Source of the DNA: Patescibacteria group bacterium | GTDB lineage: Bacteria; Patescibacteriota; Microgenomatia; Curtissbacterales; GWA2-41-24 | Length of the DNA stretch: 64,000 bases | Direction: 5' to 3' | NCBI GenBank assembly: GCA_038063735.1 | Contig: JBBTUN010000006.1 | Location: forward strand, 8,485 to 72,484 | In this document: piece after piece, positions 1-64,000 of the stretch | Layout of the letters: each line of letters begins with the position of its first letter | Numbering within the stretch: the first letter of the stretch is position 1 | Notes under the pieces: generated by a model | The model's database searches: none | Told to the model about the DNA's origin: nothing | The model's input: only the letters and a program-made list of their open reading frames with translations | Made by a program: the position numbers and the translations under genes

Positions 1-551
1 TTTAAATATAGCGGAATAAATCTGTGCATCTCTCCATACAGTTTTATATTTTTTATTACTTCCGATCTATATGCTTTAAGAGTACATCCATAATCATGCA
101 GTTTAACTCCAGTAACTTTCGAAATCATAATATTAGCAAATTTACTTGGAATTAACCTCGAAAGCAGATTGTCCTTTCTGTTTTTCCGCCATCCAGACAC
201 AACGTCGTATCCCTTGTTTACCCTATCGAATAATAAGCAAATGTCTGCAGGATCGTTTTGCAAATCGCTATCTATAGTAACGATTACTTTGCCGGAAGCA
301 TACTCAAAACCCGCCATTAAGGCAGCTGTTTGGCCAAAATTCCTCGCGAATTCGATAACTTTTACTGATCTGTTTCTTCGCGATAATTCTAAGAGGACAT
401 CATGGCAGTTATCCGTCGAACCATCATTAACAAAAATAATTTCCCATGAAGAAGTAAATTTATTCAGCTCTAATTTCAGTTTCTGAAAAAGGACTTTTAG
501 ATTTTTTTCCTCATTATAAACAGGCGAAATTACAGAGAGTTTTATTGGCAT
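1..551 (-). CDS. Family 2 glycosyltransferase, polyprenyl-phosphate sugar synthase-like (GtrB/Ppm1/ArnC type). The C-terminus runs off the window edge.
   Basis: The minus-strand translation starts MPIKLSVISPVYNEE, then DGSTD and a TIDSDLQNDP (DxD-type) motif typical of GT2 dolichyl-phosphate sugar synthases. The plus-strand ORF 169..486 is an antisense shadow. Confidence 0.75.
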   Translation of the reverse strand, partial: MPIKLSVISPVYNEEKNLKVLFQKLKLELNKFTSSWEIIFVNDGSTDNCHDVLLELSRRNRSVKVIEFARNFGQTAALMAGFEYASGKVIVTIDSDLQNDPADICLLFDRVNKGYDVVSGWRKNRKDNLLSRLIPSKFANIMISKVTGVKLHDYGCTLKAYRSEVIKNIKLYGEMHRFIPLYL

Positions 552-664
552 ACCAATATAAATTACGTCAAGAATTTACTTCTGTTTAGCAAAAATGCCC
601 AAATTAGTCTATAGGCAATATCAATATAATGATTTCCTTAAGATCTTTTTGATAAACTAACAGA

Positions 665-2818
665 ATGATCAAGCAGTTATTAAATAATTCTTGGCCCCTG
701 TTTATTATTGCCATAATTATTTTGATCTTTCATTCTCGCTTATTCATTCCATACACCTCATTTTACAACCCTCCAGATTATGGAAGGAGCGATGCTTGGA
801 ATCTTTCCATTGCAAACAAGTACTATTATTCTCAACAAGTAAAGCTAAATAAGCTGCCAATTTGGAATCCCTTGATAGGTACAGGTTTCCCTGTGCTCGC
901 AGAAGGACAAACAGGGATATTTTTCTTGTCAAATATTGTATTGTTTCGATTTTTACCCTTTCCGCTTGCATACGACATCAATATAATTTTGACGTTTTAC
1001 ATTGCGGCAGTAGGAACATATTTTTTTGCCAGATCTCTTACTCTAAGTAAAATTGCATCGCTCTATGGTGGGATCTTATTTTCCATGGGTGGCTTTTTTG
1101 TAGTACACGTACAGCACCTACACCTAATTCAAGCAGCTTCGATACTACCTTGGCTCTTTTGGGCTATCAATATGTATGTCGGTAGCAGCAGAAAACTATA
1201 CTTAAGCGCATTCGCACTGCTCCTGTCTCAGCAACTTTTTGCAGGTTTTCCACAGCTTGTCTTTTATACACTTTTTGGAATCTGCATCTACTTGTGCATA
1301 AGAATTCTACTTTATAAAAACATCGAGAGAAGCAAACTAATGTTGATAATTCTTTTTACGATTTTAGGCTTCGGATTAGCTGCTGTACAACTATTGCCTA
1401 CATACGAACTACTTAAAGTCTCAGGCAGATCGTATACGGGTGCTAGTATCTTGGAACAATTTCCATACACCTATAAAAACCTTCTGCAATTTCTAAATCC
1501 ATTTATTCTGGGTAGCCCAAAAAATGGTACATATGCAACTTGGTCCCCAGGAACATGGGGGATCTACTGGGAAAGTGTAGCCTACGTCGGCATCATCCCG
1601 CTACTCCTAATACTATCTTCATTTTTTTTCAAGCATCGCGAGAAAGAATCAAAAAAAGTCTTTTGGATTTTCATCATTTTGGGAACACTATCACTTATGC
1701 TCTCATTGGGAAAATATTCCCCTACACACCCTATTTTCTCCATACCTCCATTTAACATATTCAGAGTACCTTCAAGATTTCTTTTAACTACCCAATTTTC
1801 GCTCTCTTTGCTTGCAGCCGGATCGTTAATTAAATTTAAAGGAAAATACATTACATGGGCTATAATATTTATTTCAACTGCAGACATTTTCTATTACTTT
1901 TACAATTACAATCCCACGTATGAAGCAAAAAAATGGCTGCAACCCCCAGAAACTGCCGAAGTCATAGGCAACAATTCTGAAAGAATTCTATCAGTAGGAC
2001 AATCGGAAAATTGGAACAAACACTTTTTAAAGGAAGGCTGGGCTAAGGCCAATGACTATTATTACTTTGCTCGCAACAGCTTAGATCAAAATTCTAACCT
2101 GATCTTCTCAAAATCTCAGATATCCGCTTACGAAAGCTTACGCCCCAAAAGACTAAAAGAATTCACAGACGCTATTTATGATGGTTTTACTGTGGATGGA
2201 AATAAGCTAACTCTAAGCGATAAATCAGCAAGGATGCTTACAGCGTCATATCTGTCTACAATAGTCACAACTAAGGACCTTCAGAATGATAACTACGAGA
2301 AGATTTATCAATATAAGCCTACGGGTAACGACACTTTCAGTGTATATAGCAACAGAGAAGAGCCGATTCGCACTTATATTGCCACGAATTACACATTAGC
2401 AACTTCAATTGATGAAATTAAGGCAATAGCCAAAAATTCAACTTTTGACCCACAAAAAAAGCCAATATTAGAAATTGACCCACTTCTAAGTAAAGATTTC
2501 CTGGCAAGCAGCTGGACAACAAAAATAACAGGTAGTTCAGAGAATGAAGTGAATTTATTCGCCGATTTAAACGGTGACGGCATATTAATACTTGCAGATA
2601 GTTATCATCCTGGCTGGAGTGCTTACGATAATGGACAAAAAGTAGAAATAATACCTGCAAATATTAATCAGAGAGGACTATCTCTAAAAAGCGGGGGCCA
2701 TCAAATTACATTCAAATATCAGCCATCAAGTGTATTTTTAGGAGCGCTGATATCCTTAACAAGCATAATAATTTTATCGATATTTTCTGTGTTTGAATAC
2801 TACAAAAGCAAAAAATAA
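665..2818 (+). CDS. Large polytopic membrane protein, YfhO-like. Putative GT-C fold glycosyltransferase.
   Basis: 717 aa. The N-terminal ~400 aa contains many TM helices and there is a long C-terminal extracytoplasmic domain. The architecture matches the YfhO/ArnT-like family; sequence-level assignment is tentative. Confidence 0.45.
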   Translation: MIKQLLNNSWPLFIIAIIILIFHSRLFIPYTSFYNPPDYGRSDAWNLSIANKYYYSQQVKLNKLPIWNPLIGTGFPVLAEGQTGIFFLSNIVLFRFLPFPLAYDINIILTFYIAAVGTYFFARSLTLSKIASLYGGILFSMGGFFVVHVQHLHLIQAASILPWLFWAINMYVGSSRKLYLSAFALLLSQQLFAGFPQLVFYTLFGICIYLCIRILLYKNIERSKLMLIILFTILGFGLAAVQLLPTYELLKVSGRSYTGASILEQFPYTYKNLLQFLNPFILGSPKNGTYATWSPGTWGIYWESVAYVGIIPLLLILSSFFFKHREKESKKVFWIFIILGTLSLMLSLGKYSPTHPIFSIPPFNIFRVPSRFLLTTQFSLSLLAAGSLIKFKGKYITWAIIFISTADIFYYFYNYNPTYEAKKWLQPPETAEVIGNNSERILSVGQSENWNKHFLKEGWAKANDYYYFARNSLDQNSNLIFSKSQISAYESLRPKRLKEFTDAIYDGFTVDGNKLTLSDKSARMLTASYLSTIVTTKDLQNDNYEKIYQYKPTGNDTFSVYSNREEPIRTYIATNYTLATSIDEIKAIAKNSTFDPQKKPILEIDPLLSKDFLASSWTTKITGSSENEVNLFADLNGDGILILADSYHPGWSAYDNGQKVEIIPANINQRGLSLKSGGHQITFKYQPSSVFLGALISLTSIIILSIFSVFEYYKSKK

Positions 2819-4888
2819 CTAAAAGCCTTTGGGGAATTCACCTGGTGTTTTTCTCATCTCGTCTGCTTTATCAAAATAGTTTTTGGCGTTTACTTGGTCT
2901 TTTAGGCAATTACTATAAACAACAGCAACAGCTTCAACGAACTGCCAGTTCTTGCTATCAATTCTGCTTGCAGTCATAAAATAATCCAATGCTTCGCTAC
3001 AATTTCCCCCTTTAAAGTAGACATCTCCCAAGATTGCGTAAGCTTCCTTTCGGTCTGGAAGTAACATTTTTGCCTTACTAGCAAAAAGTGTAGATTTTTC
3101 TAAACTCCCTTCTGTGAGGTGGTAATTAGCAACTGCGACAAGCGCTTTATAATATTGTTCTTCTATGTGTGTGGTTATATATTGGGTATAGCCAGTACTC
3201 TTTCCAAAGTCTTGGTAGTAAAATTTAGAAAAAGCTTCGTCATTTAGCCGAGATACCTCATCGCTAAAGTCATTGTCACTTGGGTATAACTTTTGGATAA
3301 GTCCTACCGGGAAAGATTTGTAATCTGGATCAAGAACTATATCTTGTATATAAATCGGGAATTTATCGAAGTTTGATTGCACCAAAGCATTCACTGCTCC
3401 TGGATAATCTTTAATACTCGGGTCTAAAAAGTTTTCCGGATAACTAAGTTGTGGGTATTGTTTAACAATCTGCTCTCTGTATTCCAAATAGCTAAGAGAC
3501 CCAGCAGCAATCAATTTTATATTCTCATAACCATCCATTTTGTAATAAATATATCGCGCGTTAAAAAGTGAAGTATCTCCTATTAAAAAAACTATGGCGT
3601 TCGGTTCCGCTGAAACTAAAATGTCGTGTCCATACCAATCTCCAACTTCAAACCGGCTTAAATTTGTCTTTGAATCATTTAAGAAGTAATTTGAAAAGAT
3701 GATCAGAAACAATGACAAGGTCAAAAGTAATTTAATTGAGTCACTTTTTAATACAGCAACTTTGGTATTACTTCTAAAAAATTTGTGGATAAAATTAATA
3801 ACGAACAAACACCCGTAAGCCATAAATATAGCGACAAGGAAGTAACTTGCTAAAATAAATCTTTCCCATAACCCTGTGTAAAAATCATTCGGTAGAGGGA
3901 AAGCAGAGTAAAAAACAAAAAATGGTCCTACAGAGAGTACAGATAAGATGAAAAACCAAAAGTAAATTCTGGCTCGGATAAAGCTATACACAATTCCGAT
4001 AAAAATAAAGAAAATGCCAATATGCGAGAAGTCAGCTTTAAGAAATGATGCAAACCCCCAAACCGACACCAGTCTCTGTAAAAACGTTGAAGAAACCAAA
4101 AATGATGAGGCTGTAAAAGTCCCGTAATCACTCCTTGTGATAAGTCGGACTAGGTTTTGGAAGCTAACAGGATCATCCCAATTTACTGGAGTTTTTCTTA
4201 GTGCAGCCCAAACAACAAAGATGTAAGGTAATAGTCCTAAGGCAAAAAAAGCGATTAGCCTAACAACAAGTAATTTATTTCTATAAATACTTTTGTCCGT
4301 TTTAAATAGGAAATACAGTATGGCAGGTAGTAAAAGCGCAGCAGTATGATGGTGAAACACTGCCAGTCCATAAAAAAACGCTGACCAATTTAATAATTTA
4401 TAATTTTTACTCTTTAAGTAAAATGACTCTCTCCACGAAATCAAAAAATAAATCGCAGCTGCTATTAAAACAATATTTAATTGGAAAACCTCATAAATAT
4501 GTGCGTACAGCCAATACAGGGGTACAAAAGCTAAAAAAAAGCTTGCAAACAAACTAGCAAATATATTTTTTGTCAACTTGTTACAAATCAAATACAATAG
4601 CGAGATAGCCAGCGCACTTAAAAATGCTGCTGCCAGGTTCGCCTTAAAAGCAACTGTTGCATTAAAAGGCAAATGGGTAAAAACCCATCCAATCATGGTG
4701 TTTAGGGGGTAACCTGGCGGATGTGCAACACCACCAAACCAGGAAGCCAAAATAATATCCCCGCTGTCTCCTCCATACACAGAATGCGAAACACCAAGCG
4801 CATATAGGGGAAATAAAAAAAGAAAAACCAAAATCGCCATCATTTTTATTTTAAACATTAAACCACAAAAAGAGGCACGCATACCCAT
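2819..4888 (-). CDS. DUF2723/TMEM260-like membrane glycosyltransferase (protein O-mannosyltransferase-like) with C-terminal TPR repeats.
   Basis: The N-terminus has the GDSGD...HPPGYPL signature of DUF2723. It is multi-TM and the C-terminus has TPR-like repeats. It lies 38 bp downstream of the pilin gene on the same strand. Confidence 0.6.
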   Translation of the reverse strand: MGMRASFCGLMFKIKMMAILVFLFLFPLYALGVSHSVYGGDSGDIILASWFGGVAHPPGYPLNTMIGWVFTHLPFNATVAFKANLAAAFLSALAISLLYLICNKLTKNIFASLFASFFLAFVPLYWLYAHIYEVFQLNIVLIAAAIYFLISWRESFYLKSKNYKLLNWSAFFYGLAVFHHHTAALLLPAILYFLFKTDKSIYRNKLLVVRLIAFFALGLLPYIFVVWAALRKTPVNWDDPVSFQNLVRLITRSDYGTFTASSFLVSSTFLQRLVSVWGFASFLKADFSHIGIFFIFIGIVYSFIRARIYFWFFILSVLSVGPFFVFYSAFPLPNDFYTGLWERFILASYFLVAIFMAYGCLFVINFIHKFFRSNTKVAVLKSDSIKLLLTLSLFLIIFSNYFLNDSKTNLSRFEVGDWYGHDILVSAEPNAIVFLIGDTSLFNARYIYYKMDGYENIKLIAAGSLSYLEYREQIVKQYPQLSYPENFLDPSIKDYPGAVNALVQSNFDKFPIYIQDIVLDPDYKSFPVGLIQKLYPSDNDFSDEVSRLNDEAFSKFYYQDFGKSTGYTQYITTHIEEQYYKALVAVANYHLTEGSLEKSTLFASKAKMLLPDRKEAYAILGDVYFKGGNCSEALDYFMTASRIDSKNWQFVEAVAVVYSNCLKDQVNAKNYFDKADEMRKTPGEFPKGF

Positions 4889-4926
4889 ATGACATAAACG
4901 TGCCTCTTATATGCTTTTAAATTTCA

Positions 4927-5391
4927 TCAAGGAGCTGAGCAACTTGCTGCAGCCAAAATTTCAATGGCAGAACCTTGACTTGATCTCCAGCACCAAAATC
5001 CGGTAGCACCAGTTGGGTCACCTAGAGATGCATACATTGCAACCTCAGAAGGACCACCTCCAGTTCCACATCCCGTTGCGTTTCCAGAAGTTATATAGTC
5101 GTACGCAATACCACCCACGTTTGTTGGTAATTGCTTCAAGTAACCTTGCTGAGTTAACACTGGTAATGAAAGTGGGTAACAACCAGCACCTGGAGTTGTG
5201 AAAAATCCCTGGACCTCTGTGACTACAGCACCAATATCATTCTTCCTCTTGGCGTCTTGTGCTTGTCTTTGTCTTTTCCCAGGATTGATAGCAATAAGTA
5301 CTGCTGCAGCTAAAATACCAATAATGGCAATAACTATAAGAAGCTCGATAAGGGTGAAACCCTTGAGTCTTTTTTGGGCAGATTTAATCAT
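4927..5391 (-). CDS. Type IV pilin / pseudopilin (prepilin-type N-terminal cleavage/methylation domain).
   Basis: The N-terminus reads KGFTLIELLIVIAIIGILAA, a class III signal with a conserved Glu at +5. Confidence 0.85.
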   Translation of the reverse strand: MIKSAQKRLKGFTLIELLIVIAIIGILAAAVLIAINPGKRQRQAQDAKRKNDIGAVVTEVQGFFTTPGAGCYPLSLPVLTQQGYLKQLPTNVGGIAYDYITSGNATGCGTGGGPSEVAMYASLGDPTGATGFWCWRSSQGSAIEILAAASCSAP

Positions 5392-5482
5392 AATTTTTTG
5401 GTTTCACCTCCTCTCGGACAATAAAATTTGTCTATGTATCCAGTATTAACGCAAACTAATTTTTTGTCAACATTCATTTTTA

Positions 5483-6688
5483 TCAAAATTGGGCTGTAAG
5501 GTTATAAATAGGCATGATAATAGAAAGCACCAAGACACCAACACTTGCACCCAGCACGACTAATATAATCGGCTCAAGAGCCGTAGTTAGGTTTCTTACC
5601 ATGTTTTCGCTTTCCTGCTCAAAATAAAGGGCAAGCCGCCCCAAAACCTCATCCATTTTCCCTGTTTCCTCGCCAACACGAATCATTTGGGCAATAATCG
5701 GCGGAAAAACCGGATTGGCCGCAAGAGGTACATGCAGTGGGGAACCCCTTTCTACTCTTGTCATAGCATTGTCTATCCCATCACGGTAAGTGGAATTAGT
5801 TAATATGTCCCGAACCACACGCAGCGCCGTAATAATTGGTATTCCTGTGCCAATCAAAAGACCCAGAGTCCTTGTAAACTCTGCCAAAATTAAAGTTTTT
5901 CGCATCTTGCCCCAAACAGGTAAATTTAAAACTACTTTGGAAATCAAATCGGCGCCTTGTGGAGTTTTTGCAAAAGTCCTGAAAGCAAATGTGGCGCCGC
6001 CAATTACAATAATAATAAGCCACCAAAAACCTCTCATAAAGTTAGACACTCCTATGAGTATTCTGGTTATTAGAGGGAGTTGAGTCCCCATTTCTGTATA
6101 AAGACTGGTTAATTTGGGGATAACAAAAATCATCATCATAGTCATCACTACAACCATCACAAATACAACGATTACAGGGTAGATAAACGCACCCTTAGTT
6201 TTAGACTTGAATTCTCTTTCTTTTTCCAAAGATTCCGCCAGCTTTCCAAGCACCTTGTCCAGAACACCGCCTGTCTCACCAGCCTCAATCAATTTTATGT
6301 ATACAACCGTAAAAACCTTAGGATGCGTCGCCATTGCCTGAGAAAGAGAAAGTCCTCCTTCAACATCGGTAACTACTTGCGACAACACTTTTGCAAAAGT
6401 GCCACTTTTGGTCTGCCTTTGCAAAATCATCAAGGAATCCGTAATAGGTAACCCCGCAGAAACCATGGTAGAAAGCTGCCGTGTGAATCCAACTAGTTCT
6501 CCGTAAGAAACACCGCCTCCAAAAGAAAATCCACTTACGAGGCTCTTGCCCCCTTTTTTTCTAACATCAATGGGGGTCAGCTTTTCTTGCTGGAGAATCT
6601 TGATGAGTGAAGCCTCGTCTATCGATTCAACTTCCCCGGAGACTGCCTTTCCTTCTGCATCTTTTGCTAAATATTTATATAAAGACAT
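5483..6688 (-). CDS. pilC: Type IV pilus assembly platform protein PilC (GspF family).
   Basis: 401 aa with duplicated GspF-type domains and 3 TM segments. It sits between the pilin and pilT. Confidence 0.85.
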   Translation of the reverse strand: MSLYKYLAKDAEGKAVSGEVESIDEASLIKILQQEKLTPIDVRKKGGKSLVSGFSFGGGVSYGELVGFTRQLSTMVSAGLPITDSLMILQRQTKSGTFAKVLSQVVTDVEGGLSLSQAMATHPKVFTVVYIKLIEAGETGGVLDKVLGKLAESLEKEREFKSKTKGAFIYPVIVVFVMVVVMTMMMIFVIPKLTSLYTEMGTQLPLITRILIGVSNFMRGFWWLIIIVIGGATFAFRTFAKTPQGADLISKVVLNLPVWGKMRKTLILAEFTRTLGLLIGTGIPIITALRVVRDILTNSTYRDGIDNAMTRVERGSPLHVPLAANPVFPPIIAQMIRVGEETGKMDEVLGRLALYFEQESENMVRNLTTALEPIILVVLGASVGVLVLSIIMPIYNLTAQF

Positions 6689-6707
6689 TTTTTAACTACT
6701 TTGTATT

Positions 6708-7802
6708 TCACTTCTCTTTGTCTTGCACAATCCTGCTTTCAATTAGCCGCTCAAGCTCTTTTGGTCTTAAACTGTACCTTTTGGCAGTATCAATAGAAAT
6801 TTTTCCGGCCCTAACCAAATAGGCAAGCGAGGCGTCAAAAAGCACCATGCCACTTTCTCCGGACGTTTGAATAATATTATCGATTTGGTGAGTTTTTCCG
6901 TCACGAACCGCGGTTTGCACGGCATTAGATGAAAGGAGAATCTCGCAAGCAGGTATCCTGCCCCCACCGATAACTGGAACCAAACGGATAGAAATTATTC
7001 CGGCAATTGTCGCCGCTAGTTGCATTCTAACTTGTGCTTGCTGGTTCTCCGGGAAAACGTCAATAATACGGTCAATAGATTGCGCAGCGCTGTTGGTGTG
7101 CAGCGTTGCAAACACCAAATGCCCGGTTTCGGCAACCGTTATAGCGGAAGCAATCGTTTCAAAATCTCTCATCTCACCAACCAATACAACATCTGGGTCT
7201 TCCCGCAGAGCGCTCCGCAGAGCAACATCCCACGAGTGCGTATCCAAGTGCATTTCCCGCTGGGAAACTAACGCCTTTCCCTTTGGATACACATATTCAA
7301 TAGGGTCCTCAATCGTCAATATATGCAGTGGTTGGTTCATATTAATTTCATTGATAACAGAAGCAATAGCCGTAGACTTTCCGTGCCCGGTAGGACCCGT
7401 AACCAAAATGAAACCTTGTCTCATGGCCGCAAAATTGTGCAGAATTCTTGGCAGGGACAATTCTTCAATAGTCTTAATATAATTTGGAATAAGCCTGAGA
7501 GCTGCCGAGATATACCCCTTTTCAAAGTAGGCATTAACCCTGAACCTGGCAACTTCTCCAAGAGCAAACGAGAAATCAATTTCTTTATTAACTGTAAACA
7601 TTTCCCGCTGCTCGGTAGAAAGAAGTTCAAAAACTAAACTTTCCGCTTCATCCGGCGACAGGGAACTGGACGTTAACGGTATTAACTGCCCATCGATCCT
7701 AATCATTGGAGGATGACCGGTAACCAAATGCAAATCCGATGCTTCTTTCTTTACCGTTATTTCTAAAAATTCCTGTATACCCATAAAATCAGTCAGGGTC
7801 AA
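6708..7802 (-). CDS. pilT: Twitching-motility retraction ATPase PilT. The real start is probably the ATG at 7784.
   Basis: Walker A GPTGHGKST and Asp/His boxes. Length is about 358 aa. The ORF-finder start is a TTG; an in-frame ATG (MGIQEF) lies 6 codons downstream. Confidence 0.85.
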   Translation of the reverse strand: MTLTDFMGIQEFLEITVKKEASDLHLVTGHPPMIRIDGQLIPLTSSSLSPDEAESLVFELLSTEQREMFTVNKEIDFSFALGEVARFRVNAYFEKGYISAALRLIPNYIKTIEELSLPRILHNFAAMRQGFILVTGPTGHGKSTAIASVINEINMNQPLHILTIEDPIEYVYPKGKALVSQREMHLDTHSWDVALRSALREDPDVVLVGEMRDFETIASAITVAETGHLVFATLHTNSAAQSIDRIIDVFPENQQAQVRMQLAATIAGIISIRLVPVIGGGRIPACEILLSSNAVQTAVRDGKTHQIDNIIQTSGESGMVLFDASLAYLVRAGKISIDTAKRYSLRPKELERLIESRIVQDKEK

Positions 7803-7852
7803 AGTTGAAAGTGAAAAGTATCTTTACCCTATGACTTTACACTTTGACTTAT

Positions 7853-9619
7853 TTATTCCTGCGCGACCCTTAGTACCTCCTCTATTGTAGTTGTACCTTC
7901 TATCACTTTTAAATAACCATCTTGCTTCATAGTTATCATACCATCAGAAACTGCCTGGTTTTCCAAAGTTTGAGCTGTTTCACGAACAAGTATCAGTCTC
8001 GATATTTTCTCCGTAATCAGGAGCATTTCATAAATTCCTATTCTGCCCTGATAGCCGGTATTGTTACAATCCGGACAACCACGGCCGGCAAACAGCGTAA
8101 TTTTATTTTTTTCAAAGTCATATAGATTCCCTAAAACTTTCTTTAGCTCAGTAAGAACCTCACCGCTTACATCTTTCTGAAAGCGGCAAGTAGAGCAAAT
8201 TTTCCTAACAACACGCTGACCCACAACGCAGGTAACTGTAGAAGCGATCAAATACGGTTCGGCATGCATATCCAAAAGTCTTGGCAAAGCACCCGCCGAA
8301 CTATTAGTGTGAAGTGTAGAAAACACCAAATGTCCGGTCAAAGACGCCTGAATTGCAAGGTCTGCGGTTTCCGCGTCCCGAACCTCACCGACCATGATGA
8401 TGTTTGGGTCCTGACGCAAAAAAGACCTTAAACCGGAAGCAAACGTTAAACCTGCCTGCGTATTAACCTGCACCTGGTTTACACCGGCAATTTGATATTC
8501 GATAGGGTCCTCCAAAGTCACAATGTTAACGGCAGTCGAATTAAGCTTAGATAAAATAGAGTAGAGTGTCGTTGTCTTTCCGGATCCTGTTGGCCCGGTT
8601 ATCAAGATGATTCCATGCGGCCTGGCAATCGAATCCTGTAAGTTCGAAAGCGCCTTTCCCCTCAAACCCAATTCCGGCAATGTAGGCACACCTCCGGATT
8701 TCTTGAGAAGCCTCATAACGATCTTTTCCCCAAAGGCTGTCGGCAAAGTCGAAAGCCTTAAATCAAGATCTTCCTGGCCAATTTTAAAGTTAAACCTGGC
8801 GTCTTGCGGAATTCTTTTCTCGTCGATCTTCATGTTCCCCAGGATTTTTATCCTGGAAATTACCGCATCATGTATTTTGCGAGGTAAAACAAGTTTCTCC
8901 TGCAAAATTCCGTCTATTCGGTAACGAACCCTCGATTCGTTCTCCAGAGGCTCAATATGAATGTCCGATGCTTTTATCTTGATACCATATTCAAGTACCG
9001 TAGAAACGATCCTGGCAACCGGCGCTTCGCCTAAAACCGTTGTTGCGTCAAATTGTTGAACCTGTGTTTTTGATCCGCCCGCCGCATCCTTTAAAGCTTC
9101 TGTTACTTCCGAAGAAAGCCCCCTGTTGTACTGGTCTGCGATCGCGCGGTTAATAGAATCTGCCGTTGCCAAAAATGGCCTTACGGACAAACTGCTTTTT
9201 TTCTCCAAAAATTCAATAGTTTGCAAGTCTAATGGATCAACCATTGCCACAGACAAGGTGTCAACATCCTTGGAGATCGGTATTACCGTAAATCTCTTTG
9301 CAACATCTTCGGGTACAAAGTTTAAAAGTTCCGGAGAAAGCGGTTGAGTATCTGGCCTCGCGTAACCAACACCCATGACTATCGCCTTAGTCTGGGCTAT
9401 TTGTTCGGTAGACACCCAATTCATCTGCGCAATAATGGTTTCGGAAGTTTGTTGCCTTCTTTTTGACTCGTTTTTAACAAAGCTGACTTGCTCGGTAGTT
9501 AGAAGTCCTTTATCATGAAGTACGTCTTCTAAATAAGAAACTTTTTTGGTCTCATGTGGTTTAGTTTGCGCGATTTGGGCAGTACTGTTCATGCGATCAA
9601 TATACAAACACAGTGGCAA
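7853..9619 (-). CDS. pilB: Type IV pilus assembly ATPase PilB (GspE family).
   Basis: 588 aa with an N-terminal GspII domain, Walker A GPTGSGKTTT and a C-terminal tetracysteine motif CxxC...CPDC. Confidence 0.85.
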   Translation of the reverse strand: MPLCLYIDRMNSTAQIAQTKPHETKKVSYLEDVLHDKGLLTTEQVSFVKNESKRRQQTSETIIAQMNWVSTEQIAQTKAIVMGVGYARPDTQPLSPELLNFVPEDVAKRFTVIPISKDVDTLSVAMVDPLDLQTIEFLEKKSSLSVRPFLATADSINRAIADQYNRGLSSEVTEALKDAAGGSKTQVQQFDATTVLGEAPVARIVSTVLEYGIKIKASDIHIEPLENESRVRYRIDGILQEKLVLPRKIHDAVISRIKILGNMKIDEKRIPQDARFNFKIGQEDLDLRLSTLPTAFGEKIVMRLLKKSGGVPTLPELGLRGKALSNLQDSIARPHGIILITGPTGSGKTTTLYSILSKLNSTAVNIVTLEDPIEYQIAGVNQVQVNTQAGLTFASGLRSFLRQDPNIIMVGEVRDAETADLAIQASLTGHLVFSTLHTNSSAGALPRLLDMHAEPYLIASTVTCVVGQRVVRKICSTCRFQKDVSGEVLTELKKVLGNLYDFEKNKITLFAGRGCPDCNNTGYQGRIGIYEMLLITEKISRLILVRETAQTLENQAVSDGMITMKQDGYLKVIEGTTTIEEVLRVAQE

Positions 9620-9656
9620 GCGAATTCGCTGCCATATTTAAATAATAGCAAACTAG

Positions 9657-10343
9657 GTGTATAAAATGGAAATAAGCAAAATGGCAAAGAATAAAACAAC
9701 CAGAAAAAGCTTCCAAAGCTATTTAATTCTCACGAGTCTCAAAAGCTTCGATAAAGAATTAAATTCTTTGCTTACAAGCCTAGGTATTCAATCTAAAAAC
9801 GATCTGGATACAAAACTTATCGAACCTCAAAAAAACTCAATATCCATAGCGCAAATCCGAGAAATAAATAAAGATATCTACCAAAAACCTGTGATTTTGC
9901 CCTTAAAAGTCATCATCATAAAACAAGCTGACCTGCTTACCCCCGAAGCTCAAAATGCGCTGTTAAAAATATATGAAGAGCCACCGACCCACGCCATTAT
10001 TATTTTGCTAGCAACAGACACGAGACACCTGCTTCAAACTCTCTTGTCTCGGGCAGTTATTATCAAAAATCCAAATGACGAAGCGAGGGAAAAAGTAAGC
10101 AGCTTTTTAGAAACAAGCCCCATTGAATCCCTAAGGGAACTGGAGGGCATTCAAAATCCGAAGGAATGGCTAAACGAACAGATTACAGCAACATATTCAT
10201 TGCTTGTCGCAAGAATAAAAGCAGGCAAAGACACCAAAAGCATTTTGCAAACGCTCGTATTGTGCTCAAAGGCAAAAATTGCGCTTGACGCCAACGTTAA
10301 CCCTAAATTCACCCTTGCCAACCTGATACTTAACTCCACATAA
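9657..10343 (+). CDS. holB: DNA polymerase III delta-prime subunit-like (HolB, short form).
   Basis: Contains the IIIKQADLLTPEAQNALLKIYEEPP box (LLKTLEEPP-like) and LSRAVII (an SRC-like box). There is no Walker A motif, as expected for delta-prime. Confidence 0.6.
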   Translation: MYKMEISKMAKNKTTRKSFQSYLILTSLKSFDKELNSLLTSLGIQSKNDLDTKLIEPQKNSISIAQIREINKDIYQKPVILPLKVIIIKQADLLTPEAQNALLKIYEEPPTHAIIILLATDTRHLLQTLLSRAVIIKNPNDEAREKVSSFLETSPIESLRELEGIQNPKEWLNEQITATYSLLVARIKAGKDTKSILQTLVLCSKAKIALDANVNPKFTLANLILNST

Positions 10344-10429
10344 ATTGTCGAAACACGACCCTCAACCACAGCCTCAAAATAGCTTGCACAGCCTATTTAT
10401 CTCTGTTAGAATTAAACGAATGGTTTTGA

Positions 10430-12403
<1,974 letters not shown>

Positions 12404-12430
12404 AATATAAATATAAATTTGCTGACGGAG

Positions 12431-12505
12431 CCCCTCTGAAATTGCGCCTTGAGCCGTGGCCGTGTATGAATAATACTGAAAAGGCGATAGGCAAAATTAG
12501 TGGGG
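12431..12505 (+). repeat. Copy A of a conserved ~70-nt structured element. It is followed (12506..12531) by an imperfect duplicate of the last ~25 nt of gyrB.
   Basis: The core cccc-aaatt-gcgcctYgagccgt-[variable]-tgaaaaggcgaWaggcaaaaWtYagYgggg is shared with 40893..40961. It has potential helices CCCC/GGGG and CGCCT/AGGCG. The downstream stretch gcaaagaatgcaactctagacatataa resembles the gyrB 3' end gcgaagtcagctactctagatatatga. Confidence 0.6.
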
Positions 12506-12532
12506 CAAAGAATGCAACTCTAGACATATAAC

Positions 12533-13063
12533 ATGGATTCACGCAGAAGGGAACAAACAGCCGTAGAGGAGAGGGGCGGGGCAAAAACAATTGAATTCCT
12601 GCAGAAATTTACGTTCTTCGATAAACCAATCCCGTCCAGTGATGATGAAATTATCGAAACTGCCGATATTGCATATAAAGACCGAGTGGTCGGCGGTTTG
12701 GTGGGCCGTATATTTACGAGTTCCGGAGAAAGAATTGCCGCAACAGGCGCACATATCGCATTTACAATCGACAAGAAAGATGACGAAGTAAATACAAATG
12801 CCGGTGTTACCAGACAATACGATCCGTTTGGAGCCAGGTTTGAAACATCTGTTTTTTACATGACTTTTTCGTCCGGACAAAAATATGCAAGCCTTGGCAC
12901 ACTCCAAGAATCTGGCAAAATTTCGTTTACGGACTGGATCGAGATTGACAAGAACGAAAATGAAGATAAAAACAAGGTCAAAAAATTATTACAACATAGG
13001 AAAGCTCAACCTCTACCATTTCGCTTGCACGAACTTATCGAAGCAAAATATAAAATAACATAA
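12533..13063 (+). CDS. Hypothetical protein encoded between gyrB and gyrA.
   Basis: 176-aa ORF with no recognisable motifs. It starts directly after repeat copy A and ends 2 nt before gyrA. Confidence 0.4.
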
Positions 13064-13065
13064 CC

Positions 13066-15618
13066 ATGGGCGATATAGGCAAAATATTAAAAGTAGAAAT
13101 AACCACAGAAATGCAAAAGTCCTATTTGGACTACGCCATGTCTGTTATCGTGGCGCGGGCCCTTCCCGATGTCCGCGACGGACTAAAACCTGTCCACAGA
13201 AGAATCATCTACGCAATGCAAAGAATGGGCATAACCCACAGCGCCCATTACAGTAAAAGCGCAAAAATAGTCGGGGAAGTTTTAGGTAAATACCATCCCC
13301 ACGGAGACGTTGCCGTGTACGATGCTATGGTGCGTATGGCCCAGGATTTTGCTATGCGTTATCAGCTTGTCCAGGGCCAGGGAAACTTTGGTTCTGTAGA
13401 CGGAGATTCGCCGGCCGCCATGCGTTACACCGAGGCCCGGCTCTCGTCAATTGCCGAAACCCTTCTTTACGACCTGGACAAAAACACTGTCGATTTTGTC
13501 GACAATTACGATGGTAACCACAAAGAACCTGTATTTTTACCGGCAGTTCTTCCTAACCTTTTAATTAACGGTGCATCCGGAATTGCCGTTGGTATGGCAA
13601 CAAATATTCCGCCACACAATCTAAACGAAATTGTCGACGCCACCATTCACCTTGTTAAAAACCCCGAAGCATCAGTGGAAGAATTAATGGAATTTGTTAA
13701 GGGTCCGGACTTTCCAACCGGTGCTCAAATATTTGATATCACAGAAATAATTGCAGCCTACGCGACCGGCCGCGGCAAAATAATGATGAGAGCAAAAGCA
13801 GATATCGAAGAAACTAAATCGGGTCGCTTCCAAATAATTATCACCGAAATCCCATACCAGGTAAACAAAGCAAACCTTGTCACCAGAATCGCAGAACTCG
13901 TTAAAGATAAAAAATTGGATGGCATTTCGGATCTCCGCGATGAATCTGACCGTAAAGGTATGCGAATCGTAGTCGAACTGAAAAAAGATGCACGGCCAAA
14001 ATCTGTTCTAAATAATTTGTATAAACACACGGCTCTGCAACAATCTTTCCCAGTCAACATGGTAGCGCTCATCGAAGGCACACCCCAAACATGTACCTTA
14101 AAAATGATCCTTGAGCAATTTATTAAACACAGAAAAAATGTCATTACAAGAAGAAGTAAATTCGAACTGGAAGAAGCCAAAAAAAGAGAACACATATTAG
14201 AAGGCCTAAAAATCGCCGTTGACAATATTGACGAGGTTATCGAAACAATCAAAAAGAGTAAAGACCAAACGGACGCCAAGGTCAATCTTATGTCCCGCTT
14301 TAAACTCTCCGAAATCCAGTCGCTGGCAATTCTGGATATGCAGCTCAAGCGCCTGGCTGCTCTCGAGCGACAAAAAATCGAAGAAGAACTGGCAATGGTT
14401 AGAGAAGAAATCGCCTATCTTGAGGACCTGCTTGCCCATCCGGAAAAAATCCTGGAAGTTGCCAAAAGCGAGCTCGTAAAGCTTAAAGAGAAATATGGGG
14501 ATGTCAGAAAAACTAAGGTATTCAAACAAAAAATAGGTGAATTTTCCGAAGAAGACTTAATCGCCAACGAACCAACAATTGTCACGTTTACAGAAGGCGG
14601 TTATGTAAAGCGTCAGGACCCGGCTTCATTTAGAACCCAAAGACGAGGGGGCAAAGGTATCTCCGGAATCACTACAAAAGAAGAAGACATTGTCAGCCAG
14701 TTATTCGTCGCGCAAACTCATGATAACCTTTTATTCTTTACCGACAAGGGTAGGGTGTTCCAATTAAAAGTTTATGAGGTACCGGAATCGTCCCGGGTCG
14801 CAAAGGGCGGAGCCGTAGTCAATCTCATCGAGCTTCAACAAGGCGAAAAAGTCCTCTCCGTACTTCCTATCAAAAAACATACAGACAAGGACGGCGAAAA
14901 ACCAAAATTTGTCGTCATGGCGACCCGTCACGGTGTTATCAAAAAAACAGCCATCCTGGCATATGAGTCAATCCGCCGCTCCGGCATCATTGCCATCAAG
15001 CTCACGGCCGGGGATCAATTATGTTGGGCAAGACTTACAAAAGGCGAGGACACAATTTTATTGGTTTCTCAAAAAGGTATGTCGATAAAGTTTAAAGAGA
15101 CCGATGTAAGACCAATGGCCCGCGACACCATGGGGGTAAGAGGAATCAAATTAAAAACAGGCGACGTGTTAATCGGGATGGATGCGATCGATAAAGAAGA
15201 CATAAAAGCAGAACTTTTGGTAATTACCGAAAAAGGCATTGGTAAAAAAACATCAGTTGACGCTTGGCCCAGGCAACTGCGCGGGGGCGTAGGTGTTAAA
15301 GCCGCAAATCTTACGGATAAAACCGGCAATATCGTTACCGCGCAAATTTTAACTAAAGACGATGAAGGCCTAATCTTAACATCCAAAAGAGGCCAGGTTA
15401 TGAGAACAACAATCAGGTCTGTTCCACGCTTAACTCGCGATACGCAGGGAGTAATAATAATGAGACTTACCAAAGAAGATAAGGTGGCAGCAGCAACCAT
15501 TGTTAAAAAGAAAAAGGATGAAGAAGTAGAAGGACTGGAGATAGAGAAAAAGGCCACCCAGAAGGCAACAAGTCCTGCTAAAAAGCTGAAAGCTCCACCT
15601 GCAAATAAAAATAAATGA
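13066..15618 (+). CDS. gyrA: DNA gyrase subunit A.
   Basis: 850 aa. The N-terminus reads [24 protein letters not shown], and there are the active-site Tyr region and C-terminal beta-pinwheel repeats. Confidence 0.95.
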
Positions 15619-15648
15619 TAAGAATGCTATCAAAAAGTTCACCGACGC

Positions 15649-15675
15649 CAGAAGCCTCAAGGCTTCTTTTTTTTA
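15649..15675 (+). terminator. Rho-independent terminator after gyrA.
   Basis: A gaagcctcaaggcttc hairpin followed by a run of 8 T. Confidence 0.6.
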
Positions 15676-15744
15676 AATATACTCCCGTCACAGATTTCTT
15701 TCTTCATTGTGTAGTTGGCGTTTTTGAACTTACTAAAAAATTGT

Positions 15745-15830
15745 AGGGAAACGGGAACTGACCAACGGGAATTCCCGAGAGCCCTGCGATTTTTTAGCAT
15801 TAGTTCAACAGCCAACGGAACTCTGAACGA
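15745..15830 (+). promoter_or_regulatory. carAB leader with three AACGG(G)AAYT direct repeats and a cgggaattcccg palindrome followed by a T-run. A PyrR-like attenuator is possible.
   Basis: aacgggaact, aacgggaatt and aacggaactc were read in the sequence. UUCCCGAGAGCC loosely resembles the PyrR-binding loop consensus UCCNGNGAGG. Confidence 0.25.
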
Positions 15831-15838
15831 AAAAATCT

Positions 15839-16915
15839 GTGACAAAAAATGAAACTATGAACGCAAAACTAATTTTAGAAGACGGAACTATTTTCCAAGG
15901 CGAAGCACGAGGCTATAAAAGTTCCACAAGCGGAGAAGTAGTTTTTACAACTGGTATGGTTGGCTACGATCTTTCATTAACAGATCCTTCATTTAGAGGA
16001 CAAATTTTAACCTTTACCTATCCGCTTATCGGCAATTGGGGTGTTCCGCCAAAAAAATTCTGGGAATCAGAAAAAATTCACACAAAAGGGATAATTATCG
16101 GTGACCTGACAGACAAACCGGACCATTGGCAAAGCGAAAAAACCTTGGAGCAGTGGCTTATCGAGAATAAAGTGCCGACGATCGTAAACATCGATACTCG
16201 CGCGCTTACTCAAAAACTAAGAGACCACGGAGTAATGCTTGGGAAAATTGTCGTTGATGGTAAAGATATTGAATTTGACGACCCCAACAGAAGAAACTTA
16301 GTTGCGGAAGTATCACTAGCAAAGGTTAGGGTCCATAACCCAAATGGTAAAGGACCAAAGATAGCGCTACTTAACTGCGGTGCAAAAAGAAACATAGTCA
16401 ACTGCCTAACCAAAAGAGGCGCAACGGTTTACGAACTTCCCTGGAACTATGACCCGTTTGCAAATAACTTAAAATTTGATGGTCTTGTAATTTCCAATGG
16501 CCCCGGAGACCCAAAGATGGCCACAGACACTATTAATATAATAAGGAAGGCTCTTGATAAGAAATTACCTACATTCGGAATATGCCTAGGGAATCAGTTG
16601 CTAGCGCTAGCCGCAGGAGGCGATACTTATAAATTAAAATTTGGCCACAGATCGCAAAATCAGCCAACACTTCAAGTTGGAACAAAAAGGTGTTATATCA
16701 CAACTCAAAACCACGGTTATGCGGTTAATGAGAAAAAGTTACCAAAAGGCTTTAAGCCTTGGTTTATAAACGCTAACGACAATACAAATGAAGGAATAAT
16801 CCACGAAAAACTACCGTTTTTTTCCGTCCAATTCCACCCCGAAGCAGCCCCCGGACCTACAGATACCGAATTTTTATTCGACTTTTTCCTAAATAAAGTG
16901 AAAAAAAACAAATGA
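15839..16915 (+). CDS. carA: Carbamoyl-phosphate synthase small (glutaminase) subunit.
   Basis: 358 aa with a typical CarA N-terminus and a class I glutamine amidotransferase C-terminus (GICLGNQLL with the catalytic Cys). Confidence 0.9.
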   Translation: MTKNETMNAKLILEDGTIFQGEARGYKSSTSGEVVFTTGMVGYDLSLTDPSFRGQILTFTYPLIGNWGVPPKKFWESEKIHTKGIIIGDLTDKPDHWQSEKTLEQWLIENKVPTIVNIDTRALTQKLRDHGVMLGKIVVDGKDIEFDDPNRRNLVAEVSLAKVRVHNPNGKGPKIALLNCGAKRNIVNCLTKRGATVYELPWNYDPFANNLKFDGLVISNGPGDPKMATDTINIIRKALDKKLPTFGICLGNQLLALAAGGDTYKLKFGHRSQNQPTLQVGTKRCYITTQNHGYAVNEKKLPKGFKPWFINANDNTNEGIIHEKLPFFSVQFHPEAAPGPTDTEFLFDFFLNKVKKNK

Positions 16916-19900
16916 AAATTTTACTACTCGGCTCAGGCGCCCTAAAAATTGGCCAGGCCGGAGAATTCGACTATTCCGGTTCCCAGGCAATAAAAGCCCT
17001 CAAAGAAGAAGGCCACGAAGTTCTTTTAATTAATCCCAACATAGCTACCATTCAAACCTCCCAGGGTTTTGCCGACAAAGTTTTTTTCCTACCGGTAGAA
17101 CCTTACTTTGTTGCAAAAATAATTGAAGATGAAAAACCGGATGCTATTCTTCTTTCTTTTGGTGGACAAACTGCCCTAAACTGTGGCCTGGAACTTGCAA
17201 AAAAAGGTCTATTTAAAAAGTACAACGTAAAAGTCCTTGGAACAGGAGTAGATGCTATCGAAACCACAGAAGACAGGGAACTGTTTGTAAAATCCCTTAA
17301 CAAAATAGGCGCGCGTACCCCCAACAGCTTTGCCGCCAAAAACCTACAGGAAGCAAAAACTTACGCCCAAAAAATTGGCTATCCCGTTATGATCAGAAGC
17401 GCTTTTTCCCTGGGAGGTCAGGATTCGGGTATCGCCGCAAATCCAAAAGACCTAAAGGAAATTGTCTCCCGCTCTTTGTCTAAAGTAAAACAAGTCTTAA
17501 TAGAAGAATATTTACTAAATTGGAAAGAAATTGAATACGAGATAGTAAGAGACAAAAACGACAATTGCATAACCGTTTGCAACATGGAAAACATTGACCC
17601 TATGGGCATTCACACCGGAGAGTCCATTGTAGTCGCCCCATCCCAAACCTTAAATAACTACGAGTATCACACCCTCAGGGAAATAGCTATCAATGTAATA
17701 CGACACCTCGGCGTAGTAGGTGAGTGTAATATCCAATTCGCATTGAATCCAAACCCGCAAATGTCAACAGGACCCGCGCTGGATTATCGCATCATCGAAG
17801 TCAACGCCCGCCTCTCCAGGTCATCTGCGTTAGCATCAAAGGCAACCGGCTATCCTCTTGCCTACGTTGCAACAAAACTGGCACTCGGTTACTCGCTTAC
17901 AGAAATAAAAAATTCGGTAACGCAAAAAACTATCGCGTGCTTTGAGCCTGCTCTTGATTATCTGATTGTAAAATTTCCAAGATGGGATCTAACTAAATTT
18001 GTAAAAAGCAACCACCTTATCGGTTCATCGATGCAATCGGTAGGGGAAGTAATGGCAATAGGTCGTAAATTCGAAGAAGCAATTCAAAAAGCGGCCCGAA
18101 TGTTAGACCTTGGACTGGAAGGGATAACCGACGACAACATTCCAAATGCAGATTATAAAGAACCAACCCCCTGGAGACTCTTTAAAATTGCCCAAAAAAT
18201 CAAAGACGGCCAGCCAATAGAAAAAATAGCCGGGGCAACAGGCATAAATAAATTTTTCTTAGAAAAAATAAAAAATATCACAGATGCCGAAAATAATCTC
18301 AAAAATAAAAAAACCTTAACTCGCGAAAAGTTACTAAATTTAAAACAACTTGGATTTTCAGATAAACGCATTTCAACGCTATTAGACTCAACAAACCAAA
18401 AGGTCAAATCGTTAAGAGACAAATACAAAATCGCACCCGTAACAAAACAAATAGATACGCTTGCCGCTGAATACCCCGCACAAACAAACTATCTTTATCT
18501 CACATACAACGGCACAAAAGACGACATCGATTCAAACTCCAAATCACAAACTTCAAATACCAAACAATATCAAAATCAAAAACTTCAAACACCAAACAGA
18601 TCTAAAGAAGCTGATTTTGGAAATTGGAAATTGGAAATTGGAAATTCTGGCAAAGTCCTTATTTTGGGCTCCGGCCCATACCGGATCGGCTCATCAGTCG
18701 AATTCGATTGGTGTTCCGTAACTTCTGCTATAAGTGCAAAAGAAAATGGCTTCCTGCCTATTGTTATTAACTGTAATCCCGAGACCGTATCAACAGATTT
18801 TGATATGGCCGAAAGGTTATATTTTGAAGAGCTATCCGAAGAAACCGTACTGGAAATTTACAAAAAAGAAAATCCGCTTGGGGTCATTGTTTCAATGGGA
18901 GGCCAAAAACCAAATAACCTCACACCATATTTAGCCAGAGCCGGTGTAAACATTTTAGGTACAAGCCCCGCCTCAATAGACAACGCAGAAGACAGAGACA
19001 AGTTTTCAAAACTCTGCGACGATTTAGAGATTAGTCAACCACCTTGGGCAAAATTAAAAAGCACAGAAGACGCATTAAAATTTGCAAACTCGATTAAATA
19101 TCCTGTTTTAGTACGGCCCTCCTACGTACTTTCCGGGGCTGCAATGAATGTTGCATTCAACGCCCAAGACCTAAGCGAGTACTTAAGTCTTGCCAGTAAC
19201 GTTTCAAAAGAACACCCTGTGGTAATTTCCAAATTTATTCAAAACGCAAAAGAATTAGAAATAGATGCGGTGGCGTCCGGCGGCAATATCATTTGTCAGG
19301 CAATTTCCGAACACGTAGAAAATGCCGGTGTTCATTCCGGTGATTCTACACTCGTTCTCCCTGCCCAAAAACTATATATTCAAACCGTAAAAAAGGTTAA
19401 GGAAACTGCTGCCAAAATCGCCAAAAGCCTAAATATTTCCGGCCCGTTTAACATTCAATTTCTGGCGATCGACAACGAAATTATGGTTATAGAATGCAAT
19501 CTAAGGGCAAGCAGAAGTCTTCCGTTTGTCTCAAAAGTCTTAGGAACAAATTACGCGAAACTTGCAACCCAAGCTATATTGGGCTTGAATCCAAAACCAA
19601 TAAATAAAAAACTGCCAACCACTTATGTGGCAGTCAAAGCTCCTCAATTTTCATTTTCCAGAATCAAAGGCGCAGACCCCGTTCTTAGAGTAGAAATGTC
19701 TTCAACCGGAGAAGTAGCCTGCTTCGGGGATGACACAAGCGAAGCATTTCTGAAATCAATTATCGCAACAGGAACAACTTTACCCAAAAAAGCTGTCTTC
19801 ATTTCTTTAGCAGGAGACGAAAACAAAGCCAAGTTCTTGGACAGTGCCAAAACCCTAAATACCATAGGGCTAAAAATTTATGCCACAGCCGGCACCACAG

Positions 19901-20202
19901 CTTTTTTCAAAAAAAACGGGGTAGAGGCAACCATGCTATATAAAATTTATGAAAAGAAAAAGCCGAACGTTTTAAACGTGTTGCATTCTAAAAAAGTTGA
20001 CCTGGTAATTAATATCTTTGACCCATACTTTAAAAAAGAGTTCGATGATGACTACCAAATTCGAAGAACAACCATTGACTACGCAATTCCGCTACTCACC
20101 AATATGCAAACGGCCGAACTTTTCGTCCAAAGTATCAAAGAAAAAAAACTCAGTGATTTAAAAACTAAACCCTGGCAATCATACGTCAAATTTCAGAATT
20201 AA
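16912..20202 (+). CDS. carB: Carbamoyl-phosphate synthase large subunit.
   Basis: 1096 aa with two ATP-grasp halves and an MGS-like C-terminus. It carries a ~35-aa low-complexity insertion at the domain linker. Confidence 0.95.
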   Translation: MKILLLGSGALKIGQAGEFDYSGSQAIKALKEEGHEVLLINPNIATIQTSQGFADKVFFLPVEPYFVAKIIEDEKPDAILLSFGGQTALNCGLELAKKGLFKKYNVKVLGTGVDAIETTEDRELFVKSLNKIGARTPNSFAAKNLQEAKTYAQKIGYPVMIRSAFSLGGQDSGIAANPKDLKEIVSRSLSKVKQVLIEEYLLNWKEIEYEIVRDKNDNCITVCNMENIDPMGIHTGESIVVAPSQTLNNYEYHTLREIAINVIRHLGVVGECNIQFALNPNPQMSTGPALDYRIIEVNARLSRSSALASKATGYPLAYVATKLALGYSLTEIKNSVTQKTIACFEPALDYLIVKFPRWDLTKFVKSNHLIGSSMQSVGEVMAIGRKFEEAIQKAARMLDLGLEGITDDNIPNADYKEPTPWRLFKIAQKIKDGQPIEKIAGATGINKFFLEKIKNITDAENNLKNKKTLTREKLLNLKQLGFSDKRISTLLDSTNQKVKSLRDKYKIAPVTKQIDTLAAEYPAQTNYLYLTYNGTKDDIDSNSKSQTSNTKQYQNQKLQTPNRSKEADFGNWKLEIGNSGKVLILGSGPYRIGSSVEFDWCSVTSAISAKENGFLPIVINCNPETVSTDFDMAERLYFEELSEETVLEIYKKENPLGVIVSMGGQKPNNLTPYLARAGVNILGTSPASIDNAEDRDKFSKLCDDLEISQPPWAKLKSTEDALKFANSIKYPVLVRPSYVLSGAAMNVAFNAQDLSEYLSLASNVSKEHPVVISKFIQNAKELEIDAVASGGNIICQAISEHVENAGVHSGDSTLVLPAQKLYIQTVKKVKETAAKIAKSLNISGPFNIQFLAIDNEIMVIECNLRASRSLPFVSKVLGTNYAKLATQAILGLNPKPINKKLPTTYVAVKAPQFSFSRIKGADPVLRVEMSSTGEVACFGDDTSEAFLKSIIATGTTLPKKAVFISLAGDENKAKFLDSAKTLNTIGLKIYATAGTTAFFKKNGVEATMLYKIYEKKKPNVLNVLHSKKVDLVINIFDPYFKKEFDDDYQIRRTTIDYAIPLLTNMQTAELFVQSIKEKKLSDLKTKPWQSYVKFQN
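18619..18646 (+). repeat. (GGAAATT) x4 tandem repeat inside the carB linker insertion.
   Basis: ggaaattggaaattggaaattggaaatt encodes GNWKLEIGN. Upstream are CAAA-rich low-complexity codons (KSQTSNTKQYQNQKLQTPN). Confidence 0.7.
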
Positions 20203-21166
20203 CCTTCTTGTCAACGTAATTACCAACTTGACCATTTCCGCTATGAAAAGCCTTATGGACATCTTTAAGCTGAGAATTGGTAACGTGCGTGTAAATTTGT
20301 GTGGTAGCCACATTTTTATGGCCCAACATTTCCTGGACAGATCTTAGATCCGCTCCGTTTATTAAAAGATCAGTAGCAAAAGAATGTCGCAAAACATGCG
20401 GAGTAGCTTTAACAGGCAATCGAGCAGATTTGACATATTTTTCTACCATACGCTGGACAGAACGTGATGTTAATCTCATTTCTTCACTGCCAAGCGTTGG
20501 GTCGAGGCTGCCGGAATAACGAATGAAGAGTGGCTTAAACATATCTTTTCTTTTTTCCAAATACTTTCCTACCCATAGAGCAGCCCTGTCCGAAATAAAC
20601 ACAATCCTTTGTTTTTGCCCCTTGCCAATAATTCCAAATTCACGTCTCTCGAGGTTAATTGAGTCACGGTTTAATTTGCAAAGCTCCGAGACACGAAGAC
20701 CTGTCGAAAATAACATTTCAAGAAGTGACTTATCGCGGACTCCAGGTTCTGAGCTTACGTCTGGCTGGGCAAGTAACCGCTCCAACTGATCCCTATCCAA
20801 AAACTTTAATGACCTGCTTTCTGCCTTCGGCAATTCAATTTTGTCCGGCGTAACAACTTTTAAATCCTTCTTAACCAAATAGCGCAAAAAGGATCGCAGT
20901 GAAATAACATAATAATTTTGGGTAACCTTTTTTAGGGGCAAATTACCGTTCGTGCTTAAAAAGTGGGCTAAATACACTCGATACTTCCTTATTAAATCGA
21001 CTGTTAAGTCTTGAGGCTTGGAAATAGGCGCATTTCCCTTCTGCCAATCGTCAAAAAACTCCAAGTAATGTCGATAGTCGCGAATAGTAAGAGGGGAGAG
21101 GTTTCGCTCAATTTCGCAATATTCTAAGAAGTCGATGATCTGGGCAGTTAAATCAAACATAAACAA
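20186..21166 (-). CDS. Tyrosine site-specific recombinase, XerC/XerD-like.
   Basis: 326 aa with an N-terminal SAM-like domain. The C-terminus reads HVLRHSFATDLLINGADLRSVQEMLGHKNVATTQIYTHV, giving the R..HxxR..Y catalytic residues. It overlaps the carB end by 17 nt. Confidence 0.85.
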   Translation of the reverse strand: MFMFDLTAQIIDFLEYCEIERNLSPLTIRDYRHYLEFFDDWQKGNAPISKPQDLTVDLIRKYRVYLAHFLSTNGNLPLKKVTQNYYVISLRSFLRYLVKKDLKVVTPDKIELPKAESRSLKFLDRDQLERLLAQPDVSSEPGVRDKSLLEMLFSTGLRVSELCKLNRDSINLERREFGIIGKGQKQRIVFISDRAALWVGKYLEKRKDMFKPLFIRYSGSLDPTLGSEEMRLTSRSVQRMVEKYVKSARLPVKATPHVLRHSFATDLLINGADLRSVQEMLGHKNVATTQIYTHVTNSQLKDVHKAFHSGNGQVGNYVDKKVNSEI

Positions 21167-21196
21167 TCTAGCAATATAACAATCTTCTATTTATTA

Positions 21197-21236
21197 TCGT
21201 CGCAAAAGGGCAGGGAAGTCAACAATGTGCGACGTA
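21197..21236 (+). promoter_or_regulatory. Conserved hairpin motif, copy 1 (cgtcgcaaaag...caatgtgcgacgta), in the divergent xer / lipoprotein promoter region.
   Basis: 7-bp inverted repeat cgtcgca/tgcgacg with conserved flanks, repeated at 24106..24136. Confidence 0.5.
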
Positions 21237-21345
21237 TAAACGCACGTCCTGAGCAAAGTCGAAGGATTCTGCGACACACCCAATCTAAAATTAAAGGTAT
21301 CAAATCTAGATAATCAACTCTACAGTTTAAAAAAGAACCTATAGT

Positions 21346-22464
21346 TTGCAAATACCAACCTATTTTGATATAATCCCATATTTAATGGGAGCAGAAACAG
21401 GACTATTTACAAATACCACTACTAGAAGATCATTTCTAACAGGAGCAGGAAAGCGCGCCCTAGCACTAGCCGCAATCGGAGTCGTAGGTTGTTCCCAAGA
21501 AAATGGCAGTGATCAGGAAATAACCGAGACCAATTCACTGTCTGACAAAGCAGTGAATTTAAGACGCGATATGCGAGCTTATGAGGCTGAGAACACCAAT
21601 ATTCTCACCCAGGAAACCGTTTCCAAGATAGCTAAATATACTGAAGATCTTTTCGGTGAAGTATTTGCAAAGAAAGCCATCCCTCGCCAGATATTAGCAT
21701 TAGATTATGACGAAGCAAAAAAATATGATATAGAGGCAGAGAAACCCCGCGGTGAAGCGTCCATCATATTATTTTCAAGAGACGCAACTGGAGAGATTCA
21801 AATTGACATTCCTTTAATTATATTTCTTGGCAAACCAGAAATCGGCGACCCAGGAGTCAACAAACTATCAGTAATAAGAGCCCTAATCGAACACGAATAC
21901 ACTCATACACAAACAAACGTAAAACTAGCATATAAACTAGACGGGCAAAATTCTATCAGGAAAGGTGTGGAAACTATCAGTGGCAGGACTTTTGAGTATA
22001 CACACAAAAGAGGCCTGAAGTGGGTGAAGGGGCAAAAGAGTTCAGATGCAAGAAATGATATTGCGGGGTATTTTGACGAGATCAACACCCAAATGCTAAC
22101 AGAATATTTCAACGACCCGGAAGGTAATGACCCAATTTTTGATCAAATCATAAAAAGTGAAACTTATAGAACAGGCACACTAGCTGCAAATTATAGATAT
22201 GGGGCTGCCTTATTGAAAAGACTATATGCAAAATTAAACATTTCAATTAGCCAAGTGGAAAACTACCACTTTAACGCAGACCCCAAAGGACTTCTAGAAA
22301 AAATAGATGCTCAAATACTAGCGAGAGAGCTTAAATTAGATAAAGCAGCATCTCTGATTCTAATAGATATTAGCCCGTCTAGCGCGGAATCAATAACTGA
22401 ATTCGAAGAACTCAAAAATCTAGTCGAATATGTTGAGCAATCGACAGAGACTAAAGTTAACTGA
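21346..22464 (+). CDS. Putative Tat-exported lipoprotein with an HExxH motif. The real start is probably the ATG at 21385.
   Basis: TRRSFLTGAG twin-arginine motif followed by the lipobox-like AIGVVGC. An HEYTH motif lies mid-protein. No further family assignment is possible. Confidence 0.45.
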   Translation: MQIPTYFDIIPYLMGAETGLFTNTTTRRSFLTGAGKRALALAAIGVVGCSQENGSDQEITETNSLSDKAVNLRRDMRAYEAENTNILTQETVSKIAKYTEDLFGEVFAKKAIPRQILALDYDEAKKYDIEAEKPRGEASIILFSRDATGEIQIDIPLIIFLGKPEIGDPGVNKLSVIRALIEHEYTHTQTNVKLAYKLDGQNSIRKGVETISGRTFEYTHKRGLKWVKGQKSSDARNDIAGYFDEINTQMLTEYFNDPEGNDPIFDQIIKSETYRTGTLAANYRYGAALLKRLYAKLNISISQVENYHFNADPKGLLEKIDAQILARELKLDKAASLILIDISPSSAESITEFEELKNLVEYVEQSTETKVN

Positions 22465-22476
22465 TAGAATAAGTTA

Positions 22477-23193
22477 ATGTCAACCCCAAAATACAAACGA
22501 GTTCTCCTTAAACTTTCCGGTGAAACATTTCAAGGCAGTCGAGAATTCGGAATTGATCCGCAATTTTGCCAATGGATTTCAAAAGAAATTGTCAAAGCAA
22601 AGGAAAGTGGCACCCAAATTGCAGTAGTTGTTGGCGGCGGAAACATCTTCAGAGGAACTTCTGCCGAAGAAAATGGCCTTGAGCGGACCGTCGGTGATTA
22701 TATCGGCATGCTGGCAACAATCATGAACTCGCTTGCCCTACAAGCTGCCCTGGAAAAAGAAAACCAGCCGGCTAGAGTTCTTTCCGCAATAGACATCAAA
22801 GACGTCTGCGAACCATATATAAGAAGAAGGGCCATAAGGCATATGGAAAAGGGGAGGGTTGTAATATTTGCAGGGGGAACAGGCAACCCTTACTTCACCA
22901 CAGATACAACTGCAGCACTGCGCGCGCTGGAAACCAAATGCGAAATAATCTTAAAGGCAACTAAAGTCGATGGTGTCTACGACAAAGATCCGCTTAAAAA
23001 TAAAGACGCCATTAAGTTTGAAAAGATTGGTTTCAAAGAAGCACTCAACAGCAAAGAAATCGAAGTTCTGGACAACAGCGCATTGTCACTTTGCATGGAC
23101 CATAAAATTCCCATTTTGGTCTTTGACGTTAATTTGCAGGGCAATATCCACAAAGCAGTTTCAGGTGAACTTGTCGGCACCCTCATCTCCTGA
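22477..23193 (+). CDS. pyrH: UMP kinase.
   Basis: 238 aa. VLLKLSGE and VVGGGNIFRG motifs of the amino-acid-kinase-fold UMP kinase. Confidence 0.9.
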   Translation: MSTPKYKRVLLKLSGETFQGSREFGIDPQFCQWISKEIVKAKESGTQIAVVVGGGNIFRGTSAEENGLERTVGDYIGMLATIMNSLALQAALEKENQPARVLSAIDIKDVCEPYIRRRAIRHMEKGRVVIFAGGTGNPYFTTDTTAALRALETKCEIILKATKVDGVYDKDPLKNKDAIKFEKIGFKEALNSKEIEVLDNSALSLCMDHKIPILVFDVNLQGNIHKAVSGELVGTLIS

Positions 23194-23243
23194 TAAACCC
23201 ACCCCATAGTAAAATAGCCCGTTTTAAGTTATAATGGGCAACT

Positions 23244-23813
23244 ATGCCAACAGAACTTGACCGTCCAATTATTTTAGAGATCGACCAAAATGAACTAGAG
23301 ATAGACTCATCTCACGTAAAACAAATCTGGGACGTAGCCAGAGTGGCAAATTTACAAATAGATGCGGCCGCTGGTAATCAGTTTCCAAAAGCAAACCGCC
23401 TTACCGATATCCAAAAATCAAAGCTAAACAACCGCATAAAGGATGTTTTTGACAACCAAAACACACTCGTAGTTCGCTACGGAACATTCGCAGTGGTCCT
23501 AGATAGCGCTCAAGGCGCCTATTATCAAATTGATGATCTTGAAGCCAGACGAGTCCTTTCTGGAAAATCTAGCTCACTTAAAACAAAAGCCTTTTCCGGC
23601 AAGCCGTCTGCAAACATTTCATTTGACGACGCTAGCGCTTGGATAAATGTTTCTTTAGATCAAAAAAGTTTTGCTCACGAATTATACGGACCTGACTATC
23701 CGGATGTTCCATTAATTTATGAAGTGCCAACAGGCCCTGAACCACCAATTCTTCTATTTGGTTTTAATCCATATGCAAAATACTCACTTTACCTCGAAAA
23801 ATCGGTCGCTTAA
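23244..23813 (+). CDS. Hypothetical protein.
   Basis: 189-aa ORF with no motifs recognised. Confidence 0.35.
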   Translation: MPTELDRPIILEIDQNELEIDSSHVKQIWDVARVANLQIDAAAGNQFPKANRLTDIQKSKLNNRIKDVFDNQNTLVVRYGTFAVVLDSAQGAYYQIDDLEARRVLSGKSSSLKTKAFSGKPSANISFDDASAWINVSLDQKSFAHELYGPDYPDVPLIYEVPTGPEPPILLFGFNPYAKYSLYLEKSVA

Positions 23814-24105
23814 GCCGTTTTTTGACTTCTTTTTAGCCACGATCAGCCCATTACAGCGCCCCTAACGGCTTTTTCTTATCTTACCTTTATACCAAACCGT
23901 TTAATTTAATATTTCGGGAACAAAAAGATACTAAAAAACTCTTTTTACATAAAAGAGGGGACAAATGAATCAAACTAGACAAAAGTTGTTTTTTTATATA
24001 AAACCAAAAAAAGAGAAAAGCCTGTTTTTATTAATAATTTGTAACTGGGCACTGGTCATTGGAAATTGTGTATGAACCTCTTCGCACCCTCTCTCAAACG
24101 TACCT

Positions 24106-24136
24106 TACGTCGCAAAAGTATCATTGTGCGACGTAG
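24106..24136 (+). promoter_or_regulatory. Conserved hairpin motif, copy 2, inside an ~800-bp non-coding region.
   Basis: Reads ttacgtcgcaaaagtatcattgtgcgacgtag. The surrounding segment is bracketed by cattggaaattg (24047) and gaaattggtaa...gtaattggtcatt (24196..24228) direct repeats. Confidence 0.5.
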
Positions 24137-24626
24137 TACAGAAAAGGAGATTGCTCTCTCTTCGGAGAAGTACAGACACAAAAGTAAGAACTGAAATTGG
24201 TAAATGGTTATTGGTAATTGGTCATTATTAGCCCCATGTGGGGTCTTCTCCGGTAAACATCAAAAACAGCCCTCCCGTGCCTAATTAGCACTCTTAATGT
24301 TGCTGTGCAAAACTGATTTGTGCACGTGGGGACAAGAGCCTTAACCACAACCCTACTCCAAAACAACAACTCTCAACCCGTATCTCCTAAAAAGGATAAG
24401 CAAAACAAAGTCTTATAGTCCGATTCTCGTAATTTTTCACAATATCTCAGGTCATCTTTTCACATTATTATAACCGTATCAAACTATATCAGCTACTACA
24501 CTTCCCTGTCTCCCTCATTCCTCCACTTTCTATAAAATATTTACGGGTGTTTTGCAGCTAAATCAAATGTCAGGCGCCAGTAGTCAAATGTCCCATTTCT
24601 CCTTCTTCCCTAATAAATACTATAGG

Positions 24627-25430
24627 TTATCCATTCCACTTAGTAGCAACCACAACAATAACCATTACAATAGAGGCAACCGCCAAATGCTCCCAGATAA
24701 CCCTAGGTCTAATCTTCTCATGAAAAACAAACTGTCCGAGTCCCAAAAGTACATACATAATTGTCACCATTATTAGTGCTCCATTAATTGGAGCCACCGG
24801 CCAAAAAGATATGACCGCAGCTATCTCCGCAGAGATTAGAGTAAAGGTGCAGGCATGCACAAACACCTTGCGGGAAATAAAATCCTCAAGCTCGTACGAC
24901 CATAACCCGACAAGATAAACCGGAAAACTTATGACTATAACCGCCGGTACTATTACGTACACCCCAAAGTGCAAAGATAAAAGCACATTTGTTAAGAAGA
25001 ATGTAGAAACCAAAGAAAACAAAAGCCCGACGGCGTGAGCTGCCCTAAGGAGTGCAATTGTCCGAATAGCAGCAATATTGTAGATGTTAGACGTCAACAT
25101 CAAAAGATAGACAGATATACCAAAAACAAAGGCAAATGGGAGTCTCGTTAGCCATCTAACGGGCAGCAAAAAATAAAAAAGCGAAGCGCCTATTACAAAA
25201 TAAACCGGTAAAAGCAAAAGCAAAAAATACTTAATACCCGAAAGCTCACCCCACAGCGCAAACGCTGCCAATAAAACTGACGCAAAACCCAAAACAGCTA
25301 TTGCCTGGTAACGTAAATTTACGGGCACGGTCTGGGTCGCAACCAAAACAAATGACAAAAAAAAAGACATAAATACTAACTTTTGTCTTTTAGTTATTTC
25401 ATATGAAGTAATCCTTTTAAAAAGCCTCAT
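24627..25430 (-). CDS. Polytopic membrane protein, hypothetical.
   Basis: 267 aa with about 7 predicted TM helices. It lies downstream of ruvC on the same strand. Confidence 0.45.
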   Translation of the reverse strand: MRLFKRITSYEITKRQKLVFMSFFLSFVLVATQTVPVNLRYQAIAVLGFASVLLAAFALWGELSGIKYFLLLLLPVYFVIGASLFYFLLPVRWLTRLPFAFVFGISVYLLMLTSNIYNIAAIRTIALLRAAHAVGLLFSLVSTFFLTNVLLSLHFGVYVIVPAVIVISFPVYLVGLWSYELEDFISRKVFVHACTFTLISAEIAAVISFWPVAPINGALIMVTIMYVLLGLGQFVFHEKIRPRVIWEHLAVASIVMVIVVVATKWNG

Positions 25431-25437
25431 CCCCTAC

Positions 25438-26046
25438 TCACTTCCCTTTGTTACTCGCCTTACCCCTTGTACTTTTCTCGCCTTTGGCCCCTTTGTCTCT
25501 TTTGCCCCTCTTGATAACTCCCTTCTGTTTCTCCGTCAACCTCTCCATGTTAGATATTTTTAAATAGTGACATATTGCAACTGCCAGCGCATCTGCCGCA
25601 TCATCTATATATCCGCTTTTGGGCTTTACCAACTTTCTTTTACCCAGATATCTCATTACGTGCTTTTGTATTTCTTTTTTGTCCGACCTTCCACTTCCCG
25701 TTATCGTCGCCTTTACATGTAGCCCTTGATATTCGAATATTGGTATCCTATAGCCCGCAGCAGCCGACAACACTACTCCCCTCGCCTGCCCAACTGTCAT
25801 TGCAGTCCTGGAGTTAACTCCAAAAAACAACTGTTCGATAGATACACAATCAGGTTTATAATATCCTAATAATCTTTTTATATCTTTATGGATACTATAT
25901 AACCTCATTGGCATTTCCATATCCTTTGATGTTACGATACAATCATAATCTATAAGTTCAATCAGTTTGTTGGAATCTTTGTCGTGGATTTTTATTACCC
26001 CATAGCCAGTGGTCGCAGTTCCCGGATCTATGCCGAAAATTATCAT
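25438..26046 (-). CDS. ruvC: Holliday junction resolvase RuvC with a lysine-rich C-terminal tail.
   Basis: MIIFGIDPGTATTGYGVI start, catalytic D/E/D/D positions and a C-terminal KRGKRDKGAKGEK tail. Confidence 0.85.
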   Translation of the reverse strand: MIIFGIDPGTATTGYGVIKIHDKDSNKLIELIDYDCIVTSKDMEMPMRLYSIHKDIKRLLGYYKPDCVSIEQLFFGVNSRTAMTVGQARGVVLSAAAGYRIPIFEYQGLHVKATITGSGRSDKKEIQKHVMRYLGKRKLVKPKSGYIDDAADALAVAICHYLKISNMERLTEKQKGVIKRGKRDKGAKGEKSTRGKASNKGK

Positions 26047-26786
26047 TTTCCCTCTCTAGGTTTCGGCCCGTCATACTCTATTTCATCATCCACTAACCTT
26101 CTCACCGGTTTCTCGCGTGTGGCTTCTTCCACAACATGGGCAACAAGCCCCGGGGTTCTGGCGATGATAAATATTCCTTTGCCTACTTTAGGGTTAAAAT
26201 CCATTTCCAAAAGAAGCGCCGCAATTATTCCATCAATATTAAGAGGTAACGCCTTCCCGCCTCCAGAAAGTTCAGTCTCTAACTTTTGGGCAAACTTTAC
26301 ATACTTTCCAAAAAATCCCAAATCTTTGGCTATTTCAACAAGTGCTTGAGTCCTGGGATCCACACTGTAAACCCTGTGACCAAAACCGCTTAACCTTTCC
26401 CCTCGTTTAGAAAATTCCCCAACCACCTCAGCTGGCACACGCCCGACATATGCCTCAAAATTCTCCATCGCCTTTTCCACCGCTCCACCATGGAATTCAC
26501 CAAATGCCAATATTCCGGCAGCAACCGCTGCCTGCACCGGCGATCCTCCGGAATAAACATTCCGGGCAGCAACAACGGAAGAGGGCGCCACACCATGATC
26601 GATAGAAATTGTCAGTATTGCGTCCAGCATTCTTTCGCTATTTTTGTCCGGTAATTTTCCTTGAAGTATTAAATAAATTGTCCTTGTAAACGAGGGCGAT
26701 TGAGCAAGTTTCGTAAGGTCATAACCATAAACATACGGTTTCCCGTCCTTGTGGGTCGATATAGAAGTTCTGTATGCCTTACCCAT
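26043..26786 (-). CDS. Short citrate-synthase-family protein (citryl-CoA lyase-like).
   Basis: 247 aa containing GFGHRVYSVDPR, the citrate synthase active-site signature. It is too short for a full citrate synthase and matches the size of citryl-CoA lyase / the ACL C-terminal domain. Confidence 0.65.
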   Translation of the reverse strand: MGKAYRTSISTHKDGKPYVYGYDLTKLAQSPSFTRTIYLILQGKLPDKNSERMLDAILTISIDHGVAPSSVVAARNVYSGGSPVQAAVAAGILAFGEFHGGAVEKAMENFEAYVGRVPAEVVGEFSKRGERLSGFGHRVYSVDPRTQALVEIAKDLGFFGKYVKFAQKLETELSGGGKALPLNIDGIIAALLLEMDFNPKVGKGIFIIARTPGLVAHVVEEATREKPVRRLVDDEIEYDGPKPREGK

Positions 26787-26825
26787 TAGCGTATAGTATA
26801 ACTTAAAACAAAATTAATCTTAAAT

Positions 26826-27716
26826 TTAGATAGCATTTTTAATTAGCTTAGGTATATCCTCAAAGTTTTCAGCTACTATTACACCACTTTCTTTTAAAAA
26901 CTTGTTCTTTTCATCCATTGAAAATTCCAAACCTACTATTGCACCCGCATGACCAAGAGCAGTGTCCTTAGGTAAACTTTCCGCAAACTTGCCTGCCAAA
27001 AATATTATCAAAGGCTTTGTAAACTTTTTTTCGCGAACTAACTTTGCTGCCTCTATTTCGCTACTCCCCCCAACTTCTCCAAATGCCACAACAGCTTTTG
27101 TCTGCGCGTCATGTTCAAAATCCAAAAGTAGATCTACAAAAGTTGTTCCAACTAGTAAATCTCCCCCAATACCCACAACAGTAGATTGCCCCAGCCCTGC
27201 ACTTGTTATCATCGACCCTAACTCCGAACACATACCGCCGGATTTGGAAATCACTCCGACAGGCCCTTTACTAAAGGTGATTTTGGCATTCGGTCCGCCG
27301 ATAGAACCAATTTTTCCTTCTCCCGGAGAAATTGCCCCGACCGAATTTGGACCCAAAACCCGAACTCCCGCCTTGCGTGCACGATATAAAATTTTGGCTG
27401 TATCCAAAACCGGAACTTTCTCCGCAAACATATGAACCAGTGAAATTCCAACGTCAATTGCCTCAAGCGCCGCATCCAGTGTCAGTAGTGGCGGTACATT
27501 TACCATAGTCGCGTCAATTGGTCCCACAGCACTAACTGCTTCTTTGACCGAATCAAAAACCGGTAACCCCAAAACCTCCTGGCCGCCTTTTCCTGGGGTT
27601 ACCCCACCAACAACTTTCATACCGTAGTCAAGTAGGTCAACACACGCCGAAAGGCCTGATTTTCCCGTAATCCCCTGGATTAAAACTTTGGTATCTCTAT
27701 TTACTAATATCGCCAT
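26826..27716 (-). CDS. Succinyl-CoA synthetase alpha-like CoA-binding subunit (citryl-CoA synthetase small-subunit-like).
   Basis: 296 aa. CoA-binding Rossmann N-terminus and an ALGHAGAIVG phospho-His loop. Confidence 0.75.
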   Translation of the reverse strand: MAILVNRDTKVLIQGITGKSGLSACVDLLDYGMKVVGGVTPGKGGQEVLGLPVFDSVKEAVSAVGPIDATMVNVPPLLTLDAALEAIDVGISLVHMFAEKVPVLDTAKILYRARKAGVRVLGPNSVGAISPGEGKIGSIGGPNAKITFSKGPVGVISKSGGMCSELGSMITSAGLGQSTVVGIGGDLLVGTTFVDLLLDFEHDAQTKAVVAFGEVGGSSEIEAAKLVREKKFTKPLIIFLAGKFAESLPKDTALGHAGAIVGLEFSMDEKNKFLKESGVIVAENFEDIPKLIKNAI

Positions 27717-27749
27717 TTTTGTTAAGTTCTCGACTTCGCTCGAACAATA

Positions 27750-29090
27750 TTATTCGACCTTGTGGAGAATTTCGTTACTTTTTTCATTTGCCATTTGAGA
27801 TTTGAATTCTTTGGAAAGCTCCACCATTTTTTTACATGCAACAGAAATTGGTGTTTCCGGTCCAAATAAATGGAAATCATAACCCTCTTTTTTGGCAAGT
27901 TTCTTAAGCATTTCGTAAGCTTCCTTTTGTTTTGGCCCGCCTCGTCTTACAACAATTGGGTAACTTGGTCTCGGTTTCACCTCCGCAAGTCCCTGGGCAA
28001 AACCGGCCAAAGTTTCATAAATATCCGTAAAATTAGCAACAGCCCCGGCAACCAAACATCCAGCCAGTCCTTCTTTTGATAATGTTATTTTTGTCAGCTT
28101 CTCGACTTTTTCGCGTGGTGGGTTACCAGAATATTCCGTGTAATTGGAAGGTTTCCCGCCATTTGCAACCAAAGCATCCATAACCAAAAGCGATGCCCCG
28201 CCTCCGGAAGCCAAAACCGCAATGTCTCCACCAAATTCGATAAATGTCGAACCGGCATTTCCCCTGTAATCTTCCACGTCTATTTTTTTTGCCGCCAGTT
28301 CCCTTTTTGTTGGCACAGCTCCCGCTGCACCTTTCGGCAAAACATCTAAATCCCTATGACGCGCCATTCCTGCGTCATCCAAAATTATTTTGGCATCGAC
28401 AGCAATGTAACTTTCACCAACCTTAGCAATCGGGTTAACCTCAACCAACCTGCAATCGTATCGACTAAACGCATCCCACAACCTCATCAAAAAATCAATT
28501 AGATAATCGATATTGTTCGAGCGGAGTCGAGAACCACCACCACTAGACTTCTCGATTCGTCCCGCTATTTGGGACTCACTCGAAGAATAGCTTCCGGTTA
28601 ACATTTTCCTTAGAAGTTTCGGATCCGGGCCCAAAAACGGATTAATATCCACTCTTACAATTTCCTCGGGATTCTTTGCTCGAACCTCTTCAATATCCAT
28701 TCCCCCTTCTTGGGAAAATAACAAAAACGGCACTGCCAAAACCGTGTCGTATGTAATCGAAGCATAAAATTCTTTTTCAATATCCGCCTTTTCCGCCAGC
28801 GTTATAAACCGCACCTCTTCCCCCACTTGCCCTGAGCTTGCCGAAGGGTTAAAGGTTGATCCGAACATTTTTTTACAGAAATCAACAAGTTGCTTTTCAT
28901 TTGTACAAACCTTAATTCCGCCACCCTTACCACGCCTGCCGGAAAGAACCTGCACCTTAGCAACTATTGGAAATTTAATGCGTTTTTTTGCAGCCTGCAC
29001 TTCTTCTAAATTCTCACAAACCACAAAAAACGGGCTCTCGACTCCAACTTTATTTAAAATTTTATGCCCCTCAAATTCGTATAATTTCAT
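27750..29090 (-). CDS. Succinyl-CoA synthetase beta-like ATP-grasp subunit (citryl-CoA synthetase large-subunit-like).
   Basis: 446 aa. The N-terminus MKLYEFEGHKIL...VAKVQVLSGRRGKGGGIKV is an ATP-grasp, and GGDIAVLASGGGASLLVMD is the ligase-CoA domain. Confidence 0.75.
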   Translation of the reverse strand: MKLYEFEGHKILNKVGVESPFFVVCENLEEVQAAKKRIKFPIVAKVQVLSGRRGKGGGIKVCTNEKQLVDFCKKMFGSTFNPSASSGQVGEEVRFITLAEKADIEKEFYASITYDTVLAVPFLLFSQEGGMDIEEVRAKNPEEIVRVDINPFLGPDPKLLRKMLTGSYSSSESQIAGRIEKSSGGGSRLRSNNIDYLIDFLMRLWDAFSRYDCRLVEVNPIAKVGESYIAVDAKIILDDAGMARHRDLDVLPKGAAGAVPTKRELAAKKIDVEDYRGNAGSTFIEFGGDIAVLASGGGASLLVMDALVANGGKPSNYTEYSGNPPREKVEKLTKITLSKEGLAGCLVAGAVANFTDIYETLAGFAQGLAEVKPRPSYPIVVRRGGPKQKEAYEMLKKLAKKEGYDFHLFGPETPISVACKKMVELSKEFKSQMANEKSNEILHKVE

Positions 29091-29111
29091 AAACTAATGT
29101 AAAATTTTAGC

Positions 29112-29537
29112 ATGGATGTTTCAAAAGCAACAGAAGCGGATATCAACGCAATTTTAAAGTTGCAGACTCAAATATATCGAACCGAAAAAATTGCAGACGG
29201 TGCCAAAGCCGCTTTGGCAAAACAACTTAAGGACGATACTTGCGATGTACTTGTTGCCAAGACAAACGATCAAGTCATGGCCACAGCGGTGCTCTATTAT
29301 GTGGCCGTTGCCATCCGAAACAGCCACTATGCCCTGCTCGAAGGCCTGGTTGTCGATAAGTCACAAAGGGGCAAAGGCGTAGGTACAGAATTTTTCAAAA
29401 AATGTATAGAAACCGCCAAAGAAAAAGGCTGTTACAAAATAATCTTTACTTCAGGTTCAGACAGAACAGATGCCCATAAATTCTACGAAAAAAATGGCTT
29501 TGTCAAATGGGGCCTTGAGTTTCGAATGGATTTGTAA
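29112..29537 (+). CDS. GNAT family N-acetyltransferase.
   Basis: 141 aa with QRGKGVGTEF, the acetyl-CoA binding motif A of GNATs. Confidence 0.8.
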   Translation: MDVSKATEADINAILKLQTQIYRTEKIADGAKAALAKQLKDDTCDVLVAKTNDQVMATAVLYYVAVAIRNSHYALLEGLVVDKSQRGKGVGTEFFKKCIETAKEKGCYKIIFTSGSDRTDAHKFYEKNGFVKWGLEFRMDL

Positions 29538-29940
29538 AGTCTAATGGCTCACCATTTTCATCTACTGGATTGTCTAAAAAATCTTTAATTTTTCGTAGGT
29601 CTTCACGAAAAAACACATTTACTTCCGAATTCTTACCATGTCGTATTTTTTTGTTAGCCACCCCAATTTCAGTCATAAAGGATGCAACTCCATCAAAAGC
29701 GTCCCTCCTATTTCCCGAAACTGGCAACCTAAAGCCCAAAGTAAAATACGCTTCTCTAAAATGCGCAACCACAGCTTTAGTTCGCTCATAACTGTTATAA
29801 CTCATACGATCAAGAACACCCTGTTTTTGTCTCCAATCGGCACCCAATGTACGCCAAACCTCTGCTACATACTTTCCAGATCTTTCTTTTGCGCATTCTA
29901 CATATACTTCTCGAGACATGCGAGGCTCAAGTCTTACCAT
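29503..29940 (-). CDS. Hypothetical protein, probably co-transcribed with yebC.
   Basis: 145-aa non-repetitive ORF that starts at the stop of yebC. The opposite-strand ORF 29638..29982 looks spurious. Confidence 0.4.
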   Translation of the reverse strand: MVRLEPRMSREVYVECAKERSGKYVAEVWRTLGADWRQKQGVLDRMSYNSYERTKAVVAHFREAYFTLGFRLPVSGNRRDAFDGVASFMTEIGVANKKIRHGKNSEVNVFFREDLRKIKDFLDNPVDENGEPLDFTNPFETQGPI

Positions 29941-30686
29941 TATAATGTGAGTAAATTATCGGCAATATCAAAGTTACTGTAAACCTTTTGCACATCATCT
30001 AAATCCTCTATTTTCTCAATTAGTGCCAAAACTTTCTTGGCGGTTTCCGCATCTTTTATCTCTACCAGCGTTGTCGGCTTTTTGAAAATCTCAAAACTCA
30101 CAACTGTCAAACCTTTCTCAGCCAATGCATGTTTCACTTTCTCTACATCAGCAGGTTTTGTATAAACTTCAACTACGTCACCCGCGTCCTCAATATCCTC
30201 AGCGCCGGCATCTGCAGCCAGTTCGAAAAGTTCGTCTAACGATTTGCCGTTCTTTTCCACTGTAATCATTCCCATTTCGGCAAAGGCCCAATCTACCGCT
30301 CCAGGTGTTGCAAATGTACCCCCGCTTTTTTCAATTGTCGACCGTATCTCCGGCGTTGTCCTGTTTTTATTGTCGGTTGCGGCAACTACAATTAGTGCAA
30401 CCTTATTTGGTCCATATCCTTCATAAACCACAGTTTCAATGGCAGCTGCCCCACCTTTACCCAAACCGCGGTCTATCGCCCTTTGCACATTCTCCTTTGG
30501 CATATTAATAGCCCGAGCCTGATCCATCATTAAGCGCAGTTTAAAGTTAGATGTCGGATCTCCCCCTCCGCCTTCGCGAACGGCAATAGCAATTGCCATA
30601 CCCATCTTTGTAAACGCCTGCCCCCGCTTGGCGTCGTTTACCCCCTTTTGCCTCTTTATTGTTGACCACTTGCTATGTCCACTCAT
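29940..30686 (-). CDS. yebC: YebC/PmpR family DNA-binding regulator.
   Basis: MSGHSKWSTIKRQKG N-terminus, diagnostic for the family. Confidence 0.9.
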   Translation of the reverse strand: MSGHSKWSTIKRQKGVNDAKRGQAFTKMGMAIAIAVREGGGGDPTSNFKLRLMMDQARAINMPKENVQRAIDRGLGKGGAAAIETVVYEGYGPNKVALIVVAATDNKNRTTPEIRSTIEKSGGTFATPGAVDWAFAEMGMITVEKNGKSLDELFELAADAGAEDIEDAGDVVEVYTKPADVEKVKHALAEKGLTVVSFEIFKKPTTLVEIKDAETAKKVLALIEKIEDLDDVQKVYSNFDIADNLLTL

Positions 30687-30701
30687 ATAATTCTTTCTAT
30701 G

Positions 30702-31064
30702 CTAAATTAATGCTTTTTTTCTCAATCTTTTAGCACGTCTTTCATTAGAAATCATGGTATCCACAGAATCTTTTAATTGTCTTGTATCACCCGAAACCGT
30801 ATACAAAGGCCTCAGATTTGGTCTCTCCACAGCCTCCACCTTCATCCCCAACAGTTTTTCTGCAAATTCAGCAGTCCTCTTATTTGTATAACTAACGGTT
30901 ACGGGGGGAAGAAAGCCTACCTTATCTTGTACTATCGTAAGAGCTTGACGAAAACTTATAAGTCCGACATACAATGTATCCCTTCTTCTTAGCAGTGAAT
31001 GAAAAAGTCCAATCTTCAGCTCCTCCGCATTGGCAAAAACAACTACATTGCCATTAAATATCAC
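30702..31064 (-). CDS. Hypothetical protein.
   Basis: 120-aa ORF upstream of yebC on the same strand. No motifs recognised. Confidence 0.35.
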   Translation of the reverse strand: MIFNGNVVVFANAEELKIGLFHSLLRRRDTLYVGLISFRQALTIVQDKVGFLPPVTVSYTNKRTAEFAEKLLGMKVEAVERPNLRPLYTVSGDTRQLKDSVDTMISNERRAKRLRKKALI

Positions 31065-31158
31065 ATGTTCATGCTCTACAACCAGGTAAATGATTATAAA
31101 CTACTCTTCTTTAGCCTGTCACTATTTACTATTATAGGTCCTACATTTTGAGGCCAAC

Positions 31159-31995
31159 TTGGTTGAAACAAAGCCAATATTGAACACTCATTTTACCCCC
31201 ACTACCCCAATATCGTTTCATATTTTTCACCTATTGACGGCTAATCCGCTTTATTCTAACTTAGGTTCCATGATTCAAAACGCCTCAAGTTGGCAAGGCA
31301 CAACAGACATAGACGACCTAAGCCATCTGGCAATAGAAGCAGCTCTCTCCTCCGACTGGATAGAAGCCACAAAGATAAACCAAAAGATTCTAACGCTATC
31401 ATCGGACAACGTCGAAGCCTTAAATAGGTTGGCAAAAGCCTTGATGTGTGCCGGCGAAATAGAAAAGGCCCAAAAAACATATAAAAAGGTGCTGGAAGTT
31501 GATCCCTACAATATTATCGCCCGTAAAAATATCGAAAAAATCAGCAAGCTAACCAATGGCGCAACCACAATAAGTAACAAGGCTAGTGGTCAAACAATAA
31601 AAAATATGAACTCAAACGGCCACGTAAACTTGTCAACCGTATTTCTATTCGAACCGGGAAAAACCAAAACCATAAACCTCCTTAACCTGGCATCTCCTCC
31701 AATTCTGGCCGCCCTAAACTGCGGGGACACATTGCAAATTGTCCCTAAAAAACACGCTATCTCGATTGCGACGCAAGAAGGGATTTACCTGGGAGCACTG
31801 CCTGACGATACTTCCCACAAAATGATTGTCTATATTCAAGGCGGCAATAAATACGAAGCTTTTGTAAAATCAGCAACCACCAAATCGCTAACAATTTTTA
31901 TCAGAGAAGTCGAAAGATCGGCAAAGTTTGCAACTCAACCATCTTTTCAGGAAGCAAGAACAATCTCCGAAGATAAAGAGACCTTCTTTGCCTAG
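31159..31995 (+). CDS. TPR-repeat protein. An alternative start at 31270 is possible.
   Basis: TPR-like helices (LNRLAKALMCAGEIEKAQKTYKKVLEVDPYN). Confidence 0.45.
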   Translation: MVETKPILNTHFTPTTPISFHIFHLLTANPLYSNLGSMIQNASSWQGTTDIDDLSHLAIEAALSSDWIEATKINQKILTLSSDNVEALNRLAKALMCAGEIEKAQKTYKKVLEVDPYNIIARKNIEKISKLTNGATTISNKASGQTIKNMNSNGHVNLSTVFLFEPGKTKTINLLNLASPPILAALNCGDTLQIVPKKHAISIATQEGIYLGALPDDTSHKMIVYIQGGNKYEAFVKSATTKSLTIFIREVERSAKFATQPSFQEARTISEDKETFFA

Positions 31996-32498
31996 TCGCG
32001 CTTTATATCCCTAGGAGAAAATTCACCGGCCAGGGAATTATGTTTATCATGATCGTTTTGCCCCAACTCAGGCATGTTGTCTAAACTGGCCGGTCTCTTT
32101 TGTGTCGTCAGCTTTGCAAGCTCCGACCGTATCGCCTCAATAGACTTCTGCTCGTCGTCGCTAGCATTAGATTCCGGCTCGACTTTATCAACAATACCTC
32201 GCCACCAAACTCCTTCTTCGTCAACCTGACTTTTGGTCTCCCCAGCTGCATCCGGCGCCTGCGATACAGTTTGGTGCAATTGATAGTCGGAGGGTTCTTG
32301 CCCGGGTACAGGCTGTCGTGCGGTAGTACCATCCCCGCTATCCACCATACCAACTTCTAACTTTTTGAGTGACGGCGGTCCTTCCTTTTGTAACCTTCTG
32401 TTTTCTTCTTCTAACTTTCGCTGGTCACGTATAAGTGTCGCAAGAGCAATTACAAAAGATAAAACTAAGACAATAATTCCCAGTACTACAAAAATCAT
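31992..32498 (-). CDS. Membrane-anchored hypothetical protein.
   Basis: N-terminal TM followed by a charged coiled segment. Confidence 0.4.
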   Translation of the reverse strand: MIFVVLGIIVLVLSFVIALATLIRDQRKLEEENRRLQKEGPPSLKKLEVGMVDSGDGTTARQPVPGQEPSDYQLHQTVSQAPDAAGETKSQVDEEGVWWRGIVDKVEPESNASDDEQKSIEAIRSELAKLTTQKRPASLDNMPELGQNDHDKHNSLAGEFSPRDIKRD

Positions 32499-33427
32499 TT
32501 AAAATACTTTTTATTAAAATTTTCACCGATATGGATTGTCATGGTTGGATTTTCGGCCTCAAGAGTGTCATTTATATCACAGGTTAATGTCTTTGCCAAA
32601 TAATTCACAGTGTAGCTTCCTTTTTTGTTTGTATAAATCAGACACTTATCTACGGTGTCTGCACTTCCAGAAACTTTATTGACGCGCCCCCCCACGCTTT
32701 TAACAAAACTTTGCATCAGGGCAGATGCCAGCTCCTGGGTACTTTCGTTAACAATGTTAATTTCAACATCCTCCCCAATAATTTTTACATTCTCCAGATA
32801 AGGAACAATTTCTTTATTTAAACCATTGGAACTAGCGCCAAGTACTTTGGTATCGCGAGGTGTAGATTTAGCGCTCAAGTCGACAAATTTTATCTCTTTC
32901 GGGCGAATAGTTTTAGCCTGCCACCATAGCCTTAAAGCTTCTATTCGAGTAATATTAGTATCTTCTTGCTTCGAAAACATTCCGCTAGTCAAAATCGCAG
33001 CAGGAGTCATAAAACTTGTAAAATTCTCAAACCTTTTTGCTAAAGTTTCGTCTTCGAGCGAGTCAACATTAAGATAAGTATTAATATTTGCCCCCAGAGT
33101 GGCGGAGAGCTTATCCGCAAATGCCTGGCCCTCCCCCTGAACAATTTCCCCAAATTTAACGACCGCGACTCTCTTTGGATCTTTTTGAAAAATGAAGGCT
33201 CCTGCCTTATCCCCTTTTAGACCCACGACAAAAGACGATACACCGTCCCAACTTTGCCTATTATTAAATTTTTTTTCTGAAGTTGATTTAAGAAGACCGT
33301 TGAAAGTAGCCAAACAGATAACTAAGGCAATAAAAATAGCACTAACACTTTTCCATTTACCAACACTACTATTATTTTTTTCCCACTTCACTCCGCTACG
33401 GGCACTAGATTTTAAATAATCTCTCAT
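32495..33427 (-). CDS. Membrane-anchored extracytoplasmic protein, hypothetical (possibly LytR_C-like).
   Basis: 310 aa with a single N-terminal TM. No catalytic motifs recognised. Confidence 0.35.
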   Translation of the reverse strand: MRDYLKSSARSGVKWEKNNSSVGKWKSVSAIFIALVICLATFNGLLKSTSEKKFNNRQSWDGVSSFVVGLKGDKAGAFIFQKDPKRVAVVKFGEIVQGEGQAFADKLSATLGANINTYLNVDSLEDETLAKRFENFTSFMTPAAILTSGMFSKQEDTNITRIEALRLWWQAKTIRPKEIKFVDLSAKSTPRDTKVLGASSNGLNKEIVPYLENVKIIGEDVEINIVNESTQELASALMQSFVKSVGGRVNKVSGSADTVDKCLIYTNKKGSYTVNYLAKTLTCDINDTLEAENPTMTIHIGENFNKKYFK

Positions 33428-33481
33428 ATCATTTCCTAAAAGCCAGGAAACAATTAATCTGCCCTAAAACCTATATCGAGG

Positions 33482-33622
33482 CTATTTGTCGCGACCCTTA
33501 CCTTTTCCGATGATTTCAACACGAGGGGCTATTGTCGCACGTGGCATATGCTCAAGCCTGCGCTCAAGCACTTCCTTTTTTTGTTTCTTTTTCTCACCTT
33601 TAAAAAAACTGCTACTTCCCAT
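33482..33622 (-). CDS. Small basic protein (46 aa), hypothetical.
   Basis: Minus-strand ORF MGSSSFFKGEKKKQKKEVLERRLEHMPRATIAPRVEIIGKGKGRDK with a GGAG Shine-Dalgarno 6 nt upstream. It was not in the supplied ORF track because it is under 60 aa. Confidence 0.3.
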   Translation of the reverse strand: MGSSSFFKGEKKKQKKEVLERRLEHMPRATIAPRVEIIGKGKGRDK

Positions 33623-33680
33623 ATTAATCTCCTACACATTTATTCTATCAAGCATAAACTTTTAACTCAATACTAAATGC

Positions 33681-35375
33681 CTAAAATATCTTGTGCGAAA
33701 CAAGCTCTTCAAAATGTCTGCTTTTCTCTTTTTTGATTTTGTCCAGGTCATCCCAGTTTTCTGCCAAAATTCTGGCAATATGCTTGCCGCCTACAGTTTC
33801 CGGCACAATCACATAATCGGCCCCCGATTCATAAAGCTTAATGGCGTCATGTATCCAGTAAGCAGCACCGATTATCGGCCCTTTGTAGTTCTTCTCACGA
33901 GCAGCCTCAATAAGTCCTAAGCTGTCGGCAATATCAGGATCCGTTATTACAATTAAACTTGCGCGTCCAAGCTCAAGCTCCTCAATAACCTCAGGGTCAC
34001 TAATATCTCCAAAAACAGCATTGTAACCGGCCGATGTTAACTGATTAAAAATCGTGGGGTTAAAGTCGATTACAAGTATCTGGTTCTTATCTTTAATTTT
34101 TGTGGCCAGATACGCAAGTATGTCAGACCCCATCTGCTCCCCACCCACTAGCACTATATGATCTTTTAAATTATCGCGATGGGCTACATATGGGTCGTTT
34201 CCTTTCTCCGGAAAAATTTTAGCAATCGGACCCTGCAGATATTTATATATCGCGGCGCCATAAAGTATCATATAGGAAGAAAGAGTTATCGTAACCACAC
34301 CAATCGCGGCAACAAGAGCGACCTCGCTGGAATTAACATGTCCCAACCCCAAACCAACAGTCATCATAATCAGCGAAAACTCGCTAACTTGTGCAACCGT
34401 TGCAGCTGTCAAAAAAGAAGTCCTGTTACGGAATTTTAAAGTAAGCATTATGGCAAGCACTATTAGTGGCTTTCCAACAAGAATAAAGAGGGACAGAATA
34501 ACAATATTTCTAATGGGAAAGCCGGAGCCTGCCGAAAACGAAGCACCAAGCAATATAAAGAATATTATTATAAAAAAATCGCGAAGGGGCTTTACCCGTG
34601 CTGCAATTTGAATTCTGTAAGGAGACGACGCAATAGCGATACCTGCCAAAAATGCTCCTATTGCAACAGAAAATCCGGCAAGCTCGGCGAGTGCCGCCAA
34701 TAAAAATGCCCAGGCAATTGCTCCGACAAAAAGTAGTTCGACCGAAGTAGATGCCAGCCTAAAAATAGTTTTTAAACCAAATTTTGTTACCAAATAAGTA
34801 AACAGCACCAAAAGTAGACCTTTCACAAAAATAAAACTAATAAGCGAAAACGATGGCACCTGGGACTCCCCGAAACCGGAAAGGACCATAAGCGCAATAA
34901 TTGCCACGAAATCCTGTATCAGAAGATAACCAATAGAAATTTTTCCGTACAAGGTCTGCAAATCATTTTTTTCAGCAAGCAACTTAATAATAATTACCGT
35001 AGAAGAAAAAGTTATTGCAACCGAAATATACAAAGCAGGTATAGTCGAAAAACCTAAAGCACTTATGATAATAAAGCCAACCAGAGCAGTAAAAAGAATT
35101 TGCCCCAAGCCCATATAAATCGCTGCTCGTCCGACATACTTTAAATCTTCGATTTTAAGATCTATTCCGACCAGAAATAATAAAAAGGCAATGCCTAAAT
35201 TAGACAAAAGCTCCAGGGCCTGTTTATCAATTGCCCGAAACAAGCCAAAAACGGAAATTATTACCCCGGTAAATATATAGGCGACAATTAGAGGCTGTTT
35301 AAAAATACGCGCCAATATCCCCAAAAATGTAGCAATAACCAAAATTGACGATAACTCTAAAAACAAATGTTCCAT
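33681..35375 (-). CDS. CPA2-family cation/proton antiporter (Kef/NhaP-like) with a C-terminal RCK/TrkA-N domain.
   Basis: About 12 TM segments, then GxGxxG (VLVGGEQMGSDI). The start is set at the internal ATG 35375 (MEHLFLEL), which has AGGAG 8 nt upstream. Confidence 0.8.
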   Translation of the reverse strand: MEHLFLELSSILVIATFLGILARIFKQPLIVAYIFTGVIISVFGLFRAIDKQALELLSNLGIAFLLFLVGIDLKIEDLKYVGRAAIYMGLGQILFTALVGFIIISALGFSTIPALYISVAITFSSTVIIIKLLAEKNDLQTLYGKISIGYLLIQDFVAIIALMVLSGFGESQVPSFSLISFIFVKGLLLVLFTYLVTKFGLKTIFRLASTSVELLFVGAIAWAFLLAALAELAGFSVAIGAFLAGIAIASSPYRIQIAARVKPLRDFFIIIFFILLGASFSAGSGFPIRNIVILSLFILVGKPLIVLAIMLTLKFRNRTSFLTAATVAQVSEFSLIMMTVGLGLGHVNSSEVALVAAIGVVTITLSSYMILYGAAIYKYLQGPIAKIFPEKGNDPYVAHRDNLKDHIVLVGGEQMGSDILAYLATKIKDKNQILVIDFNPTIFNQLTSAGYNAVFGDISDPEVIEELELGRASLIVITDPDIADSLGLIEAAREKNYKGPIIGAAYWIHDAIKLYESGADYVIVPETVGGKHIARILAENWDDLDKIKKEKSRHFEELVSHKIF

Positions 35376-35430
35376 AGGCAGTCTCCTACCTATTGTTAAT
35401 TGTTGCCCAAAAAATGTCAATTGCAATAAA

Positions 35431-36213
35431 TCAAACGGCAACCAGTTGCCCCAGTGCATCCCTAAGATCAGGTGGCAAATCAGACCTAAAACTTAAAACC
35501 TTTTTTGATTTTGGGTCTTTAAACTCGATCTTCTCAGCATGCAAAAATAATCGTGGACACCATAATAAATCGAACTTTATAAGCTTTGCCGGTCCATAAA
35601 TTAAATCAGAAACAATGGGACTGCCCAAACTTTTTAAATGCACCCTTATCTGATGAGTACGGCCGGTTTTCGGAAAAAGTTTTACGAAAGAGTAATTCTT
35701 TGCCTGCTGTTTTAAATATTTTACGCGCACTTTTGTCAGCTTTAAATCATCACCCAAAATTAATTTTTCAAATTCAGCCTCGTCAAATACAAGTCTTTTT
35801 TCTACGTTATAACGTGTTTCCGATTCCCTACCGTTTTTCAAAATCCCAAATTTTCCAAACTTGCCAATCCTGGCAATGGGCAGATCAATTACACCCTCAT
35901 CTGCCTTAATATCACCGTGGGAAAGCGCAATATATGTTTTTTTAACCTCGCGATTTTCAAATTGTTCCTGCAAGTTTGCAAATGCTTTTTGTGTTTTTGC
36001 AACCACGACCAACCCCGACGTTTCCCTATCCAGCCTGTGCACAATTCCCGCTCGCCCGCCAACCCCCAGATCACCTTCTGCCAATTTTAAGTATTTTGAA
36101 ATTTGGTTTTGTAAAGTATCACCGCTTGCGGTAACAGAGTTATTAACCACCACACCGGGTGGTTTATCAACAACTAAGAGCAGATCGTTTTCAAAAATAA
36201 TATCAAGTTTCAT
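35431..36213 (-). CDS. RluA-family 23S rRNA pseudouridine synthase (RluD-like).
   Basis: HRLDRETSGLVVVAK catalytic-Asp motif and an S4-less short form. Confidence 0.85.
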   Translation of the reverse strand: MKLDIIFENDLLLVVDKPPGVVVNNSVTASGDTLQNQISKYLKLAEGDLGVGGRAGIVHRLDRETSGLVVVAKTQKAFANLQEQFENREVKKTYIALSHGDIKADEGVIDLPIARIGKFGKFGILKNGRESETRYNVEKRLVFDEAEFEKLILGDDLKLTKVRVKYLKQQAKNYSFVKLFPKTGRTHQIRVHLKSLGSPIVSDLIYGPAKLIKFDLLWCPRLFLHAEKIEFKDPKSKKVLSFRSDLPPDLRDALGQLVAV

Positions 36214-36620
36214 TTAGTCACCGTTCTGCTTTTCAGGGCGTCATATAATACCACCAGAACCCCTAAAGTTAATATAAAATCAGCCAAATTAAAGGTAGGA
36301 AAAACACGAGTTAAAGATATGAAGTCGCGAACGCATCCATAAATAAGCCTGTCCAGTAAATTACTAACTCCCCCGGCAATAATTAAGCTATAACCAAAAA
36401 TACGTAGTTTCCTGCTTTCCGCCCCAATAAGATAGCCAAACAATAGGAGCGTCAAAACAGAAACAACAAGTGGCTTAAAATCCAGGCCAAACGGCCCTCC
36501 ACTATTGCATGCTACGGGAAAATATTGAATTGCAACCCTTTTAGTTACCTGGTCAGCAACTAAAACCGGTACTGCGAACGCAAGAATCTGAACAAGCTTT
36601 TTATCGGGAAACCCTGGCAC
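36210..36620 (-). CDS. lspA: Lipoprotein signal peptidase II.
   Basis: 136 aa with 4 TM and the NxGxxFG-like and FNLAD motifs (VFPTFNLADF). Confidence 0.8.
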   Translation of the reverse strand: MPGFPDKKLVQILAFAVPVLVADQVTKRVAIQYFPVACNSGGPFGLDFKPLVVSVLTLLLFGYLIGAESRKLRIFGYSLIIAGGVSNLLDRLIYGCVRDFISLTRVFPTFNLADFILTLGVLVVLYDALKSRTVTK

Positions 36621-36685
36621 TCAACAATTGTTAAATGTCATCTGTTAAAAGTCAAATCCAATTAAATCCAAGTTAAATTCCGCAA

Positions 36686-37036
36686 TCACTTCTTTTTCTC
36701 CATTTCACCTTTACACTTCAAGCAATACAAGGCTTGTGGTTTTACCTCGAGCCTTTTAATATCTATTACTTTTTTGCACCTTTCACACTTGCCATATGTC
36801 CCCTTTTTAATCTTTTTGAGTGCAGACTCTATTTCAACCAGGTCGCTTTTCAGGCGTTGCTCTAAAATCACGGTGCGCTCATGACCGGACAAGACGGCAG
36901 CATCTGTCCCCGGTTCCACAATAATAGACCTGTCTTCCGTAGCAAACGGGTCTTCTCGTCTTAGCCTCCCCAGCTTTGACAAAACAAGCTTTCTCTGCTT
37001 TTCTATGTTACCGGTAATTACTTTTAAGTTAATCAT
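36686..37036 (-). CDS. DksA/TraR-family C4 zinc-finger protein.
   Basis: C-terminal CERCKKVI...CLKC four-Cys finger with an upstream coiled-coil. A common neighbour of lspA. Confidence 0.7.
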   Translation of the reverse strand: MINLKVITGNIEKQRKLVLSKLGRLRREDPFATEDRSIIVEPGTDAAVLSGHERTVILEQRLKSDLVEIESALKKIKKGTYGKCERCKKVIDIKRLEVKPQALYCLKCKGEMEKKK

Positions 37037-37941
37037 CTGCCTATACCGAATGCGTGAACAAAATCAACAATTGACAGATAAAGTTCGCGGCCTATGTATT
37101 TTACTAGAAAGTATACCCATTTGACCACTAAGAAAGGAGAAAGAACAAGAATCCTTGCCAAATTGTTAGCTTCTCCCAAATTAGTCAGAATACGCTTCAA
37201 TTTAAATAAGAAAAGTAAACTCGCACCAAATGTCGTTTTTACATCTACAAATAATTTTCGCTTGGATAATAGATACCAACCTATGGTACCCAAAATAACT
37301 GAAAGAGAGGAAAATACCATTACCCACGTAGCACGCTCACCGGGTATATTTTTAAATAAGATAACCATTCCCAGATTTAAAAATCCATTACTTACGATAA
37401 AAAAACATGCGGAAAACCCTTTATGTTTTTTCCTCAATTCGAATTTTTTGACAGCCCAAAAAATCACCAGGTAACCGATTGTGTATAAAAGCTGATTTAA
37501 GCCATTACCTATATCAAAAAAATATTTGGTACCTAATATAAACAACACAAGAGAGTATACAAATGCGCAGAAGGCAAATCCTTGAGCCGCAAAATCAAAT
37601 ATATACCAAAAATTTTCCCGCTTACTTCTTAAAAAGAGGAAGACCAAAATTAATCCACCCACCAAAGCGCCATATAAATCAAACCCCGAAAAAGCATTAA
37701 AAAATATTAAGCGCCTTATAGACCATTTGTAAAAATCGTATCTTACAATAAAATCTGTAACCCTTCCAATAATCAGCGCCCCCATAAAAAAAACCGCAGC
37801 AGTGTCAAGTAATGTCTGTGAATCAACAAGTTCGTGTCTTCCTGCCCTCCAAAATAAAAAAAGGCCCAACATAATTGCGGAAATTAAACCACCAAAATAG
37901 ACAAGTCCATAAAGATTGTTGAAAAATAGGGTTTCTAACAT
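37033..37941 (-). CDS. Polytopic membrane protein. A prolipoprotein diacylglyceryl transferase (Lgt) is possible.
   Basis: 302 aa with about 7 TM. The Lgt guess rests on context (adjacent to lspA) and a weak GRV...F resemblance, not on the full Lgt signature. Confidence 0.3.
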   Translation of the reverse strand: MLETLFFNNLYGLVYFGGLISAIMLGLFLFWRAGRHELVDSQTLLDTAAVFFMGALIIGRVTDFIVRYDFYKWSIRRLIFFNAFSGFDLYGALVGGLILVFLFLRSKRENFWYIFDFAAQGFAFCAFVYSLVLFILGTKYFFDIGNGLNQLLYTIGYLVIFWAVKKFELRKKHKGFSACFFIVSNGFLNLGMVILFKNIPGERATWVMVFSSLSVILGTIGWYLLSKRKLFVDVKTTFGASLLFLFKLKRILTNLGEANNLARILVLSPFLVVKWVYFLVKYIGRELYLSIVDFVHAFGIGR

Positions 37942-38017
37942 AATGCTTTTGCTTTGCCCAACAGAGCCTCAATATGATATTATGAATCTACGCTAGTCAG
38001 CAAGTCTGGCCCCTGTA

Positions 38018-38533
38018 GTGTCTCTGCGTGGCCTGCAGACTCAAAAACCTATGACCGCAACCGCACACGCCTTAATTGGGGCGAGTTTTGCCACCATAAT
38101 TTCAAATCCGATAATTGGTGTTCCCGTTGCGTTTATTTCACACTTTATTGCAGACTTTATCCCCCATTGGGACGCAGGAACCAATCATCGTAACAAATCC
38201 AATCTTCGCCTCAAAATAGAAGCCACTTTCGACGTTCTTCTGGGCTTTGCCCTAGTTCTTATGCTGTTTAAAACCCAAACAATGCAAAACCCTGTGTATA
38301 TGTTTTCTATGGTTATTGCTGCACAGCTTCCGGATTGGTTAGCGGCACCAGACTACATGTTTAACCTAAAAGTTCCACCTTTTTCTTGGATGTATAAAAT
38401 TGGCCACGAAACAAACACTCGCATGCAGCTTCCTTGGGGTTTGGTGACGCAAGTGGTAACAGTCGGACTTTTAGTTGTTTTCGCCCTCGGCGGCCCGCAA
38501 AACCTAGGTACCGTCCTCGCCGCAAATTTTTAA
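38018..38533 (+). CDS. Membrane protein, hypothetical.
   Basis: 171 aa with 4 TM. No motifs recognised. Confidence 0.4.
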   Translation: MSLRGLQTQKPMTATAHALIGASFATIISNPIIGVPVAFISHFIADFIPHWDAGTNHRNKSNLRLKIEATFDVLLGFALVLMLFKTQTMQNPVYMFSMVIAAQLPDWLAAPDYMFNLKVPPFSWMYKIGHETNTRMQLPWGLVTQVVTVGLLVVFALGGPQNLGTVLAANF

Positions 38534-38982
38534 GCCTCTGCGCTTGCTTTTGCTTCTATTCTTGCTCTAACCGTATCGGCAATTACTTTGGCAGCAGTAC
38601 GAGAACCCTGATCTTCATTTCTAAGCAGACCAAAACTATCTTCCCACTCCTTAAATTCGCTCATTTCGATTTGCAGACCAGAACTTAGCATTAAGGGTTT
38701 TGACTTCATGCCAAACATCACTAACCCAATCTCGCTGATTGAATAAACCTCTGCTCGTACTGGACTATCACCATTATTAAAAGCAACCCTTACCTTGTCT
38801 GATCTTCCTCTATCTGATTCCCCACCTTTTTGGAAACGCAGAACTAGTTCATCACCTATTCTTTTTGGAGATTCATCATCATTTACCAATCCCCGAAGGT
38901 AATCGTAGCTTTCTTTATTTTGTTGATTTATCTCTGTAATGGATAATTCTGGTTTTTTTGGTTGAAGAGTTTCGTTAGTCAT
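38530..38982 (-). CDS. Hypothetical protein.
   Basis: 150-aa acidic ORF. Confidence 0.35.
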   Translation of the reverse strand: MTNETLQPKKPELSITEINQQNKESYDYLRGLVNDDESPKRIGDELVLRFQKGGESDRGRSDKVRVAFNNGDSPVRAEVYSISEIGLVMFGMKSKPLMLSSGLQIEMSEFKEWEDSFGLLRNEDQGSRTAAKVIADTVRARIEAKASAEA

Positions 38983-39073
38983 CGTTGGAATAATAATCTG
39001 AGTCTATCCAAATGTCAAACATCGTTTTTTTAATTTACCAACCTCTAGCACCTAGGCTCTATCACCTTTCGCT

Positions 39074-39631
39074 CTATTTCGCCCTCTCAACATAATCCCC
39101 TGTTCTGGTATCAACCCGAACAACTTCTCCATTTTTTATAAATAACGGAACTTTTACAACCAAACCATTTTCCAGAACTGCATCTTTATAGGAAGCACCA
39201 ACTGTGTTGCCGCGGGCTGCCCCTCCGGTCTGCTCAATCTTGTAATCTACGATTTTAGGAATCTCAATGTATAGTGGCCTATCATCAATAGAAAAAAGCG
39301 TAATCTCCATTCCTTCTTTTAAATATTTACGAGCCTCCTCTACCAATTTTTTTTCGATTGCGAACTGGTCATAAGTTGTCGTGTTCATTAAGTGAACCTG
39401 GTTGTCGGTGTATAAATATTGGACCTTTTTCCGATCGACACTTACATCATTTACCCGGGCTCCGGTAGGAAACGTTTTATCGGTGTTGGCGCCAGATTCT
39501 AAATTCTGGACTTTAACCCTAATTGTTCCGGAACCACGCGCGACCTTTATATGCTCGTACGTAAGCACCAAAAAGTACTTACCTTGATCTTCGAATACAG
39601 CGCCGTTTCGCAGTTCGGTAACAGAAATCAT
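39074..39631 (-). CDS. efp: Elongation factor P.
   Basis: 185 aa. N-terminus MISVTELRNGAVFEDQGKYFLVL with the conserved KPGKG-region equivalent (KVARGSG). Confidence 0.9.
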   Translation of the reverse strand: MISVTELRNGAVFEDQGKYFLVLTYEHIKVARGSGTIRVKVQNLESGANTDKTFPTGARVNDVSVDRKKVQYLYTDNQVHLMNTTTYDQFAIEKKLVEEARKYLKEGMEITLFSIDDRPLYIEIPKIVDYKIEQTGGAARGNTVGASYKDAVLENGLVVKVPLFIKNGEVVRVDTRTGDYVERAK

Positions 39632-39634
39632 AAA

Positions 39635-40615
39635 TTATTTTTTAGAAGATTTTTTTGAAGAAATCCTGCTGTAGCGAATCAAGCCAGACGAAGGGACAAC
39701 CTCTATACCATTTTTTATTAGCTCATCCAAAAATAAATTAGCACCAATTGAATCTGCCGCCATATGGCCAACATCAATGGCGTTTATATGGGCTTTTCTA
39801 AGTTCCTGCACGGACTCTTCCGGAATATGCATCTCAATTAACGTTCCAACTCCGGCATTTGCAAGTTCCATATAAAGCTCTTTAGACGGGTTAGTCCCTC
39901 CGGTAAACGAGATAGCAATTTTGCCAACTCTACTTTTTTCGCTTCCGGACACAATACTTGGTCCGGCTTTACCTCGGATAGCTTCTGCAAATTCAGGTAT
40001 TTCGGAAATGGAATCAAGTATCTCACCAAGGGTGTCAAACTTTTTATCGTTTAAATAATTTCTCATAAATGCGTCGCCCAGGTTGTCCCACGGCGTATGC
40101 AGTGCTACAAGCGGGACATCCAAAAGTCTTGCCGTGTCGATCGCCTGCGAATGGTTTCTCGGCCCAATTCTCCTTCTTATTAAACCCATACTTTCCTCAA
40201 GAAGCGCATGGGCAACATTTTCCGGCACTCCTTTTTCGGCAAAAGTATCTATCTGGATATCCATAACCTCGTGAAGACTTGCAAGGGCGTGTCCACTAGG
40301 ATGATGAGCAATTAACAAATCGATTTTTGCTCCTTTTTCATTTAACCTGTCTACCAAAAGAACTTCGGTAGCATCAGCATCAATGCCGGCCATCACCTTT
40401 TTAACCGGTTTTTTAGGGTTTCCGAAAAGGATTCTTGTGTCGGAATACGGATTTTCAAACGACTCTTTGTCGTAAAGGTCCTTTTTTTTATCGGAAAATT
40501 TCTCAAAATCTTTTTTTCTCTTTGCCAGGATATTTTTTACCTTACTAAGTCCGCGTGGGTCAGCATCCATCCCCATTTTTACGCCCAGCCGGTAAATATC
40601 GTCTACAGTCATCAT
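39635..40615 (-). CDS. Nif3/YqfO-family dinuclear-metal-centre protein.
   Basis: AHHPSGH and VGHMAADS motifs of the Nif3 family. 326 aa. Confidence 0.65.
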   Translation of the reverse strand: MMTVDDIYRLGVKMGMDADPRGLSKVKNILAKRKKDFEKFSDKKKDLYDKESFENPYSDTRILFGNPKKPVKKVMAGIDADATEVLLVDRLNEKGAKIDLLIAHHPSGHALASLHEVMDIQIDTFAEKGVPENVAHALLEESMGLIRRRIGPRNHSQAIDTARLLDVPLVALHTPWDNLGDAFMRNYLNDKKFDTLGEILDSISEIPEFAEAIRGKAGPSIVSGSEKSRVGKIAISFTGGTNPSKELYMELANAGVGTLIEMHIPEESVQELRKAHINAIDVGHMAADSIGANLFLDELIKNGIEVVPSSGLIRYSRISSKKSSKK

Positions 40616-40787
40616 ATTAAAGAAGAATGATATAATAATTAACGCGTTCCATCAAGCTTTTATCATGCCGCGGTGCTGGAAAGAAAGTTTTGGCTCTGCC
40701 AAAAGTGATAGACAGTTACAAATCCTTTTTAATGCTTTGCATTAAAAACATGAGCAAAGAAAACTAAAACGTATAAAAAAACATAAT

Positions 40788-40871
40788 GGCGCGGTGGCGG
40801 AACTGGCAGACGCGTAAGTCTCAAAAACTTATGATCGCAAGATCATGTGGGTTCGACTCCCACCCGCGCCA
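40788..40871 (+). tRNA. tRNA-Leu, anticodon CAA.
   Basis: Manual cloverleaf: acceptor GGCGCGG/CCGCGCC, anticodon stem UAAGU/ACUUA with loop CUCAAAA, long variable arm UGAUC/GAUCA, and T-arm GUGGG-UUCGACU-CCCAC. CCA is not encoded. The supplied ORF 40786..41016 is therefore not a CDS. Confidence 0.85.
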
Positions 40872-40892
40872 CTTAAATACCGTGAGGGCTTA

Positions 40893-40961
40893 CCCCGTAA
40901 ATTTGCGCCTCGAGCCGTATTCGAGGAAAATTGAAAAGGCGAAAGGCAAAAATCAGCGGGG
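40893..40961 (+). repeat. Copy B of the conserved ~70-nt structured element, followed (40957..40982) by a degenerate duplicate of the tRNA-Leu T-arm and acceptor 3' end.
   Basis: Core ccccgtaaatttgcgcctcgagccgtattcgagg aaaattgaaaaggcgaaaggcaaaaatcagcgggg. The following gcggggttcgattc(tct)cccgtggca mimics the tRNA 3' end gtgggttcgactcccacccgcgcca. Confidence 0.6.
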
Positions 40962-41027
40962 TTCGATTCTCTCCCGTGGCACAACAAAAGAATATCTTAA
41001 AAATTTTAAAGAATGATAGGAAATGAT

Positions 41028-41438
41028 TTAAAGTACAAATCTCGCGCATTCGGCATCCGTTACTGTCAACAATACTCCAGGACCCGAAATCAAGTCGTTT
41101 GCATAAACACCCGTATCTGCAACCTGGCAACCAACAACAAGCATATTTAAAACAGAACTTGCGCTATGCTCTGTCAAGTGGTGTCCCTTTCGCAATTCTA
41201 CAACATCATCATCGCAAAGCAGATCATAACTATTATCTGCACCACTTTTCCTAGCGGTTAAAACAATTCGCTTTCTCTCGTTAAGCTTCTCTATGACACC
41301 ATAACCGGCATCAATGATCAAATCCAAATCACGCAGCCAAGGCTTTTCCCTGATATTAATCATTCTCCGCGCCAAAACACCTTCTGGAACACTTAATTCT
41401 GGCAGCGTTCGCGCTCCGTTCTCTCGTTCGTCAGTCAT
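41028..41438 (-). CDS. dUTPase / dCTP-deaminase superfamily protein (putative).
   Basis: 136 aa. TARKSGADNSYDL resembles dUTPase motif 2/3 (PRSGL...D). It overlaps the dnaB stop by one nt. Confidence 0.45.
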   Translation of the reverse strand: MTDERENGARTLPELSVPEGVLARRMINIREKPWLRDLDLIIDAGYGVIEKLNERKRIVLTARKSGADNSYDLLCDDDVVELRKGHHLTEHSASSVLNMLVVGCQVADTGVYANDLISGPGVLLTVTDAECARFVL

Positions 41439-42817
41439 TATTCAATTAGTGAGGCAACTCTTGGGGCATCTTCGCGTTTGATTGCTGGTTTCTCTTTGGG
41501 CATTCTTTGTTTTTCCAAGCCATAAAACTTTACCCGCTCTGCTTTAAAGATCATATCAATTTCCCCCGTCGGTCCGTTTCGGTGTTTTTGAATATCCAAT
41601 TTTACATTTTCCCCATTTTCCTGGTCCGGCCTCCAGATAAACATTACAACGTCTGCATCCTGCTCAATAGCACCGCTTTCGCGGAGATCCGCAAGCTGCG
41701 GTTTTCTACTCCCCCGCTGCTCGACGGCACGGGAAAGCTGAGAGCAAGCAAGCACCGGAATTTTAAGTTCACGGGCTAAATTTTTTAGACTTTGTGATAT
41801 CTCACTTACCTCCTGCACCCTGTTTTCCAAATTCCGTCCATGTACAAGCTGTAAATAGTCAACAATCAGCAAAGACAGACCGTGTTCTGCCTGCAGGCGC
41901 CTAGCCTTTGTTCTCATTTCCATTATATTAATTGCCGGCGTATCATCAATAAAAAGTGGTGCGTCAGCCAAAACCCCCATTGCTTCCTGCAAACGGTCAA
42001 AATCATTATCATCAAGCTTGCCGGTTTTCAATTTCCAGGCGTCGACTTCACTTTGAGCAACCAACAATCTGTCTACAAGTTCCTCTTTGCTCATCTCCAG
42101 GGAAAACATGCCCACAGGCAAACCCTCTTTTACGGCAACGTGTGCAGCAATATTTAAGGTCAAACTTGTTTTTCCCTGACCGGGGCGGGATGCTAAAATT
42201 ATTAAGTTAGAATCCTGCATCCCTGCGAGCTTTCCGTCCAAATCCCAAAAACCGGTAGGAACCCCTCGTAAACCACCCGCTTTATGATGAAGTTCGTCAA
42301 GTCTGTCAAAACTCTCCGCTAGAGCATCTTTAAGAGTTATGAAGTTTTGCTTTAGTTGTTGCTGGGAAAGTGAAAAGACAGATTGTTCAACTTCATCAAG
42401 AAGCGTTCTGATGTCTCCAGTCTCTTCAAACGCATTTTGCGAGATCTTAATTCCGGTCGCAATTAACTGCCTCTTAACATATAAATCCCGGACTATCTGT
42501 GCATATTGAGTAATGTGCGATGATGTTGGAACTCCCGAAACAAGTTCCGACAGATAGGAAGTCCCACCCACTTTGTCCAGTTTTCCCCGTTTTTTAAGCT
42601 GGGCTGTTAAAGTTATTAAATCAACGGGATCTCGTTTTTCGTATAAATCGTAGATGGCGCCTATTATATCCGCATGCGCCTCTTTGTAAAAATGGTCGGG
42701 ACGAAGAAATTGGGCAACTGCCACAACAGAATCACTGTCCAGTAGAATTGCACCAATTATTGATTTTTCTGCAACAAGATCTTGGGGAGGGACACGCCCT
42801 TCATTTACTTTTGGCAT
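41438..42817 (-). CDS. dnaB: Replicative DNA helicase DnaB.
   Basis: 459 aa. N-terminal DnaB domain (PPQDLVAEKSIIGAILLD), Walker A GQGKTSL and an RecA-like C-terminus. No intein. Confidence 0.9.
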   Translation of the reverse strand: MPKVNEGRVPPQDLVAEKSIIGAILLDSDSVVAVAQFLRPDHFYKEAHADIIGAIYDLYEKRDPVDLITLTAQLKKRGKLDKVGGTSYLSELVSGVPTSSHITQYAQIVRDLYVKRQLIATGIKISQNAFEETGDIRTLLDEVEQSVFSLSQQQLKQNFITLKDALAESFDRLDELHHKAGGLRGVPTGFWDLDGKLAGMQDSNLIILASRPGQGKTSLTLNIAAHVAVKEGLPVGMFSLEMSKEELVDRLLVAQSEVDAWKLKTGKLDDNDFDRLQEAMGVLADAPLFIDDTPAINIMEMRTKARRLQAEHGLSLLIVDYLQLVHGRNLENRVQEVSEISQSLKNLARELKIPVLACSQLSRAVEQRGSRKPQLADLRESGAIEQDADVVMFIWRPDQENGENVKLDIQKHRNGPTGEIDMIFKAERVKFYGLEKQRMPKEKPAIKREDAPRVASLIE

Positions 42818-42838
42818 ATATATTTCTGCAGGCTGTTT

Positions 42839-43498
42839 TTACTGGTTCTGCTCAAATACAACAATTTCCAGCTCTTGTGGTATCCGATCATTTGAAACCG
42901 ACAACTTAGTAACTGTTTCAACTTTTTCTTTACCCATTGCCCTCAAGAAGTCATCAACCGGTGCCAACTCGAACTTTAAATTCTTAGTTTTGTAATGCAT
43001 CGGCACAACAATTTTTGGCTCAAGTTGTGCAATAATATCCGGCGCATCTTTAGCCTCTATTGTATAAACACCACCCACCGGAACCATAAGCACATCACAG
43101 CCGGAAAGCGCCTCAACCTGATTTTGGGTCAACTGTTTTTGTCCTAAATCTCCCAAATGAACGATATTAACGTCGTCTATTAAAATTTGATATATCGTGT
43201 TTTTCCCTCGTTCCTCACCATTTTTATTGTCATGGAAACTGTTTACACCAACTATATTCACCCCAGAAATTTCGTACTCTCCCGGCCCGGAAATCACAAA
43301 TGGTTGTACGTCTCCTGTTGCTTTAACACCTTGAGGATAATTATGGTCTTCGTGTGCGTGGGTAATACAAACCACATCAGCATCAAGCTTTGCCAGACCA
43401 AGACCGGTAAACTGGGGGCTATATGGGTCGATAACGAGGCTGGCGCCTTTACCTTTTATTTTAAAACATGCTTGTCCGTACCACCAAATATCTACCAT
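42839..43498 (-). CDS. MBL-fold metallo-hydrolase.
   Basis: ITHAHEDH metal-binding motif. 219 aa. Confidence 0.8.
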   Translation of the reverse strand: MVDIWWYGQACFKIKGKGASLVIDPYSPQFTGLGLAKLDADVVCITHAHEDHNYPQGVKATGDVQPFVISGPGEYEISGVNIVGVNSFHDNKNGEERGKNTIYQILIDDVNIVHLGDLGQKQLTQNQVEALSGCDVLMVPVGGVYTIEAKDAPDIIAQLEPKIVVPMHYKTKNLKFELAPVDDFLRAMGKEKVETVTKLSVSNDRIPQELEIVVFEQNQ

Positions 43499-43622
43499 AG
43501 ATTTAAAGAGCGCCAGTTATCATAACACAACTAAACCAGCGTCCGTCAATCCCAAATTCTGCCCCAGATGTCAATTGTAAACAAGGCGAAAAAATGATAT
43601 CGTTAAGAACTAGTTAACCCTA

Positions 43623-44555
43623 ATGCGCACTGTAATAAATCTTCTAATCACAGCAGCAATTATCCTAGCAACCGGTGCATTAATTTTCTGGCTTTGGCAA
43701 AGACAGCCAAAAGGTGTCGAACAAAAGCAGGAAAATAAGCCCCAAATAACCTTAGAAAATCCAAAAGAAGATAAAACCACAACTACTCTTTTAACATCTC
43801 CAAAAGATAATGATGTAGTCCTGGAAAATGTTGTTAAGTTTACAGGTAAGTCAAGCCAGGGAGACAAGATACTTATAATCTCCGATAGCACAACCGATGT
43901 TGCAGCAACTAACTCGGATGGCTCATTTTCACTGGAAGAAAAATTGTCAGACGGCTTAAACCTCATCAAAATAGTTGCGTTGGACAAAGACTTAAAAGAA
44001 ACAAAAAACCAAATCGTCAGCTTCTACTATCAAAAGGATACAAAGGTAAAAAACACTAAAGTTATAGCGGGTACTGTAAGTAAAATATTTGATAATTTAA
44101 TAACAGTAAGCGCTACAAGCGGCGACCAAAATGTGCGCACAAACACCCAAACAGTTAAATCTGCCCCAAAGCCTGCGGCCACCAAGTCTCCCACCCCACC
44201 ACCAAAATCCGGTAGCATGGATATCAGAGTCGGAGATTATGTGGTAGCCCTCGGTAATCCATCTTCAGCTAACGAACTCATAGCTTCGTCGGTCGAAATA
44301 ATTCGCGACAATAAGCCACAAATTACAACAAAATATGTAGCTATTACAGTTTCAAGTGTTGTAAAAAGCAAGATCTTCTCGGGTAACAATATCCAGGATA
44401 CAAAACTTGTTGAGTTTAAATTAGGTAAAACCAATATAATAGATACCGATAAAAAAGCGGACGAAAAGGCAATTGTCAAAAACAAAAAGGCTATAATTTT
44501 CTACACGACCCAAAACAACGAAAACATAGTTTCGCTTGTCTACATACTCCCCTAG
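43623..44555 (+). CDS. Membrane-anchored extracytoplasmic protein, hypothetical.
   Basis: 310 aa with an N-terminal TM and a T/S/K-rich exported region. The antisense ORF 43610..43987 was rejected. Confidence 0.45.
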   Translation: MRTVINLLITAAIILATGALIFWLWQRQPKGVEQKQENKPQITLENPKEDKTTTTLLTSPKDNDVVLENVVKFTGKSSQGDKILIISDSTTDVAATNSDGSFSLEEKLSDGLNLIKIVALDKDLKETKNQIVSFYYQKDTKVKNTKVIAGTVSKIFDNLITVSATSGDQNVRTNTQTVKSAPKPAATKSPTPPPKSGSMDIRVGDYVVALGNPSSANELIASSVEIIRDNKPQITTKYVAITVSSVVKSKIFSGNNIQDTKLVEFKLGKTNIIDTDKKADEKAIVKNKKAIIFYTTQNNENIVSLVYILP

Positions 44556-44571
44556 CCTGTATTATTAAGTT

Positions 44572-45492
44572 ATGCAGCAAGCACCGCCAACACCAAAAGG
44601 TTTCCGGGACATTCAACCCCCATACGCAAAAAAACGCCGGGAAATCATAAATATCATTGCACCAGTTTTGGAAGAAAACGGCTTTGTCCTACTGGAAACC
44701 CCAACTTTGGAATTTGCTTCTACCTTAACAGGCAAATACGGCGAGGAAGAAAAGCTGATTTATAAATTCAAAGACAGAGGAGATCGCGAACTCGCCCTTC
44801 GTTACGACTTGACTGTTCCTTTGGCCAGGTTTATTGCAAATAATCAAAACTTGCTCAAACCAACCTTCTCCAGATACCAAATTGGTCAGGTGTTTCGGGG
44901 CGAAAACCCCCAACACGGCAGATACCGCGAATTCACCCAATTCGACTTCGATACTGTCGGACCAAGTGGAGTCGAAGAAGATGCCAAAATAATTGCTTGC
45001 GCAATTGAATCAATAAGACCCCTCGGGCTCAAAAACGCAATAATGACCATTAATGACAGAGAAACTTTATCAATTTTTGTTGTCAACGAAATACGAATTA
45101 TCGACAAGCTGTACAAGGTTGGGATTGACGGTGTTGAGAAAGAGTTAGAAGAAAAACAAGTATCAAAAGAAAAAATTCAAAAAATCAAAAACTTCGTAAA
45201 AAACAAACCTAATCCCCCCGAAAAACTACAAAAAATCTTTGATGCTCTTAACAATAAATTCGGTCTAAAAGAAGACGCTGACTATTCCTTCGATCACACC
45301 TTAGCTCGCGGACTTGATTATTACACTGGTTCAATCTTTGAACTCAAACCAGATAATAATCCTACTTCACTGTCTATAGGCGCTGGCGGCAGATATGATA
45401 ATCTGGTTGGCATGTTTGCCGGAAAAGATATTCCCGCCGTTGGTTTCTCTTTTGGACTTGATCGTATTGTCGACTCACTACTCAATGACTAG
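44572..45492 (+). CDS. Class II aaRS-like protein of the HisRS/HisZ type (catalytic core only, no anticodon-binding domain).
   Basis: GFRDIQPPYAKKRREI, LRYDLTVPLARF and GGRYDNL resemble HisRS motifs 1-3 and the HisZ core. At 306 aa it ends right after motif 3. Confidence 0.6.
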   Translation: MQQAPPTPKGFRDIQPPYAKKRREIINIIAPVLEENGFVLLETPTLEFASTLTGKYGEEEKLIYKFKDRGDRELALRYDLTVPLARFIANNQNLLKPTFSRYQIGQVFRGENPQHGRYREFTQFDFDTVGPSGVEEDAKIIACAIESIRPLGLKNAIMTINDRETLSIFVVNEIRIIDKLYKVGIDGVEKELEEKQVSKEKIQKIKNFVKNKPNPPEKLQKIFDALNNKFGLKEDADYSFDHTLARGLDYYTGSIFELKPDNNPTSLSIGAGGRYDNLVGMFAGKDIPAVGFSFGLDRIVDSLLND

Positions 45493-46390
45493 AATCAACC
45501 CTGCTTTTCTCTATCTGATAATCGCCGCAATTCTCTGGGGTGCCGTCGTACCAATAATGAAAATAACTCTAGAAGAAATTCCCATTTTTTCCCTAATATT
45601 TTTACGTATGGGCTTTGCATCTATTCTTCTTTTTCCTCTAGTTTATAAAAAATTAAGAATAGAAAAAACAGACTGGAAAAATACTTTTCTTGCCTCATTT
45701 TTTGGAACTAACTTAAACCTCGCATTTTTCTTTTTTGGACTGGAGCATACGCAGGCCATCAACGCATCCGTAATCCTTGCAACCGCTCCCGTTTTTACAC
45801 TGGCCATCGCCCACTACATTCTAAAGGAAAAGTTTTCAACTAAACTTGTTTTAGGATCCCTACTCTCATTGGTTGGTACCGTAATTATCGTAGGCATTCC
45901 GGCATTTCATCTTAGTTTGTTGTCAACGCTTGGCAACATATCTTTAGTCGCTTCTTCCCTTGCTTGGGTTGGCCACGAAATTTACGCCAAAAAAATCCTT
46001 AAAAAATACGATCCTCTTGTGGTCTCTTTTTACACTATGGCAATAGGCGCAGTTGTCTTCTCACCCATTGCAACGTCAGAACTTTTTACAAACTCCCTCT
46101 GGTTCACACATGTAAGCATAAGCGGCTTTTTGGGCCTTTTGTACGGAATAATATTCGCGTCCTTCATTTCTTACACCCTGTGGCAAAAAGGTTTGGCAGT
46201 GCTTCCCGCCGGAGAGGCTTCATTTGTCTTTTACCTCCTACCGCTATTTGGAATAATTTTCTCAATCATTCTCCTCCACGAAAAATTCAATCCAATCTTA
46301 ATAGTTGGTTCTCTTATAATCGTAGCCGGCATAATCCTAGCCGAATTTCACCGCAAAACTCATCCACTACCCAAACACCTTCAGGGCTAA
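45485..46390 (+). CDS. EamA/DMT-family transporter.
   Basis: Ten TM in two EamA halves. The start is set at ATG 45485 (MTRINPAF), overlapping the previous stop. Confidence 0.75.
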   Translation: MTRINPAFLYLIIAAILWGAVVPIMKITLEEIPIFSLIFLRMGFASILLFPLVYKKLRIEKTDWKNTFLASFFGTNLNLAFFFFGLEHTQAINASVILATAPVFTLAIAHYILKEKFSTKLVLGSLLSLVGTVIIVGIPAFHLSLLSTLGNISLVASSLAWVGHEIYAKKILKKYDPLVVSFYTMAIGAVVFSPIATSELFTNSLWFTHVSISGFLGLLYGIIFASFISYTLWQKGLAVLPAGEASFVFYLLPLFGIIFSIILLHEKFNPILIVGSLIIVAGIILAEFHRKTHPLPKHLQG

Positions 46391-46519
46391 TTGCCTAAAA
46401 CCTTCTTTTTTGTTAAAATGACTAGCTATATCAGCAGTTCAACTTGAAGCTTCACTTCAATGTTTTTCTCTGATATTTTCAAATAAATATTTATAAAAAA
46501 TTAAAGAGCAAATTTTAAA

Positions 46520-46831
46520 ATGAAACAAGGCATCCATCCACAATACTTTCAGGACACAAAGGTAACATGTGTTTGTGGTAATACGTTTACAACAGGGGCA
46601 ACCGTCCCGGAAATTCGCGTGGAGATTTGCTACAGCTGCCACCCGTTTTATACCGGCGAAATGAAGTATGTAGACACACTTGGTAACGTAGAAAAGTTCC
46701 AACAAAAGCAGAAAAAAGCCGAAACTCACAAGGAAACTATTGTTAAAAAAGTGCAGGAAAAACAAGAAAGAAAAAGGCCGGAATCCTTAAAAGACATGTT
46801 CGACCTCGTCAAAAAACAAGCCTCTTCGTAG
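46520..46831 (+). CDS. rpmE: Ribosomal protein L31 with a C-terminal extension.
   Basis: [23 protein letters not shown]...[10 protein letters not shown] Zn-ribbon form. Confidence 0.85.
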
Positions 46832-46935
46832 CTTCGCTAAATTTTAAAATTCTTAATTTTCAATTTTAATTGAAATCTTAATGTTTAAACATTTAAAATT
46901 AACTAATTGACTTAAAATTAAAAACTTAAAATTAT

Positions 46936-47850
46936 ATGAGTGATTACTTAAAACAACAAATTGCAAATCTGGAAGCAAAAATAGAAGAGGCTAAAAAATT
47001 AGCGTCACTAGATTCTTCTATGGCAGAGCTCGCGCAAGAAGAAATTTCCAAACTGGAAGAAGAGAAGACTTCCCTTGATAAGGCACTATCCGGTGAAAAA
47101 CCGCAAACTACTGATATTTCCGGCAATTCCATAATCCTGGAAATAAGAGCAGCAGCCGGCGGAGACGAGGCAGGTCTTTTTGCTTCCGACCTATACAGAA
47201 TGTATACAAAATATGCAACCAACCAAGGTTGGAAAATCGAAGAACTGGACAAAAACGGGGGGGGTATCGGCAACATCAAGGAAGTCACCGTAAAATTTTC
47301 CGGCAAACATATATACGACAAACTAAAGTGGGAATCCGGCGTCCATCGGGTCCAAAGGGTCCCCGAGACAGAATCCGCCGGACGTATCCACACCTCCACA
47401 GCAACAGTTGCAGTATTACCGGAAGTTGCGCCAACACAGATAGAAATTAATCCGCAGGACATAGATTTCGAAGCATTTCGTGCAGGTGGACACGGCGGTC
47501 AAAATGTTAATAAGGTTTCCACAGCAGTAAGGATTAAACATATTCCAACGGGAATTATCGTCAAAGCCCAAACCGAGAGGTCACAATCTCAAAACAGAGA
47601 AATAGCTATGGAAATCTTGCGCGCCCGCCTGTATCAGCTGGAAGAAGAAAAAAACCAATCGCGAGTTTCAGGAGAGAGATCTATTCAATTAGGAACCGGC
47701 GACAGAAGCGAAAAAATCCGTACTTACAACTTCCCGCAAAATCGTCTTACAGATCACAGAATAAATAAATCGTGGCATAATTTGGAAATGGTTATGGAAG
47801 GAAGATTGGACGATATCCTCGCATCTCTTCACGGGGCCGCAAACACCTAA
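46936..47850 (+). CDS. prfA: Peptide chain release factor 1 (short N-terminus).
   Basis: Tripeptide anticodon region [17 protein letters not shown] (PxT type) and GGQ in [12 protein letters not shown]. Confidence 0.85.
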
Positions 47851-47864
47851 ACCCTAAAATAATC

Positions 47865-49022
47865 CTACTGGTTCGGTGCCTCGCCCAAGTTCAAGGTCAA
47901 ATCCAGTGTCCTCTCATCACGAAACACCCTAACCCCCACACTGTCGTCCACTTTTTTAGATCTTATTATGGCAGTTAGCGTATTATCATCCTCAAGTTTT
48001 TTGCCATCGAATTCGACGATTATGTCGCTAACCTTAATGCCCGCCTTTTCCGCAGCGCTACCGCCAACAACTTCCCGCACCAATTCCCCCTGCGGTACAT
48101 TGTTAAGAAGAGCAACATCGCGGGATATATGAGTGTACCTTACACCTAAAAATGGCCTGGAAATTTTCCCACCGCTATTTTGAAAATCGCCTAACAACTG
48201 TTTGGCAACGTTAATTTTAAGCGCAAATCCGATATTTTCGGCAGACGCAACAGCAGTATCGATACCAATTACCTGCCCGGAAGTGTTAACCAACGGGCCA
48301 CCAGAATTTCCCGGGTTAATAGCCGCATCGGTTTGAATAAGATCATCTAGTTTCTCCGCAGCACCGGTTGATGGGTCAAGCGGCGAAACCCCTCGCGACA
48401 GACCGGAAACAACACCTGTTGTTACAGTATTTTCAAACCTGCCAAGCGCGTTACCAATTGCAATCACTTTTTGACCCACCTTTAGATGATCGGAATCTCC
48501 AAGTTCAACCGGCACTAAATCGCCAGCATCAACCTTAACGATTGCCAAGTCATTAAACGGATCACGGTTAATTTCTTTTATCTGGTACTTTTTCTCCGTC
48601 CCGTCATTGGCCTTTATTATTGCAATATATTTCTGACCCTCCTGGGAAACAACGTGTTTGTTCGTCATTATTAGGCCATCCTTAGAAATGACGAATCCTG
48701 TACCAATGCCGGCATCCTGCCCTTTTTGGGCAATACCAAATAAGTTAATTGATTGCTGATTTTCAACCGCAATAGAAACAACAGAAGGAGAAACTTTGGC
48801 AACAACATCAATTACCACCGATTCTTCATCAACTACGCGCTGATTTTCTAAGGTTTTTGTAACAGAAGATAAACTCGGGGCAATTTTTCCGGAATATTTA
48901 AGTACCACAAACAAGCTCAAAAACCAAAGGGCGGCAATAATTAAAACTAAGGGAATAATACCGACAGAAAACCACCTAAATTTATTTTTTATGTTTGGTA
49001 AACCAGTCATATCTGCTTGCAA
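47865..49022 (-). CDS. HtrA/DegP-family serine protease with a PDZ domain.
   Basis: N-terminal TM, GTGFVISKDGLIMTNKHVV (His), GNSGGPL (Ser) and a C-terminal PDZ. Confidence 0.85.
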   Translation of the reverse strand: MQADMTGLPNIKNKFRWFSVGIIPLVLIIAALWFLSLFVVLKYSGKIAPSLSSVTKTLENQRVVDEESVVIDVVAKVSPSVVSIAVENQQSINLFGIAQKGQDAGIGTGFVISKDGLIMTNKHVVSQEGQKYIAIIKANDGTEKKYQIKEINRDPFNDLAIVKVDAGDLVPVELGDSDHLKVGQKVIAIGNALGRFENTVTTGVVSGLSRGVSPLDPSTGAAEKLDDLIQTDAAINPGNSGGPLVNTSGQVIGIDTAVASAENIGFALKINVAKQLLGDFQNSGGKISRPFLGVRYTHISRDVALLNNVPQGELVREVVGGSAAEKAGIKVSDIIVEFDGKKLEDDNTLTAIIRSKKVDDSVGVRVFRDERTLDLTLNLGEAPNQ

Positions 49023-49080
49023 TTATACACTCTAATTTAAAGATTTTAGCTGAAAAACTACTGAAGATAACAACAAGTTT

Positions 49081-50403
49081 TTAAATAATCTCCAGCGCCT
49101 TCTCAAGCTGTGAATCCTTATTCTGTTCCTTTTCGTTATCAGCCCGCTCCACAATAATATCCGGTGTTATCCCAACGTGATGAATCGAATTACCTTTCGG
49201 GGTGAGCCACCTGGCAATTGTAATATGAAGACCCGATCCGCCAGGTAATTCAATAACATCCTGAACTGTACCCTTACCAAAAGTCTTTTCTCCTACTAAT
49301 TTTGCCCGCTTATTATCCTGCATTGCCCCGGAAAATATTTCGGCAGCAGATGCTGACCCGCCGTTAACCAAAACAACCATTGGCATCTTTAAAAGTCTGC
49401 CAGCGTGATCTGCAGGCAATGAATTTTTAGAACCGTCAGAAAATTCTTGCTGAACAACTGTGCCCCTTATAAATTCCCCTGCCAAGTGTAAAGACGACGA
49501 CAGCAAACCCCCTGGATTATTTCTCATATCAACTATTACTCCACTTACACCTCTAGTTAGAACTTCACCTACCGCTTTGTCCCACTCTTCATCAGTTTTC
49601 TCACCAAACCTGGACACTTCAATTACGGCAACCTGTTTTCCCTTATTTTCTTTATTCGCAGAAAAGCTCTGCCTATAATCCACATTCACCGTTTTAACAT
49701 CTATTTTTGCCCGTGTTAATGTTTTGTCATAAGGCTTGTCAGCTCCTTCTCTCAAAAATTGCATTTTTATATTGGTTCCGGCCTGCCCTCGGATCAAGTC
49801 AACCGCCTCTGGCAACGTCATATCAAATGTGTCTTTGTCATCAATTTTAAGTATTAAATCTTTCGCCTGTATTCCTTCTTTTTCTGCTGGTGTTCCCCGA
49901 AGCGGCGCAATAACTGCAAGCCTCTTATCTTTGTCAAAACCAAGCTGAATACCAATTCCCTCATAGCTTCCTGCAATTTCACTTCTAATCGATTCGTTTT
50001 GCTTAGGGTCCAAAAACGCGGTATACGGGTCACCTAAGGACCTAACCATTCCGGAAATTGCACCATAAAGCATCTTCTGTCCATCTACAGAATCTTTGTC
50101 TAGGTACTTCTTTGGTAAGGTGTCAAAAACATTCCAGAAAAGAGAGAAATCAACATTTTGATTTTTAGAAAGCTGGTTAGTAACTGTAATATTAGGTATT
50201 ACCGAACCGCGCTGGACAGAAATCTTTTTCTGGCCAACCACAAAGCCAATACCGAAAAACAGTACGGCAACAATCAAAAACTGAGCTATGAAATTAATAA
50301 GTGGTGAAGTTTTTGGTGTATTTACAACAGGTGGTTCCTCTTCACTTCTGTCTATCTGTACCTCTTGTACTTCTTCTTTGGATGCAGGCTCGTGTTTTGG
50401 CAT
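49081..50403 (-). CDS. C-terminal processing peptidase, S41 family (CtpA-like).
   Basis: PDZ plus GGSASAAEIFSGAMQD (Ser-Lys dyad region), with an N-terminal TM. Confidence 0.85.
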   Translation of the reverse strand: MPKHEPASKEEVQEVQIDRSEEEPPVVNTPKTSPLINFIAQFLIVAVLFFGIGFVVGQKKISVQRGSVIPNITVTNQLSKNQNVDFSLFWNVFDTLPKKYLDKDSVDGQKMLYGAISGMVRSLGDPYTAFLDPKQNESIRSEIAGSYEGIGIQLGFDKDKRLAVIAPLRGTPAEKEGIQAKDLILKIDDKDTFDMTLPEAVDLIRGQAGTNIKMQFLREGADKPYDKTLTRAKIDVKTVNVDYRQSFSANKENKGKQVAVIEVSRFGEKTDEEWDKAVGEVLTRGVSGVIVDMRNNPGGLLSSSLHLAGEFIRGTVVQQEFSDGSKNSLPADHAGRLLKMPMVVLVNGGSASAAEIFSGAMQDNKRAKLVGEKTFGKGTVQDVIELPGGSGLHITIARWLTPKGNSIHHVGITPDIIVERADNEKEQNKDSQLEKALEII

Positions 50404-50409
50404 AAGATA

Positions 50410-50637
50410 CTAGTTCGCAACAAAGGACATAAGAGCAACGTATCTTGCCCTTTTAACGCTTTTTGTCAGTTGCCTTTGGTGTGTAGCGCAAACTCCTGTT
50501 CTCGCTCTTCCCATTATTTTGCCGCGCTCCGAAACGTGTTTTTTTAGCGTTGCTACATCCTTGTAATCTACAACCGTGTCTGTCACGCATAACGGACATC
50601 TTTTAGCCCTTTGTAATCTTTTAATAAACTTAGGCAT
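50410..50637 (-). CDS. rpsR: Ribosomal protein S18.
   Basis: 75 aa. CPLCV...[19 protein letters not shown]. Confidence 0.9.
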
Positions 50638-50699
50638 ATTATTCTTTAATTATCATTTCCCTTTGATACCTCTGATACTTTTGACTCGTTTGACGCCTT

Positions 50700-51239
50700 T
50701 CAGAACGGTAAATCCTCCAAATCTACATTATCAAGATCGTCATCACTTTTTTCATCTTTTTTATCCGGTTTTATTTCCTTGGCAGCACTTTTCTTCTCTT
50801 CTTTCTTCGACTTATCCTCAGCTACAACAGCTTCAGCAGCAACTGGGGTTTCATCGCTATGAATTAGCGTATCCTCACCAGCTGCACCTTCAAAATCTCG
50901 CTTGGAATCCAATATTCTCATGTCGTCTATAACAACTTCTGTAGTTTGCTTACTCTGCCCGTCCGGCGTTTCCCAACTTCTGGTTTGCAATCGTCCCTCT
51001 ACATAAACTTTTCTGCCTTTGGCAAGAAGTTGGGAACAAAGTTCTGCAAGCTTGTTCCAGGAAACAATTTTTACAAACTCTGTTTCTTCTTTCTTCTCAC
51101 CGTCCGAAGCAGTGTAGTACCTATTCGTAGCAATTCCAAACGTACAAACAGCCGCACCACTAGGTGTATAACGCAACTCCGGATCCCGCGTTAAATTCCC
51201 AATCAACATTACTTTGTTTAGTGAGGCTCTAGAACCCAT
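50700..51239 (-). CDS. ssb: Single-stranded DNA-binding protein.
   Basis: OB-fold N-terminus (NKVMLIGNLTRDPELRYT) and an acidic C-terminal DLEDLPF tail. Confidence 0.9.
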   Translation of the reverse strand: MGSRASLNKVMLIGNLTRDPELRYTPSGAAVCTFGIATNRYYTASDGEKKEETEFVKIVSWNKLAELCSQLLAKGRKVYVEGRLQTRSWETPDGQSKQTTEVVIDDMRILDSKRDFEGAAGEDTLIHSDETPVAAEAVVAEDKSKKEEKKSAAKEIKPDKKDEKSDDDLDNVDLEDLPF

Positions 51240-51242
51240 ATA

Positions 51243-51731
51243 TTATTTCCTCTTATTTACGACTTTCTTTATTCTTTTCACTTTTTCAACTTTAGTCGTT
51301 GGTCGCTTGTCTATAGTCGTCTTTGATTCCTTTGTAACCTTTTTCGTCACTACCGTCACTTTAGGTCTAACTTTTTCTTCTTTTACTATAACATCTTCTT
51401 TTTTCGCAGCAAACTTTTTCTTGCTTGGCTTTCTAATTTTTTGTACGGTTAAAAGATATCTTAGTAAGTTTTCCTGTTCAAGTCTAAGCACACTGGTTAA
51501 ATTGGCAATTGCCGAGCCTTCCACATTAAACAAAAAAACTGTAAAGTCTGCTTCAGTCTGTTTCTTAATCGGATATGCCAGCAGTTTTTTCCCTAGGTTG
51601 TCAACTTTGAGGTCGGTCGCATTCGCATTCTTTAGAGCCTTTTCCACCTCGGCAATAAAGTCTGCACTACCACTTGTTTTTGTAACCAGCATTAGTTCGT
51701 ACATAGCTTGTGATTTTATCAAAATACCCAC
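51243..51731 (-). CDS. rpsF: Ribosomal protein S6 with a lysine-rich C-terminal extension.
   Basis: YELMLV... S6 fold start. Classic rpsF-ssb-rpsR order. The plus-strand ORF 51214..52041 is an antisense shadow. Confidence 0.8.
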   Translation of the reverse strand: MGILIKSQAMYELMLVTKTSGSADFIAEVEKALKNANATDLKVDNLGKKLLAYPIKKQTEADFTVFLFNVEGSAIANLTSVLRLEQENLLRYLLTVQKIRKPSKKKFAAKKEDVIVKEEKVRPKVTVVTKKVTKESKTTIDKRPTTKVEKVKRIKKVVNKRK

Positions 51732-51767
51732 TCAAATAGCAATCGTTATCAAATCTGCAACAGAGAA

Positions 51768-52820
51768 CTATACACTAAATTTAAACTCAACAACTGCTCC
51801 TTCGGGCATTACTTCACTCTTACCTATTGTCTTAACCAATCCTTTGGCTTTTGCCTCTTTCCATCCGCCAACTTCCACAAATTTGTCAAACGGCACAATA
51901 TCGGCCGCAATGAATCCTCGTTCAAAATCTCCATGGATTACCCCTGCCGCTACAGGTGCCAAACTGCCTTTTTTAATTGTCCACGCCCGCACTTCTTTTG
52001 GGCCCGCCGTCAAAAATGTCGCCAAACCCAAAACTTCATAGGCGCGTTTGGCCAGTTTTGCCAATCCGGAGTCTTTAACTCCTAACTCCGCAAGGTAAGC
52101 AATTTGCTCCTCACTAGTTAATGCCGCCAATTCTTCTTCCAATTTTGCACTAATTCTAATTGCCCCCTCAATTTCCGGCGCTTTTGATAAATCACCTTCA
52201 TCCGAATTAATCACCACAATTATTTTTTTAGCAGACAAAAGTGAAAGTTCACTAATTTTTGAAAGTTCTTCGTCGGTCGATTCGTCCGCTAGCCATTTCC
52301 CCTGCTCAATCAATCCTTTCGCCTTTTCAATTACAACTATCTTTTTTTCTAAACCCTGAACCCTAGACCCTAGAACCTTCTCCACTGTCTCCAAATCTTT
52401 CATCAACAATTCAGTCTTCAATACTTCCAAATCCTCTTTTGGATTTTCACCCGTTTTGATAATATCCTCATTTTTAAAATCCCTAACCACAAAAACAATT
52501 GCATCAACTTCGCGGATATGCGACAAAAATTTATTCCCTAATCCCTCACCTTTGTGGGCACCTCTTACAAGCCCCGCAATGTCCACAAATTCCACAACTG
52601 CCGGAATTATTTTAAAACCCGGAGATAATCCTTCGGATTTTTTAACTACATCCGCAAGAACAGCCAACCGCTCGTCTGGTACTTCCACTACACCAACGTT
52701 GGGCTCAATTGTCGTAAACGGATAATTTTGCGCCAGCGCAACTTGCTTTTTTAATAAAGCATTAAATAACGTTGACTTCCCAACATTAGGCAATCCCACT
52801 ATCCCAACGGACAAACTCAT
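51768..52820 (-). CDS. ychF: Ribosome-binding ATPase YchF (Obg family).
   Basis: GIVGLPNVGKSTLFNAL G1 motif, TGS C-terminal domain. 350 aa. Confidence 0.9.
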   Translation of the reverse strand: MSLSVGIVGLPNVGKSTLFNALLKKQVALAQNYPFTTIEPNVGVVEVPDERLAVLADVVKKSEGLSPGFKIIPAVVEFVDIAGLVRGAHKGEGLGNKFLSHIREVDAIVFVVRDFKNEDIIKTGENPKEDLEVLKTELLMKDLETVEKVLGSRVQGLEKKIVVIEKAKGLIEQGKWLADESTDEELSKISELSLLSAKKIIVVINSDEGDLSKAPEIEGAIRISAKLEEELAALTSEEQIAYLAELGVKDSGLAKLAKRAYEVLGLATFLTAGPKEVRAWTIKKGSLAPVAAGVIHGDFERGFIAADIVPFDKFVEVGGWKEAKAKGLVKTIGKSEVMPEGAVVEFKFSV

Positions 52821-52881
52821 TCCCCATATTTTAGCAAAAGTTCCAACTTATTATTCATTGAAAATTGGGTATACTTGCAGA

Positions 52882-53235
52882 TTATGGCCGATTATTTCTC
52901 CATCCACCCCAGTCCATACTGGGTTGAATATTTCTTTCTTCAAAGTACTGTCTCATAATTCCCCGCATTGGACCCTGGCGTAACCAAACCTCATCCAATC
53001 CAGTCATATCAATAACCCACCCCGCAATCAGAATTGCCATTACGAATCCTACAATCACTACCCAAAATTTTCTTTTGTAAGAAAAATCATACTGGCGAAG
53101 CAACCATATCCCAATCGCCAGTCCGACGACAGCAAATATTGGTGCCCACCAAGGAAAACTCGAAATAAGTTGTTCCAAGCGGTAGTCACCCATGGGACCA
53201 TGACTACGCAGAGCAAGTCTGGTTAAACTGACCAA
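52882..53235 (-). CDS. Small membrane protein (2 TM). It is possibly the 3' part of a frameshifted gene together with the upstream 46-aa ORF.
   Basis: The ORF-finder start is a TTG, and the first ATG (MGDYRL) is at 53193. The upstream ORF 53204..53344 would fuse in frame if the T5 run at 53231..53235 were T4. Confidence 0.4.
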   Translation of the reverse strand: MVSLTRLALRSHGPMGDYRLEQLISSFPWWAPIFAVVGLAIGIWLLRQYDFSYKRKFWVVIVGFVMAILIAGWVIDMTGLDEVWLRQGPMRGIMRQYFEERNIQPSMDWGGWRNNRP

Positions 53236-53344
53236 AAACAGAGGATACCGCTGAAGCTGTAAGTCCGACTAATACAAGAAGCGATCCGAGAATAAAGTAC
53301 GCTCTTGGTCGCATTTTTACCTGACCTTTACGGATTTGACTCAT
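53204..53344 (-). CDS. Small TM peptide (46 aa), or the N-terminal part of a frameshifted membrane protein.
   Basis: Minus-strand ORF MSQIRKGQVKMRPRAYFILGSLLVLVGLTASAVSSVFGQFNQTCSA, translated by hand. Confidence 0.3.
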   Translation of the reverse strand: MSQIRKGQVKMRPRAYFILGSLLVLVGLTASAVSSVFGQFNQTCSA

Positions 53345-53474
53345 GACGTTCTACTGAATAATTTGGACCTTTGATAGTCGGATCTCCTCGATACGCTAGT
53401 ACAGATCCCGCGGATACGACCATTATTCCTAAGACAAGTGCTAATGCTCCTAAACCTAGTGTTGTTTTTTTCAT
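53328..53474 (-). CDS. Small exported peptide (48 aa) with a signal peptide.
   Basis: Minus-strand ORF MKKTTLGLGALALVLGIMVVSAGSVLA|YRGDPTIKGPNYSVERHESNP. Its stop overlaps the start of the next small ORF. Confidence 0.3.
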   Translation of the reverse strand: MKKTTLGLGALALVLGIMVVSAGSVLAYRGDPTIKGPNYSVERHESNP

Positions 53475-53567
53475 ATTTTTCACTTCCCTTCTACTTTAAT
53501 TTAACCTTTCTACTCTTAATACAACGAAGAGGATACTTTTCTTTCATTCTGGTACAATAACTTCAAC

Positions 53568-54200
53568 ATGACTTTGAAAAAGGAAATAATTATATCGGGC
53601 ATAGTCGGTATCATTATTGGTATTTTTCTCTCTCCAATCCTTTTTAATATTTGGGGGTGGAGTCCAATGATGGGTGGGAATTATAACAACCGATCAGGCG
53701 GGATGATGGGTTCTTCTGTAACCAGTAATATTGACCGCCATTTTATTGCACAGATGATTCCCCACCATGAAGGAGCAATTGAAATGGCAAAACTTGCTCA
53801 GGAACGCTCATCCCGACCAGAAATCAAAACACTTGCTGATAACATTATCCAAAGTCAGACAGAAGAAATTGAAAAAATGAAGAAGTGGTACAAAACGTGG
53901 TATGGAACGGCGGTACCAGAGAACTCTAATAGTGGAATGGGTATGGGACGAGGTATGATGCGGGGAGGCATGATGGGTGGCGAGACAGACATTGAGGCAT
54001 TAAAAAATGCTCCTGATTTTGATAAATCTTTTATAGAAGAAATGATTCCCCATCATCAAATGGCACTTATGATGGTAAATATGCTACTTCAGGGAACAGA
54101 GAGGGAAGAAATGAAAACCCTAGGTCAGGCGATGATTGACGCCCAAAGCCGTGAAATAGACCAGATGCGGTCATGGTATCGCAGTTGGTACGAACAATAA
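53568..54200 (+). CDS. DUF305-family protein (membrane-anchored, duplicated MIPHH motif).
   Basis: MIPHHEGAIEMAK and MIPHHQMALMMV repeats are characteristic of DUF305 (a metal/copper-homeostasis-associated family). Met/Gly-rich linker. Confidence 0.7.
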   Translation: MTLKKEIIISGIVGIIIGIFLSPILFNIWGWSPMMGGNYNNRSGGMMGSSVTSNIDRHFIAQMIPHHEGAIEMAKLAQERSSRPEIKTLADNIIQSQTEEIEKMKKWYKTWYGTAVPENSNSGMGMGRGMMRGGMMGGETDIEALKNAPDFDKSFIEEMIPHHQMALMMVNMLLQGTEREEMKTLGQAMIDAQSREIDQMRSWYRSWYEQ

Positions 54201-54232
54201 AAAAGGGTAATTGAGGAAACAATGACATGAGG

Positions 54233-54395
54233 GTTTAAAACTTAAACTGGGGTGGCTGGGAGTGGACTATTCTACCGAGTCCATCTCTCTCAACAATAAT
54301 TCTTTCTTTTCTTGGGTTGGGAGGATGGAAACTAAAGTGAAATTCTAAATATTGGTTTTTCCGTTGATAGTGCCTGCTGATAAGTTCATAAGAGC
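54233..54395 (+). repeat. Composite intergenic repeat, copy R1 (full length, about 160 bp).
   Basis: It shares gtttaaaacttaaactgRggtggYtgggagt with 61794..61862. It shares tctctYtcaacaataattctttcttttctWgggttgggagg...ttttYcgttgatWgtgcctRctgata with 60734..60855. Confidence 0.7.
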
Positions 54396-54642
54396 AATTT
54401 TAGCAGAAAGTTAAATTAAAAATTGTCCTGAGCGAAATCGAGTCAGACTCGATGATGTCGAAGTACACAATTAACCATGAGGCGACTATATCAATAAAGT
54501 TAGGTGGGCTTTCAAAAAAGTCCATGTGAGCACTAGGCGCAACTCGCACTTCAACTATATTTAAATGCGTCTGTTTACAAACTGACAAAAATACGTTATC
54601 TTTCCATTCAGGCTGACTAAGGCTGAAAATTTTATACAATTC

Positions 54643-56886
54643 ATGAAAATGCTAAAACAAAATTGGCAGTTGATTTTCGTTTCCTCTCAAATACTTTTTC
54701 TAGAACTTCTTGTAATTCGATTGATATCAACGGAGATTAGAATCTTTGCTTACTTTTCAAACTTAGTTCTCCTCGCCACATTTATCGGTTTAGGCTTCGG
54801 CATGATTCTTCGGAAGAAATTCCCGGTCGCTATTTCCGCCATATCTCTTTTTCTCATGGTGGTTGCAGCTTCTACAAATTATATTGTACGATGGCCAAAA
54901 ATCGATTTTAAATTCTTTTCTGGAGTTACAGAGCTTCTTGCACCCCTTTCCGAATCATACATTTGGCTTACAACAAGCACATATTCAAAATCAGGCATAA
55001 TAATCGGTTTTCTCTTGCTAATAATATTATTCATCAACATAGTTCTGATATTTATGCCCCTTGGCCAAATTATGGGAAATCTTCTAGAAAAACATAAAAA
55101 ACCCATTCTTGCTTATTCAATAAATATAGTCGCTTCCCTGGCAGGCTTGTGGATATTTCAAATCTTTTCTCTTTCCAGATTCACACCTTACTTTGGTGTT
55201 GTACTCGCAATATCAGCACTCTTCTTTCTCACAAAAGATAAAACTGAAAAGTATTTAATAATAGCAATTGCAGTTGCGACAATAGCTTTTATTGTGCCAA
55301 AATCCCTTCCAGAAAAGTTTCGCGCAACCTATTGGTCTCCTTACCAAAAACTGACGCTCTCGGCATCAGAAAAGGATCCTTCAGAAAGGCATCCTCAACC
55401 GGAAGGTTGGTATTTGGAGGTAAACAATGTAGGTTATATGGCTCTCTTGAATATTAGCAATGATTACAAAAACAAGGCAAAAGAAGAACTAACCAAATTG
55501 TACGGGAACAACACACCTATAGATACAAATTTTTCAGATAATTATTCGCTACCGTACAAATTCAAACCCCTTCCTCAAGATGTTTTGATAATAGGAGCAG
55601 GTGCAGGTAACGATGCAGCGGCAGCCATAAGAGAAGGTAAGAGACTCTATGAACTAAACCCTCCTGTGAGTATGACAGAAGAGCAATATTTACAAAAGGC
55701 ACCAAGAATCGACGCCGTGGAAATTGATCCAACAATTATTGAGATTGGAGAAAAATATCATCATGAAAAACCCTATCGTGAACCGAATGTAAACATAATC
55801 GTTGATGATGGTCGTTCATTTATGGAGAGAACCGACAAAAAGTATGACCTTGTTATTATGAGTCTCGCTGACTCTCACACGCTATCATCATCGCTTAGTA
55901 ATTTAAGACTCGATCACTACCTTTATACACAGGAGAGCTTTGCCCAAATCAAAGATTTGCTCAAAGACAACGGTGTTCTTTTCTTGACATTTGAGGTGAC
56001 CCGCTCGTGGATAGGAGACAGACTGAATCGCGGTCTAGTTAACGTTTTTAATCAAGAACCAAAAATATTCGAGGTTAGGTCAAATGGCGTTTTTGGCTGG
56101 GGAGGATACTCTTTTGTTGTTTCTAAAAATCCCCAAACCTTAAAGGATATTCTCGCGAATAATAATGACCTTAATCAATTTGTCGTGAATAACCAAAGGG
56201 TCTTCAATACAAACACCAAACCTCTTACGGACAATTGGCCCTATCTCTATTTGGACAAACCACGTTTACCTCTAATTCACGTCATCGTTGCGCTCATTTT
56301 CAGTTTGGCCTTGCTAATTGCCAGAAAAGGACTACTTGGAACAAATAAACTGAATTGGGCAATGTTTTTCTGGGGCGCGGCTTTCCTACTTTTCGAATTT
56401 CAAAATATTTCCAAAGCGAGTCTGCTATTCGGAGTGACTTGGCAAACCAACTTATTCATGATAAGCGCAATACTTGTACTTCTACTTTTTGCTAATTGGA
56501 CAGTTCAAAAAACGCTGATTAAACCAAAGATCGCGTTCATATCGCTTATTGCAAGTCTGGTATTACAAATTTTCTTCCTGCTGGAAACCTTAAACAATTT
56601 TGGCTTTTGGCAAAAAATCGTCTTTGCTAGCTTAGTGCTTAATTTGCCACTCTACTTCGGAGGGGTTATATTTGTCGACATGTTCGCTAAATCACGAGAC
56701 AAAGCTAATGCTTTTGGGTCAAATTTTTTGGGAGCCGTATTTGGTGGTCTTGCAGAGATGTTTTCTTTCTTATTTGGAATCCATGCTCTGCTTTACATAG
56801 TTATAATTTTATACTCACTTGGGTTTATGGCCTCAAATTACATAAAAATTTTGCCTCATAAATTATTCCCAATTCTTAGAAAGTGA
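54643..56886 (+). CDS. Spermidine-synthase-fold (aminopropyltransferase-like) methyltransferase-fold domain fused between N- and C-terminal membrane domains.
   Basis: 747 aa. About 7 TM, then VLIIGAGAGN...VDAVEIDPTIIEIGEKYHH...DLVIMSLADS (spermine/spermidine synthase fold), then more TM. Confidence 0.65.
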   Translation: MKMLKQNWQLIFVSSQILFLELLVIRLISTEIRIFAYFSNLVLLATFIGLGFGMILRKKFPVAISAISLFLMVVAASTNYIVRWPKIDFKFFSGVTELLAPLSESYIWLTTSTYSKSGIIIGFLLLIILFINIVLIFMPLGQIMGNLLEKHKKPILAYSINIVASLAGLWIFQIFSLSRFTPYFGVVLAISALFFLTKDKTEKYLIIAIAVATIAFIVPKSLPEKFRATYWSPYQKLTLSASEKDPSERHPQPEGWYLEVNNVGYMALLNISNDYKNKAKEELTKLYGNNTPIDTNFSDNYSLPYKFKPLPQDVLIIGAGAGNDAAAAIREGKRLYELNPPVSMTEEQYLQKAPRIDAVEIDPTIIEIGEKYHHEKPYREPNVNIIVDDGRSFMERTDKKYDLVIMSLADSHTLSSSLSNLRLDHYLYTQESFAQIKDLLKDNGVLFLTFEVTRSWIGDRLNRGLVNVFNQEPKIFEVRSNGVFGWGGYSFVVSKNPQTLKDILANNNDLNQFVVNNQRVFNTNTKPLTDNWPYLYLDKPRLPLIHVIVALIFSLALLIARKGLLGTNKLNWAMFFWGAAFLLFEFQNISKASLLFGVTWQTNLFMISAILVLLLFANWTVQKTLIKPKIAFISLIASLVLQIFFLLETLNNFGFWQKIVFASLVLNLPLYFGGVIFVDMFAKSRDKANAFGSNFLGAVFGGLAEMFSFLFGIHALLYIVIILYSLGFMASNYIKILPHKLFPILRK

Positions 56887-57106
56887 GGTTTTAATTAAGT
56901 CTAGTTTGTCCAAGTACTATAGTGCTACTATCTTTCCAAACTCATCTCTGCTTACCCTGAACGGGCGAAGGGTCGGAAGTTAAGCGATCTTTCTTCAATT
57001 TCGCTTGCACTCCGAAGCTTTAGCGAAGGAGTGGCAACCTGAATTTAAGCTCAATCGGAAGCAGTCTCAGCATCTTTAGTAATTAAACCCTAAAAGCTTC
57101 ATAGAT

Positions 57107-57658
57107 TTATTCATCGGGTACAAATCTGAGTGTAATCGAATTCATACAATACCGCTTTCCTGAAGGCTTGGGACCATCATCAAATACATGACCTAAGTGT
57201 CCTCCACAAGTATCTAATACTTCAATCCTATCATCACCTAACCCTGTTTCTTTTCGAAGCACTAGCGAATTTTCATCAATGGGCGCCCAAAAACTCGGCC
57301 AGCCTGTTCCTGAATCATATTTTTGTTCTGACCGAAAAAGTGGTATGTCACACCCAACGCTGTAATACTTTCCTTTCCTCTTCTCATTGTTCAGTACACC
57401 TGTAAAAGGTGCCTCTGTCCCAGCTTCGCGCAGTATATGAAACTGTTCGGGAGTTAATGTCTTCTTCCACTCCTCGTCAGTCTTAAACTTACTTTGGTTA
57501 AATGCTCCAGAGATAATCTGTCCTGTATTCTGACCTATCGTAGGTTTCTCGGCTATTTTTTTCTGCTGGTGACTTATCATGACAATTCCCCCTATCATCA
57601 GAACAGCAAATACAATCAAAAAAAGTACATTCTTAGGTTTGTGGTGGGCTTTATACAA
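57107..57658 (-). CDS. msrB: Peptide-methionine (R)-S-oxide reductase MsrB, membrane-anchored.
   Basis: N-terminal TM and a SelR domain with CGGHLGHVF and RYCMNS (catalytic Cys). Confidence 0.85.
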   Translation of the reverse strand: MYKAHHKPKNVLFLIVFAVLMIGGIVMISHQQKKIAEKPTIGQNTGQIISGAFNQSKFKTDEEWKKTLTPEQFHILREAGTEAPFTGVLNNEKRKGKYYSVGCDIPLFRSEQKYDSGTGWPSFWAPIDENSLVLRKETGLGDDRIEVLDTCGGHLGHVFDDGPKPSGKRYCMNSITLRFVPDE

Positions 57659-57673
57659 CCTGTTTTGTATTAA

Positions 57674-59443
57674 TTAACCAAAAGTAAAAGCAAAAAGTTC
57701 TACATTGTTATCCTCAAATTCAAGCCGAAGAATATGTCGCCCTGGTGATGAGAGGTTAATCAATTTGTAAAGTTTATCACTATTAACTGTTACGACACCG
57801 TTTACGTTATCCTCCCCAAAATCCTGCATCTTCTCATCAAGATACACTTTTACTTTTGCAGAGGTTCCTTTTGTACGCATAACTAAAAATACTTCTTTTG
57901 AATCAAAATTTAACGTAAGTGTTGTACCTTTTTGAGGGTTGGCATATTCTTTCGTCACATTCCATACACCTTCGTAAGCAACCTGATTATTCCCTACATT
58001 TGCTGGTGTTGAATAAGTCCCAAGCGTATCTCTCTTAATTGTTTCAGGAGATGCAAAATGTTCGATTCTTCCATATCCTAGATAAATTTCAGGGGTTTTT
58101 GCGTTAACCTGGTACGTTGGATTATTTATTTTTGAAGATACATCTCTGACTCCCGCTTCTTTTAAGAGTTCTTGAATAACCCTTTCACTTTCATCGTAAG
58201 CTCCCTCTCCAAAATGGGTGTACCGAACATACCCTTCTTTATCGATAAAGTATTTTGCTGGCCAGAAACGATTATTGTATGCTCGCCAAGTAGAAAAGTC
58301 ATTGTCCTGCACAATAGGATAAGTAAGTTTAAAGTCTTTGATTGCTCGAGCCACATTTTTTTCGCTCTTTTCAAATTCAAATTCAGGAGCATGAACACCA
58401 ATGATGACTAAGCCCTTATCCTTATACTTCTCATTCCAATCCCTTAGATACGGCAGGGTTCTTTGACAATTAATACAAGAATACGTCCAAAAATCTATGA
58501 CTACAACCTTGCCTTTTAATTGCTCAAGTGTCAGTGGTTCACTGTTAAACCATGCGCCTCCAGGAATAATTTCAGGAGCTTTTACGCCTTTTGGTTCTGT
58601 CAAATCAAACATTGGCTTTCCCATACCTGCCTTGCCGGCAGGCAGGTCTTCTTTTTTAACTTCACCACCAGATTTTTTATTCGCAGAAGAGCTTCGCTCA
58701 TCCAATTGATTTCGAATTAACTCATTATCTTCAAACTTGGTAAGACCAACACCATATTGTGGAAAGGTGTTCAGTACAAACGTTTGAAATCTCCGGTCAA
58801 CATTAAAAAATATTCCTACAGCTGTCAAAATCATTAATATCCCAAACAGTTTTTGGATATGACCTAAGTTAGAAAGTAACCAAGGGACTCTGCGAAGCGC
58901 ATTTTGTCCACCAAATATGATTAAAAACATCGGAATTGCTGTACCAAGTGAATACGCAAGTGTGATAAAGAATGCGTCCAGAGTAACCTTACCAGTAATT
59001 GCCAATGAAATAACTGAGGCTAGTATGGGGCCAACACACGGAGTCCATAAAAGCCCCACAGAAAAACCAATGAGTAGTCCCCCAACAAAGCCGGTTCTCC
59101 CTTGGCTATTTGGCGTAAAGCCAGCCAGTTTAGAAAAAAGCCTCTCTACAATAACTTGAAACTGTGGAACAAGAAGTGATATTCCAAATCCTGCAATCAC
59201 TATTATTGAAACAAATCGAAGCGTTTCTGCTGGAATACCACTAAGTCTTACCATCGTTGAGAGAAAAAGTGTAAAGAAGGTAAAACTAAGAATAAATCCG
59301 ATAACAACTCCCATCGGCCGTGACTTACCTGTATTTACCCCACCGATACTCGATGTAAGAATAATTGGAAGGATAGGAAGAATACACGGTGAGAGTACTG
59401 TTATAATTCCAGCCAAAAATGCAAATGCGATAAGTAAAATCAT
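57674..59443 (-). CDS. DipZ-like fusion of a CcdA/DsbD transmembrane electron-transfer domain, a thioredoxin (TlpA/ResA-like) domain and a C-terminal beta-rich domain.
   Basis: N-terminus SPCILPILP..., about 8 TM with a second conserved Cys region, then FWTYSCINCQ (CxxC), then a ~200-aa extra domain. Confidence 0.8.
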   Translation of the reverse strand: MILLIAFAFLAGIITVLSPCILPILPIILTSSIGGVNTGKSRPMGVVIGFILSFTFFTLFLSTMVRLSGIPAETLRFVSIIVIAGFGISLLVPQFQVIVERLFSKLAGFTPNSQGRTGFVGGLLIGFSVGLLWTPCVGPILASVISLAITGKVTLDAFFITLAYSLGTAIPMFLIIFGGQNALRRVPWLLSNLGHIQKLFGILMILTAVGIFFNVDRRFQTFVLNTFPQYGVGLTKFEDNELIRNQLDERSSSANKKSGGEVKKEDLPAGKAGMGKPMFDLTEPKGVKAPEIIPGGAWFNSEPLTLEQLKGKVVVIDFWTYSCINCQRTLPYLRDWNEKYKDKGLVIIGVHAPEFEFEKSEKNVARAIKDFKLTYPIVQDNDFSTWRAYNNRFWPAKYFIDKEGYVRYTHFGEGAYDESERVIQELLKEAGVRDVSSKINNPTYQVNAKTPEIYLGYGRIEHFASPETIKRDTLGTYSTPANVGNNQVAYEGVWNVTKEYANPQKGTTLTLNFDSKEVFLVMRTKGTSAKVKVYLDEKMQDFGEDNVNGVVTVNSDKLYKLINLSSPGRHILRLEFEDNNVELFAFTFG

Positions 59444-59554
59444 ATAGTGTTTTGTTTAGGCCTCCGAAGCAAAGTATTTTTTTTATTTTGCGAAAGGGTC
59501 TTAATTAACCTCCGATACTGGTTTTTGAAAAAAGGCAAAAACCAGAACCGCAGA

Positions 59555-60073
59555 TTACTTAATATTAGAAAGTAACTCTTCTATCTGTCCACCGTTCCAT
59601 TTCGCTACTTCCTTGCCCGCACTATCTATTTGGACAAACGTGTGCTGATAGGTTATGCCATACTTTTTCGCAAGGTCTTTTTCTTCCTGGTCTGTTTCTG
59701 GGTCATTGTAATTGACTCTAACCAAAGTAACATCTTCAGGGATTTTACTTACATTTTGAGTAAAGTTAGCATCAGCTGGTTTACAGGTCGGACACCAGGA
59801 CGCATAGAAAAATAACACGCGGCGGGTGTTAGCAGCACTATCTAAAGCTGATTTGCTGTATTGGGCGTAGCGAGAGTTGTCTGTGTTATCATCCATCATT
59901 TCGCCTTGTCCTGTGATAGTCGTAGGATCACTTTTCATAGCGCCATCATCTTTTTTCATTATGGAGTCGGACTGAGAAGATTTTTGAGAAAGAGTATACG
60001 CACCAAACCCAAGAACAGCTACCACTGCGATAATTGCAAAGATTACTATTGGATTTTTCATAAATTGATTCAC
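59555..60073 (-). CDS. Membrane-anchored thioredoxin-like protein.
   Basis: N-terminal TM and an FYASWCPTCK thioredoxin active site. Confidence 0.8.
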   Translation of the reverse strand: MNQFMKNPIVIFAIIAVVAVLGFGAYTLSQKSSQSDSIMKKDDGAMKSDPTTITGQGEMMDDNTDNSRYAQYSKSALDSAANTRRVLFFYASWCPTCKPADANFTQNVSKIPEDVTLVRVNYNDPETDQEEKDLAKKYGITYQHTFVQIDSAGKEVAKWNGGQIEELLSNIK

Positions 60074-60124
60074 CTCCTATCTTTATCCATCGTAGTAAAT
60101 CAAAATACAAATGTCAAGTCGCCT

Positions 60125-60478
60125 TTACATTGTGAAATGAGAGTAAATTCGGGAGAGAAGCTTCGAGAAAACCATGGCACAAAGTGCAATAACAAGCCAG
60201 GGATCGATATCGTGCTTGAGCGCCTGTAATATGACACCGAGAATCAAGGTACCTACTCCAACGAGATAGGATATTCTTCCGGCTGTAAGAATATGTATTG
60301 TATCCCGTTCGTCCGAGGATTTTTCTCTGAAAAGAAAAGCAGCAAACGTGAGAAACGAGACAATGAGTCCTACGATTAACATTGATACCATACTGTCAGG
60401 CATCGTCAAATGCCCAGGGTTCAAAAACAGAATTGCAATCCCAAGTATTGCGATAGCGCTAATGGTTTCAATAATCAT
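60125..60478 (-). CDS. Small membrane protein (4 TM) paired with the XRE regulator.
   Basis: 117 aa. Its start is 3 nt after the XRE gene stop. Confidence 0.45.
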   Translation of the reverse strand: MIIETISAIAILGIAILFLNPGHLTMPDSMVSMLIVGLIVSFLTFAAFLFREKSSDERDTIHILTAGRISYLVGVGTLILGVILQALKHDIDPWLVIALCAMVFSKLLSRIYSHFTM

Positions 60479-60480
60479 AA

Positions 60481-60687
60481 TTACCTCTCAATTGTAAACA
60501 ATTTTTCAATTGTCGTGTTAAAGTATTTCGCAATTTTAAGTGCAAGTAACACAGAAGGTGTATAGTTGCCTTTTTCTATAGCAATGATTGTTTGGCGGGT
60601 TACGCCAATTGATTTTGCCAATGCTTCTTGCGTAACATTCTTTTTAACCCTAAATTCTTGTAAGTAATTAATAACTTTTTCAGACAT
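60481..60687 (-). CDS. XRE-family helix-turn-helix transcriptional regulator.
   Basis: 68 aa with LTQEALAKSIGVTRQTIIAIEKG, an HTH_3 motif. A possible extended -10 (TGATATAAT, minus strand) lies at 60698..60706. Confidence 0.85.
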   Translation of the reverse strand: MSEKVINYLQEFRVKKNVTQEALAKSIGVTRQTIIAIEKGNYTPSVLLALKIAKYFNTTIEKLFTIER

Positions 60688-60733
60688 AATTGCGTCTATT
60701 ATATCAATCTTGGAGGTCTTGAACGTACAATCC

Positions 60734-60855
60734 TACCAAACGCGTCTCTTTCAACAATAATTCTTTCTTTTCTAGGGTTTGGAGGCTTGAAGCTGAAGTG
60801 AAAAGATAAATATGAGTTTTTTCGTTGATTGTGCCTACTGATAGATTCATGAGGC
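60734..60855 (+). repeat. Composite intergenic repeat, copy R2 (lacks the 5' module).
   Basis: See R1. It lies between the XRE gene start and the stop of the 128-aa ORF. Confidence 0.7.
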
Positions 60856-60905
60856 TATTCTACCACCTCAAAACACCATAAATACGTAAACCACAGCCCC
60901 TTCAA

Positions 60906-61292
60906 CTAAGAAATATAATGTAAAGCGAATAAATGACCTTTGTAAGATATTGGGACAAGAATTACTGTTGTATCGACTATCCCTCCGGATTTTTTCTTCC
61001 AGGTTACTTTTGTTGTTGTGCCTTCCATTTTTTCCATCGCATTTTGATATGCGGTAACTAGTGCTTGTTGACTTTTACTCTCAACAAAAACCCCAGGAAA
61101 AGATCCATGCACGTCAACTTTAAACCATTCGTCGGGTGATGAGTATCCAAGGAGCGATGCAAATTTCTCATTGGCAACCCTGCAATCATCATCAAGAAAC
61201 GCATACATAGCTTGGCTTGAAGAATCAAAAATTTCCTGTTGCTCTTTGAAGAAACCGCTTACCAGCTCTCCATGATGTTGATGTTTATCCAT
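60906..61292 (-). CDS. Hypothetical protein.
   Basis: 128-aa ORF with no motifs recognised. Confidence 0.35.
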   Translation of the reverse strand: MDKHQHHGELVSGFFKEQQEIFDSSSQAMYAFLDDDCRVANEKFASLLGYSSPDEWFKVDVHGSFPGVFVESKSQQALVTAYQNAMEKMEGTTTKVTWKKKSGGIVDTTVILVPISYKGHLFALHYIS

Positions 61293-61424
61293 ATTATTTC
61301 ACCTCCCTCGTTAAATTTAACTTGATATTTTGCGACCTTCATCAATATTACCAACTAAGTTCTTTATTGCAAGTACATACAAAAATGTTTCATAGTGTAT
61401 TAATGTATACTATAGAAATAAACC

Positions 61425-61799
61425 ATGTTTAAAGTCCGGGATCAAACATATGATTGCTATATAGAGTTTACCCTTGAGATTATCGGAGGTAAATGGAAAA
61501 CGCTTATCCTCTGGCATCTTAAAGACGGAAAAAAACGCTTTGGCCAGTTAAGAAAACTTCTACCCAATTGCACCCAAAGGATGCTTACTCGTCAGCTGAG
61601 AGAATTAGAACACGATGGAATTGTGACTAGAAAGATTTTTCGGCAAATCCCTCCAAAAGTCGAGTATTCTCTCACAAATCGTGGAAAAACTCTGAAACCT
61701 GTTTTGGAGCTTGCCTGCGACTGGGGAATAAACAGGGCAAATGAACTGAACACAGTCAAACAGGTGGAGTTATATAGTAGTAATAATAAAATAGTTTAA
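61425..61799 (+). CDS. HxlR-type (MarR-like winged-helix) transcriptional regulator.
   Basis: YDCYIEFTLEIIGGKWKTLILWHL...RMLTRQLRELEHDGIVTRK, the HxlR family signature. Confidence 0.85.
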   Translation: MFKVRDQTYDCYIEFTLEIIGGKWKTLILWHLKDGKKRFGQLRKLLPNCTQRMLTRQLRELEHDGIVTRKIFRQIPPKVEYSLTNRGKTLKPVLELACDWGINRANELNTVKQVELYSSNNKIV

Positions 61800-61862
61800 A
61801 ACTTAAACTGAGGTGGTTGGGAGTAAACTATCCGACCAAACGAGTCTCTTTCAATAATCCAC
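61794..61862 (+). repeat. Composite intergenic repeat, copy R3 (5' modules only). It overlaps the HxlR stop codon.
   Basis: gtttaaaacttaaactgaggtggttgggagtaaactatccgaccaaacgagtctctttcaataatcc. Confidence 0.7.
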
Positions 61863-61865
61863 CTT

Positions 61866-63326
61866 TTAACATTTTCCGTCCTCCTTGATACTCCCGTCAG
61901 AGTTGGTATGGATACTTCTGCACTCACCGTTATACAAAATCTTAAGTTCCTGCTTACAATCGCCACCAATGGACTGCTTCGTAATAGTTGCCCCCGGATA
62001 CTTTGCGCTAACTCCAGATGGCAAGGTGCCTTGACCCCCACAATTGGAAGCAGGTTGTGGTGGCGGATTTCCAGCTGGCGGCGCAGTTGTTGGCGTTGGT
62101 GCTGGCTGTCCAGGCGTCGGCGGGTTAACAGGTACAGACGAACCTAATGTTCCTATTAAATATCCGGCAAGCAAATTGTAAGCATTGTTAGAATGGTTAC
62201 TGCCTTTACCACCCTTTGTCTGAAATGCGCTTGTCCCGTCTTTTCCACAAAAGTTAAGAATAGCTTGTGCGCCACCGGGATGGGAAGCAATGTAGCGCGT
62301 TACATCATATACTTTTCCCGAAATTATAAGCCAACAATTGGCAAGTGTATTATGGCCGGCGACCTCAGCAGGTGACAAGGTTAAACTCGGGTTTGGATTA
62401 GGATTAGGATTAGGGTTAGGGTTGACTGGGTTCCCAATCACCGGGTTTGGGACATTTGTTGGCAATGGTGGAGAAACCGCTACCGGCGTTCCACCACCCG
62501 GAGACCCGGAATTTAATGCAACGCTTGACCCCAAGTTACCAATAAAATAACTTCCCAGCAAATTACCGGCAAATTGTGAGTGGCCGCTTGCTGGACTTTT
62601 ATCCTTTGTTTGGAACCCGGCAGTGGCATCACGACCACAATAATTTAAAATGGCCTGCGCGCCACCCGGATGCTGGGAAATATAAGATGTTACGTTATAT
62701 ACATTGCCCGAAATTATAAGCCAACAATTGGCAAGTGTATTATGGCTGGCGACCTCGGCAGGAGTGAGTGTCAAACTTGAACTAACCGCCGATACCGAAG
62801 GTCTTGTCGTAGTAAGTGTATTTGGCAGCTTTGCAACGCTGGCACCCTTATCAGACGTTCCAGTATTTTGTGAATTAGCAGACGGCGCACTATCATTTTT
62901 AGGCAATTCGGAACCGAGCTCTCCCATAAAATAATTTGCCAGCATGTCATAAGCTGCCTTCGAATGGTCTTTGTTGGGGTTTTTGTCTTTTGTACTAAAC
63001 GCAACACTTGCATCCTTTCCGCAATAAGGTATTATGCTGCTGGCACCACCCGGGTGTTCATTCAAAAAAGTGCTGACGTTATAAACTTTATTGCTTATTA
63101 TTATCCAGCAGTTATCACCAGATGAGTGTTTTGCAACCTCATCCACAGTCAAATAATTTACAACACCCGAGGAACTCTCTCCTGCCCCACCCGATTTATC
63201 AGCGATTTGTCCAACGATGTTAGAGTTTTTTTTATTTTCGTGGATAATAAATGCAGAAGTTAAGATGGAAATTACCGCAATTAGATAAAAACATAGCGCG
63301 ACACCTACAAAAATTTTTATCTTCAT
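61866..63326 (-). CDS. Secreted protein with three tandem cytochrome-b5-like heme-binding domains joined by Pro/Asn-rich linkers, plus a Cys-containing C-terminus.
   Basis: Signal/TM N-terminus. Three repeats of CW(I/L)IIS(N/G)KVY(N/D)V(S/T)...HPGG(A)...(Y/F)CG(K/R)D(A/G)(S/T)..F.TK. HPGG is the cyt-b5 heme-ligand motif. (PN)n linkers. Confidence 0.7.
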   Translation of the reverse strand: MKIKIFVGVALCFYLIAVISILTSAFIIHENKKNSNIVGQIADKSGGAGESSSGVVNYLTVDEVAKHSSGDNCWIIISNKVYNVSTFLNEHPGGASSIIPYCGKDASVAFSTKDKNPNKDHSKAAYDMLANYFMGELGSELPKNDSAPSANSQNTGTSDKGASVAKLPNTLTTTRPSVSAVSSSLTLTPAEVASHNTLANCWLIISGNVYNVTSYISQHPGGAQAILNYCGRDATAGFQTKDKSPASGHSQFAGNLLGSYFIGNLGSSVALNSGSPGGGTPVAVSPPLPTNVPNPVIGNPVNPNPNPNPNPNPSLTLSPAEVAGHNTLANCWLIISGKVYDVTRYIASHPGGAQAILNFCGKDGTSAFQTKGGKGSNHSNNAYNLLAGYLIGTLGSSVPVNPPTPGQPAPTPTTAPPAGNPPPQPASNCGGQGTLPSGVSAKYPGATITKQSIGGDCKQELKILYNGECRSIHTNSDGSIKEDGKC

Positions 63327-63988
63327 TTGAGAATGATTTCGCTCAAAACCACTTCACGCGAGGGTATTCCCGTCACCCCGGCATCCAAATTCCCAATCGC
63401 CAACACTACATCCATCCCCAAAACAACTTTTGCAAAAATCGTATTCTGACCATTCAGCCAACTACTATCGGCTGTAAGAATTAAAAATTGGCTGCCGTTG
63501 CTATCCTTACCCTCATTTGCCATAACCAAAGTTCCCGCAAGCATCTGGTCTTCAGAGTGGATTTCATCAGCAAAAGTATAACCTGGCCCACCATGTCCCC
63601 ATTGGGCGACAAGGCTCTTGTCCTTGGACAGTGGATCCCCACCCTGTATCGCAAAACCCTTTACTATTCTATGGAACCTAGTGCCATCATAAAAACCTTC
63701 ATCAGCCAGTTTAATAAAATTAGAAACTGTATTCGGTGCCCCTGTTTTGTCAAACTTTATCTCAATTTTTCCAAAATTTGTTACCAATACTGCACCGCCA
63801 ACTTTTGACGGATCCAAACTTTCCTTGGCCCTTAAGTCCACGCTTCCCGGGGATTGTTTAATTATCGTATAGGCCAAAAATCCGACAGAGCCTACAGCAA
63901 AAACCGAAAGGAAACAAAAAACCAAAAACAACCACAAATGCCTCGCAACTATTTTCTTCATTATTACTCCAAAATACAAATTCTTCAC
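63323..63988 (-). CDS. Cyclophilin-type peptidyl-prolyl cis-trans isomerase, membrane-anchored/exported.
   Basis: N-terminal TM. TRFHRIVKGFAIQGGDP and ANEGKDSNGSQFLI are cyclophilin signatures. Confidence 0.85.
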   Translation of the reverse strand: MKNLYFGVIMKKIVARHLWLFLVFCFLSVFAVGSVGFLAYTIIKQSPGSVDLRAKESLDPSKVGGAVLVTNFGKIEIKFDKTGAPNTVSNFIKLADEGFYDGTRFHRIVKGFAIQGGDPLSKDKSLVAQWGHGGPGYTFADEIHSEDQMLAGTLVMANEGKDSNGSQFLILTADSSWLNGQNTIFAKVVLGMDVVLAIGNLDAGVTGIPSREVVLSEIILK

Positions 63989-64000
63989 AATTATACCAAA

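What the first reader, a model, noticed from the sequence alone, without database searches (positions are those of the whole stretch)
1..5391. Putative lipid-linked protein O-glycosylation module (GT2 synthase plus two GT-C membrane transferases) fused to the type IV pilus operon
On the minus strand the order is pilB-pilT-pilC-pilin. Then, 38 bp later on the same strand, comes a DUF2723/TMEM260-like protein with the GDSGD...HPPGYPL motif, many TM helices and C-terminal TPR repeats.

A YfhO-like 717-aa polytopic membrane protein converges on it. Next to that is a GT2 of the dolichyl/undecaprenyl-phosphate sugar synthase type (SPVYNEE...DxD).

By established knowledge, GT2 Ppm/GtrB-type enzymes make polyprenyl-P-sugars. 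GT-C enzymes (Pmt, ArnT, YfhO, TMEM260) use those donors to glycosylate extracytoplasmic acceptors. Human TMEM260 is a protein O-mannosyltransferase.

Co-orientation and near-abutment with the major pilin gene suggest the pilin is the glycosylation substrate. That would be an uncharacterised pilin O-glycosylation route, distinct from the PglL/TfpO O-oligosaccharyltransferase routes.
Basis: partly seen in the sequence, partly recalled or inferred. Interest (0 to 1): 0.6.

Follow-up and report, generated by a model that had tools for sequence, protein, structure and literature searches.

The report
Pilin-linked TMEM260-type glycosyltransferase module
In an uncultured groundwater Patescibacteria genome the major type IV pilin gene is followed directly by a bacterial relative of the human protein O-mannosyltransferase TMEM260, and this pairing recurs across related genomes, so the pilin is probably its sugar-acceptor, although nobody has shown this experimentally.

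Summary
**Observation: confirmed.**
- The minus strand carries pilB-pilT-pilC-pilin.
- A 689-aa TMEM260/DUF2723 protein follows the pilin after 38 bp.
- A 717-aa YfhO protein converges on it with no gap.
- A GT2 gene lies divergent from YfhO and runs off the window edge.

**Enzymes**
- Both membrane proteins have a GT-C fold in confident AlphaFold models.
- The DUF2723 protein matches human TMEM260 at E 5e-41.
- It keeps all six residues shown to be essential in the human enzyme.
- The full-length GT2, read from the source contig, is 319 aa with two C-terminal membrane helices. That is the ArnC/GtrB/PgfS architecture.

**Linkage**
- About 30 Microgenomates species keep pilin→DUF2723 adjacent, at 25–50 % protein identity.
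- The pair survives rearrangements of the neighbouring genes.
- It also recurs as pilR-pilA-DUF2723 in a Myxococcales subclade.
- The three-gene module is not a fixed unit. The GT2 is variable, and YfhO is replaced by a PMT_2 GT-C in some lineages.
- Variable sugar-biosynthesis genes cluster around the pair.

**Reading**
This is most likely pilin O-glycosylation from a polyprenyl-phosphate sugar. The closest known analogue is P. aeruginosa TfpW. The substrate is inferred, not shown. I rate it a new variant of a known kind, of moderate interest.

The parts
1..551 (-). 5' part (183 codons) of a GT2 polyprenyl-phosphate glycosyltransferase of the ArnC/GtrB/PgfS type. The gene runs off the left end of the window.
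   Evidence: PF00535 6.4e-33. Full-length gene on the source contig, L081 8928-9887: 319 aa with two C-terminal TM helices at 233-261 and 263-296. End-to-end match to the ArnC model NF007986 (209.7 bits) and the PgfS model NF047588 (159.5 bits), both below their equivalog cut-offs.
552..664 (.). 113-bp divergent intergenic region between the GT2 and YfhO genes.
   Evidence: Sequence reading. No function tested.
665..2818 (+). YfhO-family GT-C membrane glycosyltransferase, 717 aa. TM core about 1-412, extracytoplasmic alpha/beta plus beta-sandwich domain 418-685, C-terminal TM anchor 688-715.
   Evidence: PF09586 1.1e-18. C-terminus matches PgfM2 at 8e-08. AF2 pLDDT 92.6, pTM 0.92. Foldseek top hits are AftD, STT3/PglB/AglB, Pmt4 and Emb. 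Convergent partner of DUF2723 in about 20 related loci.
2819..4888 (-). TMEM260/DUF2723-family GT-C glycosyltransferase, 689 aa. 11-TM GT-C core (about 3-408), Rossmann-like domain (about 415-555), TPR domain (about 570-680). Putative pilin O-glycosyltransferase.
   Evidence: PF11028 5.8e-24. Human TMEM260 (PDB 9rql) E 5.3e-41 over residues 19-496, and profile E 2.9e-63. D41/H56/R252/Y255/R343/D438 align with the essential human residues D52/H67/R264/Y267/R355/D441. AF2 pLDDT 88.2. Foldseek hits PglB, ArnT, DPY19 and ALG12.
4889..4926 (-). 38-bp pilin-DUF2723 spacer with an AGAGG Shine-Dalgarno-like element at 4907-4903 and no terminator-like hairpin.
   Evidence: In relatives the equivalent gap runs from -52 to +110 bp.
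4927..5391 (-). Type IV (major-type) pilin, 154 aa. Class III signal/N-methylation motif KGFTLIELLIV, four Cys, conserved T65-T66 at the end of alpha1. Proposed acceptor.
   Evidence: PF07963 1.9e-09 and TIGR02532. It is the only pilin-motif ORF in the 64-kb window. Strong GGAGG RBS. Alignment with 23 CPR pilins that precede DUF2723.
5442..5470 (-). Promoter-like element TTGACA-17-AATACT upstream of the pilin, in the pilC-pilin gap.
   Evidence: This is a consensus match only; the total number of such matches in the region is not above the shuffled expectation.
5483..6688 (-). pilC platform protein.
   Evidence: PF00482 7.4e-64.
6708..7802 (-). pilT-type retraction ATPase.
   Evidence: PF00437 1.4e-41.
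7853..9619 (-). pilB extension ATPase.
   Evidence: PF00437 3.4e-129 plus MshEN 7e-18.

Best explanation
The locus is a type IV pilus operon with a built-in, lipid-carrier-dependent pilin O-glycosylation system.

**Proposed steps**
1. A membrane-anchored GT2 loads a sugar from a nucleotide donor onto polyprenyl (undecaprenyl) phosphate at the cytoplasmic face. Its architecture is shown; its activity and the sugar are inferred.
2. The lipid-linked sugar is flipped across the membrane. No flippase was identified.
3. On the outer face, the TMEM260-family GT-C enzyme encoded 38 bp downstream of the pilin binds an extended stretch of the membrane-anchored prepilin or pilin. It uses its Rossmann-like and TPR domains for this.
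4. It then transfers the sugar to a Ser or Thr, using the same catalytic residues as human TMEM260. Homology and residue conservation are shown; the identity of the acceptor is inferred from conserved gene linkage.
5. The convergent YfhO-family GT-C is a second polyprenyl-phosphate-sugar transferase. It either adds or extends a further sugar on the pilin or modifies another envelope acceptor. This point is undecided.

Variable sugar-tailoring genes gather around this core in different species: aminotransferase, acetyltransferase, methyltransferases, an AsnB-like amidotransferase, a GT4 and further GT-C proteins. This implies strain-variable pilus glycans.
For: **The enzyme is intact and looks active**
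- Sequence match to the human TMEM260 structure: E 5.3e-41 with the single sequence, 2.9e-63 with the profile.
- The six residues whose mutation inactivates human TMEM260 align to D41, H56, R252, Y255, R343 and D438.
- These are invariant or nearly so in 30 homologues and in about 70 of 78 bacterial homologues.
- The AF2 model is confident and has a GT-C fold plus a TPR domain.

**Gene linkage**
- 24 CPR loci, plus L040 read by hand, have a pilin within 400 bp upstream on the same strand. The genes often overlap or lie 2-50 bp apart.
- DUF2723 identity in these loci falls to about 25-30%.
- The pair persists when pilBTC is inverted (L026, L027) and when a TPR gene splits pilC from the pilin (L084).
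- In Levyibacteria-type loci the gene sits inside the operon: pilA-DUF2723-PMT_2-pilD-minor pilins.
- The only insertions between the pilin and DUF2723 are glycosylation-type genes: a PMT_2 GT-C; DegT plus GT2; a methyltransferase.
- A separate Myxococcales subclade has sigma54-regulator (pilR-like)-pilA-DUF2723, followed by another putative membrane glycosyltransferase.

**Donor side**
- The full-length GT2 has the ArnC/PgfS architecture.

**Precedents**
- TfpW and the GtrB/PgtC2 and PgfS/PgfM1 pairs.
Against: - There is no biochemical or mass-spectrometry evidence, and no CPR pilin has been shown to be glycosylated.
- gyrB and holB are also syntenic with the pil operon in these genomes. Inherited synteny therefore explains part of the conservation.
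- Most non-CPR DUF2723 homologues, about 40 loci, have no pilin nearby. The pilin link is clade-specific, not a family property.
- The pilin lacks the human TMEM260 sequon.
- The GT2 is not a conserved neighbour.
- YfhO homologues glycosylate teichoic acids in Firmicutes.
- One relative, L085, also encodes a Wzy_C+TPR protein nearby that could be a PglL-like transferase.
Confidence: 0.55

Rival explanations
1. The DUF2723 enzyme is a general extracytoplasmic protein (or envelope) O-glycosyltransferase with many or different acceptors. Its position next to the pilin is inherited synteny without substrate specificity.
For: - gyrB-holB-pilBTC synteny is equally conserved in this lineage.
- Most DUF2723 homologues outside this clade are not next to pilins.
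- Streptococcal GT-C systems glycosylate many Ser/Thr-rich proteins.
- The pilin lacks the TMEM260 sequon.
Against: - The adjacency survives local rearrangements that break other neighbour pairs (L026, L027, L084).
- The gene lies between pilA and pilD/minor pilins in one lineage.
- An independent pilR-pilA-DUF2723 arrangement exists in Myxococcales.
- Human TMEM260 is a narrow, sequon-directed enzyme.
Confidence: 0.25
2. GT2 plus YfhO form a separate system that decorates a cell-wall polymer or other surface proteins, as CsbB/YfhO does for lipoteichoic acid. This system is unrelated to the pilin, so only DUF2723 would be pilin-directed. This rival concerns part of the locus and is compatible with the best explanation.
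For: - YfhO homologues transfer sugars to teichoic acids in Bacillus and Listeria (cited).
- YfhO is on the opposite strand.
- YfhO is absent from Levyibacteria-type pilin-DUF2723 loci.
- In L084 the GT2 and YfhO are co-directional with DegT and a GNAT, forming their own operon.
Against: - YfhO converges on, and often overlaps, the 3' end of DUF2723 in about 20 species.
- Where YfhO is missing, another GT-C (PMT_2) takes the adjacent position inside the pil operon.
- YfhO-family enzymes are proven protein O-glycosyltransferases.
Confidence: 0.35
3. The DUF2723 protein is a non-catalytic pilin accessory or assembly factor. In this reading the TPR scaffold acts like PilW/PilF or the TfpY-type proteins, and the enzyme has been co-opted from a glycosyltransferase ancestor.
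For: - There is a weak TPR similarity to PilW (TIGR02521, 0.009).
- Accessory genes downstream of pilA often aid assembly.
Against: - All six residues essential for catalysis and donor binding in TMEM260 are invariant across the clade.
- The full GT-C core is retained with high model confidence.
Confidence: 0.04
4. The pilin is glycosylated en bloc by a PglL/TfpO-type O-oligosaccharyltransferase using an undecaprenyl-diphosphate-linked oligosaccharide. The two GT-C enzymes would serve other purposes.
For: A Wzy_C+TPR protein, an ABC-2 exporter and GT1 genes lie next to YfhO in one relative (L085).
Against: - No Wzy_C domain is detected in either GT-C protein of the window or within 10 kb on the source contig.
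- No initiating phosphoglycosyltransferase was seen in the island.
Confidence: 0.05

Closest known systems
Human TMEM260 protein O-mannosyltransferase (PDB 9RQL/9RQM; bioRxiv 10.64898/2026.03.17.711096; PMC10214176)
   Same: - Homologous over the GT-C core and the Rossmann-like domain (E 5e-41).
- Same domain order: GT-C, then Rossmann-like, then TPR.
- All six essential residues are conserved, including the unusual catalytic base in the Rossmann-like domain (D441 in human, D438 here).
   Different: - Bacterial, in a single-membrane CPR cell.
- The lipid carrier is presumably undecaprenyl rather than dolichyl phosphate, and the sugar is unknown.
- The proposed acceptor is a type IV pilin rather than IPT domains, and the human sequon is absent from the pilin.
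- No TPR-to-TPR alignment with TMEM260 was obtained, so the acceptor groove was not compared.
TfpW of Pseudomonas aeruginosa group IV strains (bioRxiv 10.1101/2020.04.19.049825)
   Same: - A GT-C membrane enzyme of about 650 aa with 11 TM helices and a periplasmic C-terminal TPR domain.
- Encoded immediately downstream of pilA.
- Modifies the pilin on Ser/Thr from a polyprenyl-phosphate monosaccharide donor.
- This is the same genetic and mechanistic logic as proposed here.
   Different: - TfpW is described as ArnT/Emb-like with a DDX motif, and it polymerises D-arabinofuranose.
- The protein here is TMEM260-family, with GGDSGD...HPPGYPL.
- No D-Araf pathway genes were seen.
Streptococcal GtrB/PgtC2 and PgfS/PgfM1/PgfM2 protein O-glycosylation (bioRxiv 10.1101/2024.05.05.592596; PMC5856776)
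   Same: - A GtrB-type GT2 makes Und-P-sugar and YfhO-family GT-C enzymes transfer it to Ser/Thr of extracytoplasmic proteins.
- The window GT2 matches the PgfS model end to end.
- The YfhO C-terminus matches PgfM2.
   Different: - Scores are far below the equivalog cut-offs.
- The streptococcal acceptors are Ser/Thr-rich disordered regions and adhesins, not pilins.
- There is no TMEM260-type partner in streptococci.
PglL/TfpO (PilO) O-oligosaccharyltransferases
   Same: Pilin O-glycosylation; tfpO also lies directly downstream of pilA.
   Different: - Those enzymes carry a Wzy_C domain and transfer preassembled Und-PP-oligosaccharides en bloc.
- Neither GT-C protein here has Wzy_C.

Membership tests
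TMEM260-like / DUF2723 GT-C glycosyltransferases (PF11028) | Profile match above the curated cut-off. | tested here: met
   85.3 bits against a 24.2-bit cut-off, E 5.8e-24.
TMEM260-like / DUF2723 GT-C glycosyltransferases (PF11028) | Homology to the experimentally characterised member (human TMEM260) across the GT-C core and the luminal Rossmann-like domain. | tested here: met
   phmmer E 5.3e-41 over residues 19-496 against 30-499. Profile E 2.9e-63.
TMEM260-like / DUF2723 GT-C glycosyltransferases (PF11028) | Essential donor-binding and catalytic residues (human D52, H67, R264, Y267, R355, D441). | tested here: met
   They align to D41, H56, R252, Y255, R343 and D438 (residue list). They are invariant or at least 90% conserved in A1, and about 70 of 78 bacterial homologues keep the pattern.
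TMEM260-like / DUF2723 GT-C glycosyltransferases (PF11028) | GT-C fold with 11 TM helices, followed by Rossmann-like and TPR domains on the extracytoplasmic side. | tested here: met
   AF2 pLDDT 88.2, pTM 0.88, with the expected secondary-structure layout. Foldseek hits PglB, ArnT, DPY19 and ALG12, and TPR proteins for the C-terminus. Topology is inferred from the positive-inside rule and the odd number of TM helices, not tested. The fold was not compared directly with 9RQL because that entry is not in the Foldseek library.
TMEM260-like / DUF2723 GT-C glycosyltransferases (PF11028) | Acceptor carries the TMEM260 sequon (P-x5-P-x3-G-P-x2-[GA]-G-G-x2-[TS]). | tested here: not met
   There is no full or core sequon in the window pilin or in 25 pilins encoded next to homologues. 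This concerns acceptor specificity, not family membership.
TMEM260-like / DUF2723 GT-C glycosyltransferases (PF11028) | Transfers mannose from polyprenyl-phosphate-mannose to Ser/Thr. | not testable with these tools
   Needs biochemistry or MS.
YfhO family GT-C (PF09586) | Profile match above the cut-off, with GT-C fold, a large extracytoplasmic domain and a C-terminal TM anchor. | tested here: met
   67.6 bits against 28.5. AF2 pLDDT 92.6. Foldseek hits AftD, STT3, PglB, AglB and Pmt4.
YfhO family GT-C (PF09586) | Conserved acidic catalytic residue in the first extracytoplasmic loop. | tested here: inconclusive
   D43 is at least 90% conserved and E80 is invariant in 29 homologues. There was no structure-based mapping to a characterised YfhO enzyme.
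ArnC / GtrB / PgfS-type polyprenyl-phosphate GT2 | GT-A catalytic domain with DxD, plus two C-terminal TM helices, about 310-320 aa. | tested here: met
   PF00535. Full-length 319 aa on L081 with TM-like segments at 233-261 and 263-296. End-to-end alignment to the ArnC and PgfS models.
ArnC / GtrB / PgfS-type polyprenyl-phosphate GT2 | Orthology to ArnC or PgfS (score above the equivalog cut-off). | tested here: not met
   209.7 against 529 bits for ArnC, and 159.5 against 500 bits for PgfS. The sugar specificity is therefore unknown.
TfpW-type pilin GT-C glycosyltransferase | Gene immediately downstream of pilA; GT-C core with a C-terminal periplasmic TPR domain. | tested here: met
TfpW-type pilin GT-C glycosyltransferase | Sequence homology to TfpW, with the DDX motif in loop 1. 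| not tested
   The TfpW sequence was not obtainable with these tools. By reading, loop 1 here carries GGDSGD rather than DDX, which suggests a different GT-C family.
PglL / TfpO O-oligosaccharyltransferases | Wzy_C (PF04932) domain. | tested here: not met
   No Wzy_C hit for either membrane protein at E<=0.01.
Type IVa pilus operon | PilB, PilT and PilC, plus a pilin with the class III signal/N-methylation motif. | tested here: met

The most novel reading that the evidence does not exclude
A clade of bacterial TMEM260-family enzymes are dedicated type IV pilin O-glycosyltransferases. They use their TPR and Rossmann-like 'hand' to grip an extended pilin segment, perhaps the conserved [ST]-T at the end of alpha1. 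Together with hypervariable neighbouring sugar-tailoring genes, they would give the episymbiosis pili of Patescibacteria strain-specific glycan coats. This would be the first assigned substrate for any prokaryotic TMEM260 homologue. It would also hint that protein-specific, sequon-directed O-glycosylation by this family predates metazoans.
Probability: 0.4. Interest if true: 0.7.

Novelty: new variant of a known kind. Interest (0 to 1): 0.55.

Why it matters
- Type IV pili are the conserved surface organelles through which Patescibacteria (CPR) attach to and feed on host cells. Whether and how their pilins are glycosylated is explicitly listed as unexplored (PMC11623550).
- TMEM260 was recognised as a human O-mannosyltransferase only in 2023. 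Its bacterial homologues are mentioned only in passing (PMC10214176), with no known substrate.
- A conserved pilin-TMEM260 homologue gene pair gives both fields a concrete, testable enzyme-substrate hypothesis. It also offers a small soluble-domain acceptor for studying the family.
- The variable glycan genes around the pair suggest diversifying selection on pilus surface chemistry, by phage or by host recognition. This parallels the TfpO/TfpW phage-defence roles in Pseudomonas.

Tried and rejected
- **Source contig via P0001:** the exact-sequence look-up of the NCBI DUF2723 protein failed. The contig was reached through YfhO protein P0121 instead.
- **TPR asparagine ladder of TMEM260:** neither phmmer nor the profile aligned the TPR region to 9RQL. 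This was left untested.
- **TMEM260 sequon in pilins:** absent, so it was rejected as a way to predict the acceptor site.
- **TfpW homology:** the sequence could not be obtained.
- **Terminator and promoter scans:** counts were not above the shuffled expectation. I use them only to note that no hairpin lies between the pilin and DUF2723.
- **GT2 as a conserved module member:** rejected. It is present next to YfhO only in the window genome and L022 among the GTDB loci.
- **Non-catalytic accessory-protein reading:** rejected because of the invariant catalytic residues.
- **Literature:** searches for DUF2723, for TMEM260 plus pili, and for CPR pilin glycosyltransferases found no prior description of this linkage.

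Full report
**What is in the sequence**

The left 9.6 kb of the window carries, on the minus strand:
- pilB (7853-9619);
- pilT (6708-7802);
- pilC (5483-6688);
- a 154-aa type IV pilin (4927-5391) with a canonical KGFTLIELLIV leader.

All have strong profile matches.

The other genes of the finding are as follows.
- **DUF2723 protein.** A 689-aa protein (2819-4888) starts 38 bp after the pilin stop, on the same strand. It matches Pfam PF11028 'Protein O-mannosyl-transferase TMEM260-like' at 85 bits against a 24-bit cut-off, and it has C-terminal TPR repeats.
- **YfhO protein.** A 717-aa YfhO-family protein (665-2818, plus strand; PF09586, 67.6 bits against 28.5) converges on it. There is no intergenic base between the two stop codons.
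- **GT2.** A GT2 gene (3-551, minus strand) lies divergent from YfhO across 113 bp and is cut by the window edge.

No terminator-like hairpin separates the pilin from the DUF2723 gene. The pilin is the only pilin-motif ORF in the 64-kb window.

**Origin**

Identical proteins are annotated 'MAG: Patescibacteria group bacterium'. The same locus lies on 89-117-kb contigs from Hainich groundwater metagenomes. The closest relatives are Candidatus Curtissbacteria (Microgenomates).

The rest of the window is housekeeping: gyrB, gyrA, carAB, dnaB, proteases and others.

**The TMEM260-like enzyme**

- phmmer against all PDB sequences gives human TMEM260 (9RQL) at E 5.3e-41 over residues 19-496.
- A 30-sequence profile raises this to 2.9e-63.

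The 2026 cryo-EM preprint on TMEM260 identifies the following essential residues:

| Human residue | Location | Role | Residue here |
|---|---|---|---|
| D52, H67 | sugar-recognition motif | donor sugar binding | D41, H56 |
| R264, Y267 | donor loop | phosphate and sugar binding | R252, Y255 |
| R355 | TMH10 | contacts the mannose | R343 |
| D441 | Rossmann-like domain | catalytic base | D438 |

All six positions are invariant or at least 90% conserved among 30 homologues. About 70 of 78 bacterial homologues retrieved from GTDB genomes keep the pattern.

The AlphaFold2 model is confident (pLDDT 88.2, pTM 0.88). It shows 11 TM helices, a mixed alpha/beta domain at about 415-555, and TPR helices at 570-680. 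This is the same order as the GT-C, Rossmann-like and TPR domains of TMEM260. Foldseek places the model with PglB, ArnT, DPY19, ALG12 and ALG9, which are all polyprenyl-phosphate-sugar-dependent GT-C enzymes.

It is not met: this is an intact, probably active enzyme.

**YfhO and the GT2**

- The YfhO model is confident (pLDDT 92.6). Its best structural matches are AftD, STT3/PglB/AglB, Pmt4 and Emb, so it too has the GT-C fold.
- The full-length GT2, read from the source contig, is 319 aa with two C-terminal hydrophobic helices.
- It aligns end to end with the NCBIfam models for ArnC (Und-P-Ara4FN transferase) and PgfS. Both scores are far below the equivalog cut-offs.
- It therefore has the architecture of a polyprenyl-phosphate sugar synthase, but the sugar is unknown.
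- Downstream of the GT2 and outside the window lie an AsnB-like amidotransferase, three methyltransferases, a GT4, and a 437-aa polytopic protein with no family match.

**Is the link to the pilin real?**

I scanned one genome per GTDB species with a DUF2723 profile and annotated 10-kb flanks of the best 80 loci.

- *Main arrangement.* Every Microgenomates-type locus with enough flank has a pilin within 7 kb of DUF2723. In 24 loci, plus L040 by hand, the pilin lies directly upstream on the same strand. The gaps run from -52 to +110 bp, with one at 280 bp. DUF2723 identity falls to 25-30%. YfhO converges on the 3' end in about 20 of these loci, often overlapping it by 4-128 nt.
- *Levyibacteria-type loci.* YfhO is missing and the order is pilA-DUF2723-PMT_2-type GT-C-pilD-minor pilins, all on one strand.
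- *Curtissbacteria insertions.* In three loci the pilin and DUF2723 are separated by 1.6-6.8 kb. The identifiable inserted genes are glycosylation-type: a PMT_2 GT-C; DegT plus GT2 plus membrane proteins; a methyltransferase plus membrane proteins.
- *Rearrangements.* The pair also survives inversion of pilBTC (L026, L027) and insertion of a TPR gene between pilC and the pilin (L084).
- *Third arrangement.* L019-L021 and L028 place DUF2723 close to a pilin of a pilB-pilC cluster, convergent with it in L020.

Caveat: gyrB and holB are also syntenic with this operon. Conservation alone therefore over-counts, because the loci are related by descent.

The most independent evidence comes from outside the CPR. 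A Myxococcales subclade (L063, L065, L066, L073) shows a sigma54 NtrC-type regulator, then one to three PilA-like pilins, then DUF2723. In L063 another putative membrane glycosyltransferase follows.

Most other non-CPR homologues have no pilin nearby. The association is therefore a property of particular clades, not of the whole family.

**What is not conserved**

- Among the GTDB loci, a GT2 beside YfhO is seen in only one besides the window (L022).
- In the 73%-identical relative, a LegC/DegT aminotransferase, a GNAT and a different 247-aa GT2 precede YfhO instead.
- The stable core is therefore pilin plus DUF2723, usually with a second GT-C. A changeable set of sugar-biosynthesis genes surrounds it, as in a variable glycosylation island.

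**Mechanism proposed**

*Inferred from established knowledge of ArnC/GtrB-type GT2 and GT-C enzymes, and from the TMEM260 structures:*
1. The GT2 charges undecaprenyl phosphate with a sugar in the cytoplasm.
2. The lipid-linked sugar is flipped across the membrane.
3. The TMEM260-type enzyme binds an extended segment of the membrane-anchored pilin through its TPR and Rossmann-like domains.
4. It transfers the sugar to Ser or Thr, with D438 as the base.
5. YfhO, or PMT_2 in other lineages, adds or extends a second sugar, or serves another acceptor.

*Shown here:* homology, catalytic residues, folds, gene order and its conservation.

*Inferred:* the donor, the topology, and the pilin as acceptor.

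The human sequon is absent from these pilins. The only well-conserved hydroxyl pair in the pilin family is [ST]-T at the end of alpha1 (T65/T66 in the window pilin; 83-88% S/T in 24 CPR pilins). I offer this only as a candidate site.

**Comparison with what is known**

- *TfpW.* The logic 'GT-C with a C-terminal TPR domain, encoded right after pilA, using a polyprenyl-phosphate monosaccharide' is that of P. aeruginosa TfpW. TfpW is described as ArnT/Emb-like with a DDX motif, so it is probably a different GT-C family. I could not test this.
- *Streptococci.* GT2 plus YfhO-family protein O-glycosylation is established there.
- *PglL/TfpO.* These are excluded because there is no Wzy_C domain.
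- *Literature.* The searchable literature does not link DUF2723/TMEM260 homologues to pili. The Saccharibacteria pilus study states that CPR pilin glycosylation is unexplored.

**Verdict**

Gene-linkage evidence points strongly to the pilin, and the enzymes are correctly identified and look active. The substrate is unproven, the three-gene 'module' is not a fixed unit, and a close functional precedent exists.
- Novelty: a new variant of a known kind, namely a TMEM260-family enzyme in the role played by TfpW.
- Interest: moderate (0.55). It offers a first candidate substrate for bacterial TMEM260 homologues and a concrete route to glycosylated CPR pili. It is not a conceptual surprise.

Noticed in passing
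L081 2190-3503 (+), off-window on the source contig; also L084 1544-2851 and 2832-4139, L002 6497-7795, L005 5589-6923 and 6907-8229: A family of ~435-aa polytopic membrane proteins recurs, sometimes in tandem, in the sugar-gene islands next to the pilin/DUF2723/YfhO core. It has no Pfam or NCBIfam match; mutual phmmer E-values run from 1e-27 to 1e-80. It could be an undescribed glycosyltransferase, polymerase or flippase.
   Followed up: partly
window 2818/2819; relatives L006-L035: The convergent DUF2723 and YfhO genes abut exactly in the window. In about 20 related genomes their 3' ends overlap by 4-128 nt. This is an unusually tight convergent arrangement, and its regulatory meaning is unknown.
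   Followed up: no
L085 12303-17872: In one relative (the contig carrying P0107), YfhO is followed by a 644-aa Wzy_C (PF04932)+TPR protein, an ABC-2 transporter pair, a methyltransferase and GT1 genes. This could be a PglL/TfpO-like or O-antigen-ligase-like system beside the same pilin locus. No equivalent was seen near the window locus.
   Followed up: no
window 61866-63326 (-): A 486-aa protein with three cytochrome b5-like haem-binding domains (PF00173, E 1.5e-67). This is unexpected in a Patescibacteria genome with minimal redox metabolism.
   Followed up: no
window 57674-59443 (-) and 54643-56886 (+): Two large fusion proteins: a DsbD_TM + AhpC/TSA + Thioredoxin_10 fusion (589 aa), and a 747-aa protein with a central spermidine-synthase-like domain.
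   Followed up: no
window 4853-4895 (-): A 14-codon out-of-frame ORF starts at the ATG at 4895, only 7 nt after the AGAGG Shine-Dalgarno-like element. It overlaps the annotated DUF2723 start at 4888. NCBI instead annotates the start at M17 (4840). The true start, and any translational coupling, are unresolved.
   Followed up: no
window 5194-5199 (-), pilin residues T65-T66: An [ST]-T pair at the end of the pilin alpha1 helix is conserved: 83-88% S/T across 24 CPR pilins that precede DUF2723 genes. It is a candidate glycosylation site, by inference only.
   Followed up: partly
L081 1-1935 (off-window, left of the glycan island): Two small toxin-antitoxin-like pairs (DUF433/DUF5615 and RHH_1/ParE) flank the sugar-gene island. 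The window also carries a tyrosine recombinase gene at 20186-21166. Both are possible marks of a mobile or variable region.
   Followed up: no

What the first reader, a model, noticed from the sequence alone, without database searches (positions are those of the whole stretch)
12404..12531. Conserved ~70-nt structured element inserted at the 3' end of gyrB, with an imperfect ~25-nt duplication of the target
Immediately after the gyrB stop (12403) there are about 100 nt of non-coding sequence. Its core (12431..12505) is about 80% identical to a segment after tRNA-Leu (40893..40961).

Both copies share these features:
- An outer CCCC...GGGG pairing.
- An inner CGCCT...AGGCG pairing around a variable hairpin. 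Copy B has the clean hairpin cctcga-gccgtat-tcgagg.
- A conserved single-stranded-looking tail aggcaaaaWtYag.

Directly after the core, copy A is followed by gcaaagaatgcaactctagacatataa. That stretch is a degenerate repeat of the gyrB terminus gcgaagtcagctactctagatatatga.

The supplied ORFs 12241..12531 and 40786..41016 both translate to a 'LRLEP...EKA.GK' peptide only because they read through this shared nucleotide element. The pattern of a mobile structured core plus flanking duplication of whatever gene end it landed in fits one of two models:
- A small non-autonomous mobile element. This could be MITE-like, or a homing or recombinase-mobilised element that reconstitutes the target 3' end.
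- A small ncRNA or ribozyme-like element that spreads by target-primed insertion.

I do not recognise it as any named riboswitch or ribozyme class.
Basis: seen in the sequence. Interest (0 to 1): 0.8.

Follow-up and report, generated by a model that had tools for sequence, protein, structure and literature searches.

The report
Mobile hairpin element with gene-tail rescue
The ~100 nt after gyrB hold one copy of a ~72-nt hairpin-forming insertion element of Candidatus Curtissbacteria; when it lands in the end of an essential gene it brings a replacement copy of the gene's last codons, so the gene stays intact.

Summary
Window 12430-12507 and 40891-40962 are two copies of a ~72-nt element ("E") that matches no Rfam family. 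I found about 16 distinct copies, in Curtissbacteria/Patescibacteria wherever the source could be named. E folds into a rod-like hairpin whose outer and apical stems covary around an invariant core.

E is an insertion. Close relatives have empty gyrB, tRNA-Leu and carB sites. Copies occur:
- in frame inside carB;
- as the distal P3 hairpin of an RNase P RNA;
- in intergenic DNA;
- at the 3' ends of gyrB, rpsG, rpmG, rpsI and tRNA-Leu(CAA).

At gene ends the arrangement is [replacement tail + stop][spacer][E][native tail]. The two tails differ almost only at synonymous sites (35 of 38 nt). In the window, the tail downstream of E is the native gyrB end. The functional upstream tail, the spacer and E form a cassette that has moved between lineages.

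Best reading: a non-autonomous selfish hairpin repeat, comparable to Rickettsia palindromic elements, with a previously undescribed "tail-rescue" architecture. The mobilising enzyme, and whether the element moves as RNA or DNA, are unknown. The ribozyme or target-primed idea is untested.

The parts
10463..12403 (+). gyrB (DNA gyrase subunit B), host gene of copy A. It is functional as it stands and ends ...AKSATLDI* with stop TGA at 12401-12403.
   Evidence: ORF list. It is 100% identical to P0001, a Patescibacteria GyrB, and its homologues are Curtissbacteria.
12377..12403 (+). Left tail, the one in use: GCG AAG TCA GCT ACT CTA GAT ATA TGA (AKSATLDI*). It is part of the imported cassette.
   Evidence: With the 15 nt upstream of it, it is 39/42 identical to the native tail of the distant lineage L173, but only 29/42 to the nearest relative L171. 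It is 24/27 identical to the left tail of the occupied allele L179.
12404..12429 (+). Spacer of the cassette. It contains AAATAT repeats and is not conserved between different target genes.
   Evidence: It is 22/27 identical to the spacer in L179, although gyrB third codon positions are only 49% identical between the two (binomial P=5e-4).
12430..12507 (+). Element E, copy A: a hairpin element with a private 6-nt tandem duplication (GCCGTG GCCGTG, 12453-12464).
   Evidence: Covariance-model hit of 79.6 bits, E=1e-22. Fold of -27.6 kcal/mol, z=-2.5. Covariation across the family.
12505..12531 (+). Right tail, the displaced native gyrB end: GCA AAG AAT GCA ACT CTA GAC ATA TAA (AKNATLDI*). It lies 1 nt before the ATG of the next gene, as in empty sites.
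   Evidence: Empty alleles L165, L166 and L171 end AKNATLD(I/V)* with a TAA stop. In L165 and L166 the next gene's ATG follows after 1 nt, exactly as here. In L171 the next gene starts 18 nt later. The peptide AKNATLDI is the commonest tail among 120 homologues, including the nearest ones.
12400..12531 (+). Small bridging ORF (43 aa, [43 protein letters not shown]). Its ATG overlaps the gyrB TGA (ATGA). It runs through E and ends at the native TAA.
   Evidence: Translation. The same arrangement is kept in L168 (P0122, 41 aa) and L179 (P0123, 41 aa). A role as a translational-coupling relay is inferred, not shown.
12533..13063 (+). Conserved 176-aa ORF between gyrB and gyrA (no Pfam match). It is the right-hand neighbour of the insertion site.
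   Evidence: It is syntenic in L165, L166, L172 and L179.
40788..40872 (+). tRNA-Leu(CAA), host gene of copy B and intact. Its 3' part (about 40847-40872) is the left repeat.
   Evidence: ARAGORN and Rfam.
40873..40890 (+). Spacer after the tRNA. It contains GTGAGGG (40882-40888), which looks like a T-stem 5' strand and is complementary to CTCTC at 40969-40973.
   Evidence: Read directly from the sequence. An analogous GAGGGTTCG lies left of E in L127. Interpretation is uncertain.
40891..40962 (+). Element E, copy B. It is a divergent copy: its apical stem is weakened and it can form an alternative CCUCGA/UCGAGG hairpin.
   Evidence: Covariance-model hit of 71.2 bits, E=3e-20. Fold of -30 kcal/mol, z=-2.8.
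40958..40982 (+). Right repeat: a remnant of the tRNA-Leu T-loop, T-stem 3' strand and acceptor 3' strand (GGGGTTCGATTCTCTCCCGTGGCAC). It overlaps the last bases of E.
   Evidence: It matches the tRNA's 3' part at 19/27, with 0 of 5000 shuffles reaching this. Its T-loop TTCGATT and ...GGCA end are as in the empty relatives L176-L178. The flank after it is homologous to the flank after the tRNA in L176.

Best explanation
E is a ~72-nt non-autonomous, selfish insertion element of Candidatus Curtissbacteria (Patescibacteria).

**Shown**
- It is a multi-copy family: two copies in this 64-kb window, and up to two in each 22-kb stretch examined in relatives.
- It has a conserved rod-like hairpin. 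From the base upward: an outer stem; a 3x3 internal loop; a helix CCUU-GA-GCC/GGC-GA-AAGG with two central G.A/A.G mismatches; an asymmetric loop; and a 4-bp apical stem with a GAAUA loop.
- Sites are present or absent among close relatives.
- E is tolerated as a plain ~75-nt insertion where the host product can bear it: in a carB surface loop, read in an open frame, and in place of the tip of RNase P RNA helix P3.
- At the ends of essential genes it occurs only as a cassette, [copy of the last 8-17 codons + stop][13-39-nt spacer][E], placed directly in front of the native gene end.
- In the gyrB cassette, the left tail, spacer and E are more alike between lineages than the host genes are. The right tail diverges like the host gene.

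**Inferred**
- The gene terminates normally at the cassette's own stop. The native end is displaced and unused.
- Cassettes spread between lineages by recombination, using the conserved gene body as the left arm and the gene end or downstream gene as the right arm.
- Each displaced tail is therefore a recently functional gene end, which explains why tail pairs differ only synonymously.
- Only insertions that come with a rescuing tail survive in essential genes.
- New sites arise through an unidentified trans-acting enzyme that recognises the hairpin as single-stranded nucleic acid in the sense orientation.
- In the gyrB operon, a small ORF that starts at ATGA and runs through E to the native stop probably restores translational coupling to the next gene.
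For: **A family with structure**
- About 16 distinct copies were found with the DNA patterns and covariance model R1, at E-values from 1e-12 to 1e-27.
- 94.6% of cells are paired. Nine of 16 pairs have changes on both sides.
- The covariation score is 0.383, against 0.134 in shuffles (0 of 500 reach it) and about 0.06 when partners are slid.
- The sense strand folds better than the antisense (p=0.005).

**Empty sites in relatives**
- gyrB: L165, L166/7, L171 (95% GyrB identity), L172, L173 and L175 are empty. The window, L168/9 and L179 are occupied.
- tRNA-Leu: L176-L178 are empty. The window and the orthologous locus in L127 are occupied.
- carB: the window and L165 are empty. L166 and L168 are occupied, in frame.

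**Other settings**
- E forms the distal P3 hairpin of an RNase P RNA (cmscan E=7.6e-19). A second such case is implied by P0124.
- Tail duplications occur at gyrB (three lineages), rpsG, rpmG, rpsI and tRNA-Leu (two lineages).

**Tails and cassette**
- 35 of 38 nucleotide differences between tail pairs lie in synonymous codons. Monte Carlo P per pair is 1e-3 to below 5e-6.
- The native identity of the right tail and the foreign identity of the left tail rest.
- Horizontal movement of the cassette rests.

**Non-autonomy.** The ORFs scanned in the window include no transposase, reverse transcriptase or TnpB, only a Xer-like integrase that is syntenic in relatives.
Against: - No mobilising enzyme and no autonomous parent element were found. 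No conserved target motif flanks the sites, and there is no fixed short target-site duplication. The transposition step is therefore entirely inferred.
- How the first tail-bearing cassette forms at each new gene is unexplained. Yet the same geometry, with the 3' end of E abutting the start of the duplicated tail, arose at five or more genes. This argues for a systematic mechanism I have not identified.
- The strict conservation of unpaired core nucleotides, the uniform sense orientation at all 8 gene-associated sites, and a canonical copy inside RNase P RNA would fit a functional RNA module equally well.
- Evidence that the left tail is foreign in the window rests on few informative sites. 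For rpsG, rpmG and rpsI no empty alleles were examined.
Confidence: 0.68

Rival explanations
1. E is mainly a functional RNA module. It could be a protein-binding or stabilising/processing hairpin in 3' UTRs and in RNase P RNA helix P3. It would be kept by selection for that function and copied to new transcripts only occasionally. The duplications would be by-products of how it was acquired.
For: - About 30 core positions are invariant across lineages while the stems covary.
- All 8 gene-associated sites carry E in the sense orientation.
- Canonical, non-degenerate copies sit inside RNase P RNA (87 bits).
- The sense strand folds better than the antisense.
- Copies under coding constraint in carB have lost core positions.
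Against: - Presence is patchy among relatives with 88-95% GyrB identity, at three independent sites. An element needed for expression of gyrB or tRNA-Leu should not be this dispensable.
- The contexts are unrelated to one another: a coding loop, a tRNA trailer, intergenic DNA in antisense to its neighbours in L103, and next to a restriction-modification system in L170.
- No Rfam family matches.
Confidence: 0.2
2. E is the scaffold of an RNA-guided homing system. The transcript would be scaffold (E) plus a 3' guide (the displaced native tail). It would direct a trans-encoded nuclease or recombinase to unoccupied alleles of the same conserved gene. The resident gene would be protected by its synonymously recoded tail, in the manner of a natural 'cleave-and-rescue' element.
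For: - The native tail abuts the 3' end of E within 0-3 nt in every tail case.
- 5-7 of 9-12 codons are synonymously different between the resident tail and the putative guide.
- The targets are highly conserved essential genes.
- The cassette has moved between lineages.
Against: - There is no conserved PAM/TAM-like motif 5' of the target in empty alleles: CAC, CAT, GAG, GCG and GGG are all seen.
- No nuclease candidate is present in the window.
- The carB, RNase P and intergenic copies have no rescue architecture.
- The scaffold is only ~72 nt, and it is translated in carB.
- The same data are explained by ordinary homologous recombination.
Confidence: 0.07
3. The flank repeats are the attL/attR-type duplications left by a site-specific integrase. 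Integrases that target tRNA or gene 3' ends leave such repeats because the integrating DNA carries its own copy of the target's 3' end. On this view E is the remnant, or a miniature satellite, of a larger integrative element.
For: - The geometry is that of integrative elements that replace a gene's 3' end with their own diverged copy (my knowledge of tRNA-targeting islands and of e14 in icd).
- A tyrosine recombinase gene lies 8 kb away at 20186-21166.
Against: - The same E core sits at five or more different targets, each with a matching tail. A single attP cannot do this.
- The whole unit is 114-153 nt and encodes no integrase.
- The recombinase is syntenic next to carB in relatives whether or not E is present. 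This includes L165, which has no E at all, so it is probably the housekeeping Xer.
- The carB and RNase P copies have no repeats.
Confidence: 0.04
4. E, or the block from the left tail to the end of E, is an intron-like sequence removed at the RNA level. Both tails would then be used and both kept under protein-level selection.
For: - Both tails look protein-constrained.
- E sits where tolerated or removable insertions are found in other systems: a tRNA T-loop region, an RNase P hairpin and a coding region.
Against: - There is no similarity to any intron or ribozyme model in Rfam.
- The carB copies are read in frame and are drifting as protein-coding insert.
- The left tail with its own stop makes splicing unnecessary.
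- No splice-site-like conserved boundary exists on the 5' side, where spacers vary from 13 to 39 nt.
Confidence: 0.03

Closest known systems
Rickettsia palindromic elements (RPEs)
   Same: Both are short interspersed palindromic repeats found in intergenic DNA and also inside protein-coding genes. There they are read in frame as a tolerated extra peptide. PMC1779305 describes RPEs as 100-150-bp repeats abundant in intergenic and coding regions, with a 63-84-bp RPE-7-derived insert in pheT. Both are non-autonomous and have an unknown mobilisation mechanism. Both occur in small, reduced genomes.
   Different: - The phylum is unrelated, and no sequence relationship was tested.
- E is shorter, at about 72 nt.
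- E has a strongly conserved unpaired core.
- At the ends of essential genes E is embedded in a tail-duplication cassette. To my knowledge this has not been described for RPEs.
REP/REPIN elements mobilised by RAYT (Y1/HUH) transposases, and IS200/IS605-derived palindrome-associated elements
   Same: Both are short hairpin-forming repeats whose structure, rather than terminal inverted repeats plus a fixed target duplication, defines the element. Both show strand or orientation bias. Plain insertions have no obligatory target-site duplication (my knowledge of these families).
   Different: - No RAYT or TnpA gene was found in the window ORFs scanned.
- No conserved GTAG-type or tetranucleotide cleavage motif lies at the borders.
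- E is a single long rod with internal loops, not a 20-40-nt palindrome or a doublet.
Integrative elements that duplicate the 3' end of their target gene (tRNA/tmRNA-targeting islands; e14 in icd)
   Same: In both, the gene continues into an element-borne, synonymously diverged copy of its 3' end, while the native 3' end is displaced to the far side of the insert (my knowledge). This is the arrangement seen here for gyrB and tRNA-Leu.
   Different: - The insert here is about 100 nt and has no integrase.
- One core serves many targets, each with its own tail.
- Other copies of the same core have no duplication at all.
Classical bacterial MITEs (e.g. Correia/NEMIS, and the Coxiella MITEs of PMC5896051)
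   Same: Both are small, non-autonomous and multi-copy, with inverted-repeat ends that can pair. Both can alter gene ends and be co-transcribed with neighbouring genes.
   Different: - E has no fixed short target-site duplication.
- No related insertion sequence was found.
- E's internal core is more conserved than its termini, the opposite of elements defined by terminal inverted repeats.
Intervening sequences (IVS) in rRNA helices
   Same: Both are extended stem-loops that replace the tip of a helix in a structural RNA, and both are patchily distributed among relatives (my knowledge). Here E replaces the tip of RNase P helix P3.
   Different: - E also occurs in mRNAs, coding sequence and intergenic DNA.
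- Excision by RNase III was not tested.
- E was not seen in rRNA here.

Membership tests
Any Rfam 15 RNA family (riboswitches, ribozymes, introns, sRNAs) | Covariance-model score at or above the family's gathering threshold | tested here: not met
   In the whole window only the tRNA reached threshold. Searches at E<=10 on both copies gave nothing, or a chance snoRNA match at E=6.9.
RPE-like in-frame palindromic repeat (functional class, not a homology family) | Multi-copy palindromic repeat present in both intergenic and coding DNA | tested here: met
   About 16 distinct copies. Two lie in the 64-kb window and two in the 22-kb locus L168. Some are intergenic (L095, L103, L126, L137, L170) and some are inside carB.
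RPE-like in-frame palindromic repeat (functional class, not a homology family) | The coding copies keep the host reading frame, and orthologues without the insert exist | tested here: met
   carB in L166 and L168 carries about 25 extra residues (…LEPSMDNSEEAKDK…) in a variable loop. The window and L165 lack them. Two of the three sense frames of E are open.
Rickettsia palindromic elements proper (RPE-1 to RPE-8) | Sequence homology to the RPE families | not tested
   No RPE models were available. The host phylum differs, so I do not claim membership.
MITE (derivative of a DDE insertion sequence) | Fixed-length short target-site duplication flanking terminal inverted repeats | tested here: not met
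   No duplication is detectable at carB or RNase P. At gene tails the repeat period is 114-153 nt with 27-54-nt tails of variable length.
MITE (derivative of a DDE insertion sequence) | A related autonomous element with the same ends and a transposase | tested here: inconclusive
   None was found in the window ORFs scanned or among the gene calls around E in the fetched loci. Whole genomes could not be scanned.
REP/REPIN-RAYT or IS200/IS605-derived hairpin element | Conserved cleavage motif at the foot of the hairpin, and a Y1/HUH transposase in the genome | tested here: inconclusive
   No conserved tetranucleotide lies at the borders. The base before the outer stem is mostly G and the base after it mostly C, which is probably one more base pair. 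No Y1_Tnp was found in the window ORFs scanned. The rest of the genome was not available.
Integrase-mediated insertion (attL/attR) | One attP specificity, with an integrase carried by the element | tested here: not met
   There are five or more different targets, each with a matching tail. The unit is 114-153 nt and has no ORF for a recombinase.
Diversity-generating retroelement (TR/VR pair at a gene's 3' end) | Differences confined to adenines of the template repeat, with a reverse transcriptase nearby | tested here: not met
   The differences include T/C, A/T, G/C and C/T, and are synonymous. No reverse transcriptase is present in the window ORFs scanned.
TnpB/IscB-type omega-RNA or other guide-RNA scaffold | Scaffold followed by a guide that matches a target lying next to a conserved TAM/PAM, with a cognate nuclease encoded | tested here: inconclusive
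   The scaffold-then-target geometry is present at gene tails. No common motif lies 5' of the target in empty alleles, and no nuclease is in the window. Not excluded genome-wide.

The most novel reading that the evidence does not exclude
E may be the RNA (or single-stranded DNA) component of a programmable homing system. On this reading the conserved 72-nt rod is a scaffold and the native gene end next to it is a guide or homology determinant. The synonymously recoded replacement tail makes the carrier immune. That would be a natural cleave-and-rescue style drive acting on essential genes of ultra-small bacteria. A variant of this reading is that E is a new self-inserting or self-processing RNA class.
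Probability: 0.08. Interest if true: 0.9.

Novelty: new variant of a known kind. Interest (0 to 1): 0.62.

Why it matters
Candidate phyla radiation bacteria have tiny genomes and are generally regarded as poor in classical mobile DNA (my general knowledge, not tested here). Here a 72-nt element colonises their most conserved genes: gyrB, ribosomal protein genes, tRNA-Leu and RNase P RNA.

It does this without killing the genes, in either of two ways. It is readable in frame, or it arrives with a spare copy of the gene's end.

The 'tail-rescue cassette' matters for four reasons:
- It is a compact natural solution to inserting DNA into essential genes.
- It is a clean marker of horizontal exchange between lineages that cannot be cultured.
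- It is a source of annotation artefacts, namely spurious 41-54-aa ORFs and apparent extra C-termini.
- It gives a concrete handle for finding the unknown enzyme that moves hairpin repeats in these organisms.

If the element proved to be RNA-guided or self-processing, it would be a new class of mobile RNA.

Tried and rejected
- **Rfam.** Searches at gathering threshold and at permissive E-values found no family.
- **Genome-contig scan with GAAAAGGCGANAGGCAAAA.** It gave 91 loci, nearly all chance or low-complexity matches, and one real copy (L030).
- **Peptide route to in-frame copies.** A 48-aa two-frame profile found only P0121 and P0122. The exhaustive representative search gave three hits because the profile was dominated by P0121. 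P0123 and P0124 from that search were still useful.
- **Obligatory long target-site duplication.** Rejected, because the carB and RNase P copies have none.
- **Neutral decay of one repeat copy.** Rejected by the excess of synonymous differences.
- **DGR-type adenine mutagenesis.** Rejected.
- **The S versus N residue in the GyrB tail as a marker of occupancy.** Rejected: L172, L173 and L175 have S tails but empty sites.
- **A 28-kb island bounded by the two window copies.** Dropped. The genes between them are housekeeping and syntenic in relatives, and each copy has its own empty site.
- **Read-through or in-frame fusion as a general rule.** The repeat period is a multiple of 3 at rpsG, rpmG and rpsI but not at gyrB, and stops interrupt the frame in rpmG and rpsI.
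- **Conserved PAM/TAM or cleavage tetranucleotide at the borders.** None was seen.
- **Phage database and viral contigs.** No copies. The single viral pattern hit, L180, is a chance match in a coding region.
- **Promoter and terminator scan around copy A.** Nothing above shuffle expectation.
Full report
**1. What is in the window**

gyrB ends at 12403. The next 128 nt contain, in order:
- a 26-nt spacer;
- a 72-78-nt element, here called E (12430-12507);
- a 27-nt near-repeat of the gyrB end (12505-12531), whose TAA lies 1 nt before the ATG of the next ORF (12533).

A second copy of E lies at 40891-40962, directly after tRNA-Leu(CAA) (40788-40872). The two cores share 57 identical bases over 68 ungapped columns. 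Their shared 20-mers occur nowhere else in the window, against 0.02-0.05 matches expected by chance.

The gyrB tail repeat matches at 20/27. Each exceeds all 5000 shuffles. Rfam has no family for E.

**2. A family with a conserved structure**

One pattern scan of species-representative genomes gave one real copy, in Candidatus Curtissbacteria after rpsG (L030). A pattern scan of metagenomes gave nine more distinct copies.

A covariance model (R1) built from 11 copies then found further copies in DNA fetched around gyrB homologues. The window itself is Curtissbacteria. L133 and P0124 are Curtissbacteria, and L127 is annotated 'Patescibacteria group'.

On 15 copies:
- 94.6% of cells form standard pairs.
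- 9 of 16 pairs show changes on both sides.
- The covariation score is 0.383, against 0.134 in shuffles (0 of 500 reach it) and about 0.06 for slid registers.

The outer stem and the 4-bp apical stem (loop GAAUA) carry the covariation. The core UUGCNCCUUGAGCCGU ... UGAAAAGGCGAAAGGCAAA is nearly invariant.

The family fits a helix CCUU-GA-GCC / GGC-GA-AAGG with two central G.A/A.G mismatches. One compensatory U-A is seen in L170. The sense strand folds better than the antisense (mean -26.0 versus -22.9 kcal/mol, p=0.005).

**3. It is an insertion: empty sites**

*gyrB.*
- In L165 and L166/7 the stop (TAA) is followed after 1 nt by the next gene's ATG, exactly like the downstream repeat in the window.
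- L171 (95% GyrB identity to the window), L172, L173 and L175 are also empty.
- L168/9 and L179 are occupied at the same position.

*tRNA-Leu(CAA).* In the conserved NIF3 - tRNA-Leu - DnaB neighbourhood:
- L176-L178 (DnaB 89-90% identical) are empty.
- The window is occupied. So is a much more distant orthologous locus, L127 (NIF3 68% identical).
- E stands at a slightly different position relative to the T-loop remnant in the two occupied loci.

*carB.* L166 and L168 carry a degenerate E read in frame, adding about 25 residues in a variable loop. The window and L165 lack it.

*RNase P RNA.* In L121, E is the distal part of helix P3 of a type-A RNase P RNA (cmscan E=7.6e-19), with no duplication. 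P0124 is a spurious ORF over a second such gene.

*Intergenic copies.* L095, L103, L126, L137 and L170 show no convincing flank repeat.

**4. The gene-tail architecture**

At gyrB (three lineages), rpsG, rpmG and rpsI, the last 8-17 codons plus the stop occur twice: once in the gene, and once directly after the 3' end of E, within 0-3 nt. The repeat periods are 128/122, 114, 153 and 114 nt.

The two copies encode the same peptide:
- rpsG: ANKAFAHFRW*
- rpmG: RKVTEHKELKI*
- rpsI: RRKKQSPKR*
- gyrB: AKSATLDI* in both copies (L168); AKSATLDI* versus AKNATLDI* (window and L179)

They nevertheless differ at 5-7 codons, including AGT/TCC and AGC/TCA serine switches. Of 38 nucleotide differences, 35 lie in synonymous codons. 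Random substitutions reproduce this with P from 1e-3 to below 5e-6 per pair.

So neither copy is a neutrally decaying relic. Both are, or recently were, working gene ends.

**5. Which copy is native**

In the window, the downstream tail and its junction with the next gene match the empty alleles of near relatives (N-type, TAA, then c, then ATG). AKNATLDI is the tail of the nearest homologues.

The upstream, functional tail plus the 15 nt before it is 39/42 identical to the native tail of the distant lineage L173 (S-type, TGA). It is only 29/42 identical to the nearest relative L171. In a sliding window over the last 60 nt of gyrB, identity to L171 drops from about 0.88 to 0.75, while identity to L173 rises to 0.87.

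All three occupied alleles share GCG AAG Ser ... ATA TGA on the left.

Comparing the window with L179:
- The neutral-looking spacer is 22/27 identical and the left tail 24/27.
- gyrB third codon positions are only 49% identical (P=5e-4 for the spacer).
- The right tails are 74% identical, like the host gene at 78%.

The mobile unit at gene ends is therefore [replacement tail + stop][spacer][E]. It has moved between lineages, and the right tail belongs to the recipient.

For tRNA-Leu, the right repeat keeps the relatives' T-loop (TTCGATT) and ...GGCA end, and it is contiguous with the native downstream flank. The functional tRNA has a different acceptor stem on both strands. This is consistent with the same logic but is less decisive.

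**6. How it most likely works**

*Shown:*
- E is multi-copy, with a conserved hairpin.
- Sites are present or absent among close relatives.
- Plain insertion occurs where the host product tolerates it.
- At essential gene ends E occurs as a cassette with a replacement tail.
- The gyrB cassette has been transferred horizontally.

*Inferred:*
- The gene stops at the cassette's own stop.
- Cassettes spread by homologous recombination through the conserved gene body on the left and the gene end or downstream gene on the right.
- Only rescued insertions survive in essential genes.
- A trans-acting enzyme recognises the hairpin as single-stranded nucleic acid.

In all three occupied gyrB alleles a 41-43-aa ORF starts at an ATG overlapping the gyrB TGA. 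It runs through E in its open 'LEP' frame and ends at the native TAA next to the following gene's ATG. I infer that it relays translational coupling.

The ORFs scanned in the window include no transposase, reverse transcriptase or TnpB-like gene. The only recombinase is a Xer-like gene that is syntenic in relatives with and without E.

*Not explained:* how a tail-bearing cassette first forms at a new gene. The recurrence of the same geometry at five or more genes suggests a systematic step that I could not identify.

**7. Rivals**

- *Functional RNA module.* This fits the invariant core, the sense orientation and the RNase P copies. It does not fit the patchy presence at three sites or the unrelated contexts.
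- *RNA-guided homing* (scaffold plus native tail as guide, recoded resident tail as immunity). This fits the geometry and the dense synonymous recoding. However, no common motif precedes the targets in empty alleles, no nuclease is in view, and many copies lack the architecture.
- *Integrase att logic.* This fails because one core serves many targets and the unit is about 120 nt.
- *Intron.* No support.
- *DGR.* Excluded by the substitution pattern.

**8. Comparison with what is known**

The behaviour is closest to Rickettsia palindromic elements: short palindromic repeats in intergenic and coding DNA, read in frame (PMC1779305). It also resembles REP-type hairpin repeats.

The tail duplication resembles what integrative elements do at tRNA genes and at icd (my knowledge). 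Here it happens on a 100-nt scale and with many targets.

I found no description of such an element in the paper library. That is weak evidence of absence.

**9. Verdict**

It is a new repeat family of a known general kind (selfish hairpin repeats), with a distinctive and apparently undescribed tail-rescue cassette. The mechanism of primary insertion remains open.

Noticed in passing
window 12453-12464: Copy A of the element carries a private 6-nt tandem duplication (GCCGTG GCCGTG) in the core helix. It adds two residues (WP) to the small bridging ORF and keeps the frame.
   Followed up: partly
window 12404-12421: The spacer after the gyrB stop contains AAATAT tandem units (aatataaatataaat). 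The homologous spacer in L179 has a similar run, which suggests slippage in otherwise neutral DNA.
   Followed up: no
L170 203-274 and about 355-405: A full element is followed about 85 nt later by a second, partial copy. The partial copy consists of the 3' half of the element plus about 15 nt of the same right flank (…AAAAGGCGAAAGATAAGATTCATAGGGTCAAGAAAATATATCAC). So local duplications near the element are not confined to gene tails. The locus sits next to a restriction-modification cluster (BsaWI-like endonuclease, N6/N4 methylases).
   Followed up: partly
window 12430-12507; L030; L133; L150; L168 11956-12027; L179 10031-10102: Apical-stem subtypes do not follow the insertion locus. The GUAU…AUAC type is in the window's gyrB copy, L030 (rpsG) and L168 (gyrB). 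The CUAC…GUAG type is in L179 (gyrB), L133 (rpmG) and L150 (rpsI). This hints at gene conversion or replacement among copies within genomes.
   Followed up: no
window 26043-29090 (- strand): Three adjacent genes have ATP-citrate-lyase / citryl-CoA-type domains: ATP-grasp_2 plus Citrate_bind; CoA_binding plus CoA-ligase; and a citrate synthase C-terminal domain. This is unexpected in a metabolically minimal Patescibacteria genome.
   Followed up: no
window 61866-63326 (- strand): A 486-aa protein matches the cytochrome b5-like haem/steroid-binding domain in three stretches. This is unusual for a candidate phyla radiation bacterium.
   Followed up: no
P0102 and P0112 (GyrB homologues): Some Curtissbacteria GyrB proteins are about 1076 aa and carry an intein domain (PF14890). 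gyrB in this clade is therefore targeted by a second kind of selfish element.
   Followed up: no
L168 4691-5044: A gene of the '23S rRNA intervening sequence protein' family (PF05635) lies in the pilus/gyrB neighbourhood of one Curtissbacteria lineage. It is absent at that position in the others.
   Followed up: no
window 40788-40872 versus L176, L177, L178: The window's tRNA-Leu(CAA) has acceptor stem GGCGCGG/CCGCGCC, whereas near relatives have GCCGAAG/CTTCGGC or GCCGGAG/CTCCGGT. Three base pairs are swapped on both strands. Either the whole tRNA was replaced along with the element, or it changed by compensatory mutation.
   Followed up: partly
window 1-64000: GC skew is negative across the whole window on the + strand (cumulative -4.1). 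Both element copies point the same way relative to it. Orientation relative to replication could not be assessed without the rest of the genome.
   Followed up: no

Follow-up and report, generated by a model that had tools for sequence, protein, structure and literature searches.

Genomic locus

The window, i.e. the complete 64-kb stretch of DNA that was analysed, contains three consecutive minus-strand genes at positions 26043-29090. The first in the direction of transcription (27750..29090) encodes a protein of 446 aa with ATP-grasp and citrate-binding domains, the large (beta, CcsA/AclB-like) subunit of a predicted citryl-CoA synthetase. It is followed by the gene of the CoA-binding, phosphohistidine (alpha) subunit (26826..27716), a SucD-sized protein of 296 aa with CoA_binding and Ligase_CoA domains and the GHAGA His loop, and by that of a citryl-CoA lyase of 247 aa (26043..26786). 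The alpha and lyase genes are two separate ORFs, with a spacer of 39 nt between the alpha stop codon (26826-26828) and the lyase start (26786). The host, a Patescibacterium, comes from Hainich groundwater and is placed near Curtissbacteria.

The cluster is flanked by ruvC (25438..26046, minus strand; Pfam RuvC, 2e-38), which overlaps the lyase gene by 4 nt according to the ORF coordinates (26043-26046), and by a GNAT acetyltransferase gene (29112..29537, plus strand; Pfam Acetyltransf_1). The latter is divergent from the large-subunit gene, with 21 nt between both start codons. An earlier sequence-only reading of this DNA had described the three genes with their positions and lengths, the motifs ALGHAGAIVG (296-aa protein) and GFGHRVYSVDPR (247-aa protein), and the overlap with ruvC. 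All of these are found as described, and the identity of RuvC is established via Pfam. The ruvC gene is probably co-transcribed with the lyase gene while standing outside the enzyme system; its position marks the cluster as embedded in the core chromosome, as had been claimed.

Citryl-CoA lyase

The 247-aa protein matches only the C-terminal half of the Pfam domain Citrate_synt. It represents the catalytic core of citrate synthase; the N-terminal part and the inserted segments of that enzyme are missing. The score against the NCBIfam model for citryl-CoA lyase (NF004869) is above the cutoff (284 vs. 212 bits), and residues 3-245 align with residues 3-251 of the Hydrogenobacter protein (PDB 6hxp_A, 8e-64). 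Residues H99, H137 and D185 align with H264, H305 and D362 of E. coli GltA, and H64, R145 and R210 with H229, R314 and R387 (mature numbering). By the residue roles in citrate synthase, we take the former to be the catalytic His/His/Asp triad and the latter to be the oxaloacetate ligands. Among 11 related loci, the lyases are 69-86% identical. The model score, the intact residues and this conservation identify the protein as a citryl-CoA lyase and not as a decayed citrate synthase, in agreement with the sequence-only reading.

Large subunit

In the 446-aa protein, an ATP-grasp_2 domain (PF08442, 1.3e-44) is followed by a Citrate_bind domain (PF16114, 89 bits; cutoff 26.8), and a low-complexity insertion is found at about residues 165-195. 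Among PDB entries, CcsA (6hxq_B, 5e-55) ranks before AclB (1.4e-40) and the beta subunit of succinyl-CoA synthetase (SCS; 4e-32). The protein falls below both SucC cutoffs (204 vs. 370 bits and 191 vs. 376 bits).

The citrate-contacting residues of human ATP-citrate lyase (ACLY) are reportedly G309, N346, F347, T348 and R379, in part after Sun et al. 2010. The role of F347 as a citrate-site residue is supported by PMC10115795. In an alignment with 3mwd_A, the motifs EYSG, ANFT and RRGGP of the large subunit correspond to G309, N346/F347/T348 and R379, respectively, so that the ACLY citrate-site residues are kept. The G, N, T and R of this site are invariant across 38 diverse relatives, whereas E. 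coli SucC has GGIV and RLEGN in place of ANFT and RRGGP.

A neighbor-joining tree, which is distance-based only, was built from 130 sequences with 200 bootstraps. The smallest clade with the window protein, Hydrogenobacter CcsA and Chlorobium AclB includes no SucC-type protein in 197/200 bootstraps. Together with the SucC scores and the CcsA top match, this placement agrees with the earlier assignment of the protein to the citryl-CoA synthetase (CCS)/ATP-citrate lyase (ACL) type and not to SucC. The Aquificae CcsA proteins form a clade without the window protein in all 200 bootstraps (200/200), and the window clade joins AclB in preference to the Aquificae CcsA clade in 158/200. The Aquificae CcsA cluster representative is about 38% identical to the window protein (E = 1.3e-39) and ranks approximately 88th among the representatives. 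The beta family comprises more than 7,000 sequence clusters. The assayed Hydrogenobacter enzyme belongs to a clade separate from that of the window protein, for which citryl-CoA synthetase activity is a prediction.

CoA-binding subunit

The 296-aa protein consists of the Pfam domains CoA_binding (PF02629) and Ligase_CoA (PF00549) and carries the LGHAGAIVG loop. Both SucD cutoffs are missed (276 vs. 353 and 274 vs. 336 bits). SCS alpha subunits are nevertheless the best PDB matches (1e-74, vs. 1e-51 for CcsB), with 255 bits to the Aeropyrum SCS alpha vs. 179 bits to CcsB (6hxq_A). The identities are 44-45% to SCS alpha subunits vs. 41% to an Aquificae-type CcsB. By PDB bit scores and identities, the protein as a whole thus resembles SCS alpha more than CcsB. 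It nevertheless has three features in common with the CcsB of locus L022 and with the fused ACL P0336. These are an insertion of 4 residues that follows IG.IGG (GGPNAKITF), one of 3 residues that precedes GHAGA, and SGG(M/L), here within SKSGGMCSE, where SCS has SRSGTL. Both insertions and SGGM are absent in the three SCS references (E. coli, Thermus and Aeropyrum SCS alpha). The affiliation of the subunit with the ACL/CCS type is suggested by these shared insertions and motifs only, in a protein that is SucD-like overall. The sequence-only reading had stated that the gene sizes and order match those of the Hydrogenobacter system; this is to be corrected for the middle gene, as the 296-aa protein is of SucD and not of CcsB size (CcsB: 353 aa in 6hxq_A, 329 aa in the Aquificae-type L022). 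In view of the matches of the three proteins to solved structures (5e-55, 1e-74 and 8e-64) and their domain content, chance is not an issue.

It is very improbable that the genes encode an ordinary SCS and a truncated, decaying citrate synthase as leftovers of a lost TCA cycle. This explanation could draw on the SCS alpha subunits as best PDB matches of the alpha protein and on relatives that are labelled succinyl-CoA synthetase or citrate synthase in several databases. It was rejected on the large-subunit side by the failed SucC cutoffs, by ANFT/RRGGP as opposed to GGIV/RLEGN and by the position outside the SucC-type proteins in the neighbor-joining tree. On the lyase side, it was rejected by the length and architecture of a solved citryl-CoA lyase (CCL), the presence of all catalytic residues and the 69-86% identity across species. 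The claim that the cluster is not an SCS plus a full-length citrate synthase is likewise borne out, as both subunits score below the SucC/SucD cutoffs.

Conservation of the locus

Eleven Curtissbacteria-type loci have the three genes in this order, with 59-86% amino acid identity. The order is also kept in more distant relatives, namely L019, L025, L026 and L027 (other bacteria, with Patescibacteria-like gene contexts) and the archaeal locus L021, whose closest named relatives are Woesearchaeota. In every related locus (L001-L011, L019, L021, L025-L027), the alpha and lyase genes are unfused. In L001-L011, ruvC follows downstream of the lyase gene on the same strand; the two genes overlap or abut in L001, L003, L004 and L007-L010 and are 130-300 bp apart in the other four.

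A GNAT gene occupies the same position in 9 of the 11 related loci. Other acyltransferase genes adjoin the cluster in distant relatives: Hexapep in L019 and L006, GNAT in L027, and MBOAT and Antibiotic_NAT in L025. These represent three or four unrelated families in separate lineages. The GNAT acetyltransferase is possibly a consumer of acetyl-CoA that is linked to the cluster by association. The acyltransferase neighbors could also be a coincidence, since such genes are common and the whole Curtissbacteria neighborhood is syntenic. In two distant relatives, L017 and L020, no lyase gene is found within 6-8 kb of the beta and alpha genes, a finding against the cleavage system proposed below. 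Those of L017 are located near genes for glutamate dehydrogenase and a fumarase/aspartase-class lyase, and the L026 cluster is located near a 2-oxoacid:ferredoxin oxidoreductase.

Other enzymes of the citrate cycle

Further enzymes of the oxidative or reductive TCA (rTCA) cycle are found neither in the 64-kb window nor in 20 kb of flanking sequence of the same contig, in total approximately 84 kb, or under a tenth of the ~1-Mb genome. Within these ~84 kb, there is no canonical citrate synthase, no aconitase and no isocitrate dehydrogenase. For the sequence covered, this result favors the CCS/CCL-type assignment of the earlier reading, which had named other enzymes of a complete oxidative TCA cycle as a ground for refutation, and it speaks for a stand-alone role of the module. 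Aconitase, isocitrate dehydrogenase, a citrate transporter and other sources of acetyl-CoA could be encoded elsewhere in the genome. Patescibacteria are reported to be without citrate-cycle genes (PMC7137472), and in Nanohaloarchaea, CCS and CCL are the only rTCA enzymes carried, according to a 2022 preprint (bioRxiv 10.1101/2022.10.25.513756). The sequence-only reading had called a citrate-cleaving cluster in such an organism metabolically unexpected. This is overstated, because many CPR and DPANN genomes carry the cluster, NCBI and JGI already name it CCS/CCL, and it appears in that preprint.

Comparison with known systems

CcsA/CcsB and Ccl of Hydrogenobacter thermophilus (6hxq, 6hxp) are likewise three unfused polypeptides and agree with the window proteins in domain content. 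The window lyase shares 46% identity with Ccl along its entire length, and the first catalytic residue is His in either protein. In contrast, the large subunit has EYSGNP and ANFT where Aquificae CcsA has DIGGNP and A(N/S)NT, the two belonging to different clades, and the alpha subunit (296 aa) lacks the C-terminal extension of CcsB (329-353 aa). All three genes are contiguous in the window, whereas the ccl contigs of an Aquificales MAG are without ccsAB. The window host is a TCA-less, symbiont-type organism and Hydrogenobacter an autotroph.

With respect to Chlorobium limicola AclB/AclA (6hxj), the beta-alpha-lyase order is collinear with aclB-aclA, which substantiates the earlier statement that the gene order is the domain order of ATP-citrate lyase. 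The large subunit and AclB have EYSG.P, ANFT and RRGGP in common. AclA, however, is a fusion of alpha subunit and lyase, which are separate genes in the window. The lyase is 30% identical to the C-terminal module of AclA and has His in the motif G-x-x-[H/F]-GGA, where ACL has Phe.

SucCD (E. coli; Thermus; Aeropyrum 2yv2) belongs to the same superfamily and has the same two-subunit design. SCS alpha resembles the window alpha subunit in its 44-45% identity, equal length and identical phospho-His loop. The C-terminal domain of the window large subunit is of the citrate-binding type, unlike that of SucC, and the alpha insertions are missing in SCS alpha. Unlike SucCD, the synthetase genes are partnered with a lyase gene and not with TCA genes.

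According to bioRxiv 10.1101/2022.10.25.513756, sequences from CPR and DPANN that bear an SCS or citrate synthase annotation are monophyletic with CCS or CCL, and an rTCA cycle shared by host and symbiont is proposed. Its accessible text treats CPR in one sentence and does not describe the three-gene operon, the ACL-like motifs of the large subunit, the SucD-like alpha subunit or the acyltransferase neighbors.

Proposed function

Given the observed gene structure, domain content, active-site conservation, family placement and synteny, we consider it fairly probable that the three genes encode a stand-alone, two-enzyme system that cleaves citrate at the expense of ATP and thereby provides acetyl-CoA and oxaloacetate. 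The beta (446 aa) and alpha (296 aa) subunits would assemble into citryl-CoA synthetase, which would convert citrate, ATP and CoA to citryl-CoA, ADP and Pi via a phospho-His on the GHAGA loop. [quoted passage not shown] The sum would be the ATP-citrate lyase reaction, performed by unfused parts that follow the order of the ACL domains. Most probably, the module operates on its own, outside a cycle, and its citrate would come from the host or the environment. Acetyl-CoA would be passed to acetyltransferases, and oxaloacetate would enter a route to aspartate.

Citrate is the predicted substrate. A related acid, e.g. 2-methylcitrate, which would yield propionyl-CoA and oxaloacetate, or another tri- or dicarboxylic hydroxy-acid, is distinctly improbable. 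The window clade is indeed distinct from the two groups with assayed members, Aquificae CcsA and Chlorobi AclB, and the citrate-synthase family includes 2-methylcitrate synthases, which are seen among the weaker matches of the lyase. However, all checked citrate-contacting residues of ACLY are conserved, and the lyase exceeds the cutoff of the CCL model but not those of the methylcitrate-synthase models. Its 46% identity to the assayed Hydrogenobacter enzyme argues for citryl-CoA as well.

Physiological direction and role are the most conditional parts of the prediction. The ACL reaction is near equilibrium, and its direction is therefore not fixed by the sequence. Desulfobacter postgatei is said to run ACL in the direction of citrate synthesis, as Moller, Schauder, Fuchs and Thauer reportedly described in 1987. 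With the same enzymes in reverse, the lyase would condense acetyl-CoA and oxaloacetate, and the synthetase would release citrate and generate ATP. Such an energy-conserving substitute for citrate synthase could feed a short oxidative branch to 2-oxoglutarate/glutamate or provide additional substrate-level phosphorylation. The near-equilibrium reaction and the Desulfobacter precedent speak for this direction, as do the missing canonical citrate synthase in the 84 kb and the L017 beta and alpha genes near glutamate dehydrogenase and the fumarase/aspartase-class lyase. It would, however, require a stoichiometric supply of oxaloacetate and a sink for citrate, in a lineage reportedly without a citrate cycle (PMC7137472) and with neither aconitase nor isocitrate dehydrogenase found in the 84 kb. 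Moreover, citrate excretion is not redox-balanced for a fermenter, and the acyltransferase neighbors fit acetyl-CoA production better. On the whole, the reverse direction appears unlikely.

In Aquificae, the rTCA cycle relies on CCS/CCL for citrate cleavage. This precedent and the 2-oxoacid:ferredoxin oxidoreductase near the L026 cluster would suit a role in a working rTCA cycle for CO2 fixation. The other cycle enzymes, however, are absent in the 84 kb, the lineage reportedly lacks a citrate cycle, and autotrophy would be a poor fit for ~1-Mb genomes with a gene content of the symbiont type. Such a role is hardly credible.

Implications

In most descriptions, Patescibacteria and DPANN archaea appear as fermenters that lack a citrate cycle, and little is known about the compounds they obtain from their hosts. 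[quoted passage not shown] We tentatively suggest that the window represents a third, very large clade of predicted citrate-cleavage systems, mostly from CPR and DPANN, that combines an ACL-like large subunit, a CCL-like lyase, a SucD-like alpha subunit and the ACL gene order. Such a system might be an unfused ACL precursor or a fission product and might convert imported citrate to acetyl-CoA in TCA-less symbionts, comparable to ACLY in the eukaryotic cytosol. If this is true, citrate would be a currency of carbon transfer from host to symbiont. The mixed affinities of the three proteins are also relevant to the origin of ATP-citrate lyase from CCS and CCL.

The system as such is already known: the CCS/CCL names are in use at NCBI and JGI, and CPR homologs are included in the 2022 preprint. 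The value of the locus lies in corrected pathway calls and in a pointer to an assayable enzyme, and not in anything new in kind. Metabolic surveys often score the module wrongly, under 'succinyl-CoA synthetase' or 'citrate synthase'. A 2026 preprint on Nanobdellota counts the SCS alpha subunit and gives zero for citrate synthase.

Organization of the gene cluster

The three consecutive minus-strand genes are predicted to encode a split ATP-citrate cleavage system of the citryl-CoA synthetase (CCS, CcsA/CcsB) and citryl-CoA lyase (CCL) type in a Patescibacterium, whose contig originates from the 0.1-µm fraction of Hainich groundwater. They comprise a beta subunit gene (446 aa, window 27750-29090), an alpha subunit gene (296 aa, 26826-27716) and a lyase gene (247 aa, 26043-26786), with intergenic gaps of 33 nt (beta-alpha) and 39 nt (alpha-lyase). 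The lyase gene overlaps by 4 nt with the adjacent minus-strand ORF (25438-26046), identified as RuvC by Pfam. The positions and sizes of the three ORFs and the ruvC overlap are exactly those of the sequence-only reading, and both motifs it quoted were found in the cluster proteins. Its interpretation as a split citrate-cleavage system also holds, based on the domains, motifs and tree of the beta subunit and on the model match and residues of the lyase, with the alpha subunit being ambiguous.

A scan for promoters and terminators (window 24400-30000) gave 13 promoter-like sites versus 11.1 expected from shuffled sequence, i.e. no excess, so operon boundaries are based on gene spacing only. Upstream of the cluster lies a divergent GNAT acetyltransferase gene, with 21 nt between the two start codons (29091-29124). 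A weak promoter-like site, TTGAAA-17-TACATT, in a scan that overall was not above chance, ends 5 nt before the ATG of the large subunit, and the mRNA would therefore be leaderless. None of the three genes is preceded by a clear Shine-Dalgarno sequence. A 145-aa ORF (29503-29940, minus strand) without a Pfam match lies between the GNAT gene and yebC; there is a convergent overlap of 35 nt with the 3' end of the GNAT gene, and a 1-nt overlap between the start of the ORF and the yebC stop codon.

Beta subunit and family placement

In this superfamily, the organic acid is bound by the beta subunit, which was therefore given more weight than the alpha subunit in predicting the substrate. The 446-aa protein consists of an ATP-grasp domain followed by an ATP-citrate-lyase citrate-binding domain (Pfam, 89 bits versus a cutoff of 26.8), and falls far below the NCBI cutoff for SucC (204 versus 370 bits). 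Among solved structures, Hydrogenobacter CcsA is the best match (5e-55), followed by Chlorobium AclB (1.4e-40) and beta subunits of succinyl-CoA synthetase (SCS; 4e-32 and weaker). Aligned to human ATP-citrate lyase (ACL), ACLY, the protein retains the citrate-holding positions G309 (EYSG), N346-F347-T348 (ANFT) and R379 (RRGGP), whereas GGIV and RLEGN stand in place of ANFT and RRGGP in SucC from the annotated E. coli genome. The list of citrate-site residues partly follows those reported by Sun et al. 2010. For F347, a description of its role is given in PMC10115795. Unlike Hydrogenobacter CcsA and Chlorobium AclB, the protein carries a low-complexity insertion, SSSESQIAGRIEKSSGGGSRLRSNN, between its two domains (window 28505-28600, approximately residues 165-195). 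Close homologues range from 373 to 471 aa in length.

A search among 1.84 billion cluster representatives yielded 205 beta homologues at E <= 1e-30, and AN.T is present at the aligned citrate site in about 65 of the best 150. With a profile built from 38 diverse members, over 7,000 clusters were matched at E <= 1e-20; those with a taxon name include Woesearchaeota, Magasanikbacteria, Daviesbacteria and Woykebacteria. Looked up by cluster, one of the more distant relatives is a Woesearchaeota archaeon. The 446-aa protein has an identical GenBank entry, assigned to a 'Patescibacteria group bacterium', and the closest relatives belong to Curtissbacteria and Woykebacteria (60-76% identity).

In a neighbour-joining tree of 130 sequences (200 bootstraps; only simple distance trees were built), the window protein is located in a 57-member clade apart from the Aquificae CcsA and AclB clades, each recovered in 200/200 replicates. 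Exact recovery is low, both for this clade (22/200) and for the 67-member ACL/CCS clade (18/200), because a few taxa at the edges shift. A looser measure was therefore used, namely the exclusion of all SucC-type proteins from the smallest clade uniting the window, Aquificae CcsA and AclB groups, which was found in 197/200 replicates. The window clade joins AclB rather than Aquificae CcsA in 158/200.

Many family proteins are already labelled 'citryl-CoA lyase' or 'citryl-CoA synthetase large subunit' by NCBI/JGI; others bear the labels succinyl-CoA synthetase, citrate synthase (CS) or acetate-CoA ligase family. The cluster belongs to a large CPR/DPANN clade already annotated as citrate-cleavage type. 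In a literature search combining citryl-CoA with CPR, Patescibacteria or DPANN, CCS/CCL of CPR were mentioned by one preprint, in one sentence of the accessible part of its text (10.1101/2022.10.25.513756). It states there that, in CPR and DPANN, sequences carrying an SCS or CS annotation fall together with CCS or CCL, and that CCS and CCL are the sole reverse-TCA enzymes of Nanohaloarchaea (10.1101/2022.10.25.513756). No paper discussing the Curtissbacteria operon was found. The assignment may serve to correct 'SCS/CS' pathway calls in CPR/DPANN lineages, and it bears on the origin of ACL.

Lyase and alpha subunit

The 247-aa protein is predicted to be an intact lyase, since it exceeds the cutoff of the NCBI citryl-CoA lyase model NF004869 (284 versus 212 bits), aligns end to end with the solved Hydrogenobacter lyase (residues 3-245, 8e-64) and keeps the catalytic residues and oxaloacetate ligands. 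It is 46% identical to the Hydrogenobacter lyase, compared with 30% for the C-terminal module of ACL and 31% for citrate synthase of E. coli. An alignment with E. coli GltA shows that the catalytic His/His/Asp set is retained as H99, H137 and D185, and that H64, R145 and R210 are kept as oxaloacetate ligands, the roles being those known for citrate synthase. The first His position is occupied by Phe in ACL modules but by His in the 247-aa protein and in the stand-alone lyase. A truncated pseudogene or broken citrate synthase was considered for this short protein and was ruled out by the catalytic residues, the full-length CCL match and conservation across species.

The 296-aa protein, with CoA-binding and ligase domains (Pfam) and the GHAGA histidine loop, is the ambiguous member of the cluster. 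The ranking of PDB matches was expected to settle its assignment but instead favours true SCS alpha subunits (1e-74), with CcsB behind at 1e-51; the C-terminal extension of CcsB is missing. It scores below both NCBI SucD cutoffs. In an alignment with three SCS alpha subunits, an Aquificae-type CcsB (locus L022) and a single-chain, fused ACL (P0336), three features are common to the 296-aa protein, this CcsB and the ACL: an insertion of four residues after IG.IGG, one of three residues before GHAGA, and SKSGGM. The SCS alpha subunits lack both insertions and have SRSGTL in place of SKSGGM. Given the PDB ranking, its placement as CCS/ACL-type is drawn from these insertions and motifs only. The affinities of the three proteins are thus mixed: the beta subunit is ACL-like, the lyase CCL-like and the alpha subunit SucD-like.

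Conservation of the genomic locus

A scan of species-representative genomes yielded 11 Curtissbacteria-type loci. The order CcsA-like subunit, alpha subunit, lyase, RuvC and membrane protein is kept in all 11, with identities of 59-72% (beta), 68-81% (alpha) and 69-86% (lyase). Small genes inserted beside or between the cluster genes (L002 6613-7020; L005 3943-4464 and 5847-6062; L006 7435-7920; L011 7391-7828) include those for 23S-rRNA-intervening-sequence proteins, of which one separates beta from alpha in L002 and another lies directly upstream of beta in L005, as well as genes for a GIY-YIG nuclease and for a Trp-repressor-like HTH protein, and an unassigned 161-aa ORF. They look like mobile or selfish genes tolerated by the operon.

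The three-gene order is also found in four more distant bacterial loci (L019, L025, L026, L027) and in L021, an archaeal locus with NAC, Sec61-beta and Rpb6 as flanking genes. In two further relatives (L017 and L020), the beta and alpha genes are present but no lyase gene was found nearby, in L017 within 8 kb. In L017, a threonine-dehydratase-like gene (PALP + Thr_dehydrat_C, 9237-10487) lies between the two, with a fumarase/aspartase-class lyase gene and a glutamate dehydrogenase gene as further neighbours. In some relatives, a HAD-family hydrolase recurs with the CcsA-like subunit, either fused to it (561-566 aa; P0246 at L027 6001-7686, and P0419) or as an adjoining gene between beta and alpha (L020 7227-7973).

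Genomic context and putative role

Pfam scans of the large ORFs of the window revealed housekeeping functions (type IV pilus, gyrase, DnaB, SSB, release factor, proteases). No TCA enzyme besides the cluster was found among them or in the 10 kb beyond each window end, and citrate-cycle genes are reported to be absent from Patescibacteria (PMC7137472). The simplest reading is therefore a stand-alone module, which would convert citrate, ATP and CoA to acetyl-CoA and oxaloacetate. Such a module is open to assay and gives a lead to the substances that these organisms obtain from their hosts.

The main rival is the reverse, ATP-yielding direction of the same enzymes. The citrate-cleavage reaction is near equilibrium, so its direction is not readable from sequence. 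Acyltransferase neighbours favour acetyl-CoA supply, but are suggestive only, such genes being common anyway. The divergent GNAT gene is in the same place in 9 of the 11 Curtissbacteria-type loci, hexapeptide-repeat acyltransferase genes in L019 and L006 share 4 nt with the first cluster gene, and GNAT (L027) or MBOAT and N-acetyltransferase genes (L025) adjoin the cluster elsewhere. In L025, the cluster is set among acyl-carrier-protein, phosphopantetheinyl transferase, ketoreductase, MaoC dehydratase, FkbH-like and MBOAT O-acyltransferase genes (1-5889 and 9130-10608), which may form an acyl-modification pathway that the cluster supplies.

Elsewhere in the window, both carbamoyl-phosphate synthase subunits, small and large (15839-20202, plus strand), and, further on, an amino-acid-kinase-family gene (22477-23193) indicate some pyrimidine or arginine biosynthetic capacity, for which oxaloacetate-derived aspartate would be a co-substrate. 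Three haem-binding domains of the cytochrome b5-like type (224 bits, 3 stretches) were found in a 486-aa protein (61866-63326, minus strand). Only a cyclophilin-type PPIase gene separates it from a ferric-reductase/NOX-like flavoprotein gene (Ferric_reduct + FAD_binding_8 + NAD_binding_1) just past the window end (flank L029, 8013-9308), and the two proteins are predicted to form an electron-transfer pair, unexpected in a Patescibacterium. Finally, a spermidine-synthase-like domain is confined to the central part (residues 303-449) of a 747-aa protein (54643-56886, plus strand), for which the gene call of the source contig is shorter (610 aa).
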